Source: Pyrodictium occultum (GTDB lineage: Archaea > Thermoproteota > Thermoprotei_A > Sulfolobales > Pyrodictiaceae). From it: DNA of 32,000 nt. The stretch's first letter is position 1, and each line of letters starts with the position of its first letter. The position numbers were made by a program, and so were the translations under genes. Below, piece by piece: positions 1 through 32,000 of the stretch. Location of the stretch: contig NZ_LNTB01000001.1 of the NCBI RefSeq assembly GCF_001462395.1, forward strand, positions 210,001-242,000, read 5' to 3'. Under the pieces are notes generated by a model. That model saw nothing but the letters and a program-made list of their open reading frames with translations. It made no database searches and was not told the origin of the DNA.

Positions 1-2
1 TG

Positions 3-1313
3 GTGGCCGCGGGGCTCCTCGCGGGGCCCGGCGCCGCGGAGGCCCTGGTGGCCGCGGGGCTGGCGCTTCTCGCCCTGGTGCTGGCTGAGCGGAGCCTCTT
101 CCTCGCCAAGGCGGCGGCGCTCCAGAGGCTCGGGGTGCGCTGGGAGCTGGAGACGCCGATGGCCGAGGGCAGGCCCTCGAGGGTGAGGCTGGTGCTCGAG
201 AACCGGTCGCTGGTGGCCCTGGAGCACGTGGAGGTCTACGACTCGCCTCCCCGGCTCTTCCGCTGGAGGGAGCCCCCGAGGGCGGTGGTCAGCCTCCCGG
301 CCCTGGGCAGGGCCGTGGTGGAGTACACCCTCGTCCCGGTTGTGGGCAGGCACGGGTGGGGCGGCCCGCTGCGCCTGGCCGCGGAGGACTTCCTCGGCTT
401 CTTCAGGGCGGAGAGGCTTGTCTACGAGGGGCTCCCGGAGGTGGCGGTGCAGCCCAGGGTGCTGGAGGCCCTGCTCCGCCGCGCCCTGCTCCCCACGGTG
501 CTCCAGCCGGGTGGGGTGGAGAGGCTGAGGCGCCGCGGGCTCGGCGTCGAGTTCCTCGAGCTACGCGAGTACACGCCCGACGACGACATAAGGCTCGTGG
601 ACTGGAAGGCCTCGGCGAGGCGGGGCAGGCTCGTGGTCAAGGTGTTCGAGCAAGAGTCCTCGCTCCGAGTCCTGCTCGTGATCGACGCCTGGCCCTCTAT
701 GTTCACCGGCGTGCTCGGCAGGACAAGGATAGAGCACGCAGCCAGGCTGGCCGCCACGCTGGCGGAGTACCTGGCCCGCCGCGGCGACGCCTACCGGCTC
801 TACATCCTGGGCCCCGACGGCGGCTCCAGCCTGAGCCCGTGGCTCAGGGGGCGGGGGAGCGGGGCGACCGCACGCCGCTTCATAGCGGAGCGGCTCTCGT
901 GGCCCCGGGGGCGGCTGGGGGCGCCGGACCCGGGCTCCAGGGCCTCAGCGCTCCGCAATGGGCTACTCTCAGCCCTGCCCAGGGGAGGCGCCGCCCTGAT
1001 ACTGGTGAGCGACCTGGGCGGGGACCCCGGCGCTGCAAGGGCCTACGCGGGGGCCTTGGCCGGGCTCCGCCCGGCCCTGAGGGGGCTTAGGGTCTACCTC
1101 GTGCACCTCTCCCCCGTCCTCTTCGAGTCCACGGCCCTGGAGGGCTCCAGGGCCTCGGCCTACCTGCTGCTCTCCCTGGAGAGGCTGAGGGCCCTTAGGA
1201 GCGCCCTCTCCCTGCTCCGGGGCGGCGGCGTCGAGGTGGTGGAGCTGGGCCCCAGGGACCCGGTCTCGGCGCTGCTGGATAGGCTGGAGAGGCTGCGGGG
1301 AGTCGTGTCTTGA
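3..1313 (+). CDS. DUF58 (vWA-like, MoxR-associated) family protein; the N-terminus may lie at or just beyond the window edge
   Basis: Carries the DUF58 signature LREYTPDDDIRLVDWKASARRGRLVVKVFEQE. Has a hydrophobic N-terminal segment and strong GC3 codon bias. Confidence 0.75.
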   Translation: MAAGLLAGPGAAEALVAAGLALLALVLAERSLFLAKAAALQRLGVRWELETPMAEGRPSRVRLVLENRSLVALEHVEVYDSPPRLFRWREPPRAVVSLPALGRAVVEYTLVPVVGRHGWGGPLRLAAEDFLGFFRAERLVYEGLPEVAVQPRVLEALLRRALLPTVLQPGGVERLRRRGLGVEFLELREYTPDDDIRLVDWKASARRGRLVVKVFEQESSLRVLLVIDAWPSMFTGVLGRTRIEHAARLAATLAEYLARRGDAYRLYILGPDGGSSLSPWLRGRGSGATARRFIAERLSWPRGRLGAPDPGSRASALRNGLLSALPRGGAALILVSDLGGDPGAARAYAGALAGLRPALRGLRVYLVHLSPVLFESTALEGSRASAYLLLSLERLRALRSALSLLRGGGVEVVELGPRDPVSALLDRLERLRGVVS

Positions 1314-2530
1314 CCAGGGCAGCGGCCCTATACATAGCTGTCCGCACGGCGGCGGCCCTGGCGGCCGCCCTTGCCGTTATCCCGGCGTTCCACCTTATAG
1401 CCGGCAGCCTGGCCCCGGCGCTGGCCCAGGCCCCCTGGCTCGGCGTGCCGGCCTCCGGGCTGCTGGCCGTCCTGGGCCCCGTGCTGGTCGCGGCCATGGT
1501 TATGGCTGGCTGGGCTCAGCAGGCCTACACGCTCGCAGGCATAGCGGTGGGGGTCGCCGGCGTCCTCGGCCTCGGCCCCCTCGGGCCGGCTGTCTCGCTG
1601 CTGGCGTCCAGCGCCCTCTACACGCTCTCCCTCCGCTACAGCCTGGAGGCTGAGGGTGCTGCGTCGCGCAGGCTTGAGTGTGGCAGGCGCTGCGTGGCCG
1701 CCACGGCTGTCTCGCTGCTGGCGGGCTACACGCTGCTCGTACCCCTCTCGGTCTACGGGGGGCTGCTGGCGTCCAGCGTCTACCGGTACCTTCTCAGCCC
1801 CAGGCCCGGGCTCCCCGAGCCCCTTGCAGGCGTCTGGAGCACCGCCCGCGGCATGCTGGCTGTGAGGGCGGCGGTGCTCGCGGTGCTGGTCTACGTCCTC
1901 TACTACGCTGTGGAGAGGCTGGCTGCCCCGATGGTCTACGCGCTCGCCGCCGCCCCGGAGGAGCTGTCGCGGAGCCTGGAGAGGCTCCTGGAGCAGGAGG
2001 CCCGCGAGACCCTGGCGATGAGGAAGTGGTACCACAGGATGCTCCGCTGCGGCCTCTCCGCGGCCGGCGCGGCGCCGGCAGCGGCTATAGGCTACCTGGC
2101 CGCGCACGCGGCCCAGCCGCTCGCCTCCAGGCTCCCCCAGGCCGCCCCCTGGTGGGCGGCCGCCCTGGCCCGCACCCTCCCGGGGCTAGCGGCCTCCACC
2201 CCAGGCTACCTGGCAGCCCGCCGCCTCCTAGAGGCCCTCGCAACAGGCAGGATCGAGTGGAGAAGGCTCGCCCTAGGCTCCGCCGCGGCGCTCGCAGCCC
2301 TCCTCGCGGCCTACATGCTCCTCCTCATCCACCAGGGCGCAGGCGTCCACGGGGCGCTCCAGAGGCTCCTGGGCGCTGCAGCCGGCACAGCCACGGGCAG
2401 GGAGCCTCCGCCGCTGCCCGGGGAGGATATGCTTGCCTCGGCAGCCCGGGAGCTCGACAGGCTCCTCGGCAGGGACCTTGACCGGGCCGAGTACATTCTA
2501 AGGCTCCTCTCCGAGCTGCTGTGGGGGTGA
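1310..2530 (+). CDS. Hypothetical polytopic membrane protein (Ala/Leu-rich)
   Basis: TTG start overlaps the DUF58 stop (TTGA). Several hydrophobic helices and a charged helical stretch (EELSRSLERLLEQEARE). No family recognised. Confidence 0.5.
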   Translation: MTRAAALYIAVRTAAALAAALAVIPAFHLIAGSLAPALAQAPWLGVPASGLLAVLGPVLVAAMVMAGWAQQAYTLAGIAVGVAGVLGLGPLGPAVSLLASSALYTLSLRYSLEAEGAASRRLECGRRCVAATAVSLLAGYTLLVPLSVYGGLLASSVYRYLLSPRPGLPEPLAGVWSTARGMLAVRAAVLAVLVYVLYYAVERLAAPMVYALAAAPEELSRSLERLLEQEARETLAMRKWYHRMLRCGLSAAGAAPAAAIGYLAAHAAQPLASRLPQAAPWWAAALARTLPGLAASTPGYLAARRLLEALATGRIEWRRLALGSAAALAALLAAYMLLLIHQGAGVHGALQRLLGAAAGTATGREPPPLPGEDMLASAARELDRLLGRDLDRAEYILRLLSELLWG

Positions 2531-2539
2531 GCCGGGGAC

Positions 2540-2827
2540 TTGCAGCGCGTGCAGGCGGTGAAGGAGCTGGCCAGGATAATAGTATCCCTCGGCGTGGGCC
2601 TGGCCATGGCCTACCTGGGCTACAGGTTCTTCCTCTACAGCATAGGCTACCTGGCGGAGGAGCCTCCCAGGGTGACGGCGGGGCTGATGGCGGGGCTCGC
2701 AGGCTTCACCTTCACGGCGGCGGCTGTGACGCTGCTGCGCGACTGGATAATAGTGGAGAAGGCGTCCAGGCTGGGGGAGAGGAGGGGCCCGGAGGCCGGG
2801 GGAAAGGAGGAGGGGAAGAGGGGCTAG
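2540..2827 (+). CDS. Small hypothetical membrane protein
   Basis: 95-codon ORF with two predicted transmembrane stretches (IIVSLGVGLAMAYLGY, GLMAGLAGFTFTAAAVTLL). The start codon (TTG or GTG) is uncertain. Confidence 0.4.
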   Translation: MQRVQAVKELARIIVSLGVGLAMAYLGYRFFLYSIGYLAEEPPRVTAGLMAGLAGFTFTAAAVTLLRDWIIVEKASRLGERRGPEAGGKEEGKRG

Positions 2828-3603
2828 ACCCAGCGCTTCTTCCTCCGGTACCATTTCGCCCTCCTGTAGCCCCCGGCCTCGGCGCCCTTGACGCCCAGGT
2901 AGAACTCCTTCACGTCCTTGTCCTCCCGGAGCCTCTCCGCCGGCCCCTCGAGCACTATCCTCCCATTCTCTATTATGTAGCCGTAGTCCGCTATCTCCAG
3001 CGCCTTCCTGGCGTTCTGCTCGGCGAGGAGAATGGTGACCCCCTCCTCCTCGTGCATCCTCTTAACTGACTCGTAGACCTCGCTCACCACCTTGGGGGCT
3101 AGGCCGAGGCTCGGCTCGTCGAGGAGGAGCAGCCTGGGCCTTGCGAGCAGCGCCAGGCCTATGGCCAGCATCTGCTGCTCGCCGCCGCTGAGGTAGCCGG
3201 CCCTGGTCCCTCTCTTCGCCCGGAGCCTCGGGAAGTACTTGTACACAAGCTCCGGGTCGGGCCGGCGGCTCCTCCACGCGTAGGCCACGGCCTCTATGTT
3301 CTCCTCGACAGTGAGCTCCCGGAATATCCTCCTGCCCTCAACCACGTAGATTATGCCGCGGCGGGACACGTCCTCGGGGTCCCGGTTCTCTATGCGCTCC
3401 CCCATGTAGCTGATGTAGCCCTTCGTCACCCTGCCACGGTCCAGCTTGACGAGGCCCGAGACCGCCTTGAGGAGCGTGGTCTTCCCGGCCCCGTTGGGGC
3501 CGAGGACCGCTACTATGCTTTTCTCCGGAACCTCTATGCTTATCCCCTTGAGCACCAGTATGTAGGGGTGATACACCACCTCTATGTTGTTGACCTCCAG
3601 CAT
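2824..3603 (-). CDS. livF: Branched-chain amino acid (HAAT family) ABC transporter ATP-binding protein, LivF type
   Basis: Walker A GPNGAGKTT, signature LSGGEQQML, Walker B LLLLDEPS. Starts MLEVNNIEVVY at ATG 3603; the track's TTG at 3612 is an alternative. Confidence 0.9.
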   Translation of the reverse strand: MLEVNNIEVVYHPYILVLKGISIEVPEKSIVAVLGPNGAGKTTLLKAVSGLVKLDRGRVTKGYISYMGERIENRDPEDVSRRGIIYVVEGRRIFRELTVEENIEAVAYAWRSRRPDPELVYKYFPRLRAKRGTRAGYLSGGEQQMLAIGLALLARPRLLLLDEPSLGLAPKVVSEVYESVKRMHEEEGVTILLAEQNARKALEIADYGYIIENGRIVLEGPAERLREDKDVKEFYLGVKGAEAGGYRRAKWYRRKKRWV

Positions 3604-3659
3604 TGCGGGCAAGGCTACGCGCCCCAGGGGCCTGGTGAGTGGGCAGCACGGCCCACGGG

Positions 3660-3692
3660 TGGGCGAAAAAGAGGCCCGGGGGTGCTCGGCTC
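3660..3692 (-). terminator. Possible oligo-T terminator after the binding-protein gene
   Basis: On the minus strand, CCCGGGCCTCTTTTTCGCC with a T5 run at 3666-3670, directly downstream of the stop at 3693. Archaeal terminators are oligo-T tracts. Confidence 0.3.
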
Positions 3693-5087
3693 CTAGCCTC
3701 CGCCCTGAAGGGTGGCCTTCACGCAGTCTACTCCCTTAGCCTCTATCGGGCCCTCGAAGTGGAACTGCCCGTCCTCGCCGTAGACCACTATGTACGCCGT
3801 TCTGAAGGGCAGGTGGCTGCCGGGGCAGTACCTCATCGGCGGCGTTATGTCGCCAAGCTTTATGGGCTCGCCATTGCAGCTGGACTCTATCGCCATCTTC
3901 AGCGCCTCGCCGCCCTTCTCCTGCAGGTCCTTAGAGGTGGTCATTGTTATCGCCTTCACCAGGAGCCACACGTTTATGAAGCCCTGCATTATCCTCAGGT
4001 TGACGTCCTTCTCACTGATGCCCAGGTCCTTGCCGTAGAGCTTCACGGCCTCGTACAGCTCCTGGTAGCCGGGCTTGTCCTTAGCGTACTCCGGCCATAT
4101 CCAGGGCGACACTCCCGCCGCCTTGCCCCTTATGTCGGCGGCCGCGAGCTCCGGGAACCTCTCGTCGAAGCCCCACACGTTGGCAACCATCACAGCGTTC
4201 AGCCCGAGCTTGGCCATGGCGCGGGCGGCTAGGCTGCAGCTGCCTATAGTGTTGCCGCACCACAGGAAGTCGGGGTTGTAGGTCATGGCCTGCTTCACGG
4301 CGTTGGTGGCGTCGGCCTCGCTAGCCTTCAGCGGTAGGTCCACATCGTACACCTTCATGCCCAGCTTCTCGGCCATAGCCTTTATGGCGGGTATCGGGCT
4401 CTTGCTGTAGGCCACCTTGTGGTCGTAGAGCAGCACCAGGGTTGCATTGGGCTTCCTCTGGGCCATCCAGGCTACCGCGGCGCAGGCCTGCGTGCTGTAG
4501 TCGGGCGCCGGGAAGAAGTTGTAGGGCTGCGGCACCAGCTTGGCGGAGTAGCTGGCGGACACGTAGAATATCCGGTCCTTGGCCACCTGGCTGGAGAGGA
4601 ACTCGGTGTCAGCGGTGCCCCAGCCCACTATGGCTATCACATGGTAGCGGTCGCGGAACTCCTTGTAGAACTCAGCGGCCTTGGGCGGCTGATAGCCGTA
4701 GTCCCTCTTGATGTAGTTTATCACCACCCTTACCCCGTCCTTCGTGTATATCCCCTTCTCGTTGAAGTACTTGAACGCCAGCTCTGCACCCCTAGCATAG
4801 TCCTTGCCGACGTCGCTGGTGGGGCCGCTTAGGTCCACCAGGAGGCCCACGTTTATCTTCATGGTCTTCCCGGCCGTAGCGGTCGCGGCTGCCGTGCCCG
4901 TTGTGGCCGTGGTTGCCGCGGTGGTCGTGGATGTGGTCTGCGTGGTCGCCGGGGCTGCCGTGGTGGACGGGCTGGCCGCGGCTGGGGCGGGCTTGGCTCC
5001 CCCGCCACCCTTCATGAGAACGGCCGCCGCGGCTATCACTATTATTATCACTACTATTCCTACGGCTATCGCGGCGCTCCTGGACAT
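3693..5087 (-). CDS. ABC transporter substrate-binding protein (Leu/Ile/Val-binding, LivJ/K-like fold) with N-terminal anchor and Thr/Ala-rich linker
   Basis: Type I periplasmic-binding-protein-like sequence. N-terminal hydrophobic helix, then TTAAPATTQTTSTTTAATTATTGTAAATATAGK. GGAGG lies 8 nt upstream of ATG 5087; the track's GTG at 5096 overlaps that SD. Confidence 0.85.
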   Translation of the reverse strand: MSRSAAIAVGIVVIIIVIAAAAVLMKGGGGAKPAPAAASPSTTAAPATTQTTSTTTAATTATTGTAAATATAGKTMKINVGLLVDLSGPTSDVGKDYARGAELAFKYFNEKGIYTKDGVRVVINYIKRDYGYQPPKAAEFYKEFRDRYHVIAIVGWGTADTEFLSSQVAKDRIFYVSASYSAKLVPQPYNFFPAPDYSTQACAAVAWMAQRKPNATLVLLYDHKVAYSKSPIPAIKAMAEKLGMKVYDVDLPLKASEADATNAVKQAMTYNPDFLWCGNTIGSCSLAARAMAKLGLNAVMVANVWGFDERFPELAAADIRGKAAGVSPWIWPEYAKDKPGYQELYEAVKLYGKDLGISEKDVNLRIMQGFINVWLLVKAITMTTSKDLQEKGGEALKMAIESSCNGEPIKLGDITPPMRYCPGSHLPFRTAYIVVYGEDGQFHFEGPIEAKGVDCVKATLQGGG

Positions 5088-5125
5088 CAGGCTCACCTCC
5101 GGCCCACCTCCGAACCTTTACGGCC

Positions 5126-5157
5126 ATACTTAAATCTTTTCAACATATTGTTTATAC
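5126..5157 (-). promoter_or_regulatory. AT-rich TATA/BRE island, internal promoter for the binding-protein gene
   Basis: Minus strand reads GATTTAAGTATG (5126-5137) and GTATAAAC (5150-5157). The proximal box is about 44 nt upstream of ATG 5087. Confidence 0.45.
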
Positions 5158-5206
5158 GGATTGAGAGCGTGGAAAAGAGCCCTGGGGGCCCGGCACCGTA
5201 GGGTTG

Positions 5207-6220
5207 TCAGTAGCTGTAGGGCCATAGCCTGAAGTACTCCTTCACCCTCCTCAGCACTGCTATGAGGCCCTCCGGCTCCTCGACCACGAAGAACGCTATG
5301 ATTGCTCCGAGCACCAGGTAGTCGTATACCGGGTTGCCCTGGAACACCATCTCCAGGATGCTGTGCGTAGCCATTATCGCTATTAGGCCGAGCACGCTGC
5401 CCCATATTACCCGGCCGGCGCCGCCCACCAGCACCATTGCTAGGAGGTTTATTGACTGCTCCAGCGAGAAGTTGCCGTAGTCTATGGCTACGAGCTGGAG
5501 TGCCAGCAGGCCGCCGGCGAGCCCGGCGTAGAAGCTCCCGAGGGCGAAGGCGATGGCCTTGGTCTTGGCCACGTTTATCCCGATTATCTCCGCCGATATG
5601 TCGTTGTCGCGTACGGCCTTCATAGCCCTGCCCAGGCTGCTTCTCCCAATATTGGCCGCCGCCCACGCCGCCGCTATCGTGATGAGGAGCGCTGTGTAGT
5701 AGAGGGGCTTCCCGCCGCCCAGGTAGACGCCCAGCAGGGTCTTCGCGGAGTCGTTGACCGGCATGTACTGGTTGGAGGCTACCCAGCGCTGGTAGATGTA
5801 GTAGAGCAGCTCCTGCGCCGCTATGCTGGCCATCGCCAGGTAGTAGCCCTTCAGCCTGAAGGACGGCAGGCCCAGCACCGTGCCCACCGCCGCCGCCACG
5901 AGGGCCCCCGCGGGTATCGCTAGGAGGATGTTCACCCCGTGGAGCGTCAACCACGCGGCCGTGAAGGCGCCGGCGCCCATCAGCGCGGCCTGCGCCAGGG
6001 ATATCTGGCCGGCCAGCCCGGTGGTTATGTTGAGCCCTATCGCCGCCACCAGGAACGCCATGTAGAGCACCAGCTTGTCCACTATGAAGCTGCCCGCGAT
6101 GAACGGCAGGGCCAGCAGCAGCGCCAACGCCGCGGCTGTGGAGTAGACGTGGATCGGGTACCGGAGGTGGGCCATGAGGCCGCGGTACGTCTCCTTGAAC
6201 ACTCCGGCAGGCACGGCCAC
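5207..6220 (-). CDS. livM: HAAT-family ABC transporter permease, LivM type
   Basis: Polytopic membrane protein with LivM-like segments (GQISLAQAALMGAGAF, LGRAMKAVRDNDISAE). Confidence 0.85.
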   Translation of the reverse strand: MAVPAGVFKETYRGLMAHLRYPIHVYSTAAALALLLALPFIAGSFIVDKLVLYMAFLVAAIGLNITTGLAGQISLAQAALMGAGAFTAAWLTLHGVNILLAIPAGALVAAAVGTVLGLPSFRLKGYYLAMASIAAQELLYYIYQRWVASNQYMPVNDSAKTLLGVYLGGGKPLYYTALLITIAAAWAAANIGRSSLGRAMKAVRDNDISAEIIGINVAKTKAIAFALGSFYAGLAGGLLALQLVAIDYGNFSLEQSINLLAMVLVGGAGRVIWGSVLGLIAIMATHSILEMVFQGNPVYDYLVLGAIIAFFVVEEPEGLIAVLRRVKEYFRLWPYSY

Positions 6221-6227
6221 CCGCCCT

Positions 6228-7145
6228 CTAGACGCGCTCTATCCTCTCAGTGCCGAAGATCCCGTAAGGCTTGGCCAGGAGCACGAGCAGCATGATGAGG
6301 TACGCTGCGGCCTCGTGGACCCCCACCAGGTCCAGGCCGGCGGCCCGCAGGTAGGGCTCGAGGAACATGACCAGCTGCTCCGACAGCCCGAGCGCCAGGC
6401 CGCCGACTATTATCCCGGCCACGGTGTCGAGGCCAGCGAGCAGGCTGGCGGCCAGCGCCTTGATCGCGTAGACCTCCAGCACGGGGCTCAGGTTGGCCTC
6501 CAGGGCCACCGCGACCGCCGCCAGGCCCCCCGCCGCGCCGGCCAGCCCCCAGCTCAGCATGGTCAACGCCTTCACTGGGATCCCGTAGGCGGCGGCCCCG
6601 TAGGCATCCTCCGAGGCAGCCCTCATTGCAACCCCTAGCCTGGTGAACCTGTGTACAGCGGCCACCAGCGCGACCACGCCAGCCCCCGCGGCGAGGGCTG
6701 CCAGGTCGGAGGCGGAGAGCACCACCGAGCCGGCCGCTACCCTGAAGCTGCTGTTGAGCAGGCTCGCCTGCGGCACGCTACCCCCGCCGAGGTACATCGA
6801 GACGCCCTTGAGCACGTAGTAGACGCCGAGCGTGGCTGCTATCAGCGCCGCCGGCGGCCTGCCGCGGAGGGGCCTGGCCACTAGCCTCTCCACCGCAGCG
6901 CCGACGGCGAAGCCCACCGCCGCCGCCACGAGGGCTCCTGCCGCCAGCCCTAGCCCGGCCTTCACCGCGGCGAGGTAGGCGGTTACGGCTGTGAGCAGGA
7001 CCAGCGCCGGGTGGGCGAAGTTTATCGACTTGCTCACACGGTAGACTATATTGTAGCCTAGCGCCAGCGCCGCGTAGACCACGCCTATCACTATGCCCGA
7101 CACCGCATATGATGCGAGCTGCCCCAGCACGCTCAAGGCATGCAC
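6228..7145 (-). CDS. livH: HAAT-family ABC transporter permease, LivH type
   Basis: Polytopic membrane protein with LivH-like segments (GIVIGVVYAALALGYNIVY, INFAHPA, GVAMRAASEDAYGAAAYGI). Confidence 0.85.
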   Translation of the reverse strand: MHALSVLGQLASYAVSGIVIGVVYAALALGYNIVYRVSKSINFAHPALVLLTAVTAYLAAVKAGLGLAAGALVAAAVGFAVGAAVERLVARPLRGRPPAALIAATLGVYYVLKGVSMYLGGGSVPQASLLNSSFRVAAGSVVLSASDLAALAAGAGVVALVAAVHRFTRLGVAMRAASEDAYGAAAYGIPVKALTMLSWGLAGAAGGLAAVAVALEANLSPVLEVYAIKALAASLLAGLDTVAGIIVGGLALGLSEQLVMFLEPYLRAAGLDLVGVHEAAAYLIMLLVLLAKPYGIFGTERIERV

Positions 7146-7222
7146 CCTCCCGCGTGGACCCGGTCACCGCTAGGCAGGGCTGCGGCATGGCCCCTGGTGG
7201 GCGAGAAACCCTGGGGGATGGG

Positions 7223-9157
7223 CTACTCGGCTGTGAGTATCCTCACCCTCCTCGTGGCCTTCACCCTCCTCCCGTCCTCCAGCCTCATCTCCACGGTAAG
7301 CTCGTACCACTCCTCGCCCCTGTAGATGGCTTCTATTAGGCCGGCGTAGCGCTGCTCTATCACCCTGCGCCTCAGCTTCCTAGTCCGCGTCATCTCCCCG
7401 TCGTCGGGGTGGAACTCCTTGAAGAGGCTTACGAACCTCTTCACACGCAGCCGCTCCGGCAGCCTGGAGTTAGCCCTGGCCACCTCCCTCTTCAGCAGCT
7501 CGAGCACCTGCGGCTTCTGGCTCAGGTCGCTGTAGCTGGTGAAGGGTATGCCTCTCCTCTCCGCCCACCTGGAGACAGTGGTGTAGTCTATGTTGAGGAG
7601 CGCAGCCAGGTAGGGCCTCCTCTCGCCGACCACGGCAGCCTCGGCTATGTAGGGGCTGAACTTCAGCTTGTTCTGCACCACCTGCGGCGCCACCCTTGTG
7701 CCATCGCTCAGCGTTATAATCTCCTTGGCGCGGTCGTGTATCACCAGGTGGCCGTCGGGGGTCAGCTCCCCCACGTCCCCGGTGTGGAGCCAGCCGTCGG
7801 GGTCGAGGGTCTTCCTGGTCGCCTCTGGGTTGCGGTAGTAGCCCTTCATCACTGCCGGGCTGCGTAGCAGTATCTCCCCGTCCTCGGCTATCCGGATCTC
7901 CGTCTCCGGCAGGGGCTTCCCGACAGTGTCCAGCCTAACATCGTCGTCGGGGTGGACCACTGCTATGCCGGCCACCTCCGTCTGGCCGTAGATCTGCTTC
8001 AGGTTGACCCCCAGCGCGTGGAAGTACTCCACGTAGTCGGGGCCCAGCATGGCGCCGCCGGTGTAGGCTCTCTTCACCCTCTTCAGCCCGGTCTTGTCGA
8101 GTATGCCGCGGAGCGCCAGCCAGTAGGCGAGGTACCAGGCCAGCCTCCAGCCGAGGCTGGGCCTCCTCCTGCCGGGGCGGAGCCTCGACCGGGCCGCCCT
8201 CCAGCCCACCCACATGGCGAGCCGGTAGAACGCCTTCTTAACCGGGTCACTGTCCTCCATCCTGGCCATTACGTCCTTGGCTATTCTCTCCCATATCCTG
8301 GGCGGCGCGAAGAGGAAGTGGGGTGCTATCTCCCTGAAGTCCCTCCACAGCGTCTCCGGGCTCTCCGGGAAATTCAACCGGAACCCGGCCATGAAGTGGA
8401 GCGCTATGCTCATCATCTGCTCCCCGACCCAGGCCGGCGGCAGGAAGGAGACGTACTCCCAGCTCCTCTCCACAGGGTCCAGCTGGTTCAGCTGGTAAGC
8501 CATCGCCAGCAGGTTCCGGTGGCTCAGCATAGCCAGCTTGGGCCTCCCAGTGGTGCCGCTCGTGGTGAACAGGCCGGCCACATCCTCGGGGTCCAGGTCA
8601 CCGGTGAGCTTGTCGTAGAGCCCCGGGCTCTGCTCCTCCAGCCTCCTCCCCATGCCAAGCAGGTCCGCGAAGGTGATTATGAGGTCTCCCAGCTTGTCCC
8701 TGTACATGTGGAGGCCCTTGGCCTCGTCGACGATTATCTTCTCCACCTTAGTCTTGTCTATGACCTCCAGCACCCTGTCGAGCTGCTCCTGGCCCTCGAC
8801 GAGCACCACCCTGGCGTCGCTAAGCTGGAGGATGTAGGCTACCTCGTCGCTCAGGCTATCCTTATAGATCCCGACGGTGGCTGCTCCGATGCTCTGCGCC
8901 CCCACCTCGTAGATCGGCCAGGCGGGCCTGTTGCCCATTATGAAGGCGGCCTTCTCGCCCCTCCCTATCCCGAGGCTGTAGAGCCCCAGGGCCGCCCAGC
9001 GGACGAGCCGGTAGTAGTCGCTCCAGGTGAAGCGGCGCCAGACGCCGTACCGCTTCCAGCGGAACGCCACCCTGCCGGGCCACTCTCTGGCCCTGGCCTC
9101 CAGGAGCCAGGGGAAGGTCGTCTCGTAGGGTTTCGCCCCCCTACCCACCTCCGCCAC
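7223..9157 (-). CDS. Long-chain-type acyl-CoA ligase (AMP-dependent synthetase/ligase, about 640 aa class)
   Basis: Canonical adenylate-forming motifs: TTSGTTGRPK, YGQTE, WLHTGD. Embedded between livG and livH on the same strand. Confidence 0.85.
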   Translation of the reverse strand: MAEVGRGAKPYETTFPWLLEARAREWPGRVAFRWKRYGVWRRFTWSDYYRLVRWAALGLYSLGIGRGEKAAFIMGNRPAWPIYEVGAQSIGAATVGIYKDSLSDEVAYILQLSDARVVLVEGQEQLDRVLEVIDKTKVEKIIVDEAKGLHMYRDKLGDLIITFADLLGMGRRLEEQSPGLYDKLTGDLDPEDVAGLFTTSGTTGRPKLAMLSHRNLLAMAYQLNQLDPVERSWEYVSFLPPAWVGEQMMSIALHFMAGFRLNFPESPETLWRDFREIAPHFLFAPPRIWERIAKDVMARMEDSDPVKKAFYRLAMWVGWRAARSRLRPGRRRPSLGWRLAWYLAYWLALRGILDKTGLKRVKRAYTGGAMLGPDYVEYFHALGVNLKQIYGQTEVAGIAVVHPDDDVRLDTVGKPLPETEIRIAEDGEILLRSPAVMKGYYRNPEATRKTLDPDGWLHTGDVGELTPDGHLVIHDRAKEIITLSDGTRVAPQVVQNKLKFSPYIAEAAVVGERRPYLAALLNIDYTTVSRWAERRGIPFTSYSDLSQKPQVLELLKREVARANSRLPERLRVKRFVSLFKEFHPDDGEMTRTRKLRRRVIEQRYAGLIEAIYRGEEWYELTVEMRLEDGRRVKATRRVRILTAE

Positions 9158-9160
9158 GGC

Positions 9161-9988
9161 TCAGCCACCTATGTAGGCCTCTATCACGCGGGGATCGTTC
9201 GCCACCTTGGAGGGCGGGCCCTCGGCTATAACGCGGCCGGAGTCCATCACCACGACGCGGTCGCAGAGGTCCATGACAACCTCCAGGTCGTGCTCTACGA
9301 GCACGAAGGAGATGCCCCTGGTCTCGTTGACCTCCACTATGGCCCGTGCCAGGTCCTCCTTCTCCTCCCTGCTCAGCCCAGCCATGGGCTCGTCCATGAG
9401 GACTACCTTCGGGTCCTGGGCCAGCGCCCTCGCCAGGTCGACGCGCTTCTGCACGCCCGGCGGGAGCCCCTCCACAACCCGGTCACGGTACTCGTGGAGC
9501 TCGAGGAGGTCTATGACCCTCTCGGCCTTCTCCCTGGCCCACTCCTCCCAGCGCTGCGCCCTCGGCGTCCAGAAGGCGGCGTCGATGATGCTGTAGCTCC
9601 TCCACGGCTCCAGCCCGGCCATTATGTTCTCCACGACGGTCATGTGGCGGAACAGCTCGCTGTGCTGGAAGGTCCTGGCGAGCCCCAGCCTGGCCCTCGC
9701 GTGGGGCGGGAGCCTCGTGATGTCCCTGCCCTCGAACACCACCCTGCCCTTCCTCGGCTTGTAGAAGCCCGAGACCACGTTGAGGAGACTGGTCTTCCCC
9801 GCCCCGTTGGGGCCTATAACCGCGAGTATCTCGCCTGGGCGGAGCCTGAAGCCGGCTCCGTCGACAGCCACTACGCCGCCGAACTCTACCCTCACGTCCT
9901 CGACTTCCAGTATGTAGTCTATGCCAGCCTGGGGCTTCTCCCGGTACAGGCTGCCCTCCTGCCAGAGGGAGCGGTAATCGAAGCCCAT
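9161..9988 (-). CDS. livG: HAAT-family ABC transporter ATP-binding protein, LivG type
   Basis: Walker A GPNGAGKTS and Walker B VVLMDEPMAGL. Start placed at ATG 9988 (MGFDYRS..). The track's GTG at 10084 sits 4-13 nt from the TATA island and is rejected. Confidence 0.85.
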   Translation of the reverse strand: MGFDYRSLWQEGSLYREKPQAGIDYILEVEDVRVEFGGVVAVDGAGFRLRPGEILAVIGPNGAGKTSLLNVVSGFYKPRKGRVVFEGRDITRLPPHARARLGLARTFQHSELFRHMTVVENIMAGLEPWRSYSIIDAAFWTPRAQRWEEWAREKAERVIDLLELHEYRDRVVEGLPPGVQKRVDLARALAQDPKVVLMDEPMAGLSREEKEDLARAIVEVNETRGISFVLVEHDLEVVMDLCDRVVVMDSGRVIAEGPPSKVANDPRVIEAYIGG

Positions 9989-10088
9989 CACCCTCCCATG
10001 CTCCTTAGCAGCGGAGAACAAAACGCACCATCTCGCCGCACCCCAGCCGGAGTAGTGCCGCTCCAGCGTCCCCGTGTTGCACACGCCC

Positions 10089-10116
10089 TTTTAAGCATCT
10101 TTTTATCATTCTAGTT
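10089..10116. promoter_or_regulatory. Divergent AT-rich promoter island between livG and the AMP-binding gene
   Basis: CTTTTAAGCATCTTTTTATCATTCTAG is the only AT-rich stretch in this GC-rich intergenic region. TATA-like boxes can be read on both strands. Confidence 0.45.
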
Positions 10117-10204
10117 GTGGCTGGACAGTACACAAAGGTGGCCGCGGCCCCAGTAGGGCCCCGGGGAGGTGTGGCGGGCTGTGGCCTGCGGCTACCCGGG
10201 CACG

Positions 10205-11644
10205 ATGGTTGACGTGCTCCTCTGCCACGCCGGCGGCCAGGGCGAGCGCGAGGCGGTGGTGGATACGGAGGGGGCCGGCCTCACCTACGAGCGGCTCCTC
10301 TCCCTCTCCTCCAGGGCCGCCCGCGTCCTCACCGAGCGCTACGGGCTCGGCGAGGGCGGCGTAGCCGCCATAGCCCCGGTAAACAAGGCAGAGGCTGTGG
10401 TGGCCCTCTACGCTGTCTGGCTCGCCGGCGCGGCCGCCGAGGTCCTGGACCCCCTGAGCCACAGCATGGACCTGGAGATGCAGCTGAGGCAGAAACCCCC
10501 GCGCGTCATGATAACCCACCGGGGGATGGAGGAGCTGCACTGCGGCGTGGCGGAGCGCCTGGGGGCCCGCTGCCTCCCGGCCGAGATGCTGGTCGAGGAG
10601 GCCGGGCACGGCGCCCCATGGGAGGGCTACACCAGGCCCAGGGCCTGGGACACGGCCATCATATACTTCTACGCGGGCATAGCGGGGCGGACGCTGCCGG
10701 TCCTCCACAGCCACTCCGGGATAGCGGCCTCAGCCCACACGCTCGTGGCCCACTACGGCCTGAGCCGGGACGACCGGGTGTTCGCCTCCGCCCCCATAAG
10801 CCACGCCCTCGGCCTCCAGCTCTCCCTGCTCTCCGCCCTCTACGCCGGCGGCACAGCGGTGCTCTACACGAAGAGGGGCAGGCTCGACCCAGGCCACGCG
10901 GCCTCAGCGCTCGCCTCCAGCAGGGCCACGATGGTGCTCGGGGCCCCCGGCTTCTACCAGGCAATCCTCTCCGCGGGCTACCGGGGCCACGAGGGGCTGC
11001 GCTACGCGGTGAGCGCCGGCGCCCCCCTGCCGAGGGAGACGCAGGAGGAGTGGGGCCGCGCCACCGGGGTGGAGCTGCTCCAGCTCTACGGCATGACGGA
11101 GGCGGCCCCCCTCACGGCCACCCTCCCCGGCGACAACCCGCCCGGCAGCATAGGCAGGCCGATGCCCGGGGTCGAGGCGAGGCTCGCCGACCCGGGCGAC
11201 CCCTCGAGGCGGGCGGAGCGCGAGGGGGAGCTGCTGGCCCGCGGCCCCATGGTGATGAAAGGCTACATGGACGAGGAGGAGACGAGGCGCGCTATCCTCC
11301 CCGGCGGCTGGCTCCGGACCGGGGACATACTCGCCGTGGACGAGGAGGGCCACTACTACTTCCGCGGGGTGCGCAAGAGGATGCTCAAGTACAAGGGCTA
11401 CCCGATATTCCCCAGGGACCTGGAGATACTGCTCGAGCAGCACCCCGCCGTGGCCCGCGCGGTCGTCGAGGGCGAGCCCGCCGGCGACCTCGGCCAGGTG
11501 CCGGTGGCCCGGGTCTGGCTCCGCCGCGGCGCATCCGCGACCAGGGAGGAGCTGCTCGACTGGGTCAACAGCAGGGTGGCTAGCTACAAGAGGCTGCGCC
11601 GCGTGGAGATAGCTGGCGAGCTGCCCGGGGAGGAGCAGCCATGA
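10205..11644 (+). CDS. AMP-binding (adenylate-forming) family enzyme, atypical
   Basis: Motifs YGMTE, WLRTGD and RGVRKRMLKYKGYPIFPRDLE are present. The A3 position reads YAGIAGRTLP instead of T/S-S-G-T-T-G-x-P-K-G. The protein ends at ELPGEEQP with no A10 lysine motif. Confidence 0.75.
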   Translation: MVDVLLCHAGGQGEREAVVDTEGAGLTYERLLSLSSRAARVLTERYGLGEGGVAAIAPVNKAEAVVALYAVWLAGAAAEVLDPLSHSMDLEMQLRQKPPRVMITHRGMEELHCGVAERLGARCLPAEMLVEEAGHGAPWEGYTRPRAWDTAIIYFYAGIAGRTLPVLHSHSGIAASAHTLVAHYGLSRDDRVFASAPISHALGLQLSLLSALYAGGTAVLYTKRGRLDPGHAASALASSRATMVLGAPGFYQAILSAGYRGHEGLRYAVSAGAPLPRETQEEWGRATGVELLQLYGMTEAAPLTATLPGDNPPGSIGRPMPGVEARLADPGDPSRRAEREGELLARGPMVMKGYMDEEETRRAILPGGWLRTGDILAVDEEGHYYFRGVRKRMLKYKGYPIFPRDLEILLEQHPAVARAVVEGEPAGDLGQVPVARVWLRRGASATREELLDWVNSRVASYKRLRRVEIAGELPGEEQP

Positions 11645-11973
11645 CACGCTGCTGCAGGCAGGGCTATCCCGCCGAGGCCTGCCTGCTCCTCGAGGCCCTC
11701 CTCCGCGGCTACCCCAGCTACTTCCACCGGGAGGAGCTGAACAGCGACGGCCGCAGGCTCTTCGAGAGGCTCGCCCGGGTGCTCCAGGAGGCCAACCCGG
11801 GGCTGCGCCGCCTGGTCCACCGCGTCCGCCGCAGCCCTACACTCGAGAACGTGCTCAGGCTGGCCGAGGAGTTCTACACCTGCAACGCCAGGCTCCTCGC
11901 CGAGGAGGCGGCGGGGCTCCGCCAGCCCATCCTCTACCGGATCCGGGGTCCCGGCGGGGACCAGTACTACTAG
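11641..11973 (+). CDS. Hypothetical protein (110 aa), translationally coupled to the upstream AMP-binding gene
   Basis: ATGA start/stop overlap at 11641-11644 and coding-like GC3 bias. No family recognised. Confidence 0.45.
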   Translation: MTRCCRQGYPAEACLLLEALLRGYPSYFHREELNSDGRRLFERLARVLQEANPGLRRLVHRVRRSPTLENVLRLAEEFYTCNARLLAEEAAGLRQPILYRIRGPGGDQYY

Positions 11974-12055
11974 GGGTGCTGCCAGGATAGCCCCGGGGGC
12001 AGTGGCGAGTGAAAAGATGGCTTGCGGGAGGAGGATAGCCTAGGCCACCGTGGCG

Positions 12056-12343
12056 CTAGGCCCGCTTCCCGCCCTCACCGCTGCTCACGGCGCGTAGCCA
12101 GGCCTGCCAGGCCAGCCAGCGGCACCAGCCCTTGCCCAGCACCCAGCCCGGCCTCATCCAGGGCGGCAGGCCGCTCCACGGCCCCCGGCCGGGCCACACG
12201 GGCCAGACAGGCGGCGTGGGCAGAGCCTCTTCGGGCCTGGCCTTCGGCTTAGCCTCCAGGGGCGGGGCCGGCGGGCTCCACCAGGCCCAGCCTGGCCAGC
12301 GCCCCCAGCCGTGCCGCCAGCCCTTCCACCACCCACGCGGCAT
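12056..12343 (-). CDS. Candidate Trp/Arg/Pro-rich small protein (95 codons)
   Basis: ATG start with GGAGG 11 nt upstream (12355-12359). A BRE/TATA-like CCAAACTCTTATACA sits at about 12404-12418 on the minus strand. 17 of 95 residues are Trp. It could instead be a low-complexity CTGG-rich non-coding tract. Confidence 0.3.
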   Translation of the reverse strand: MPRGWWKGWRHGWGRWPGWAWWSPPAPPLEAKPKARPEEALPTPPVWPVWPGRGPWSGLPPWMRPGWVLGKGWCRWLAWQAWLRAVSSGEGGKRA

Positions 12344-12437
12344 GGCGGGTACAGCCTCCTAGGTCCCCGGGGGATCCCTATCGGTGACCGGGACCCGGGA
12401 CCCTGTATAAGAGTTTGGCCCTCGGGGCTGGGGGCGG

Positions 12438-13715
12438 CTAGCGGAGCAGCTCGCGGGGGTCAGTTATCCTCCCCGTCGCAGCCGCCGCGGCCGCCGTGTA
12501 GGGGCTGGCCAGGTATACCCTCGCGCTGGGCGGCCCCATGCGGCCTGGGAAGTTCCTGTTGCTCGTCGATACCACCACTTCGCCCTCGCCTGCAACCCCC
12601 ATGTGGGCTCCGAAGCAGGCGCCGCAGCCCGGCGGGGTGATCACAGCCCCCGCCTCGTGGAGGACCTGGAGCAGGCCGCTGCGGAGCGCCATGTCGTAGA
12701 TCCTCCTGCTCGCCGGCGTCACTATCAGCCTGGCCCTGGCCCTCCGGCCCTTCAGTATCCTGGCTGCAGCCTCCAGGTCCTCGAGGCGGCCGTTGGTGCA
12801 GCTACCTATGAACACCTGGTCCACCTCGGTGCCCTCCACCTCCTCCACGGGGGCCACGTTGTAGGGCGCCGGGGGCTTAGCGACCATGGGCACGGTCTCG
12901 CCCAGGTTGATCTCGACGCTCTCCTCCCCGGGCCCTGGCTCCACCCTCAGCTCCCCGGCTCCGGGCGGCGGCTCCCTCCCCCTCGTCGCCCGGTACCACT
13001 CAGCCGCCACCCCGTCGAAGGGGAAGAGGGCCGTCTTAGCCCCGGCCTCCACCATCATGTTCGACACGGTGAGCCTGTCGCTCACCCCGAGGCGGGCGAG
13101 CCCCGGGCCGTGGAACTCGACGCTCCGGTAGAGGAGGCCGTCGCCGCCGAAGAAGCCTAGGAGCCGGAGCGCCAGGTCCTTCCCCGTAACCCCCTCCCCC
13201 AGGGAGCCGGTCAGCTCTATGTAGACGGGCTCGGGTACCCTCAGCCAGAGCCTCCCGGTTACAGCGGCGTAGGCCGCCTCGGTGCTTCCTATCCCCGTGG
13301 AGAACACGGAGAGAGCCCCGTAGGTTATCGTGTGGCTGTCGGCGCCGAGCACAAGCCAGCCCGGCTCAACGAGCTCCTCCACCGCCGCCTGGTGCATTAT
13401 CCCGTAGCCCACGTCCCAGAGGCGGCAGCCCCTGCTCCTGGCCAGCTCCCTCAGCATACTATGCCCCGTCGCCGCGGCGGCGGTCGGGGCGGGGCTGTAG
13501 TGGTCGAAGGCAAGCACTACCCTCGGCTGCTGCCTCCTACAGTCTAGGAGCTTCTCAGCCCCGGTCTCCCTGAGCACCCTGAGCGCCAGCAGCCCGGTCA
13601 CGTCGTTCATCAGCACGGCGTCGGGCTCCACCACCACTATGTCGCCGGGCCCCAGGCCGCCCCGGGGCCTCTCCACCGCGTGGGCCTCTATGATGCGCTG
13701 GGCGAGGCTCGGCAA
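12438..13715 (-). CDS. leuC: 3-isopropylmalate dehydratase / homoaconitase large subunit (aconitase family)
   Basis: Aconitase-family motifs: GADSHT, FIGSCTNGRLEDL, PGCGACFG, STSNRNFPGRMG. TTG start. Confidence 0.9.
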   Translation of the reverse strand: MPSLAQRIIEAHAVERPRGGLGPGDIVVVEPDAVLMNDVTGLLALRVLRETGAEKLLDCRRQQPRVVLAFDHYSPAPTAAAATGHSMLRELARSRGCRLWDVGYGIMHQAAVEELVEPGWLVLGADSHTITYGALSVFSTGIGSTEAAYAAVTGRLWLRVPEPVYIELTGSLGEGVTGKDLALRLLGFFGGDGLLYRSVEFHGPGLARLGVSDRLTVSNMMVEAGAKTALFPFDGVAAEWYRATRGREPPPGAGELRVEPGPGEESVEINLGETVPMVAKPPAPYNVAPVEEVEGTEVDQVFIGSCTNGRLEDLEAAARILKGRRARARLIVTPASRRIYDMALRSGLLQVLHEAGAVITPPGCGACFGAHMGVAGEGEVVVSTSNRNFPGRMGPPSARVYLASPYTAAAAAATGRITDPRELLR

Positions 13716-13722
13716 CGCGGGC

Positions 13723-14715
13723 CTACCCTAGGAACTCTGTGACAGCCTTCGCGTACTCCATCGTGGTGAGGCTGCCGCCTAGGTCGGGGGTCGAGTAGCC
13801 CTCCTCGAGGGCCTGCTCCACGGCCCTCTCCACGGCGAGCGCCGCCTCCTGGTAGCCGAGGTGCCGGAGCATCATGGCCGCCGAGAGGATCATGGCTGTT
13901 GGGTTCGCTATGCCCTTCCCGGCTATGTCCCAGGCGGCGCCGTGGACGGGCTCGAAGAGAGCCTTCTCGTCGCCCAGGTTGGCGGAGGGGGCCAGCCCTA
14001 TGCCCCCCGCCACCTGGGCGGCCAGGTCGCTGAGTATATCCCCGTACTGGTTCATGGTGAGCACCACGTCGAACCTAGTGGGGTTACGCACCATCTCCAT
14101 GGCGGCCGCGTCGACGTACATCTCGTCGACCTCCACGCCCTCCTCCTCCAGCACCTTGCGGGCAACGCTGCGGAAGAGGCCGTCGGCGACCCGGAGCACG
14201 TTAGCCTTATGGACTATCGTCACCCTGCCCGAGCGGGCCCTGGCGTAGCGTGCAGCGATCCTGGCAACCCTCCTCGTCTCAGCCTCCGTGACCACCTTGA
14301 CCGCGAAGGCGGCTCCGGGCACGCTGAACTCTATCCCCGCGTAGACGTCCTCGAGGTTCTCCCTCACTATAACCAGGTCTATCGGGGCCACGCTAGCCAC
14401 GCCCGGGAGGCTGCGGGCCGGCCTAATGTTCGCGTAGACCCCCAGCTCTCTACGGAGCCCCACAACCACTATCCCCGCGGTCTCGCCGACGGGGCCCTTC
14501 AGCACGACATCGGCCCAGTTCTTGGCGAGGGCGAGGGTCTCCCTGGGGAGCGGCTCACCATACTTCTCCGCAGCTGTGTCGCCTGCCTCGGCGTAGCGCA
14601 TCTCAAGCTCCACACCGTAGCGGTCCATAACCCTCTCAAGCACATGCATGGTAGCCCGGGTTATCTCCGGGCCTATCCCGTCGCCGGGTATCACGAGCAC
14701 CCGTGGGGGAGCCAA
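13723..14715 (-). CDS. leuB: 3-isopropylmalate dehydrogenase (beta-decarboxylating dehydrogenase family)
   Basis: VIPGDGIGPEI, ANIRPA, IVRENLEDVY, NQYGDILSDLAA, EPVHGAAWDIAGKGIANP. Start moved to TTG 14715 (GTG 14700 also possible), because the track's GTG at 14766 lies in the TATA-like GCATATAC box at about 14768-14775. Confidence 0.88.
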   Translation of the reverse strand: MAPPRVLVIPGDGIGPEITRATMHVLERVMDRYGVELEMRYAEAGDTAAEKYGEPLPRETLALAKNWADVVLKGPVGETAGIVVVGLRRELGVYANIRPARSLPGVASVAPIDLVIVRENLEDVYAGIEFSVPGAAFAVKVVTEAETRRVARIAARYARARSGRVTIVHKANVLRVADGLFRSVARKVLEEEGVEVDEMYVDAAAMEMVRNPTRFDVVLTMNQYGDILSDLAAQVAGGIGLAPSANLGDEKALFEPVHGAAWDIAGKGIANPTAMILSAAMMLRHLGYQEAALAVERAVEQALEEGYSTPDLGGSLTTMEYAKAVTEFLG

Positions 14716-14858
14716 GACACGGCACCACCGGAGCGCGAGCCTACTCCCACACCACCAGGGCTCCACGTATATGCATCATGTGCCTCTAGGGGGCTACACC
14801 GGTGAACCCTCGGTGATGGTGAAAGAGAGGGGTGTCGCGGGCCGCGAGGGGGCGGGGG

Positions 14859-15998
14859 CTACACCTGCCCGGGGACCGCCACGCGCCCCCTCTCGGCCAT
14901 GTACTCGGCCACCCAGCCTGCAAGAGTGTCCTCGTCGACCTTCTTCATCCTTGGAGCCGCCTCCTTCAGCTTGTTCAGTATGTGCTTCACCAGGCCGGGT
15001 TCCGGGGTGAAGCCCATCCTACTCAGCGCCCACTCCACCGCCGCCCTGCCGCTGTGGCGGCCCAGCACTATCCTCCTCTTGTTGCCCACCGCCTCAGGCT
15101 CTATCGGCTCATAGGTGGCGGGGTTCCGGAGCACGCCGTGGACGTGTATACCCGCCTCGTGGGCGAACGCGTTCCTGCCGACGATAGCCTTGTTGGGCGG
15201 GACCTCGACGCCGAACTTCCTGGCTACAAGCCTCGAGACGGGAGTCAGCAGCTCCAGCCTCACCCCGGTCCTCCTGCCCATCAGGAAGTGGAGGGCGGCC
15301 ACAACCTCCTCCAGCGCCGCGTTGCCGCCCCTCTCGCCGAAGCCGTTCACGGTCACCTGGACCCCGTCGGCCCCGGCCCGGAGGCCTGCCAGCGTGTTAG
15401 CGGTAGCCAGTCCGAAGTCGTCGTGGCAGTGCACGTCTATCCACACGCCCGGGGGTAGGCTGCCGCGGACCAGGCTGACCAGCCACTCCATGTACCACGG
15501 GGTTGCGGTGCCCACGGTGTCGGGTATGTTGATGTACCTGGCGCCCGCCTCCACCACCGCCCTGTAGACCTGCACGAGGAAGCCGGGGTCGCTCCTGGTA
15601 GCGTCCTCGGCGGAGAAGAGGACCATGGCGCCATAGCTACGGGCCCTCTCGACGGCCTCAACGGCGCGCTTAATCACCTGCTCTCTTGTCATCCTCAGCT
15701 TGTACTTCATGTGCACATCGCTGGTGGCTATGAACACGTGGATTATATGGGCCTCCGCCGCCGCGGCCTCGTCAACGTCCCTTGGGCTGGCCCTGGCCAG
15801 GGCAGCTATCCTGGCGCGCGTGGCCTCGCGCACAGCAGCCTGTACAGCCCTCCGGTCTATCTCGGAGGAGGCGGGGAACCCTGCCTCTATGATGTCGACG
15901 CCCAGCTCGTCTAGCGCCCTCAGTATCTCGATCTTGTCCTTCAGGTCCAGCTCGACTCCGGGCATCTGGTCTCCGTCGCGGAGGGTTGTATCGAACAC
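14859..15998 (-). CDS. leuA: 2-isopropylmalate synthase / homocitrate synthase family enzyme, short form without the C-terminal LeuA regulatory domain
   Basis: FDTTLRDGDQ at the N-terminus and HCHDDFGLATANTLAG (DRE-TIM/HMGL-like). Only 379 aa. GTG start at 15998. Confidence 0.85.
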   Translation of the reverse strand: MFDTTLRDGDQMPGVELDLKDKIEILRALDELGVDIIEAGFPASSEIDRRAVQAAVREATRARIAALARASPRDVDEAAAAEAHIIHVFIATSDVHMKYKLRMTREQVIKRAVEAVERARSYGAMVLFSAEDATRSDPGFLVQVYRAVVEAGARYINIPDTVGTATPWYMEWLVSLVRGSLPPGVWIDVHCHDDFGLATANTLAGLRAGADGVQVTVNGFGERGGNAALEEVVAALHFLMGRRTGVRLELLTPVSRLVARKFGVEVPPNKAIVGRNAFAHEAGIHVHGVLRNPATYEPIEPEAVGNKRRIVLGRHSGRAAVEWALSRMGFTPEPGLVKHILNKLKEAAPRMKKVDEDTLAGWVAEYMAERGRVAVPGQV

Positions 15999-15999
15999 C

Positions 16000-16031
16000 C
16001 TTACGCGAGTTCCACTTTCGGCTGCACCTCC
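16000..16031 (-). promoter_or_regulatory. SD plus 4-codon uORF cassette immediately upstream of leuA
   Basis: Minus strand reads GGAGGTGCAGCCGAAAGTGGAACTCGCGTAAG. The uORF GTG GAA CTC GCG TAA (16015 down to 16001) ends 2 nt before the leuA GTG. It matches 16274-16305 at 26 of 32 positions. Confidence 0.4.
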
Positions 16032-16096
16032 TCGCCGCGCGGCCCCAGGCCCTGAACGGGCCCCGGGCCGCGTGGGCCTAGCCGGCCACGCCTAGG

Positions 16097-16149
16097 CTGT
16101 TTTAAAGTCTTTTCTACATGATAAAGTGCCTGGGCAAAGTTTTAATAGG
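16097..16149. promoter_or_regulatory. Divergent leuA / ilvB promoter island
   Basis: AT-rich GTTTTAAAGTCTTTTCTACATGATAAAGTGCCTGGGCAAAGTTTTAATAGG. TATA-like boxes at 16099-16107, 16120-16126 and 16139-16149. Confidence 0.5.
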
Positions 16150-16204
16150 GGGAGCCTGGTGGGCGCAAGTCTACCTGCCTCAGCCCTTCTGGGCTCCGCT
16201 AGGC

Positions 16205-16265
16205 GCAGGAGGTGGTCTGGATGTCAAACGTCCCGGCGTAGCAGGAGGTGGTCCGGATGTCAAAC
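16205..16265 (+). repeat. 25-nt direct repeat (2 copies, 36-nt period) in the ilvB leader
   Basis: GCAGGAGGTGGTC[T/C]GGATGTCAAAC at 16205-16229 and 16241-16265, 24 of 25 identical. Confidence 0.9.
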
Positions 16266-16273
16266 ATTTGGTA

Positions 16274-16305
16274 GGGGGTGCAGCCGGAAATGGAACTCGT
16301 ATGAG
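16274..16305 (+). promoter_or_regulatory. SD plus 4-codon uORF cassette overlapping the ilvB start
   Basis: GGGGGTGCAGCCGGAAATGGAACTCGTATGAG. The uORF ATG GAA CTC GTA TGA (16290-16304) has a stop that overlaps the ilvB ATG at 16301 (ATGA). Confidence 0.4.
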
Positions 16306-18079
16306 CCGTGTAGTGGACCACGTGGCCCGGGTCCTTAGGGAGCTCGGGGTTAGGGAGGTATTCGGCGTAACCGGCGGCAGTATAATGGGGTTCTTCGACG
16401 CCCTGGCCCTCGAGGGTATCGAGATCTACATGTTCAGGCACGAGCAGGGCGCCGCCCACGCGGCCGACGCCTACGGCAGGGTGGCCCGCAGGCCGGGCGT
16501 CGTGTCGGTGACCAGCGGTCCCGGCGCGACCAACATAGTGACCGGGATAGCCAACGCCTACTTCGACTCCGCGCCGGTGCTCGCGATAACGGGGCAGGTG
16601 CCGACAAGCGTCTTCGGCCGCGACGCGTTCCAGGAGACTGATATAGTCGGCGTCACCGCGCCAATCACCAAGTTCGTCTACCAGGTTAGGAGCCCCGGGG
16701 AAGCGGGCCCCGCGGTGAGGACCGCCTACCGCCTCGCCATCGAGGGGCGGCCCGGCCCTACCCTGGTCGACTTCCCGAGGGACGTGCAGCTGAGCAGCCA
16801 CGAGCCGGCCGACGAGCCTGACTACCTGCCGCTGAACTTCGCCAAGTACCGTCCCCCGCCGCCCGATCCCGAGGCGGTGGCTAGGGCGGCCCGGCTGCTC
16901 CTAATGGCGGCCCGCCCCGTGATACTCGTTGGCAACGGCGTCTACTGGTCCGGCGCCACCGCCGAGGTGCTGGAGCTCGCTGAGAGGCTCCAGGCCCCGA
17001 TAGTGACGACGCTGCCGGGCAAGAACGCGGTGCCCGCCGACCACCCGCTGGTGATGGGGCCAGCGGGGATGCACGGCCGTGCCGAGGCTGACGCGGCCCT
17101 CGCCAACGCCGACGTGGTGCTCGCCGTGGGCACCAGGTTCTCGGACCGCACGGTGGGGAGGTTCGGCCCCGAGCTGCTGGAGAAGAAGATAATCCATATA
17201 GACGCGGACCCGAGCGAGCACGGGAAGAACGTGCCCCCCGCAGTCAGCGTGGTGGCGGACGCGAGGCAGGCCCTCCGAGCCCTGCTGAGGGAGATCAGGG
17301 CAGCGCCGCTCCGCGACACGAGGTTCCTAGAGTGGCTCAACTGGATCCGCCGCCGCTACGAGGAGGCCATGGAGAAGCTCGCGGCCAGGTTCAGGAAGTT
17401 CCCGCCCTGGAAGGTGCTGAAGACGCTGAGGCAGGCCGTGCCCCGGAACGCTATAACGGTGACCGGGGTCGGCAGCCACCAGATGTGGGCCGAGCAGCAC
17501 TGGGACGTCTACGTGCCCGGTACATGGATTACGAGCGCCGGCCTGGGCACTATGGGGTTCTGCGTCCCAGCGGCGCTCGGGGCCAAGATAGCGGCCCGGG
17601 ACCGCACGGTGCTCTGCATCGACGGCGACGGGAGCTTCCAGATGACCATGAACAACCTGGCCCTGGTGAGGGACTACGACCTCCCGATAATAGTGACTGT
17701 GTTCGACAACCGGGCCCTCATGCTGGTGAAGCAGTGGCAGATCTACATGTACGACCGGAGGATAGTAGCCACGGAGTACAGCAGGTGGCCCTGCTTCGAG
17801 AAGATAGCCGAGGCGTATGGCATAGATGCTGTCCGGCCGGCGAGCCTCGAGGAGCTCGAGGCCGCCGTCCGCCGTGCCGCCAGGAACAACGAGCCGCTGA
17901 TAGCTATAGTTGATATCGACCGGGAGGAGGATATAGTGCTGCCCTGGGTGAAGCCCGGCGACTGGCTCACCGAGGCCATACTGCCGCCGGGCATGGAGGA
18001 TGTAAGCCTCGTCTACGACGAGAAGGAGTGGGAGAAGGTGGCCTCGGCGATAGCAGCCAAGACCGCCAGGAGTGGGTGA
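16301..18079 (+). CDS. ilvB: Acetolactate synthase (acetohydroxyacid synthase) large subunit, ThDP-dependent
   Basis: N-terminal VFGVTGGSIMGFFDAL, and the ThDP motif IDGDGSFQMTMNNL. Start set at ATG 16301, where similarity to the family begins. The track's ATG at 16118 lies inside the TATA island. Confidence 0.9.
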   Translation: MSRVVDHVARVLRELGVREVFGVTGGSIMGFFDALALEGIEIYMFRHEQGAAHAADAYGRVARRPGVVSVTSGPGATNIVTGIANAYFDSAPVLAITGQVPTSVFGRDAFQETDIVGVTAPITKFVYQVRSPGEAGPAVRTAYRLAIEGRPGPTLVDFPRDVQLSSHEPADEPDYLPLNFAKYRPPPPDPEAVARAARLLLMAARPVILVGNGVYWSGATAEVLELAERLQAPIVTTLPGKNAVPADHPLVMGPAGMHGRAEADAALANADVVLAVGTRFSDRTVGRFGPELLEKKIIHIDADPSEHGKNVPPAVSVVADARQALRALLREIRAAPLRDTRFLEWLNWIRRRYEEAMEKLAARFRKFPPWKVLKTLRQAVPRNAITVTGVGSHQMWAEQHWDVYVPGTWITSAGLGTMGFCVPAALGAKIAARDRTVLCIDGDGSFQMTMNNLALVRDYDLPIIVTVFDNRALMLVKQWQIYMYDRRIVATEYSRWPCFEKIAEAYGIDAVRPASLEELEAAVRRAARNNEPLIAIVDIDREEDIVLPWVKPGDWLTEAILPPGMEDVSLVYDEKEWEKVASAIAAKTARSG

Positions 18080-18085
18080 GCCCTG

Positions 18086-18328
18086 ATGGAGGCGGGGCGG
18101 TACGTGATAGAGGTCTCGGCGTTCAACGGCATGGATGCCGTGATGAGGCTGGCGAATATGGCTAGGAGGGCTAAGCTGGAGTACCATGGGCTCAGCGCCA
18201 GCTTCGACGGGAGGGTGGTGAGGCTCCGGATAGACGCCTCGGGGAGGGAGAGCGAGGTGCGCTGGCTGGCGGCGAAGATCGAGAAGATGCCGGAGGTCTA
18301 CTCGGTGGTCTACAAGAGGGTGGCCTAG
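18086..18328 (+). CDS. ilvN: Acetolactate synthase small (regulatory) subunit, single ACT-domain form
   Basis: 80-aa ACT-like pattern (YVIEVSAFNGMDAVMRLANMARRAKLEYHGLSA..RLRIDASG). Lies 6 nt downstream of ilvB. Confidence 0.65.
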   Translation: MEAGRYVIEVSAFNGMDAVMRLANMARRAKLEYHGLSASFDGRVVRLRIDASGRESEVRWLAAKIEKMPEVYSVVYKRVA

Positions 18329-18355
18329 ACCCCCTGGACCGGCTTCCCAGGTTAG

Positions 18356-19480
<1,125 letters not shown>

Positions 19481-19483
19481 GCC

Positions 19484-21214
19484 GTGCCGGCGCTGCGCAG
19501 CAGGGAGATCCGGGAGGGGCCGCGCCGGGCGCCCCACCGCAGCCTGATGCTGGCGGCGGGGCTGGACGAGAGCGACGTCTACGACACCGGCAAGCCCCTG
19601 ATAGGGGTTGTGAACACTTTCTCCACGATAGTGCCGGGGCACGTGATGCTGGACAAGCTGGTAGCAGCGGTGACTGAGGGGATACGGGAGGCCGGCGGCG
19701 TGCCGGTGCACGCCGGCGCGGTCTCGGTGGACGACGGGATAGCGATGGGCCACGAGGGGATGAGGTACAGCCTCGTGGCCAGGGAGAACGTTGCGGACGC
19801 GGTGGAGATCTTCGCGGAGGCCCACCGGCTCGATGGCGTGGTGGTGGTCACGGCCTGCGACAAGATGCTCCCCGGCGCCCTGATAGCGGCGGCCAGGCTG
19901 AGGGACAAGATACCGGTGTACATCGTTAACGGCGGCCCCATGCTCTCGGGCCGGGGGGCCGGCGGGGGCTGCTGCATAGCCCTGGGCCACGTGTTCGAGG
20001 CCGTCGGCGCCTACCTCGCCGGCAAGATAACGGGGGAGCAGCTCCGCGAGATAGAGATGAGGGCGCTGCCCACACCCGGCAGCTGCGCCGCCATGTACAC
20101 CGCCAACACCATGGCGGTGGCGGCGGAGGCCATGGGCTTCATACTCCCCGGCGCGGCCGCGATCCCGGCAGTCTACTCCAGGAGGATCCACGTTGCCAGG
20201 GAGACGGGGAGGCTGGCGGTCAGGGCAGCCCTCAAGGGCTGGAAGGCCTCCATGTTCCTCGGCAAGCGCTCCATCCTAAACGCGCTCGCGGTTGACGCTG
20301 CGGCGGGGGGTTCGACCAACACGCTCCTCCACCTCGCGGCCGTGGCGGCGGAGGCGGGCGTGGATCTAGACATGGGGGAGGTGGAGGAGCTGCTCTCCAA
20401 GACGCCCTGGCTCGCCGACCTCGAGCCCGGCGGCCGCTACTACATGGAGCACCTCTACCAGGCCGGCGGCGTCCCCGCGATAGTCAGGGAGCTGGCTAAG
20501 GCAGGGGCCTTCGATGCGTCCATGCCAGCCGCCACCGGGGAGCCCTGGAGCAGGGTGCTCGAGCGCCTGCCCCCGGCGCCGGGGGCCCCGGTGGTGAGGA
20601 GGGCTGAGCAGCCGCTGCAGCCCCGCAGCCCGCTCCGCATCCTGCGCGGCAGCCTGGCCCCCGGCGGCGCGGTGATCAAGGCGGTCCGGATATCGAGGAC
20701 CAGGTTCGAGGGCCCGGCCAGGGTCTACGAGGCCGAGGAGGAGGCGGTGGAGGCGCTGGAGAGGGGCGAGATACGCGAGGGCGACGTGGTGGTGGTCCGC
20801 TACGAGGGCCCGGCGGGCGGCCCCGGGATGAGGGAGATGTTGCAGCTGACCTCGATGATATACGGTATGGGGCTGGGCGACAGGGTCGCGCTGGTGACCG
20901 ACGGGAGGTTCAGCGGCGCCACGAGGGGCCTCGCGGTCGGCCACGTGTCCCCCGAGGCCATGGCGGGGGGCCCGATAGCCCTGGTGAGCGACGGCGACAG
21001 GATAGTCATAGACCTGGAGAGGGGGAGGATAGACCTCCTCGTCGACCAGGAGGAGCTGGAGGAGAGGAGGAAGCGGTGGCGCGTGCCAGAGAGCGTGGCG
21101 GAGAGGCACCGGAGGCTGGCGGAGAGGGGGAGCGTGCTCCACGCCTACAGTCTCATGGCCTGCAGCGCTGACCGAGGTGGAGCGAGGCGTTGCCCCAGGA
21201 GGCAGGCCTGGTGA
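19484..21214 (+). CDS. ilvD: Dihydroxy-acid dehydratase
   Basis: IlvD/Edd motifs [34 protein letters not shown] start 3 nt after the ilvC stop. Confidence 0.92.
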
Positions 21215-21705
21215 GGGGGCGTGCGCTTGTAGTGGGGGACAACGTGGACACCGACACGATCATACCGGCCCGCTACCTGCACTCCACTGACCCCCGGGAG
21301 CTTGCCCGCCACGTGTTCGAGGACGCCCCTGGCATCCGGGCTAGGCTCGACGGGCTCGAGAAGCCGGTGGTGATCGTGGCGGGCCGGGGCTTCGGCTACG
21401 GGAGCAGCAGGGAGCACGCGGTGCTCGCGCTCAAGGCGGCCGGGGTGGCGGCGGTGGTGGCCGAGAGCTTCCACAGGATATTCTACCGGAACGCGCTGAA
21501 CAACGGGCTCCCCGTGGTGGAGGCGAGCCTCCGCGGCTCGACGCGGGACGGCTCGCTGGTCGAGATAGACCTGGAGACCGGCGAGATAAGGGTGGACGGC
21601 CGCCTAGCCGCCAGGGCCAGGCCGCTGCCCCCCATGCTCCGCAGGCTGCTCGCCGCGGGCGGGCTGAGGGAGGAGCTGCGCCGCCTGGCGGCCGGCAGCG
21701 GCTAG
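21211..21705 (+). CDS. leuD: 3-isopropylmalate dehydratase small subunit
   Basis: [15 protein letters not shown] and [16 protein letters not shown] at 21211 overlaps the ilvD stop (GTGA), with GGAGG at 21198-21202. TTG at 21190 is an alternative start. Confidence 0.88.
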
Positions 21706-23081
21706 CCCCGCTCCCTCCTTCCAAGCCCTCTTATAGCCCTCTCCACGTCCTCCGGCAGCGGCCTGATCAGCCCAGCCTCGCGGAGCAGCCTCATCTTCTC
21801 CAGCGTCGCCTTAATTATGCTGCTGGCCCTCTCCAGCTCCTCCTCGTAGCTCAGCCGTAGCCTCGCAACCCCCTGCTCCACCGCCTTCGCCGCCGCGGCG
21901 GCCGCCACTCTCGGGAAGACCTCCCACTCCTCCATGCTCGGTATTATGTAGTCCTCGCGGAGCCCCCGCTCCTCGGCGAACCTTGCCAGCTCCTCCGCCG
22001 CCGCGATAGCCATCTCATCCGTTATCGTGCGGGCCCTGACGTCCAGCACCCCCCGGAAGATCGAGGGGAAGGCTAGGCTGTTGTTAACCTGGTTGGGCAG
22101 GTCGCTCCTCCCCGTGGCTACCACCCTCGCTCCAGCGCTCTTGGCCTCCCAGGGCCAGATCTCCGGCACTGGGTTGGCCTCGGCGAAGACTATGGGGTCC
22201 CGGTTCATCCTCCTTATCCACTCCGGTTTCAGCACCCCGGGGCCGGGCCTGGAGGCAGCGACCACGGCGTCGGCGCCCTCGAGGGCCTCGGGTATCCCTC
22301 CCCCGCGGAGCCCGCGCCACCCGCCGCCGGTCTCGATGGCTATCCTGTACTTCCACGGGTTCTTCTTCCTCAGCTCCTCGATATCACTCCTCTCCGGGTG
22401 GAGCACCCCCCGCGAGTCGACTGCAACTATGTTGCCTGCGGGCACCCCGTAGGCTCTCAGCAGCCGGTAGAGGGCCACGTTGGCGGCGCCAACGCCGACC
22501 AGGACTATCCTCATCTCCCTGAGGCTCCGCCCCGTCAGCTTGGCCGCGTTTATCAGCCCCGCGAGCGTGACTGTGGCGGTGCCCTGCTGGTCGTCGTGCC
22601 AGACGGGGATGTCCAGCCTCCTCCTCGCCTCCTCCAGGATGTAGAAGCACTTGGGGCTCTCGATATCCTCGAGGTTCACCCCGCCGAAGCTCGGCTCGAC
22701 GAGCTCGAGCAGCTCGAGGAACTTCCCAGGATCCCTGGCCCGGTGGACTAGGGGGATGGCGTCGACTCCCCCGAGCGCCTTGAAGAGGAGAGCCTTCCCC
22801 TCCATGACGGGGAGCGCTCCCTCGGGCCCGATGCTGCCGAGGCCCAGCACCCTGGTGCCATCGCTCACAACAGCCACCGTGTTCCAGCGCCAGGTGTTGT
22901 GGAAGGTCTGCTCCGGGTCCTCGGCGTCCTCCCGCGCAGGGCCGGCCACACCGGGGGTGTACCAGATGGCGTAGTCCTCCTGCCTCTCGGCCGGCACCTT
23001 GGGTATGACCTCTATCTTCCCCTCGTAGAGCCTATGCAGCCTGCGGGATATAGTGTACCAGTCTACCCTCTCCCCGCTCAA
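21702..23081 (-). CDS. NAD(P)-dependent malic enzyme (oxaloacetate-decarboxylating malate dehydrogenase)
   Basis: YTPGVA, VVSDGTRVLGLGSIGPEGALPVMEGKALLFK, VWHDDQQGTA, LVGVGAAN. Confidence 0.9.
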   Translation of the reverse strand: MSGERVDWYTISRRLHRLYEGKIEVIPKVPAERQEDYAIWYTPGVAGPAREDAEDPEQTFHNTWRWNTVAVVSDGTRVLGLGSIGPEGALPVMEGKALLFKALGGVDAIPLVHRARDPGKFLELLELVEPSFGGVNLEDIESPKCFYILEEARRRLDIPVWHDDQQGTATVTLAGLINAAKLTGRSLREMRIVLVGVGAANVALYRLLRAYGVPAGNIVAVDSRGVLHPERSDIEELRKKNPWKYRIAIETGGGWRGLRGGGIPEALEGADAVVAASRPGPGVLKPEWIRRMNRDPIVFAEANPVPEIWPWEAKSAGARVVATGRSDLPNQVNNSLAFPSIFRGVLDVRARTITDEMAIAAAEELARFAEERGLREDYIIPSMEEWEVFPRVAAAAAAKAVEQGVARLRLSYEEELERASSIIKATLEKMRLLREAGLIRPLPEDVERAIRGLGRRERG

Positions 23082-23200
23082 GACGAGCTACCAGAGCATA
23101 GTCAGCGGTGCGGCCGGGGGGCTGTAATTAGGAGTTGCCCCCGGCCGCCGGGCCTCGCCCCCGGGGGACTCGTGCAGAGCCCTGAGGCCGTGAGGGGAGA

Positions 23201-23239
23201 GCGGTATAGGCCGCGCTCCCGGCCCTAGCCCCGGGGTGG
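23201..23239 (+). promoter_or_regulatory. TATA box plus conserved downstream GC-rich motif; probable leaderless promoter of the cofE-like gene
   Basis: GCGGTATAGGCCGCGCTCCCGGCCCTAGCCCCGGGGTGG. The TATA is about 28 nt upstream of GTG 23236. A related motif occurs at 29926-29964 and 30145-30183. Confidence 0.4.
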
Positions 23240-24147
23240 AGCACGGCTTGCCGCGGGCCGTTCTCTGCGGGCTTCCCCTCCCCGAGGTTGAGCCGGGCGA
23301 CGACCTGGCAGCCCTCATAGCCGGGGCGGCCGAGCGCGAGTGCGGCGGCCTCAGGGCAGGCGACGTGGTGGCTGTGGCGAGTAAGGTGTTGTCGAAGAGC
23401 CTTGGCCTCCTCTACCGCCTCGACAAGGTGGAGCCGAGCCCTAGGGCGCGCAGGATAGCCGAGAGGGCCGGTCTCGACCCGAGATACGTCGAGATCCTGC
23501 TAAGGGAGAGCGGCGAGGTGCTAGCAGCCATCCCGTTCAAGAGGCTGGTAGAGGAGGGCGTGGTCGCCTGGGAGACCCTGGCGAGGAGCAGGGAGAAGCT
23601 GTTCAGGGCGCTGGACCAGTTCCCTACAATCTTCCTCACCAAGAGGGATGGGATGCTCTGGACCGACTCGGGGATAGACGGGTCAAACCACCCCCCGGGC
23701 GTCTACAGCGTACCGCCCCGCGACCTCGACGGCCATGCTAGGAGGCTGTCGGAGCAGCTGAGTAGAGCGGCCGGCGGCCCGGTGGCGGTGGTTATCTGCG
23801 ACACAGAGGTCATGCCCGGCGGTGCTCTCGACATAGCCCGGGGCGCCTACGGCTTCCCGGTTCTCATGAGGAGGTTTGGCGACCCCGATAGGTATGGTAA
23901 GCCGAAGTTCGGGGGCGCGGATAACCTCGCTAACGCTGTCTGCGCCTCGGCCAGTCTCCTGGCGGGCCAGCACGCCGAGGGCATACCCGCTGTCATCCTA
24001 AGGGGGCTACGCTACGAATGGTCCACCGCCGGCGTGAGGGATGCACTGGGGAAGACCCGTGCCGCGGCCGCTGTCAGGGCCACGCTCTGGCATACCGCGA
24101 GGGTGCTCGGGCTCCGCAGCCTCCTGCGCCTCCTCCGGGGAGCCTAG
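23236..24147 (+). CDS. cofE: Coenzyme F420-0:L-glutamate ligase (CofE) family protein
   Basis: Collinear, as I recall the family, with CofE motifs: GLPLPEVEPGDDLAALI, GDVVAVASKVLSK, PSPRARRIAERAGLDPRYVEILLRES, DSGIDGSN, VVICDT, EGIPAVILRGL. Confidence 0.75.
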   Translation: MEHGLPRAVLCGLPLPEVEPGDDLAALIAGAAERECGGLRAGDVVAVASKVLSKSLGLLYRLDKVEPSPRARRIAERAGLDPRYVEILLRESGEVLAAIPFKRLVEEGVVAWETLARSREKLFRALDQFPTIFLTKRDGMLWTDSGIDGSNHPPGVYSVPPRDLDGHARRLSEQLSRAAGGPVAVVICDTEVMPGGALDIARGAYGFPVLMRRFGDPDRYGKPKFGGADNLANAVCASASLLAGQHAEGIPAVILRGLRYEWSTAGVRDALGKTRAAAAVRATLWHTARVLGLRSLLRLLRGA

Positions 24148-24161
24148 GGTGCCCCTGGCCC

Positions 24162-24428
24162 CTAGAGCTTCTCGGGCTCCGCGTCGAGGGGGACGGGCCT
24201 CCTCCTCGGGGTTGGCGCCCCACCAGGTTCTCGGTGGGGTAGCGGGCCTCGATCCTGCGGAGAGGCTTCTCCGGCGGCGACCGCGTAGACGTGGCGGTGG
24301 TGAGCAAGGCCCAGCTCATGAGGAGCCACAGCGTCGCCGCCGCTGCTCCTCTTGATCTCGAGGGCGGTGCGGAGCCCGGCAGGCCCCGAGCCTGTGACGA
24401 GGACGTCGTGCTCCAGCGTCTCGGCCAT
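24162..24428 (-). pseudogene. Truncated N-terminal fragment of an FAD-dependent oxidoreductase (88 codons)
   Basis: HDVLVTGSGPAGLRTALEIKR is a GxGxxG dinucleotide-binding motif. The ORF stops 15 nt from the convergent cofE-like stop, so there is no room for the remaining domains. Confidence 0.35.
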
Positions 24429-24435
24429 GGCCCGC

Positions 24436-25050
24436 TCACCCTCCCTCTAGGAGCTGGTGGAGCCTCTTCCGCACATCCTCCATGACCTGGTCGTAGAGGT
24501 TGTTGCCGTGCGAGTCTATCACCAGGGTGAGGGGGCCGAAGTCGCGGACGCGGAGGAGCCAGACCGCCTCGGCCATGCCCAGCTCCTCCAGCCAGTAGAC
24601 CGCCTCCACCCTCTCCACGGCCCTGGCCGCGAGCACGGCCGCGCCCCCGGTGAAGACCGCGTAGACGGCGCCGTAGCGGCGGCAGGCCTCGGCGGTGCCC
24701 CTCCCCATTCCACCCTTCCCTATCACCATCCTGACCCCCGTGAGCCTGATGAACTCGGGCTCGAGGGGCTCCATCCTGGCGCTCGTGGTGGGGCCGGCCG
24801 CGACTATCTCCCAGCCCCCGTCCCTCCTCCGGGCCACGGGGCCGCAGTGGTAGACGGCGAGCCCCCGGGTTGGGAAGGGGAGGCCTCCGCCCCTCCGCAG
24901 CGTCTCCACGATCCTGCGGTGCGCCTCATCCCTGGCGGTGAAAACGAGGCCGGAGAGGTAGACCACGTCCCCCGCCCGGAGCCTCCGCACCTCCTCCTCG
25001 CCGAGCGGGGTCTCCAGCCGGTAGACCCGAGGCACTGCGGCACACCTCAC
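24436..25050 (-). CDS. Class I (Fe-S) fumarate hydratase / tartrate dehydratase beta subunit
   Basis: GLVFTARDEAHRRI, YHCGPV, GPTTSARMEP, IGKGGMG. Confidence 0.85.
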   Translation of the reverse strand: MRCAAVPRVYRLETPLGEEEVRRLRAGDVVYLSGLVFTARDEAHRRIVETLRRGGGLPFPTRGLAVYHCGPVARRRDGGWEIVAAGPTTSARMEPLEPEFIRLTGVRMVIGKGGMGRGTAEACRRYGAVYAVFTGGAAVLAARAVERVEAVYWLEELGMAEAVWLLRVRDFGPLTLVIDSHGNNLYDQVMEDVRKRLHQLLEGG

Positions 25051-25067
25051 GGGGCAGGGGGGCCTGG

Positions 25068-26036
25068 CTAGATGTGGCTTGATGTTATCCTCCAGGAGCC
25101 GTCCGGCATGAAAACCCCGGAGGCGCGGCGGAGCGCCCAGCAGCTGAGCACGACCCCGACAGCGTAGGTAGCGGGGTGCCGGTGGCCGTACTCCAGGTGG
25201 AGGTCCAGCGCCGTCACCCGGCCCCCGAACCCGTGGGCCCCCAGGCCGAGCTCGTTGACCTCCCGGAGCAGCTTCTCCTCTAGCTCAGCCGCCTCGGGGT
25301 CGGGGTGCCTCTCCCCGAGCCTCCGGAGGAGCAGGGCGCGCTTGGCGAGCGCGAGCGCCTGGTCGCCCGTAGCGGCTACGCCCACGCCCACCACGAAGGG
25401 CGGGCAGGCCCTCGGCCCCGCCCCCGCCACGGTCTCTAGCACCGCCCGGTGCACCGCCCCCACGCCCTCCAGGGGGAGGGCCATATAGAGCCCCGTCGGG
25501 GCCTCGCTCCCCCCGCCCTTCGGCGCGTAGACCGCCTCGAGGCTCTCGCCGGGGACAAGCTCCACCTCCACCCACGGCGTATAGCGTCCGGTGTTGTCGC
25601 CGCTGTTCCTCCCCCTCAGCGGGTCCACGGCGTTAGGCCTCAGGGGCACCGTCCTCGTGGCCTCCCTCACCGCCTCCCGGGCCACATCGTAGAGCCTGCT
25701 CCGCAGCGGGAACCCGTCGCCGACGCGGAGGTAGAAGAACGGGGCCCCGGTGTCCTGGCAGATCGGCCTCCCCAGCCGGGCGGCGAGCCTAGAGTTCTCC
25801 AGTATGGCCTCCAGCTGCATCCTCGCCAGCGGGTTATCCTCAGCCTCCAGCGCCCTCTCCAGCGCCTCGTACACGTCGCGGGGGAGCCGGGTGGTAGCCA
25901 GGCGGATAAGCTCAACCAGGAACCCGCGGAGCCGGTCCTCAAGCCCCAAGCCCACAGCACCCAGGAGGTTAGCCAGCCAGCGCAGGGTAGTAGTGGCCCC
26001 GGGGGGAGGGTTAAGGGAAGGGATGCCGCTGCCCAT
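25068..26036 (-). CDS. Class I (Fe-S) fumarate hydratase / tartrate dehydratase alpha subunit
   Basis: ICQDTGAPFFY motif and a conserved LPRDVYEALERA N-region. Start uncertain: ATG 26036, or GTG 25955. The track's TTG at 26087 lies 4 nt from the TATA-like AATATAA and is rejected. Confidence 0.85.
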   Translation of the reverse strand: MGSGIPSLNPPPGATTTLRWLANLLGAVGLGLEDRLRGFLVELIRLATTRLPRDVYEALERALEAEDNPLARMQLEAILENSRLAARLGRPICQDTGAPFFYLRVGDGFPLRSRLYDVAREAVREATRTVPLRPNAVDPLRGRNSGDNTGRYTPWVEVELVPGESLEAVYAPKGGGSEAPTGLYMALPLEGVGAVHRAVLETVAGAGPRACPPFVVGVGVAATGDQALALAKRALLLRRLGERHPDPEAAELEEKLLREVNELGLGAHGFGGRVTALDLHLEYGHRHPATYAVGVVLSCWALRRASGVFMPDGSWRITSSHI

Positions 26037-26151
26037 CCCGGGGCCCCGGGGCTGGACGGGAGGCTCAGCGGGCCCAGGAGGGCACAAGGAATATAACCTA
26101 GGACCCAGGGTTCCTCGTGGCCTATTGGAGGCGGGCCCTGGAGGGGTGTAT

Positions 26152-26229
26152 GGGCCCGTAGCTCAGCTAGGATAGAGCGCCGGCCTCCTAAGCCGGTGGT
26201 CGGGGGTTCAAATCCCCCCGGGCCCGCCA
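26152..26229 (+). tRNA. tRNA-Arg (anticodon CCT), with 3' CCA encoded
   Basis: Hand-folded cloverleaf. Acceptor GGGCCCG/CGGGCCC, D arm GCTC-AGCTAGGATA-GAGC, anticodon arm CCGGC-CTCCTAA-GCCGG, T arm GGGGG-TTCAAAT-CCCCC, discriminator G, then CCA. Confidence 0.93.
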
Positions 26230-26281
26230 CCCTCAACTCCTCCAACTCCATGCGCTGCGGCAGGCCCCTCCCCCAAGCCGG

Positions 26282-27061
26282 CTATGGATTGCTGCGCCCA
26301 TCCCCGCCGGCGGAGGGCATCACCCCCAGTCGATGGCAGAGAGCCGGGCCCTTTTGTGGACAAGGGGTCCGGCACCGTGCGGGGTAGGGTAGGGGCGTGG
26401 TAGCCCGGGTTGAGGGTCCTGGCCTCCTCGCGGCTGCCGCGGCCACCCTGCTAGCCATGAGGGGTGGCGGGCGGCCCCGAGCCTCCTCCCGGAGCCTGTA
26501 GGCGTAGGCGGGGTAGTCTCCAAGCCCATACCACGAGGTATGCCTCCTTGCTGCCCCGCAGGCCCTGGCGGTGAGCCCGGCGAGCTTCTCCACGTCTACC
26601 TCTATCACCAGGCTGCCTCCCTCCAGGGCCCAGCGGCCTGCCTCGATATAGGGGATACCCTTGTAGCGCCAGCCGGGCGGCGTGATGCCGGCGCACGCGC
26701 TGCTCCCATGCGGGGTGTAGAGGGGCAGCCCGACATCCCGGTAGGGGTCTATACCGGTCCCGTTGATGCCGAGCCTCACGGCCAGCGTGCCGCCGGCGAG
26801 GCTCACGTTCACCCTCGGCGCCCGGATGGGGATCGCTTCGACACGGAGCACGAGCGTGCCGTTCTCGTGGCTGAAGCCTAGCCAGAAGCTTCCCCTGGAC
26901 AGCACGGAGCGGTTGTAGTACCTCGCGAGCAGGTGCTCGAGACAACCGTGGGCGAGCTGGAGCGCAGCGTGGCGGAGGCCTGGGAGGAGAGCCTCCGCCA
27001 CTTCCTCCGCCTGCTCCAGTCCAGGGGCGAGGAGGTTAGGGCTGCAGGGCCCTGGTGGCAC
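26282..27061 (-). CDS. Hypothetical protein; no signal peptide, several N-x-S/T sequons
   Basis: Host-like codon bias (AGG, ATA, CTC; high GC3) through most of the ORF. GTG start with no upstream alternative. The C-terminal ~50 codons look low-complexity. No family recognised. Confidence 0.45.
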   Translation of the reverse strand: MPPGPCSPNLLAPGLEQAEEVAEALLPGLRHAALQLAHGCLEHLLARYYNRSVLSRGSFWLGFSHENGTLVLRVEAIPIRAPRVNVSLAGGTLAVRLGINGTGIDPYRDVGLPLYTPHGSSACAGITPPGWRYKGIPYIEAGRWALEGGSLVIEVDVEKLAGLTARACGAARRHTSWYGLGDYPAYAYRLREEARGRPPPLMASRVAAAAARRPGPSTRATTPLPYPARCRTPCPQKGPALCHRLGVMPSAGGDGRSNP

Positions 27062-27088
27062 CGCGGGGTCTAGATAGACGCGGTCGTC

Positions 27089-27339
27089 GTGACCGAGGAA
27101 AAGGTCTACGGGCTCGAGGCCGAGTGGAGCAGGCTAGGCCCCAGGGACCTCGCGGGGACCATGACAAGGCTCGAGGCTAAGCTCGAGCACCTCCCCCTTG
27201 CCCGGAGGGGCTACGCCCGGTGCCCGTGGTCTACGCCCGCGAGCTGGCCGGCGAGCCCTGGGAGGGGGGGGCCTACAGCCTCGAGGACGTGGTCAAAGAT
27301 GTCGGGAGGACACGGGTCCACCGGCTTCCCCCGCCCTAG
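27089..27339 (+). pseudogene. Possible frameshifted small ORF
   Basis: The GTG frame reads VTEEKVYGLEAEWSRLGPRDLAGTMTRLEAKLEHLP. After the C5 run at 27193-27197 the -1 frame reads coding-like PEGLRPVPVVYARELAGEPWEGGAYSLEDVVKDVGRTRVHRLPPP, with a stop at 27337-27339. The original frame degenerates and would overlap feoB. Confidence 0.2.
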
Positions 27340-27365
27340 GCCCGGGGCCCTGGGGCGCCGGCGCC

Positions 27366-29540
27366 CTAGAGGATCGTGGCCAGCGCTCTCACCGCGAAGG
27401 CGGCCGCGGTGGCGAGGGCTAGGTCGTAGCCCAGCGCCGCTAGGGTTAGCCTCCAGCTCCTAGTCTCCCCGTAGATCGTGCCGAGGGTGGCGACGCAGGG
27501 TATGTATAGGGTCGTGGCGAGCATGAGCGCCAGCACCTGCCACGGCTGGAGGGCGTAGGCCTTCAGCGTAGCGTACTCGCCCGCGGCCTGCCCCTGGACG
27601 GGCGCCACCGCCGCCAGGGAGTCGAGGAACACCTCCTTGGCTATGAAGCCGCCGAGGAGCCCGAAGCCTATCCTCCAGGCCCTCTCGTAGTCCACGCCCA
27701 GCATGAGCTGCACGTACGGCGCCATCGCCCTGCCTATGCTTGCCCCGTAGCTCTCGGCTGCGCCGCCGGCCTCGCCGAGGTAGCCCTGTGGCCCATAGTT
27801 CGCGAGCAACCAGAGCACTATGCTCACCGCCACTATCACCGTGCCGGCCCTCACGAGGAAGTGGCGGAGCTTGTCCCAGGTGAACCACCACACCACCCTC
27901 CCACTCGGCCTCTTCGTGGGAGGCAGCTCTATCGCTATCTCGCTGGCCTTCCCGCCCTTAAGCCTGGTGAACAGCTTAAGCGTCACCAGGAAGAGGATTA
28001 TCGATATCAGGTAGACGGTGAACACAGCCAGCGCCCTCTCCACCGCGCTGTGGAAGTAGACGGTCGCCAGTGCTAGGAGCACTGTGAGTCTGGCGCTGCA
28101 CGGCACCAGGGGCAGGGCGAACGCGACCGCCCTTCTCTCCGTAGGGGAGTCCATTATCCTCGCCGAGATGACGCCGGGCACGTTGCAGCCCAGGCTGAGC
28201 ATGGCGGGGAAGACGGCCTTTCCGCTGACCCCGAATAGGCGGAAGAGCCTATCAACCCCCACGGCTAACCTGGGCAGCAGGCCGGAGTCCTCGAGGGCGC
28301 CTATAAAGGCCATTATCACGGCTACCAAGGGGATGAAGGTGAGCACCAGGCCCAGGCCGTAGCCGGAGGAGAGCAGGCCCTCGCCCAGCATCCGGGCCAG
28401 CACCGGGTTGGGTATAGCGCCCTCCACCTGCTCCGCCAGCCAGTCCATAACAACGGCTACCAGGTTCTGCAGGCTATACTCATCAACCAAGTCGGCGGCT
28501 CCCGTGTAGCCCAGGTGCCTCAATATATCATCGAGAGGCCACCCGCTCGCCACGGAGAAGGTGGCGAGGAAGATGAGGAAGAGTGTCCCGAGGCTGACCA
28601 GGGGGCCCAGCACCGGGTGGAGGAACACCAGGTCGAGCCTCGACAGCCCCAGCGCCGCCTGGCCCTCCTCCCGGGCCCTGGGCCTGTGGGCCACGTACCT
28701 CTCGTAGAGCCTGGAGGCGTAGTCATACCTCCTCTTGACAAGCTCTATGGCCAGGTCTATGCCTCTCCCCCGCAGCTCCTCCCGGATCCTCTCAGCCTCC
28801 TCGGCCACCCTCCTGGCCCTCTCCGGCCCTAGCAGCTTCTCGAGGTAGCGCGGGACCCAGTCATGCCCCTCCAGGAGCTTCACGGCCAGCCAGCGCGCAC
28901 GCGCAGGCTCCAGCACCCCTTCATCCGAGCCTGTTATGAGGCCGGCTAGTCTCTCCACGTAGGGCTTCAGGTCCCCGAGCAGCATGTCCAGCAGCGGCCC
29001 CTTCCCGCGGCGGACGGGCTTCCGGATAACCACCTCCAGCAGCTTATCGATACCCAAGTCCTTCAGTGCGCTCACCAGTACCACTGGGACTCCGAGCTCC
29101 CTCTCCAGGCCCTCCACGTCCACCTCTATGCCGCGCTCGCCCAGCATGTCAGCCTTAGTTATCACAACCACCACGTTGTCGAATGCCTCCAGCAGCTCTA
29201 GGGGGAGAGCGAGCCCCCTCTCCAGCGCGGCGCCGTCGGCTAGGGTTATTATCACGTCAGGCCGGTTCTCCAGGAGGAAGTTCCTCGTGACCTCCTCCTC
29301 TGCCCCGGTGCCGCTGGTGCTATAGACCCCGGGGAGGTCCACGACGCAGACCACGCGGTCCCCGAGCCTTATGTGGGCTACCTTCATCTCGACGGTGGCC
29401 CCCGGCCAGTTGGCCACCAGCTCGCTGGAGCCGGTAAGCCTGTTGAACAGCGTGGTCTTCCCGCTGTTGGGCGCGCCCACGAGGGCTGCTACCACGTCGC
29501 AGCCCCGTCTCCCCCCGGCGGCCGGCACTCCAGCCACCAC
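27366..29540 (-). CDS. feoB: Ferrous iron transport protein B
   Basis: N-terminal G-domain (GAPNSGKTTLFNRLTG, DLPG, ITKAD) followed by a polytopic permease domain of FeoB length. GTG start about 32 nt downstream of a TATA-like box. Confidence 0.92.
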   Translation of the reverse strand: MVAGVPAAGGRRGCDVVAALVGAPNSGKTTLFNRLTGSSELVANWPGATVEMKVAHIRLGDRVVCVVDLPGVYSTSGTGAEEEVTRNFLLENRPDVIITLADGAALERGLALPLELLEAFDNVVVVITKADMLGERGIEVDVEGLERELGVPVVLVSALKDLGIDKLLEVVIRKPVRRGKGPLLDMLLGDLKPYVERLAGLITGSDEGVLEPARARWLAVKLLEGHDWVPRYLEKLLGPERARRVAEEAERIREELRGRGIDLAIELVKRRYDYASRLYERYVAHRPRAREEGQAALGLSRLDLVFLHPVLGPLVSLGTLFLIFLATFSVASGWPLDDILRHLGYTGAADLVDEYSLQNLVAVVMDWLAEQVEGAIPNPVLARMLGEGLLSSGYGLGLVLTFIPLVAVIMAFIGALEDSGLLPRLAVGVDRLFRLFGVSGKAVFPAMLSLGCNVPGVISARIMDSPTERRAVAFALPLVPCSARLTVLLALATVYFHSAVERALAVFTVYLISIILFLVTLKLFTRLKGGKASEIAIELPPTKRPSGRVVWWFTWDKLRHFLVRAGTVIVAVSIVLWLLANYGPQGYLGEAGGAAESYGASIGRAMAPYVQLMLGVDYERAWRIGFGLLGGFIAKEVFLDSLAAVAPVQGQAAGEYATLKAYALQPWQVLALMLATTLYIPCVATLGTIYGETRSWRLTLAALGYDLALATAAAFAVRALATIL

Positions 29541-29566
29541 CTCCAGAACCCAGAGGGGGGCGCCAC

Positions 29567-29589
29567 CTCTTTAAGCCCTGTTAAAATGC
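29567..29589. promoter_or_regulatory. AT-rich island upstream of feoB, with TATA-like boxes readable on both strands
   Basis: CTCTTTAAGCCCTGTTAAAATGC. The minus-strand GCTTAAAGAG fits a leaderless feoB transcript. The plus-strand TTTAAG and GTTAAAAT could drive a rightward transcript. Confidence 0.4.
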
Positions 29590-29748
29590 AAGTGGAATTT
29601 GTGTCGGAATGAATGCAGATACGGGTACCGCCAGCCTTGCACCGTGGCCGGCGCGGTACTCGAGCCATCGGGGGGCTGCGCTTGACAGGGCACCCCCGTC
29701 CCGGCGGCACCCCTGCTTATCGTCAATGCCTGGGGCTGCTCCAGGTAA

Positions 29749-30186
29749 CCCGGGGGCCCGCGCCCTCGCTGCGGGGGGGGGGACAGCCATAGACCTTGGA
29801 ACGTGCGCCGAGAGCGGGGGCGAGGCGGTGGCAAGGCCGTGGCCGGGGCCTTGTGGAGTCATCCTCCTACCCCGCGCCTACCCCTAGAGGAGGCCGGCAG
29901 GGCTTACAGGGAATGCCCGAGGGCCGCGTTATAGGCCGCGCCGCCCTCCCGGCCCCCGGGGTGGCCCCCCGGGGGCCCGCGCCCTCGCTGCGGGGGGGGG
30001 GACAGCCATAGACCTTGGAACGTGCGCCGAGAGCGGGGGCGAGGCGGTGGCAAGGCCGTGGCCGGGGCCTTGTGGAGTCATCCTCCTACCCCGCGCCTAC
30101 CCCTAGAGGAGGCCGGCAGGGCTTACAGGGAATGCCCGAGGGCCGCGTTATAGGCCGCGCCGCCCTCCCGGCCCCCGGGGTGGCCC
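29749..30186 (+). repeat. Perfect tandem duplication, 2 x 219 bp
   Basis: 29749-29967 and 29968-30186 were compared base by base and are identical. Each copy contains a G10 run, hairpins and the TATA-like GTTATAGG. Confidence 0.95.
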
Positions 30187-30478
30187 GGCTATGGTGGTGG
30201 ACCTGGGCTTCGAGTTATCCTACCTGCTCAGTGACGCGCTCGGCCGGAGGGTGGAGGTCCAGGGCTACAGCTTCGACCCGGGGAAGGCGCTGCTCTGCAT
30301 AGACGCGCTCGTGGAGGGCAGGGGCCCGAGGAGGCTATGGTGGTGGACCTGGGCTTCGAGTTATCCTACCTGCTCAGTGACGCGCTCGGCCGGAGGGTGG
30401 AGGTCCAGGGCTACAGCTTCGACCCGGGGAAGGCGCTGCTCTGCATAGACGCGCTCGTGGAGGGCAGGGGCCCGAGGA
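30187..30478 (+). repeat. Perfect tandem duplication, 2 x 146 bp, directly abutting the 219-bp duplication
   Basis: 30187-30332 and 30333-30478 are identical. The unit covers 4 nt of leader plus the first 142 nt of the small ORF. Confidence 0.95.
30191..30448 (+). pseudogene. Frameshifted upstream copy of the small ORF, created by the 146-bp duplication
   Basis: The first 47 codons are identical to ORF 30337-30606. It then reads out of frame into the second copy (..RRLWWWTWASS..). Confidence 0.5.
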
Positions 30479-30606
30479 AGGCCTGCATAGAGGTTAAGCC
30501 GTGCCGGGGCCTCCGGGAGGAGGCCAGGTGGGCCCGCTGCGTGTCCAAGACACTGGTACACGCGAGCGGGCTCGTGGAGAGGCTGGCCGGGCTCCTGGAG
30601 GGCTAG
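30337..30606 (+). CDS. Small hypothetical protein (89 aa), intact copy
   Basis: MVVDLGFELSYLLSDALGRRVEVQGYSFDPGKALLCIDALVEGRGPRKACIEVKPC.. Coding-like composition. No family recognised. Confidence 0.5.
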   Translation: MVVDLGFELSYLLSDALGRRVEVQGYSFDPGKALLCIDALVEGRGPRKACIEVKPCRGLREEARWARCVSKTLVHASGLVERLAGLLEG

Positions 30607-32000
30607 CCTCCGGGCTTCCGGAGCCTCGCTATGAAGTACCCGGTCGCCCGGTGGATGCTCGGGTGCACCCTTATGGCGTGCTCGCCGTAGAAGCCTATGC
30701 CCCGGCTGAAGCGCCTGGGCCAGGCCTCCTCGAGGCGGAGGCCCAGCTCCTCCACGGCGTAGCGCATATTCTCCTCGTTCTCGCGGAGCGTCATGGTGCA
30801 GGTGGAGTAGACCAGCACCCCGCCGGGCCGGAGGAGCCGCTGGGCGGCGCGGAGGAACCGCCTCTGGTACCGGGCGGCGGCCTCCACGTCGCGCAGCGTC
30901 TTCCGGTCCCAGACCTTGGGTATCACGCCGAGGCTGCTGCAGGGAGGGTCGAGGATAACATAGTCCGCCACCCCGGCGCCCAGTATCCTGTCAAGCCTCC
31001 TGGAGTCGGCGCGCAGCACCTCCACCCGGTGCCCCAGCCTCCTCACCTCCTCCCTGAGCCTCTCCACCTTGCCCCTGGAGTGGTCGACAGCCACCACCCG
31101 CACCCTGCCCCCGGCCAGCTCGTAGACGTGGCCGGTCTTCCCTCCCGGCGCCGCGCACATGTCTACGACCAGGGAGCCGGGCTCCGGGGATACTTGGGTA
31201 TCACGCCGAGGCTGCTGCAGGGAGGGTCGAGGATAACATAGTCCGCCACCCCGGCGCCCAGTATCCTGTCAAGCCTCCTGGAGTCGGCGCGCAGCACCTC
31301 CACCCGGTGCCCCAGCCTCCTCACCTCCTCCCTGAGCCTCTCCACCTTGCCCCTGGAGTGGTCGACAGCCACCACCCGCACCCTGCCCCCGGCCAGCTCG
31401 TAGACGTGGCCGGTCTTCCCTCCCGGCGCCGCGCACATGTCTACGACCAGGGAGCCGGGCTCCGGGGATAGGACGTGGGCGGCCATCATGGAGGAGATGC
31501 TCTGCTCGTATATCGCGCCGCTCCTCCACCACCGGGTCTCCCTGAGGCTGGGCACCCGGTAGAGGGGCTGGACGTTCTCCACCACCAGGCCCCGCCGCGC
31601 CCGGAGAGCGGCCGGAGCCTCCTGGGCCACCACCCCCAGGGCTACGGCGGCGCCGTTCTCCGCTACAACCAGCACCTCCCTGCCCGGCCGGGCGCAGTCC
31701 TCGAGCCGGACCACGCCGGGGGCGTACACGTGGGCGCCGAGCATAACGCTCTCGGCAGCCCTCTTGTCCACCACCACCCTGCAGCCCGGGTCCCGGAGCC
31801 TCGCTGGCCCCTCGACGGGTATCCAGAGCGCCTCCTCCAGCAGCTCGTCGCGGTGCACCGGGTAGCCCTCCTTCCTCATCTCGTCGAGCAGCTCCCCGGG
31901 GTCGGCGCGGAGGGTGTTGACCCGGAAGTAGTAGCGGGACGGCGGCGCGGCGAGGGCCTCGAGGAGCCTGGGGAGCCCGTGGCGGCCATAGACCCTCTCA
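30603..32000 (-). pseudogene. NOL1/NOP2/Sun (RsmB-like) RNA cytosine-C5 methyltransferase with a PUA-like domain. The frame is broken by the 278-bp duplication, and the 5' end lies beyond the window.
   Basis: N-region ..YYFRVNTLRADPGELLDEMRKEGY stays open to position 32000. PUA-like VVVDKRAAESVMLGAHVYAPGV, SAM motif DMCAAPGGKT, catalytic DPPCS and YSTCT. As sequenced it splits into ORFs 31163-31879+ and 30603-31160. Removing one repeat copy restores a single frame (..GVIPK|VWDRK..). Confidence 0.85.
30915..31470 (-). repeat. Perfect tandem duplication, 2 x 278 bp, internal to the methyltransferase gene
   Basis: 30915-31192 and 31193-31470 were compared base by base and are identical. 278 is not a multiple of 3. 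Confidence 0.95.

Follow-up and report, generated by a model that had tools for sequence, protein, structure and literature searches.

Mini-ORFs with Leu, Ile and Val test codons in the leuABC and ilvBNCD-leuD leaders of Pyrodictium occultum and its relatives: candidate amino-acid sensors that may act by -1 slippage

In the 32,000-nucleotide stretch of Pyrodictium occultum DNA analyzed here (the window), leuABC is divergent from ilvBNCD-leuD, with gene identities confirmed by NCBIfam matches, and a first-pass annotation reported two homologous 32-nt cassettes in inverted orientation directly upstream of leuA and ilvB. The question raised by this locus is what such cassettes do in front of these two genes. 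To our knowledge, what has been described of the control of amino-acid biosynthesis in archaea concerns transcription factors almost exclusively. The encoded LeuA lacks the C-terminal Leu-binding regulatory domain, as had been stated before, LeuA_dimer being absent from its Pfam list, and IlvN is 80 aa long. The public LeuA annotation begins at Met12 (368 aa), so that the catalytic FDTTLRDG motif is cut off.

Both cassettes were found where they had been placed: the minus strand from 16031 to 16000 reads GGAGGTGCAGCCGAAAGTGGAACTCGCGTAAG, the plus strand from 16274 to 16305 reads GGGGGTGCAGCCGGAAATGGAACTCGTATGAG, and counting by eye reproduced 26 identities over 32 positions without gaps. The repeat search returned the pair as an inverted repeat at 16006-16032 and 16273-16299 (27 nt, 89%). 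The core GGTGCAGCCGRAARTGGAACTCG, allowing up to three mismatches, occurs at these two places only in the 32 kb, whereas 100 dinucleotide shuffles of the window give an expectation of 0. A second inverted repeat, I2 (16059-16078 / 16315-16334), is treated as chance: it is GC-rich and lacks collinearity with the cassette pair, and one of its arms is ilvB coding sequence. The anatomy given by the first-pass annotation also holds, with an SD, a 9-nt spacer, and a 4-codon mini-ORF in both copies: on the leuA side the SD ends 26 nt from the leuA GTG at 15998 and the mini-ORF stop lies 2 nt before it, and on the ilvB side the stop overlaps the ilvB ATG at 16301 as ATGA. The GTG at 15998-15996 is the sole canonical leuA start in P. 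occultum, and the GTA of the LeuA main frame overlaps the mini-ORF stop as GTAA. Missed at first were two extra SD-led mini-ORFs in the ilvB leader, MSNVPA-stop (16221-16241) and MSNIW-stop (16257-16274), which the repeat search returned as direct repeat D1. The leuA frame is -1 relative to its mini-ORF, and the ilvB frame is -1 relative to all three leader mini-ORFs. The units fall into two types, type E having the form SD-N9/10-NTG-GAA-[CTC or GTC] and type N the form SD-N6-NTG-NNA-AAC-[ATT/ATC, GTC or CTC], where the bracketed position holds the test codon. The features of the locus are as follows.

14859-15998, minus strand: leuA, 2-isopropylmalate synthase, short form without regulatory domain (NCBIfam and Pfam)
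15996-16004, minus strand: first main-frame codons of LeuA, GTA AGG GTG (V/M-R-V), then TTC GAT ACA ACC (FDTT)
16001-16031, minus strand: leuA-side type-E (Leu) unit, SD GGAGGTG at 16031-16025, 9-nt spacer
16015-16001, minus strand: leuA-side mini-ORF GTG GAA CTC GCG TAA (M-E-L-A-stop)
16013-16010, minus strand: proposed slip tetramer G-GAA of the leuA-side unit, with test codon CTC at 16009-16007
16098-16150: AT-rich center of the divergent region with archaeal TATA-like boxes (sequence reading)
16108-16100, minus strand: TATA-like box CTTTAAAA for leuA
16140-16147, plus strand: TATA-like box TTTTAATA for ilvB
16208-16241, plus strand: ilvB-leader type-N (Val) unit, SD GGAGGTGGTCT, ATG at 16221
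16221-16241, plus strand: Val-unit mini-ORF ATG TCA AAC GTC CCG GCG TAG
16226-16229, plus strand: proposed slip tetramer A-AAC of the Val unit, with test codon GTC at 16230-16232
16244-16274, plus strand: ilvB-leader type-N (Ile) unit, SD GGAGGTGGTCC, ATG at 16257
16257-16274, plus strand: Ile-unit mini-ORF ATG TCA AAC ATT TGG TAG
16262-16265, plus strand: proposed slip tetramer A-AAC of the Ile unit, with test codon ATT at 16266-16268
16274-16304, plus strand: ilvB-side type-E (Leu) unit, SD GGGGGTG, 9-nt spacer
16290-16304, plus strand: ilvB-side type-E mini-ORF ATG GAA CTC GTA TGA (MELV-stop)
16292-16295, plus strand: proposed slip tetramer G-GAA of the ilvB-side type-E unit, with test codon CTC at 16296-16298
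16301-18079, plus strand: ilvB, acetolactate synthase large subunit (NCBIfam)

The positions of the TATA-like boxes would put all units within 5' leaders, and in all relatives the units are preceded by an equivalent YTTTAAR element. An Rfam gathering scan of the window returned one tRNA alone, with no match in the leader region. Ten aligned ilvB leaders have no conserved fold (alifold energies of -7 kcal/mol at 37 C and 0 at 85 C), single-sequence folding z-scores of the leaders (-1.3 to +0.8) are not significant, and within the segments analyzed no conserved structure lies 3' of the units. The leaders also have no T-runs or oligo-T terminators; with neither conserved RNA structure nor a T-run, attenuation by another route is unsupported. 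A GC hairpin at 16035-16075 in the P. occultum leuA leader is seemingly not conserved, other leuA leaders having been read by eye.

Relatives were gathered by exact-protein look-ups, except L130, which came from metagenome contigs, giving 11 Pyrodictium-like loci (the window and 10 relatives) and a distant extra locus, L136. The cassette is present on both sides in these 10 further relatives with the same gene order, and units occur on both sides in the 11 loci, whose LeuA proteins are 74-88% identical to that of P. occultum (NJ matrix). As to restriction to BCAA genes, a question the first-pass annotation had posed, the cassette was found at BCAA genes only within the ~130 kb of archaeal sequence scanned. 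Each unit in the leuA and ilvB leaders of the 11 loci consists of an SD with 7-11 nt complementary to the archaeal 16S 3' end, an NTG, 4-8 codons, and a stop that comes 1-3 codons after the test codon, and the stop of each upstream unit adjoins or overlaps the SD of the next. Unit starts interchange among ATG, GTG and TTG and stops among TAA, TAG and TGA, with the SD retained and the codon that follows the test codon free to vary; the interchange of start and stop codons indicates that the units are translated. The leuA-side type-E units of relatives start with GTG, ATG, TTG or CTG, and a 1-nt indel is tolerated within the SD-start spacer on that side. The Ile unit is present in all 11 Pyrodictium-like loci, with ATG or TTG starts and TAA, TAG or TGA stops. 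Defective unit starts occur in two loci (TCG in L008 and CTG at leuA of L135). On these sequence comparisons the 32-nt cassette appears to be one member of a modular family of test-codon mini-ORFs in the leuABC and ilvBNCD-leuD leaders of Pyrodictiaceae-like archaea. The leuA of Pyrolobus fumarii (L006) was considered as carrying a diverged cassette and rejected, being more simply an ordinary ORF since its ELIVARIRVFD resembles the MPIVARIRIFD N-termini of relatives.

The test codons follow the pathway. All 12 leuA-side units carry Leu, 11 being type E in the Pyrodictium-like loci and one, in L136, type N (TTG CCA AAC CTC), and the ilvB-side units comprise 11 Ile, 10 Leu and 4 Val, counts that are not independent, given the phylogenetic relatedness of the loci and the concerted evolution of both cassettes in each genome. 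Val units originated twice, the window and L001 having type N (AAC GTC) and L132 and L134 having type E (GAA GTC), and duplicated cassette copies differ essentially by one codon, CTC to GTC. One test codon is conserved per unit; the second BCAA residue in some peptides (MELV-stop, MEVAEVQA-stop) is not conserved, and clustered regulatory codons within one leader peptide are absent in these units. AAC is invariably preceded by A, even though the first two bases of the preceding codon vary (TCA/CCA/TTA). GAA, which accounts for 1% of Glu codons in the P. occultum genome, and ATT, which accounts for 2% of Ile codons, are both invariant in the units. The units look like amino-acid sensors for Leu, Ile and Val. 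The shared translational control point suggested by the first-pass annotation is the most reasonable reading of what are genuine homologous SD and mini-ORF cassettes on both mRNAs.

Every ilvB-side unit found lies in frame main+1, the start-to-start spacings between units (27, 33, 36, 39 and 42 nt) are all multiples of three, and the coding anchor follows the last unit at 71, 80 or 101 nt, always 2 mod 3; these spacings and distances imply at least five indel or duplication events, all of multiples of 3, unlike the 1-nt indel tolerated in the leuA-side SD-start spacer. Canonical start codons are missing from several enzyme genes. The leuA frame of L001, L004 and L009 is interrupted by an in-frame stop 14-16 codons ahead of the catalytic Asp, with no ATG, GTG or TTG between; the codon overlapping the mini-ORF stop is in all three the near-cognate start ATA, which 8 of 12 leuA loci retain. 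For ilvB, L004 has no canonical start in 53 open codons, and the position of the P. occultum ilvB start is occupied by GTA in L004 and L008, by CTA in L135, and by GTG or ATG in 7 of 12 loci. The leuA codons of relatives run ATA/GTA, then AGG/AGA/CGT, then GTG/GTC/ATC, which is sense-codon behavior; outside the clade, ATA serves as a sense codon in relatives that read R-I-R-V-F-D. In nearly all loci the ancestral start position is overlapped by the stop of the mini-ORF (RTAA, GTGA, GTAG, GTGGTAG), and gene callers give IlvB lengths of 559-653 aa across loci. The absence of a canonical leuA or ilvB start in several relatives means that simple reinitiation cannot be general.

Some other readings of the leaders were discarded. 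The GTG within the SD (GGAG-GTG) was rejected as a real start, having no SD of its own and being followed by a TAG stop directly in L004 and a TAA three codons later in L132. This SD-internal GTG is in frame with the mini-ORFs and, through a 1-nt longer spacer, with leuA itself in L008 and L133. A leaderless enzyme start at the TSS was likewise rejected, a main-frame GTG or ATG ~22 nt after the TATA occurring in L007 and L134 but being missing in the window, L001, L004, L009 and L130. The open main frame through the leader was set aside as uninformative about frameshifting; in this GC-rich DNA the third frame is open to the same extent, which deprives the observation of statistical weight.

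The units, their translation signatures, codon specificity and frame relations, and the missing start codons are there to be read in the DNA, and from them we infer that the test codons act as sensors and that ribosomes enter the enzymes by -1 slippage. The best model, to which we would assign slightly less than an even chance, is that the P-site tRNA slips by -1 on A-AAC or G-GAA when the A site holds a Leu, Ile or Val codon starved of its charged tRNA. Ribosomes would initiate on the mini-ORF. With charged test-codon tRNA abundant, the peptide of 4-8 residues would be completed and translation would terminate, yielding no enzyme; with that tRNA scarce, the A site would stand empty and the peptidyl-tRNA would slip by -1 (AAC to AAA, GAA to GGA) while the SD:anti-SD helix was still pulling on it in the P site, after which the ribosome would read on in the enzyme frame. 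The leuA gene would then answer to Leu alone, whereas ilvB would respond to any of Ile, Leu and, in loci with a Val unit, Val (OR logic). For P. occultum the predicted trans-frame peptides are METRVRVFDTT and METRVRVFDTTLR for LeuA, and METRMSRVVDH, MSNHLVGGAAGNGTR, MSNHLVGGAAGNGTRMSR and MSNRPGVAGGGPDVK for IlvB.

Several features are consistent with -1 slippage. A-AAC and G-GAA have slip capacity in the -1 direction only, and the downstream ORF lies in the -1 frame, overlaps the unit, and in several loci has no independent canonical start. The conserved P-site tetramers A-AAC and G-GAA are compatible with single-tRNA ('hungry') slippage (PMC8211752). The SD core lies 12 nt from the slip codon in both unit types (11 nt before the tetramer), with SD-start spacings of 6 versus 9 nt. 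SDs at 9-14 nt stimulate -1 shifts, and initiation and frameshifting can share a single SD (PMC5009743); the SD 12 nt upstream may assist the slip. Counting against the model, only the tetramers are conserved and the classical slippery heptamer X XXY YYZ is absent, a middle-position G.U pair is required if GAA is to re-pair as GGA, and no 3' stimulatory structure was detected. The two defective unit starts, the overlap of the mini-ORF stop with the ancestral start position and the near-cognate ATA of the three leuA loci also count against it, as does the placement of the canonical P. occultum starts exactly for termination-reinitiation (TAA-GG-GTG; ATGA).

That last geometry fits the main rival, termination-reinitiation, in which the SD loads ribosomes on the mini-ORF and these restart at the overlapping or abutting enzyme codon, near-cognate ATA or GTA being tolerated and the BCAA codons being incidental or tuning flux only. 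Coupling of this kind has been documented in archaea (Huber et al., 2019, PMC6728339), and the stop/start arrangement fits P. occultum (ATGA at ilvB; TAA-GG-GTG at 16003-15996 for leuA). Nearly every locus, L136 with its different unit type among them (GTGA), has the stop overlapping the equivalent codon, which is GTG or ATG in 7 of 12 ilvB loci. In every leuA locus either ATA is the codon that the mini-ORF stop overlaps or the open main frame offers a canonical start somewhere. Termination-reinitiation nevertheless requires restart at GTA or CTA, with two mismatches to the initiator, in ilvB of L004, L008 and L135, and although an ATG would keep the stop (ATGA), ATA is what 8 of 12 leuA loci keep. 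It also leaves unexplained the single frame of all units and their multiple-of-3 spacings, the invariant A-AAC and the very rare GAA and ATT codons, the tracking of the pathway by codon identity (Leu only at leuA; Ile, Leu and Val at ilvB), and the twofold origin of the Val unit. As a sensor it would have the wrong sign, since starvation would stall ribosomes atop the restart codon. We regard it as rather unlikely overall. The proposal of the first-pass annotation that the main ORFs depend on reinitiation after the uORF is not supported as a general mechanism, given the missing starts and the sense-codon behavior, and since what is conserved in the uORF is a Leu, Ile or Val codon, the sign of the regulation would be wrong; within P. 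occultum, ribosomes may still reinitiate at the canonical GTG or ATG.

The same codon-specificity evidence that favors -1 slippage would equally suit aminoacyl-tRNA sensors with no frameshift output, in which a stalled ribosome alters access for downstream initiation, protects or extends the transcript (ermC/cat-type), or affects transcription-translation coupling, the enzyme ORFs starting by unconventional initiation; and where a unit stop abuts or overlaps the next SD, occupancy of one unit could gate the next. We consider this improbable, because there is no conserved secondary structure to remodel in the leaders, as the alifold energies above indicate, and no oligo-T terminator, because a ribosome stalled on the last unit, which overlaps the enzyme N-terminus, would cover any start there, and because the missing start codons and strict frame phasing are left unexplained. 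Very improbable in our judgment is that the 27-32 nt repeat is a DNA or RNA binding site for a regulator common to the divergent operons (Lrp/LysM-type, RNA-binding protein, or sRNA) with the mini-ORFs incidental. Nucleotide conservation (TGGAACTCG is invariant in all copies) does exceed the need of either reading frame, and spacer variants co-vary between the copies of one genome (GTCG in both of L001, GGAG in both of L004), but the latter is simply explained by gene conversion between inverted repeats ~250 bp apart. The sites lie ~65-130 nt downstream of the TATA-like boxes, far from usual archaeal regulator action, the interchange of start and stop codons points to translation, duplicated copies differ by the test codon, and a non-homologous unit type supplies the Leu codon at L136 leuA as well as those for Ile and Val at ilvB. 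The earlier suggestion of two inverted sites for protein or RNA binding is not borne out, given the CTC to GTC difference between copies and the other unit type used by L136.

The slippage model shares elements with several known systems. Bacterial BCAA attenuators (E. coli/Salmonella leu, ilvBN and ilvGMEDA; the Corynebacterium ilvB uORF, PMC10272879) likewise place a short translated leader ORF before the same biosynthetic genes, with regulatory codons for what each pathway makes (Leu for leu; Ile, Val and Leu for ilv), and charged tRNA would be the sensed quantity in both. Here, however, the host is archaeal, each mini-ORF has one test codon rather than a run, several mini-ORFs have their own SDs, there are no terminator/antiterminator hairpins and no U-run, and the last mini-ORF overlaps, out of frame, an enzyme ORF that often has no start codon. 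Autoregulatory frameshifting in bacterial prfB (RF2), like regulatory frameshifting more widely (Atkins et al., 2016, PMC5009743), resembles the model in having a short ORF1 before a product in a new frame, an SD-like element at a set distance upstream of the shift site, and a slow A-site codon as trigger, so that the frameshift is both sensor and effector. The shift proposed here would be -1 rather than +1, with the SD 12 nt rather than 3 nt upstream and a sense codon read by a BCAA tRNA instead of a stop codon as the slow codon; the same SD would initiate and shift, as in IS911, and the units are in tandem with different specificities.

In hungry-codon frameshifting (Gallant and Lindsley; reviewed in PMC5009743 and PMC8211752), a single peptidyl-tRNA slips leftward when the A site awaits a scarce aminoacyl-tRNA and -1 re-pairing is possible, as in the model. 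That process is known only as translational error or from engineered constructs, whereas here it would be a designed route to two biosynthetic enzymes; a 2016 review states that no functional trans-frame proteins made by it are known (PMC5009743). Termination-reinitiation in archaea and bacteria (PMC6728339) has in common with these loci an ATGA overlap or near adjacency and an SD inside or before the upstream ORF, which fits P. occultum, but the upstream 'gene' here is an ORF of 4-8 codons and many relatives have ATA, GTA or CTA at the restart codon. The fucA1 gene of Saccharolobus solfataricus is the only -1 PRF case reported in Archaea (PMC8211752). There too a full crenarchaeal product needs a -1 shift between two overlapping ORFs, but its shift site is a mid-gene heptamer of the classical kind (A AAA AAT), with no amino-acid-sensing role reported in the passages of PMC8211752 consulted, while the shift here would come 2-3 codons after initiation, at tetramer sites, and conditionally.

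A non-exhaustive full-text search of a paper library found no described archaeal leader that senses charged tRNA through the ribosome, and control by such mini-ORF slippage may be of a kind not yet described. That these leaders are the first natural switch to read starvation for specific amino acids through hungry-codon -1 frameshifting, with LeuA and IlvB made only or mainly by slipped ribosomes, is a claim we advance tentatively, its chances falling a little short of one half. If true, it would fill a gap named in the recoding review, which knows of no productive use of hungry-codon frameshifting (PMC5009743), and would provide the first leader-peptide-type amino-acid sensor in Archaea. Such a kinetic sensor would be minimal, with four elements (SD, slip codon, test codon, and stop), and its specificity, set by one codon, could evolve by duplication and a single substitution (CTC to GTC), making for a modular, re-programmable design. 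Slippage would also explain the mis-called leuA and ilvB starts in the clade. Even with reinitiation as the route, pathway-matched single-codon mini-ORFs in a hyperthermophilic archaeon would be new.

The units yield a search pattern for similar units at other amino-acid operons. A loose pattern, GGTGNAGNNGNNNNTGGAACTCG, over GTDB genomes gave at least 120 single chance matches (L010-L129), almost all bacterial and with none from Pyrodictiaceae among the matches listed. A stricter pattern applied to metagenome contigs matched two contigs, one of them new (L130).

The two 32-nt sequences that the first-pass annotation had described as homologous, inverted cassettes of an SD and a short upstream ORF were read next to leuA and ilvB as reported, and are identical at 26 of 32 positions. 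The pair was recovered as a 27-nt inverted repeat (89%) in a repeat search of the window, and a 23-nt cassette core with up to 3 mismatches matched only these two sites in 32 kb and none in 100 shuffles. The anatomy proposed for the upstream ORFs likewise stands: the leuA-side GTG GAA CTC GCG TAA stops 2 nt short of the leuA start (GTG), and the ilvB-side ATG GAA CTC GTA TGA overlaps the ilvB ATG. Two further SD-led mini-ORFs, absent from the first-pass annotation, are present in the ilvB leader and were detected in the repeat search as a 25-nt direct repeat with a 36-nt period.

14859–15998, minus strand: leuA (leuB and leuC also on the minus strand)
16221–16241, plus strand: ilvB-leader mini-ORF ATG TCA AAC GTC CCG GCG TAG
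16257–16274, plus strand: ilvB-leader mini-ORF ATG TCA AAC ATT TGG TAG
16301–18079, plus strand: ilvB (ilvN, ilvC, ilvD and leuD also on the plus strand)

The predicted leuA 5' leader also contains an 18-bp GC-rich hairpin (16035–16075; 83% complementary, 5-nt loop) directly upstream of the SD, of which no counterpart was seen when the leuA leaders of relatives were read by eye.

All copies of the unit, an SD and mini-ORF with one Leu, Ile or Val test codon (XXX), belong to one of two types: type E, GGRGGTG-N9(10)-NTG-GAA-XXX-G, and type N, GGAGGTGGTCC-N2-NTG-NNA-AAC-XXX. The start position is occupied by ATG, GTG or TTG (CTG and TCG once each) and the stop by TAA, TAG or TGA, the codon following XXX is unconstrained (TGG, ATG, GCT, GCC, TGC, GGT, TCC), and the peptides have 4–8 residues. 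The interchange of starts and stops and the free codon after XXX read as clear signatures of translation, and the units are probably translated, BCAA-specific control elements.

Relatives were gathered by exact-protein look-ups of LeuA homologues and, for L130, by a metagenome pattern scan, giving 10 Pyrodictium-like loci beyond the window (L001, L004, L007, L008, L009, L130 and L132–L135), with Pyrolobus fumarii (L006) and, at a greater distance, L136 and L137 as outgroups. The divergent leuA/ilvB layout is common to all 10, and LeuA identity to P. occultum is 74–88% in the NJ matrix, from which L130 is left out. The cassette is kept on the leuA side in 10/10 and on the ilvB side in 9/10; these counts overstate independence, given the relatedness of the loci and their partial homogenisation by gene conversion. 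Within one genome the leuA-side and ilvB-side cassettes share a spacer variant (GCAGTCGAAA in L001, ..TGGAGATGG in L004) that differs from genome to genome, which points to concerted evolution, by gene conversion, between the inverted copies. In L008 the ilvB unit start is TCG and the Leu unit is missing, and in L135 the leuA unit start is CTG with a TTG upstream in the main frame, that of the enzyme ORF; both may be decayed or 'escaped' versions. The P. fumarii ilvB leader contains, in frame +1, the mini-ORF ATG GAT TTG CGG GAA GTA GAG TGG TAG (MDLREVEW*), which overlaps the ilvB GTG as GTGGTAG and resembles a type-E unit that has diverged, its third codon being TTG (Leu).

To judge from these leaders, the test codon matches the pathway, with Leu at leuA and Ile, Leu and Val at ilvB, the same logic as in bacterial leu and ilv leader peptides. 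At leuA XXX is CTC (Leu) without exception. Unit order in the ilvB leader is constant, [Val]-Ile-[Val]-Leu-ilvB, with an Ile unit of type N (ATT; ATC once) and a Leu unit of type E (CTC). The window and L001 have a type-N Val unit (AAC GTC), L132 and L134 one of type E (GAA GTC; MEVA*, MEVAEVQA*). Leu is carried by a type-N unit, GAGGTGATGGGT TTG CCA AAC CTC GGC GTG TGA, in the leuA leader of L136 (2890–2975), a Desulfurococcales MAG in which leuABCD and ilvB are not neighbours; the stop of this unit overlaps a main-frame GTG (GTGA). The Val units of both types and this type-N Leu unit indicate that either chassis is able to carry any of the three codons. The match is supported by a generic chassis scan (either type, any XXX; window and 14 archaeal loci, ~130 kb, both strands), in which every unit lay in one of the leuA/ilvB leaders and had L, I or V as XXX, in line, for the sequence scanned, with the restriction to BCAA genes raised in the first-pass annotation. 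It is supported also by a decayed Ile-type unit in the L007 leuA leader (GTCGTGAAGCATGTAGGGGGTGCAG, compared with ..GCCAAACATTATGTAAGGGGTGCAG at L007 ilvB), about 60–45 nt upstream of the leuA Asp codon and upstream of the leuA Leu unit: an Ile unit at leuA would be superfluous and is not maintained, and the inverted duplication was once longer.

The first-pass annotation had proposed that the enzyme ORFs depend on reinitiation after the upstream ORF, which looks natural in P. occultum, where canonical starts adjoin the mini-ORF stops, but the relatives speak against it as a general route. At leuA, the Val codon from which P. occultum starts (GTG) varies across loci between GTG, GTC and ATC, ATA (8 loci) or GTA (4) overlaps the stop of the mini-ORF, and the Arg codon between them shows synonymous changes (AGG, AGA, CGT). 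This variation indicates that the stretch R-[IV]-R-[VI]-F-D is decoded as sense. ATA is the usual Ile codon in P. occultum (71% of Ile codons). In leuA of L001, L004 and L009 an in-frame stop lies 14–16 codons upstream of the catalytic Asp with no ATG, GTG or TTG after it, and in L132 an in-frame TAA lies just 8 codons upstream. The ilvB codon at the P. occultum start position is ATG (1), GTG (6), GTA (4) or CTA (1), and L004 ilvB has no canonical start among 53 open codons. Missing and variable starts result in inconsistent gene calls (559–653 aa for IlvB, 368–443 aa for LeuA); the public P. occultum LeuA (368 aa, named 'homoaconitate hydratase') begins at Met12 and thus loses the FDTTLRDG motif. 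The LeuA of the window is 100% identical to a P. occultum protein. LeuA N-termini outside the clade are ordinary (MPIVARIRIFDTT, MVLIATCERRIRIFDTT, MRVFDTT). The IlvB ORF is also callable as 653 aa from ATG 16118 (16118–18079, plus strand), upstream of a TATA-like box. Pyrobaculum IlvB proteins (P0146–P0176) are called with an N-terminal extension, MFFNVGGSFGAHTRDSKRVVD, that faintly resembles what the Pyrodictium leader encodes in the main frame (GG..G.TR.VVD).

With the enzyme ORF as reference, all units are in frame +1, which places the enzyme in their -1 frame. Unit starts are spaced 27, 33, 36, 39 and 42 nt apart, and the distance between the start of the last unit and a coding anchor is 71, 80 or 101 nt, always 2 mod 3. 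On the LeuA tree these distances require at least five independent duplications or indels, all multiples of three (chance about (1/3)^5). In the leuA unit a 1-nt indel between SD and start is tolerated in L008, L132 and L133. Shifting out of every unit into a single downstream frame would need the units to share a frame, whereas a reinitiation relay would not. That the main frame is open across the leader carries no weight for frameshifting, the third frame being equally stop-free in this 68% GC DNA.

Immediately upstream of the test codon stands either AAC, itself always following an A (the remainder of that preceding codon varies: TCA, CCA, TTA), or GAA, following the start-codon G. By base-pairing rules tRNA-Asn can re-pair on AAA and tRNA-Glu(UUC) on GGA with G.U in the middle, and neither is able to re-pair in the +1 direction. 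In 12 genes of the window GAA accounts for 5/393 Glu codons and ATT for 5/250 Ile codons, yet in the units GAA is invariant, as is ATT apart from one ATC, and the resulting main-frame codons GGA, ACT and AAA are likewise rare, which argues for selection on nucleotides rather than codon optimality. The distance from SD core end to this slip codon is 12 nt in both types, with SD-start spacings of 6 nt (type N) and 9 nt (type E). An SD stimulates -1 shifting when it lies 9–14 nt upstream and +1 shifting when it lies 3 nt upstream (Atkins et al., 2016, PMC5009743); the SD:anti-SD hybrid lasts through several nucleotides of translation, and in an IS element a single SD can act in initiation as well as in frameshifting (PMC5009743). 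'Hungry' -1 shifting, in which a single P-site tRNA slips while the A site is empty, is well established (PMC5009743, PMC8211752), with no functional use known according to the 2016 review (PMC5009743).

On sequence grounds we tentatively favor a starvation-triggered -1 slip from the mini-ORFs as the entry route to LeuA and IlvB. Ribosomes would initiate on the mini-ORF and, with ample charged tRNA, read the test codon and terminate 1–3 codons later; at a hungry A site the P-site tRNA would slip -1, pulled by the SD helix, and the ribosome would read on into LeuA or IlvB, with predicted N-termini METR..., MSNH... and MSNR.... Such slipping would account for codon and operon specificity, modular duplication, frame phasing, the invariant A-AAC/G-GAA, the rare codons, the constant SD-slip distance and the missing starts.

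Termination at the mini-ORF stop followed by restart at the enzyme ORF is rather unlikely, although the mechanism is known in archaea (PMC6728339), stop and ancestral start position overlap in almost every locus (RTAA, ATGA, GTGA, GTAG, GTGGTAG), and the near-cognate ATA is present in each leuA locus that lacks a canonical start. Restart would have to use GTA or CTA at ilvB in L004, L008 and L135, has the wrong regulatory sign, and leaves phasing and the conservation of slip site and rare codons unexplained. Moreover, upstream units stop 1–3 codons past the test codon where no enzyme start is present, so that shortness seems intrinsic to the unit. The two routes may also be combined, with basal coupling in loci that have a canonical start, such as that of P. 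occultum, and inducible slipping. A stalling sensor with an output other than frameshifting is improbable, no conserved RNA structure on which it could act having been found in 10 aligned ilvB leaders at 37 or 85 °C. The inverted protein or RNA binding sites offered as an alternative in the first-pass annotation fit poorly with translated, codon-swapped and chassis-swapped units, and the within-genome co-variation of spacers in L001 and L004 is expected of gene conversion between inverted repeats; this explanation is very improbable.

Elsewhere in the window, a perfect (100%) 278-nt tandem duplication at 30915–31470 (copies 30915–31192 and 31193–31470) overlaps ORFs called on both strands (30501–31241, plus; 31163–31879, minus) and is either a very recent event or an assembly artefact. 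The sole RNA gene detected in the window is a tRNA-Arg (anticodon CCT) at 26152–26229.

What the first reader, a model, noticed from the sequence alone, without database searches (positions are those of the whole stretch)
16205..16304. Tandem Shine-Dalgarno plus mini-ORF modules in the ilvB 5' leader (MSNVPA / MSNIW / MELV)
About 150 nt separate the TATA island (16097-16149) from the homology-supported ilvB ATG (16301).

A 25-nt direct repeat sits in this leader: GCAGGAGGTGGTC[T/C]GGATGTCAAAC at 16205-16229 and 16241-16265 (24 of 25 identical, 36-nt period). Each copy carries GGAGGTG, complementary to the CCUCC 3' end of 16S rRNA, with an ATG 8 nt after the GGAGG.

The resulting mini-ORFs are:
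- uORF1, 16221-16241: ATG TCA AAC GTC CCG GCG TAG (MSNVPA).
- uORF2, 16257-16274: ATG TCA AAC ATT TGG TAG (MSNIW).
- uORF3, 16290-16304: ATG GAA CTC GTA TGA (MELV), preceded by GGGGGTG.

The stop of uORF1 abuts the SD of uORF2. The two repeat copies diverge exactly after codon 3, so codon 4 is Val in one and Ile in the other. The uORF3 stop overlaps the ilvB ATG (ATGA).

Every mini-ORF contains a branched-chain codon, and ilvB encodes the first common enzyme of Val/Ile/Leu synthesis. This resembles bacterial leader-peptide logic in an archaeal setting with termination-reinitiation coupling. I am not aware that such an arrangement has been described. The alternative is that the 25-nt repeats are paired operator sites for a transcription factor.
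Basis: partly seen in the sequence, partly recalled or inferred. Interest (0 to 1): 0.75.

Follow-up and report, generated by a model that had tools for sequence, protein, structure and literature searches.

The report
Amino-acid-sensing frameshift leaders in archaea
The tiny reading frames in front of the branched-chain amino acid genes of Pyrodictium are real and conserved, and comparison with relatives suggests ribosomes start in them and slip back one base into the enzyme frame when the matching amino acid is scarce, which would be a previously undescribed kind of amino acid sensor.

Summary
The 25-nt repeat, the strong Shine-Dalgarno (SD) sites and the three mini-ORFs lie where stated, in the ilvB leader of Pyrodictium occultum or a close relative.

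Across 12 related loci both module types are conserved: A is SD, 6 nt, start, xxA AAC, Ile/Val codon, stop; B is SD, 9-10 nt, start, GAA, Leu/Val codon, stop. Five points favour a -1 ribosomal frameshift over reinitiation:
- Every mini-ORF is in frame +1 relative to the enzyme.
- All spacers are multiples of 3 and stop-free in the enzyme frame.
- The slip-prone codon (A-AAC or G-GAA) starts 12-13 nt after the SD.
- Module codons are almost never used in the window's genes.
- Several relatives have no canonical enzyme start.

A Thermoproteus contig gives the same logic in another form: a probably leaderless +1-frame ATG, then G-GGG followed by Val, Leu and Ile codons before ilvB, and G-GGG followed by a Lys codon before homocitrate synthase.

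Best reading: frameshifting triggered by a starved codon, sensing the pathway's end product. I put the frameshift at about 0.7 and the full sensing model at about 0.55. Nothing was tested experimentally, and I found no prior description.

The parts
16140..16147 (+). TATA-like box TTTTAATA, the probable ilvB promoter. It would place the transcription start near 16165-16175, so that all three modules lie in the 5' leader and the in-frame ATG at 16118 lies outside the mRNA.
   Evidence: Conserved with the closest relative L206 (TTTTAATAGGGG). The promoter assignment and the start site are inferred, not mapped.
16208..16241 (+). Module A1 (Val). SD GGAGGTG 16208-16214; mini-ORF ATG TCA AAC GTC CCG GCG TAG 16221-16241; putative slip site A-AAC 16226-16229; sensor codon GTC (Val) 16230-16232. 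The -1 frame continues AAA CGT CCC... into ilvB.
   Evidence: The same two-copy arrangement, with GTC in copy 1, occurs in L206. The mini-ORF is in frame +1 relative to ilvB, and the -1 frame is open for 618 codons.
16244..16274 (+). Module A2 (Ile). SD GGAGGTG 16244-16250; mini-ORF ATG TCA AAC ATT TGG TAG 16257-16274; slip site A-AAC 16262-16265; sensor codon ATT (Ile) 16266-16268.
   Evidence: Conserved in all 12 related loci: start ATG/TTG (TCG in L085), xxA AAC, ATT/ATC, one variable codon, then a stop that varies among TAG, TAA and TGA.
16274..16304 (+). Module B (Leu), ilvB side. SD GGGGGTG 16274-16280; mini-ORF ATG GAA CTC GTA TGA 16290-16304; slip site G-GAA 16292-16295; sensor codon CTC (Leu) 16296-16298. 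The stop overlaps the canonical ilvB ATG at 16301.
   Evidence: Present before ilvB in 10 of 12 loci.
16001..16031 (-). Module B (Leu), leuA side. SD GGAGGTG 16031-16025; mini-ORF GTG GAA CTC GCG TAA 16015-16001; slip site G-GAA 16013-16010; sensor codon CTC 16009-16007. The -1 frame reads GGA ACT CGC GTA AGG GTG TTC GAT = ..T R V R V F D (T T L R D G).
   Evidence: Present before leuA in all 11 loci that hold leuA. The start varies among GTG, ATG and TTG (CTG in L213), and the stop is always TAA.
16301..18079 (+). ilvB, the acetolactate synthase large subunit, from the RefSeq-type start at ATG 16301. The same frame is open upstream to 16118.
   Evidence: The protein is in the 90% cluster of Pyrodictium occultum WP_083494408.1.
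14859..15998 (-). leuA-type 2-isopropylmalate synthase (HMGL-like plus HCS_D2 domains). The only canonical start, GTG at 15998, leaves 2 residues before the DTTLRDG motif. The P. occultum record annotates it from an internal Met (368 aa), which loses that motif.

Best explanation
Each module is a launch site for a -1 ribosomal frameshift that responds to amino acid supply.

Proposed steps:
1. A strong SD recruits the ribosome to the mini-ORF start, which is in frame +1 relative to the enzyme.
2. After one codon (module B) or two codons (module A), the P-site holds a slip-prone codon: G-GAA for tRNA-Glu or A-AAC for tRNA-Asn. That codon starts 12 nt after the SD. The A-site holds a codon for an end product of the pathway: Ile ATT, Val GTC or Leu CTC.
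3. If that aminoacyl-tRNA is plentiful, the codon is read, the ribosome meets a stop 1-3 codons later, and only a 4-6-residue peptide is made.
4. If it is scarce, the A-site stays empty and the P-site tRNA slips back one base, helped by the SD:anti-SD duplex that is still engaged. Translation then continues in the enzyme frame.

Predicted products are IlvB starting MSN|R.., MSN|H.. or ME|TRMSRVVDH.., and LeuA starting ME|TRVRVFDTTLRDG...

ilvB serves Val, Leu and Ile and has one module for each. leuA has only the Leu module. In this window the ATGA overlap at 16301 may add a basal reinitiation route.

What is shown: the anatomy, its conservation, the frame relations and the missing canonical starts. 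What is inferred: the frameshift itself, its dependence on tRNA charging, and any effect on the downstream operon genes.
For: 1. Frame. In 12 loci, all 35 module instances have the mini-ORF in frame +1 relative to the enzyme, and the -1 frame is open into the enzyme.

2. Phase. The distance from the first slip site to the enzyme is 90, 102, 126, 129 or 138 nt, always a multiple of 3. Duplication units of 36, 27 and 39 nt are also multiples of 3. Frame 0 is stop-free in all 12 loci, against a shuffling probability of 0.2-0.75 per locus. The +1 frame always holds the mini-ORF stops.

3. Obligatory cases.
- L212 ilvB: frame 0 is closed by a TGA inside the SD, and there is no ATG, GTG or TTG before GITGGSIM.
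- L213, L081, L204, L085 and L207 ilvB have no canonical start near the N-terminus.
- L081, L206 and L209 leuA have no canonical frame-0 start at all, with frame 0 closed just upstream in L081 and L206.
- I predicted L212 and L213 from truncated gene calls before reading their DNA.

4. The skipped residues are real protein. Distant homologs with normal starts keep R-V-V-D (IlvB) and A-R-I-R-I-F-D-T-T (LeuA). Of the 13 closest LeuA homologs, 5 are called from an internal Met that loses DTTLRDG, P. occultum included.

5. Nucleotide-level constraint. Codon 2 of module A varies at bases 1-2 (TCA/CCA/TTA) but always ends in A. In the window's genes GAA is 3/221 Glu codons, TCA 0/106, TTA 0/243, AAA 0/75 and ATT 3/125. 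The Leu and Val sensor codons are common (CTC 47%, GTC 27%), so this is not a rare-codon pause.

6. Geometry. The slip codon starts 12 nt (13 in three cases) after GGAGGTG in both module types, although their spacers differ (6 nt + 2 codons against 9 nt + 1 codon). SD stimulators of -1 shifts act 9-14 nt upstream, and one SD can serve as both initiator and stimulator (PMC5009743).

7. Mechanistic precedent. With limiting aminoacyl-tRNA, -1 frameshifting occurs by slippage of the single P-site tRNA with the A-site vacant (PMC8211752; PMC6321510).

8. Sensor matches pathway.
- Duplicated modules differ at the sensor codon and became Val by two routes: A-duplication in window/L206, and B-duplication in L082 and L208, which are not sisters in the IlvB tree.
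- In Thermoproteus sp. L002, both ilvB and a homocitrate synthase (TIGR02146 518.6 bits against cutoff 413.55) have a TATA-like box, exactly 19 nt, then an ATG in frame +1, with no canonical frame-0 start.
- There G-GGG is followed by GTC, CTC and ATC (ilvB), and G-GGG by AAA = Lys (homocitrate synthase).

9. No RNA structure competes as an explanation.
Against: - There is no experimental evidence of any kind: no transcription start, no N-terminal peptide, no ribosome footprints.
- The slip sites are single-tRNA sites, not canonical X_XXY_YYZ heptamers. G-GAA to GGA needs a G.U pair at the middle position, and A-AAC to AAA leaves a purine clash at the wobble position.
- In the window itself canonical starts exist (ATG 16301; GTG 15998), so frameshifting is not obligatory here.
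- Exceptions: L085 module A has TCG instead of a start codon, and L213 leuA module B has CTG.
- A single hungry codon may be a weak sensor.
- Almost all relatives are metagenome assemblies.
- The Thermoproteus evidence at DNA level is one contig. Its extension to Pyrobaculum is inferred from protein sequences only.
- The homocitrate synthase call rests on profile scores, and a subfamily model named 2-isopropylmalate synthase also passes.
- A relative's leuA leader (P0135) seems to carry an A-like module whose sensor codon I could not read.
- The independence of loci is limited by shared ancestry, so the probabilities quoted are rough.
Confidence: 0.55

Rival explanations
1. Constitutive (set-ratio) -1 frameshifting. 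Ribosomes do start in the mini-ORFs and slip into the enzyme frame, but at a fixed efficiency. The codon after the slip site is not a sensor of amino acid supply.
For: All the frame, phase and missing-start evidence fits this as well. ATT is a rare codon here (3/125), so a constant pause is conceivable for module A.
Against: - CTC and GTC are common codons (47% and 27%).
- The A-site codon is always an end product of the pathway: Ile, Val and Leu for ilvB, Leu only for leuA, Lys for homocitrate synthase.
- Duplicated modules diverge exactly at that codon, and to another branched-chain codon.
- A fixed low-efficiency shift would be a pointless cost compared with an ordinary start codon.
Confidence: 0.15
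2. Regulatory upstream ORFs with termination-reinitiation. Ribosomes translate the mini-ORFs, terminate, and reinitiate at the enzyme start, which overlaps or abuts the last stop. Near-cognate codons (GTA, ATA) would serve where no canonical start exists.
For: The stop of module B overlaps or abuts a possible start: ATGA in the window, GTGGTAG in L206, L208, L084, L209 and L082, and RTA-A/G elsewhere. The enzyme start has no SD of its own at normal spacing.
Against: - It does not explain the +1 frame of every module, the multiple-of-3 stop-free spacers, or module A at all.
- In L212, L207 and L085 there is no module B and no canonical start 45 nt or more downstream of the module A stop.
- In L002 the leader ORF overlaps the conserved enzyme N-terminus by 20 codons.
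- A ribosome stalled on the sensor codon would cover the enzyme start. That would lower expression in starvation, which is the wrong sign.
Confidence: 0.13
3. Ordinary long N-terminal extension. The enzyme frame is translated from an upstream in-frame start (for example ATG 16118), and the SD-like strings merely encode Gly-Gly. The out-of-frame mini-ORFs would then be incidental.
For: Frame 0 is open to 16118 in the window, and gene callers produced proteins of 599-653 aa in several relatives.
Against: - ATG 16118 lies upstream of the conserved TATA-like box.
- L206 and L212 ilvB, and L081, L206, L085 and L208 leuA, have frame 0 closed just upstream of the modules with no start in between.
- A 1-nt indel in the leuA module spacer breaks frame 0 but keeps the mini-ORF.
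- The out-of-frame start and stop codons are conserved while changing identity.
- AAA, GGA and GAA are codons these genes avoid.
- The leader peptide has no protein homologs.
Confidence: 0.05
4. Binding sites for a regulator: a transcription factor on the DNA, or an RNA-binding protein or structured RNA element in the leader.
For: The sequence blocks are repeated and conserved, and they sit in a divergent promoter region shared by two branched-chain amino acid operons.
Against: - The modules keep a fixed orientation and distance relative to the coding start, not the TATA box. They are not palindromic.
- The leader folds no better than shuffled sequence: z = +1.23, and mean z = -0.28 downstream of the slip sites, melting at 90 C.
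- Rfam finds nothing.
- A binding site would not require start and stop codons that vary in identity while keeping position and frame.
Confidence: 0.05

Closest known systems
Autoregulatory +1 frameshifting in bacterial prfB (release factor 2)
   Same: A short zero-frame ORF ends early unless the ribosome shifts. [quoted passage not shown] An upstream SD paired with 16S rRNA stimulates it. The full-length protein is made only after shifting, so efficiency reports the supply of the A-site ligand (PMC5009743).
   Different: Here the direction is -1, not +1. The SD is 11-12 nt upstream, not 3. The A-site codon is a sense codon read by an aminoacyl-tRNA, not a stop codon read by RF2. The shift occurs 2-3 codons after initiation, using the initiating SD. 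There are several tandem sensors, and the setting is Archaea.
'Hungry codon' frameshifting (Gallant and colleagues; one-tRNA -1 slippage with a vacant A-site)
   Same: The mechanism proposed here is the same: limiting aminoacyl-tRNA, an empty A-site, and peptidyl-tRNA slippage (PMC8211752; PMC5009743; PMC6321510).
   Different: It is known as an error or laboratory phenomenon. The 2016 review states that no examples are known in which it yields functional trans-frame proteins under starvation. Here it would be the programmed route to a biosynthetic enzyme.
Bacterial leader-peptide transcription attenuation (ilvGMEDA, ilvBN, leu, thr, his and trp operons; my own knowledge)
   Same: A short leader ORF upstream of amino acid biosynthesis genes contains codons for the pathway's end products and senses charged tRNA through ribosome speed. 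The codon-to-operon logic is the same: Ile, Val and Leu for ilv, Leu for leu.
   Different: There are no alternative terminator and antiterminator hairpins, and no oligo-T terminator. Each module has one sensor codon rather than a run. The output is a change of reading frame, not transcription termination. Hairpin-based switching is implausible near 100 C.
dnaX and IS-element -1 frameshifting with an upstream SD stimulator
   Same: A -1 shift stimulated by an SD 9-14 nt upstream. In one IS element a single SD acts as both initiator and stimulator.
   Different: Those use tandem-slippage heptamers (A_AAA_AAG), usually with a 3' hairpin, at a set ratio. They are not linked to amino acid supply.
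fucA1 of Saccharolobus solfataricus, the only reported archaeal cellular -1 frameshift
   Same: An archaeal cellular gene whose full-length product needs a -1 shift. P-site-only slippage has been discussed for it (PMC8211752).
   Different: fucA1 shifts at A_AAA_AAT in mid-gene between two long ORFs, with a putative hairpin and rare codons. It has no mini-ORF, no initiating SD and no link to an amino acid.

Membership tests
Programmed -1 ribosomal frameshift site | Two overlapping reading frames, with the functional downstream product in the -1 frame of the upstream ORF | tested here: met
   All 35 module instances in 12 loci, plus both L002 leaders.
Programmed -1 ribosomal frameshift site | A conserved slippery sequence that allows tRNA re-pairing in the -1 frame (classically X_XXY_YYZ) | tested here: inconclusive
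   A-AAC, G-GAA and G-GGG are invariant and allow single P-site tRNA re-pairing: perfect for G-GGG, two of three positions for the others. The classical tandem heptamer is absent.
Programmed -1 ribosomal frameshift site | A stimulatory element: an SD-like sequence 9-14 nt upstream, or a 3' structure 5-9 nt downstream | tested here: met
   The SD ends 11-12 nt before the shift site in the Pyrodictium-type modules (the rule is from PMC5009743). There is no 3' structure. The L002 leaders have no SD.
Programmed -1 ribosomal frameshift site | A trans-frame protein product demonstrated | not testable with these tools
   This needs proteomics, ribosome profiling or reporters.
Leader-peptide transcription attenuator | A short leader ORF with codons for the regulating amino acid | tested here: met
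   One such codon per mini-ORF, conserved and matched to the pathway.
Leader-peptide transcription attenuator | Mutually exclusive terminator and antiterminator RNA structures, with a terminator before the first gene | tested here: not met
   The leader folds no better than shuffles (z = +1.23). There is no conserved structure and no T-run in the leader.
Termination-reinitiation translational coupling | The upstream ORF's stop overlaps or abuts a canonical start of the downstream ORF | tested here: inconclusive
   Met in the window (ATGA) and in five relatives (GTGGTAG). Not met for ilvB in L081, L204, L213, L085, L207 and L212, nor for leuA in L081, L206, L209 and L084.
Riboswitch, T-box or other curated RNA family | A match to a covariance model, or a conserved secondary structure | tested here: not met
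   Rfam at gathering threshold finds only a tRNA elsewhere. The permissive scan finds only a 20-bit chance hit.
Transcription-factor operator | Dyad or direct-repeat site positioned relative to the promoter, with function independent of reading frame | tested here: not met
   The position is fixed relative to the coding start, the orientation is the same with respect to each gene, and start, stop and frame constraints apply. Protein binding itself is not testable here.

The most novel reading that the evidence does not exclude
Hyperthermophilic Thermoproteota regulate amino acid biosynthesis enzymes by a general sensor based on frameshifting at starved codons. Translation starts out of frame, either at an SD-led mini-ORF (Pyrodictium type) or at the 5' ATG of a leaderless mRNA (Thermoproteus type). 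It enters the enzyme frame only when the tRNA for the pathway's end product is uncharged. Sensors would be Val, Leu and Ile for IlvB, Leu for LeuA and Lys for homocitrate synthase. This would be the first natural use of hungry-codon frameshifting, the first cis-acting amino acid sensor in Archaea, and a functional replacement for hairpin-based attenuation at temperatures where RNA hairpins melt.
Probability: 0.5. Interest if true: 0.92.

Novelty: new variant of a known kind. Interest (0 to 1): 0.86.

Why it matters
- **Open question in Archaea:** how Archaea sense amino acid supply in cis is unknown. No attenuators or T-boxes are known there.
- **A programmed use of an error:** if the model holds, frameshifting at starved codons, so far regarded as a translation error, is used as a programmed switch. 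It would be built from parts that still work near 100 C (rRNA:mRNA pairing and tRNA slippage) rather than RNA hairpins.
- **Gene annotation:** it explains why the starts of ilvB, leuA and homocitrate synthase are erratically or wrongly annotated in Pyrodictium, Thermoproteus, Pyrobaculum and related metagenome-assembled genomes. P. occultum LeuA, for instance, is annotated without its catalytic DTTLRDG motif.
- **A search rule:** it gives a simple pattern for finding more cases: an out-of-frame start, a slip-prone codon, then a codon for the pathway's end product.
- **Recoding in Archaea:** it would raise the number of known archaeal cellular -1 frameshift genes from one to a family.
- **Testability:** P. 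occultum, Thermoproteus tenax and Pyrobaculum species are cultured, so the idea can be tested directly.

Tried and rejected
- **Genome-collection scan with IlvB:** swamped by universally conserved peptides. Only L001 and L002 were useful, and L002 later proved valuable.
- **Metagenome DNA-pattern scan for module B:** Only L204 was genuine. L107 looked similar but is a dehydrogenase coding motif.
- **Viral-contig scan for Pyrobaculum ilvB:** nothing found.
- **Leader peptide against 1.84 billion representative proteins:** two chance hits to repeat proteins, so frame 0 of the leader is not a protein domain.
- **Structured RNA:** no Rfam family. The leader's fold z-score is +1.23. A small hairpin over the ilvB start shows no covariation. 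There is no 3' stimulatory structure, and the predicted structures melt at 90 C.
- **Frameshifting at the mini-ORF stop codon:** rejected because the Ala tRNA cannot re-pair there.
- **Tandem X_XXY_YYZ slippage:** rejected because the codon before AAC varies (TCA, CCA, TTA).
- **Transcriptional slippage:** rejected for the Pyrodictium modules, which have no homopolymer run between the start and the shift site. It cannot be excluded for the G-runs of L002.
- **Extended 16S complementarity of module A (GGAGGTGGTC):** noted from memory of archaeal 16S 3' ends, but the rRNA is not in the window, so I did not test it.
- **General scan for SD + mini-ORF + long out-of-frame ORF:** apart from the modules it returned only scattered hits inside genes. 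The L081 ilvC hit is an ordinary start.
- **Inverted repeats I2-I9:** GC-rich chance matches.
Full report
**1. The observation**

The window is from Pyrodictium occultum or a very close relative. Its IlvB lies in the same 90%-identity cluster as WP_083494408.1, which is 592 aa and corresponds to the ATG at 16301. G+C is about 68%.

The region is a divergent branched-chain amino acid (BCAA) locus:
- Minus strand: a leuA-type synthase (14859-15998), leuB and leuC.
- Plus strand: ilvB (16301-18079), an ilvN-like ACT protein, ilvC and ilvD.

None is expected by chance.

I found two further facts. The leader is open in the ilvB frame back to 16118. The 23-27 nt before the ilvB ATG recur, inverted, just before leuA (16006-16032), giving a fourth module: GGAGGTG + 9 nt + GTG GAA CTC GCG TAA. 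Nowhere else in the 32 kb does a strong SD precede a 4-6-codon ORF as a leader element. Ordinary genes here have the SD 4-6 nt from a long ORF.

**2. Relatives**

Using IlvB homologs I retrieved 11 further distinct loci of the same clade: L081, L082 (L083 is a second copy), L084, L085, L204, L206-L209, L212 and L213 (L214 is a second copy). I also retrieved outgroups L210, L211, L001 and L002.

Two module types are conserved:

| Module | Anatomy | Where |
|---|---|---|
| A | GGAGGTGGTC nnG [A/T]TG xxA AAC ATT/ATC nnn STOP | All 12 ilvB leaders (14 instances in all) |
| A, upstream copy | As A, but with AAC GTC | Window and L206 only |
| B | GGrGGTGCAGCyGrAA(n) [A/G/T]TG GAA CTC GCn (TGG) STOP | 10 of 12 ilvB leaders; all 11 leuA leaders |
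| B, upstream copy | As B, but with GAA GTC | L082 and L208 only |

Start codons vary among ATG, GTG and TTG, and stops among TAA, TAG and TGA, at fixed positions. A 1-nt indel in three leuA modules falls in the SD-start spacer. These are signatures of real translated mini-ORFs.

**3. Why reinitiation is not enough**

- **Frame.** Every mini-ORF is in frame +1 relative to the enzyme, and the -1 frame from inside it is open into the enzyme.
- **Phase.** The distance from the first module to the enzyme is 90, 102, 126, 129 or 138 nt, always a multiple of 3. The duplication units are 36, 27 and 39 nt. The enzyme frame is stop-free in all 12 loci, against a shuffling expectation of 0.2-0.75 per locus. 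The +1 frame always holds the mini-ORF stops. The linker is not conserved as protein, and the leader peptide has no protein homologs. So the constraint is only "stay in frame and stay open".
- **Missing starts.** Several relatives cannot make the enzyme by canonical initiation.
  - In L212 (49% G+C, 759-kb contig) frame 0 is closed by a TGA inside the SD, and there is no ATG, GTG or TTG before the essential GITGGSIM motif.
  - L213, L081, L204, L085 and L207 lack a canonical start at the IlvB N-terminus.
  - L081, L206 and L209 have none for LeuA, and L084 has only a GTG inside the SD.
  - I chose L212 and L213 because gene callers had truncated their IlvB to an internal Met. The prediction that they would lack a start and carry the modules held.
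- **The skipped residues are real protein.** Distant homologs with ordinary starts keep R-V-V-D in IlvB and (A)R-I-R-I-F-D-T-T in LeuA. Of the 13 closest LeuA homologs none has a normal N-terminus. Five, including P. occultum's own annotation (368 aa), start at an internal Met after the catalytic DTTLRDG motif.

**4. The slip sites**

In module A the codon before AAC varies at bases 1 and 2 (TCA, CCA, TTA) but always ends in A, giving A-AAC. In module B the start codon's G precedes GAA, giving G-GAA.

Both allow a single P-site tRNA to re-pair one base back: AAC to AAA, as in viral U_UUA_AAC-type sites and the haloarchaeal virus sites cited, and GAA to GGA.

The codons involved are ones the seven genes of this window almost never use:

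| Codon | Use in the window's genes |
|---|---|
| GAA | 3 of 221 Glu codons |
| TCA | 0 of 106 Ser codons |
| TTA | 0 of 243 Leu codons |
| AAA | 0 of 75 Lys codons |

So they are fixed by nucleotide-level needs.

In both modules the slip codon begins 12 nt after GGAGGTG (13 in three leuA cases), although the spacers differ: 6 nt plus two codons against 9 nt plus one codon. SD-like stimulators of -1 frameshifting act 9-14 nt upstream (3 nt for +1), and one SD can be both initiator and stimulator (PMC5009743). No 3' structure exists, and the predicted structures melt at 90 C.

**5. The sensor codon**

The codon that would sit in the A-site is:
- ATT/ATC (Ile) in all 12 single or distal A modules.
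- CTC (Leu) in all proximal ilvB B modules and all leuA B modules.
- GTC (Val) in the four extra copies.

The duplicated copies differ from their partners exactly at this codon. A Val module arose by duplicating A (window and L206) and by duplicating B (L082 and L208, which are not sisters in an IlvB tree). CTC and GTC are common codons (47% and 27%), so this is not a rare-codon pause.

The leuA-type enzyme scores best with 2-isopropylmalate synthase models and poorly with citramalate synthase models, which fits a Leu-only sensor.

Reviews state that with limiting aminoacyl-tRNA, -1 frameshifting proceeds by slippage of the single P-site tRNA with a vacant A-site (PMC8211752). They also state that no natural example is known in which such 'hungry codon' shifting yields a functional product (PMC5009743).

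**6. Independent confirmation in another order**

L002 (Thermoproteus sp. UBA157; IlvB 66% identical) implements the same logic differently. Two genes there show the same layout: a TATA-like box, exactly 19 nt, then an ATG in frame +1 relative to the enzyme. That spacing is what a leaderless mRNA would show (my inference). Neither gene has a canonical frame-0 start before its conserved core.

- **ilvB leader:** ATG GAT TCG GGG GTC AGT TCG GGG CTC GAG GGG ATC... This holds three perfect G-GGG slip sites, followed by Val, Leu and Ile codons.
- **Homocitrate synthase leader:** ATG CGT TCG GGG AAA ACG TAA. Here G-GGG is followed by a Lys codon, and the -1 frame reads G E N V K I L D S T L R E G.
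- **Identity of that second enzyme:** it scores 518.6 bits with TIGR02146 against a cutoff of 413.55 and has a C-terminal Lrp/AsnC ligand-binding domain. The window's enzyme fails that model (324 bits).

So the sensor codon tracks the pathway in three enzymes.

At protein level, Pyrobaculum and Thermoproteus IlvB conserve frame-0 'NVGGxFGAxxxDxKRVVD', and LeuA conserves 'YG[FIV]GAR..F|DTT', with erratic called starts. This is what A-ATG-TCG-GGG... and ATG-GAx-TCG-GGG-CTC would encode, but I could not read their DNA.

The L210/L211 clade has a +1-frame SD-led ORF, ATG/TTG GAT TTG CGG GAA GTA. It contains G-GAA followed by Val and G-GAT followed by Leu, but also has canonical in-frame starts, so it is only suggestive.

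**7. Mechanism proposed**

The ribosome starts in the mini-ORF. If the sensor codon is read promptly, it terminates after 4-6 residues and may re-engage the next module, since the stop of A1 abuts the SD of A2. If the A-site stays empty, the P-site tRNA slips back one base, helped by the engaged SD duplex, and the enzyme is made with a short N-terminal extension.

In this window the ATGA overlap at 16301 and the GTG at 15998 may provide basal expression. An operon-wide effect through transcription-translation coupling is conceivable but purely speculative.

My estimates: about 0.7 that -1 frameshifting from these ORFs occurs, and about 0.55 for the full amino-acid-sensing model.

**8. Caveats**

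- Nothing here is experimental.
- The slip sites are non-canonical.
- Two modules lack a canonical start: TCG in L085 module A and CTG in L213 leuA.
- Most loci are metagenomic assemblies.
- Shared ancestry limits statistical independence.
- The Thermoproteus DNA evidence is one contig.
- One relative's leuA leader (P0135) seems to hold an A-like module whose sensor codon I could not read.

**9. Prior knowledge**

Searches of the held literature found no description of this arrangement. The 2021 review of archaeal recoding lists a single archaeal -1 frameshift, fucA1. The GeneTack survey does not mention these genes.

The closest known system in mechanism is prfB. The closest in logic is bacterial leader-peptide attenuation. 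This would be a new variant that joins the two.

Noticed in passing
window 30187-30478 and 30915-31470: Two perfect (100%) tandem duplications, 146 nt x2 and 278 nt x2, in a G+C-rich, apparently coding region. They could be recent duplications or assembly artefacts.
   Followed up: partly
window 14859-15998 (minus strand): The P. occultum record annotates this synthase as 368 aa starting at an internal Met. That removes the catalytic DTTLRDG motif. One source names it 'homoaconitate hydratase', which looks like a misannotation.
   Followed up: yes
window 26152-26229: A tRNA-Arg (anticodon CCT), the only RNA gene that Rfam or ARAGORN finds in the window.
   Followed up: no
protein P0135 (leuA homolog, 74-kb ENA contig; DNA not retrieved): Its over-extended N-terminus reads MGLSWSAFVVKHVGGAAENGTRIRVF|DTT. 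So in that relative the leuA leader seems to carry a module-A-like element ('VVKH') as well as module B. The sensor codon of the A-like element is unknown.
   Followed up: no
L210:1386-1420 and L211 (same region): A sister clade has a different SD-led +1-frame leader ORF, ATG/TTG GAT TTG CGG GAA GTA GGG (TAG), overlapping the ilvB start. It contains G-GAA followed by a Val codon. Canonical in-frame starts also exist there.
   Followed up: partly
proteins P0173 and P0176-P0180 (Desulfurococcales metagenome-assembled genomes): A further clade of LeuA homologs (66-70% identity) is also called from the internal Met (MAGVEL...). The missing-start phenomenon may therefore extend to more lineages.
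   Followed up: no
window 16006-16078 and 16273-16334: Apart from the module B pair (I1), one search lists several G+C-rich inverted repeats (I2-I9). They are not nested consistently and look like chance matches in G+C-rich sequence.
   Followed up: partly
literature (PMC3711429): In the 2013 GeneTack survey, Crenarchaeota had the highest density of predicted frame transitions of any phylum listed (146.8, with 60% clustered). That would fit widespread unrecognised recoding in this group.
   Followed up: no

Follow-up and report, generated by a model that had tools for sequence, protein, structure and literature searches.

Near the end of the window, that is, the whole stretch of 32,000 nucleotides of Pyrodictium occultum analyzed here, three segments designated A, B, and C are each present twice in direct succession within 1.7 kb. 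Is this cluster a rearrangement of the genome, or did it enter the sequence when the draft was put together? The first-pass annotation regarded the locus as a hotspot of three independent duplication events and offered three options: serial template switching or replication restart at a fragile, GC-rich site, a rearrangement acquired in culture, or an artifact. We address these options using the structure of the repeats, assemblies of other read sets of the same strain, and the published history of the deposit.

Structure of the repeats and genes at the locus

The duplications were called by repeat search, by TRF, and by direct reading of the letters (Table 1). As initially described, there are three perfect two-copy tandem repeats (219, 146, and 278 bp), with 100% identity between the copies. 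Perfect repeats of 146-278 bp cannot have arisen by chance. The second copy of A meets the first copy of B exactly at 30186/30187, and the resulting order A-A-B-B with a common boundary corresponds to the earlier description. We also hold the earlier argument to be correct that this order is not explicable by one simple slippage or unequal-crossover event. Beyond the copies of A, B, and C, no exact repeats of at least 25 nt were found elsewhere in the 32 kb, and TRF detected no other long-period arrays in the window, in agreement with the statement that comparable repeats are missing from the remainder.

Microhomology amounts to 0 nt at each of the junctions A/A, B/B, and C/C, where single-base extension fails on either side; the first-pass annotation had noted none of more than 1-2 nt. 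It had also noted that terminal inverted repeats and a transposase are missing, which the repeat search and the list of open reading frames (ORFs) bear out. Target-site duplications of transposons are typically about 2-15 bp long and flank the inserted element. The repeats described here resemble them in being direct repeats, but differ in unit length (146-278 bp) and in having nothing between the copies. Transposon insertion was rejected because the copies follow each other directly and neither terminal inverted repeats nor a transposase ORF was found. A CRISPR-like array was also rejected.

The locus is positioned between feoB and a minus-strand gene for a PUA and RsmB/F methyltransferase that runs past the window end. 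Between them lies a small ORF of 89 amino acids, for which there was no Pfam match and no function was assigned. In the single-copy arrangement, a TTATA motif at 29929 is located 43 nt upstream of its ATG and may represent a promoter. A complete copy of this ORF persists because the 146-bp duplication contains its start codon. Rfam was searched across all 32 kb at the gathering threshold, and across positions 29450-30700 with E values up to 1. The sole match in these scans was a tRNA-Arg; neither A nor B, nor the sequence close to them, yielded a structured RNA.

As 278 is not divisible by three, the duplication of C splits the methyltransferase gene into fragments encoding 316 and 185 amino acids, the former composed of 307 native residues followed by the junction tail YPRSPAPWS. 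Both fragments are annotated as separate NCBI proteins on one contig of 1,501,248 bp. The intact protein is a 410-amino acid PUA/RsmB-F (NSun6-like) RNA m5C methyltransferase, and its relatives carry the UniRef name tRNA (cytosine(72)-C(5))-methyltransferase. Among the matches listed, its nearest named relatives are from Pyrodictium delaneyi (78%), Hyperthermus butylicus (63%), and Pyrolobus fumarii (54%). Of the 120 closest relatives listed, nearly all have a full-length protein (about 380-410 amino acids), and two P. delaneyi genomes encode an intact one of 387 amino acids. In a scan of the genome collection with the intact protein, the only matches were to an Aeropyrum metagenome-assembled genome (MAG), with 46% identity, and to Parabacteroides, the latter unrelated; no relatives were found in JGI metagenome contigs. 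The suggestion that two genes are knocked out was not upheld: only the methyltransferase gene is split, and the full 89-amino acid ORF persists.

Table 1. Positions of the repeats, genes, proposed assembly pieces, and comparison contigs, in window coordinates.
Feature	Position	Strand	Description
Segment A copy 1	29749-29967	.	219 bp, intergenic; once in L001, partly in L003
Segment A copy 2	29968-30186	.	100% identical to A copy 1; A = 73 x 3 bp
Segment B copy 1	30187-30332	.	146 bp; start codon and first 47 codons of small ORF
Segment B copy 2	30333-30478	.	100% identical to B copy 1
Segment C copy 1	30915-31192	.	278 bp; methyltransferase residues about 215-307, with SAM-binding DMCAAPGGKT and DPPCS motifs
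Segment C copy 2	31193-31470	.	100% identical to C copy 1
feoB	27366-29540	-	724-aa ORF, left neighbor; anchor for locating independent assemblies
Small ORF, intact	30337-30606	+	89 aa, complete copy despite B duplication
Small ORF, pseudo-copy	30191-30448	+	85 aa; 47 native residues, then out of frame; made by B/B junction
Methyltransferase, C-terminal fragment	30603-31160	-	185 aa = residues 226-410 of intact protein; NCBI P0006
Methyltransferase, N-terminal fragment	31163-32000	-	316 aa; starts about 113 nt past window end; NCBI P0005
Poly-G tract	29773-29782, copy 29992-30001	+	G10 in deposit
Other deposit-specific discrepancies	27264-29829	.	G8 at 27264; SNPs at 27809, 29565, 29600, 29829
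Proposed piece P1	everything up to 29967		Last 219 bp = A copy 1
Proposed piece P2	29968-30332		365 bp = A+B; about one MiSeq library fragment; inserted at native A/B boundary
Proposed piece P3	30333-31192		860 bp; 146-bp overlap with P2, 278-bp overlap with P4
Proposed piece P4	31193 onward		Starts with C copy 2
DRR667394 contig L006	12544-25614		100.000% identity, 13,071 bp
DRR667394 contig L008	3469-12564		99.98%, 9,096 bp: 1 SNP and 1 G-run indel
SRR5453782 contig L009	7020-12384		100% identity, 5,365 bp
ERR15087784 contig L007	15723-18402		100% identity

The locus in other read sets of the strain

Contigs for comparison, taken from Logan assemblies of public read sets, were retrieved by exact-protein matching; the 354-amino acid ORF at 18416-19480 gave no exact match, probably owing to a difference in the called start. 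What the samples DRR667394, SRR5453782, and ERR15087784 are was judged from sequence identity alone, and by this measure they appear to be essentially the same strain as the deposit, within about 0.01%. The proteins encoded just past the window end on the overlapping contig are exactly P. occultum KSW11514-KSW11517 (CF15_01340, CF15_01345), which are encoded on the 1,501,248-bp contig that also carries the two methyltransferase fragments. This places the window in the PL19T draft LNTB01, whose genome paper uses the same CF15_ locus tags. Pyrofollis japonicus, considered earlier as the organism, was rejected on its GC content of 49.4%.

The DRR667394 contig L001 is 11,030 bp long and extends from window position 25643 to 5.3 kb past the window end. 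It carries A, B, and C once each: position 29967 joins 30333, and 31192 joins 31471. The SRR5453782 contig L003 contains B and C once each, and the same applies to the part of A that it covers. Positions 5835-6694 of L001 and 204-1063 of L003 both match window positions 30333-31192 at 100%, and both contigs encode the intact 410-amino acid methyltransferase and the 89-amino acid ORF. After removal of one copy each of A, B, and C, the window differs from L001 by just four SNPs and two G-run length differences.

The junctions themselves are likewise missing. Not one of the 90 junction 31-mers (30 each at A/A, B/B, and C/C) was found in the contigs of DRR667394, SRR5453782, and ERR15087784, and the 31-mers of the native adjacency of A to B at 30186/30187 were present in full (30/30) in both L001 and L003. 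Only the A/A, B/B, and C/C adjacencies are non-native. The 85-amino acid ORF made by the B/B junction had no match in protein records, and the C/C junction (28 nt) had 0 matches in JGI metagenome contigs. According to the first-pass annotation, an artifact would be indicated if all three sites uniformly proved to be single copy. This is what we observed in two same-strain read-set assemblies, which represent the strain as sequenced elsewhere and not the reads or the DNA preparation behind the deposit. Of the three options offered, the artifact is strongly favored by the evidence; a hotspot of three independent duplication events is not supported.

Could the single-copy state itself be the artifact, because the Logan assemblies collapsed genuine duplications? 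Repeats longer than k are a known difficulty for de Bruijn assemblers. A tandem repeat in two copies, however, gives rise to junction k-mers of its own and to a branch: at k=31, the graph of the window's version has its branch points at exactly 29967, 30332, and 31192. Such branches would break a contig, yet L001 is one 11-kb contig with no branch nodes; it contains 0 of the 90 junction 31-mers, and the second run (SRR5453782) agrees. We therefore regard the probability of such a collapse as close to negligible.

A natural recurrent hotspot or a stable Pyrodictium allele would be another possibility, for example, if instability of the G-tract acted as an on-off switch for the small ORF and the methyltransferase. 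The G10 run reported earlier is indeed present and is copied along with A. Its length varies by data set: G10 in the deposit, G23 in DRR667394, and at least G18 in SRR5453782, whose contig breaks off inside the tract. This variation would fit real homopolymer instability. The only other homopolymer of at least 8 nt in the window is the G8 at 27264, which is G6 or G7 elsewhere, such that its length differs in all three data sets. By contrast, the junctions were not found in DRR667394, SRR5453782, the JGI metagenome contigs, or the protein collection, and the orthologous loci of P. delaneyi have neither tandem repeats nor homopolymers of at least 8 nt. Moreover, the duplication boundaries are at least 24 nt away from the G-tract, which lies outside B and C. 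A natural hotspot is thus very unlikely.

Draft finishing and the probable origin of the duplications

The P. occultum PL19T draft LNTB01 was generated from 22.5 million MiSeq reads with a mean length of 276 bp; SPAdes 3.1.0 yielded 14 contigs of at least 500 bp, and extending these by read mapping, along with superassembly in Geneious, brought the number down to 2 (PMC4767911). The reduction from 14 to 2 contigs implies roughly a dozen joins by semi-manual finishing. The genome paper gives no positions for the joins; one of them may lie at or near this locus, a placement supported by the poly-G tract, at which the SRR5453782 assembly breaks.

Based on the same-strain resequencing, we consider it highly probable that the duplications are a finishing artifact, namely unmerged overlaps left in the deposited PL19T draft. 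Since A/A, B/B, and C/C are the only non-native adjacencies, there is a unique decomposition of the deposit into four pieces, P1-P4 (Table 1). The overlaps between these pieces are exactly the duplicated lengths of 219, 146, and 278 bp, all of which are within one MiSeq read length.

The single copies elsewhere, the source genome, and the manual joining are established, and for the exact order of the manual finishing steps we infer the following. The native order would be F-A-B-...-C-G, with every segment once. The short-read assembly probably fragmented around the long poly-G in a region of about 70% GC; the tract is a probable cause of the original contig break. Mapped reads would then have been used to lengthen the contig ends and close the gaps, together with "superassembling" in Geneious, and four natively collinear pieces may have been set end to end with their overlaps untrimmed. 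The copies would be identical as both are consensus sequences from one read pool. The end of P1 and the start of P3 are natively adjacent, so that the simplest reading of A-A-B-B is one block of 365 bp that would have spanned the contig end and been pasted whole at that end. A single block of this kind would account for the boundary common to the duplications of A and B.

Some points argue against an artifact. A plain overlap chain would leave the exact abutment of the end of P1 and the start of P3 a coincidence, so that an extra assumption is needed, namely that an original contig ended at 30186/30187 and that P2, as a bridging fragment, was pasted in whole. Overlaps of 146-278 bp with 100% identity are normally merged by Geneious, and manual concatenation or another slip must be assumed.

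Errors of this kind have precedents. "Duplicated overlapping contigs" are a known class of assembly error (Kelley & Salzberg 2010, PMC2864568), and false duplications have been described next to gaps and from wrong gap filling (Ko et al. 2022, PMC9516828). In the cases of both papers, as proposed here, neighboring pieces with common ends were both kept, giving the appearance of a recent duplication; the errors occurred at joins or gaps, produced false gene fragments, and were gone on re-assembly. Here, as there, the duplicates are positioned exactly at the inferred piece boundaries, and a gene is broken into two annotated proteins. Those papers concern diploid vertebrate assemblies with haplotype differences as the cause and usually a gap between the copies. 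In contrast, the present genome is that of a haploid archaeon, the 100% identical copies abut without Ns, and the likely cause is manual extension and concatenation at a poly-G.

The most serious alternative is that the 2015 PL19 subculture carried a complex rearrangement near the poly-G, comprising the three duplications and clustered point changes, which other stocks lack. Proposed sources are error-prone template-switching repair or replication restart, or a break into which a homologous fragment of 365 bp was inserted. Both the deposited sequence and its annotation contain the junctions, the 100% identity of the copies is what a recent event would give, and the single-copy data come from read sets other than the deposit's own.

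Private SNPs and homopolymer differences are also clustered at the duplications, within 4.2 kb. Positions 27264-31470 account for 12.8% of the length compared but hold nine of the 11 differences between the deposit and DRR667394 (binomial p = 4e-7). The SNPs at 27809 and 29829, both of those that the second run covered, are private to the deposit, and the private SNPs are synonymous or intergenic. Such SNPs are compatible with real mutations, which counts in favor of a rearrangement in culture and against an artifact. Break-induced replication (BIR/MMBIR) would yield duplications with clustered point changes. We count the cluster in favor of an artifact, as a local patch of low quality: iterative read-tip extension of a contig end would be expected to leave a small error every few hundred bases beside unmerged overlaps.

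FoSTeS/MMBIR and replication slippage can generate small duplications in clusters where replication meets an obstacle, in some cases accompanied by point mutations close by. Their junctions normally include a few bases of microhomology, whereas microhomology is 0 nt at all three junctions here and the rearrangement is missing from the contigs of other same-strain read sets. Slippage or microhomology-mediated duplication (MMBIR/FoSTeS) is supported neither by the junction sequences nor by these read sets, which derive from DNA other than the preparation behind the deposit. A culture rearrangement in general would require three events in 1.7 kb with one exact common boundary, would inactivate a methyltransferase that nearly all listed relatives have at full length, and would have left junctions that are untraceable in two other same-strain read sets. 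The assembly history gives a simpler cause. Overall, we judge a rearrangement in the 2015 subculture to be distinctly unlikely. In its most explicit form, it would have been one break-repair or replication-restart event in the 2015 Regensburg PL19 culture of an archaeon growing at 105 degrees C, beside a G-tract of 10-23 nt, with three microhomology-free re-copyings, four substitutions, and two homopolymer changes within 4.2 kb; this form is slightly less likely still.

Implications for the reference genome

At this locus, 643 bp of the PL19T reference (LNTB01/GCA_001462395.1) are very probably spurious, and the NSun6-like tRNA/rRNA m5C methyltransferase is very probably falsely split into the annotated proteins of 316 and 185 amino acids. 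Given the reduction from 14 to 2 contigs, other joins could hold similar unmerged overlaps. Such overlaps elsewhere would make false pseudogenes or "gene fragments" in comparative analyses of the type strain. If the duplications were real, this would be a rare case in which the genome of a hyperthermophilic archaeon had undergone a complex local rearrangement free of microhomology, but the present evidence argues against this. The biological hotspot is most probably not real, and the value of these findings lies mainly in the correction of the P. occultum reference sequence.

Differences between the deposit and re-sequencing

The deposited draft (P. occultum PL19T, LNTB01) was compared with two independent read sets from essentially the same strain, DRR667394 and SRR5453782. 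Outside the zone around tandem duplications A, B and C (27264-31470), the window differs from DRR667394 at two sites only: 3520 (T in the window versus C), at a distance of 51 nt from one end of the Logan contig (an assembly of public reads), and the intergenic position 12424 (G4 versus G3). Within the zone, four single-base differences from DRR667394 are clustered in 2 kb, at 27809, 29565, 29600 and 29829. Since SRR5453782 carries the DRR667394 base at 27809 and 29829, the window bases at these two positions are private to the deposit. The difference at 27809 is synonymous and inside feoB, and those at 29565 and 29600 fall in an AT-rich stretch immediately upstream of feoB, a putative promoter.

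Coordinates of the features discussed
Feature	Window	Strand	Contig positions	Location
720-aa ORF	7952-10114	+		antisense to genes at 7223-9157 (-) and 9161-10084 (-)
Branched-chain amino-acid and related biosynthesis cluster	12438-23081
Second G-run	27264-27271			downstream of feoB
Long poly-G tract	29773-29782, copy 29992-30001		6880-6902 (L001, DRR667394); 1-18 (L003, SRR5453782)	between feoB and the intact 89-aa ORF

Gene content and composition of the window

The biosynthesis cluster is 100% identical between the window and DRR667394. It comprises isopropylmalate/isocitrate dehydrogenase-like and HMGL-like proteins, the large and small subunits of acetolactate synthase, KARI, dihydroxy-acid dehydratase and an aconitase-C-like protein. 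Genes for malic enzyme, a fumarase C-terminal subunit and an F420-ligase-like protein sit next to these. The 720-aa ORF, which had no Pfam match, is a typical high-GC 'shadow' ORF, and the AMP-binding and ABC-ATPase genes opposite it are the real ones. The GC content of the window is 68.2%, compared with 63.4% for the whole genome; the orthologous P. delaneyi locus (contigs L011 and L012) likewise exceeds its genome mean (57% versus 53.9%). The gene neighbourhood, from feoB and the PUA/RsmB-F methyltransferase gene to PIN_6, NAD kinase, Trm5/TYW2, DUF371, PCMT and FEN1, is largely conserved in P. delaneyi.

Length variation of G-runs flanking feoB

All three data sets disagree on the second G-run: the window reads G8, DRR667394 reads G6 and SRR5453782 reads G7. 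Similarly, no two data sets are alike in the long poly-G tract: the deposit has G10, DRR667394 has G23, and SRR5453782, where the tract sits at a contig end, has at least G18. No homopolymer of 8 nt or longer was found in the orthologous P. delaneyi loci. Sequencing difficulty alone could account for the variation in poly-G length; alternatively, this variation could represent genuine homopolymer instability in P. occultum, an organism growing at 105 °C.
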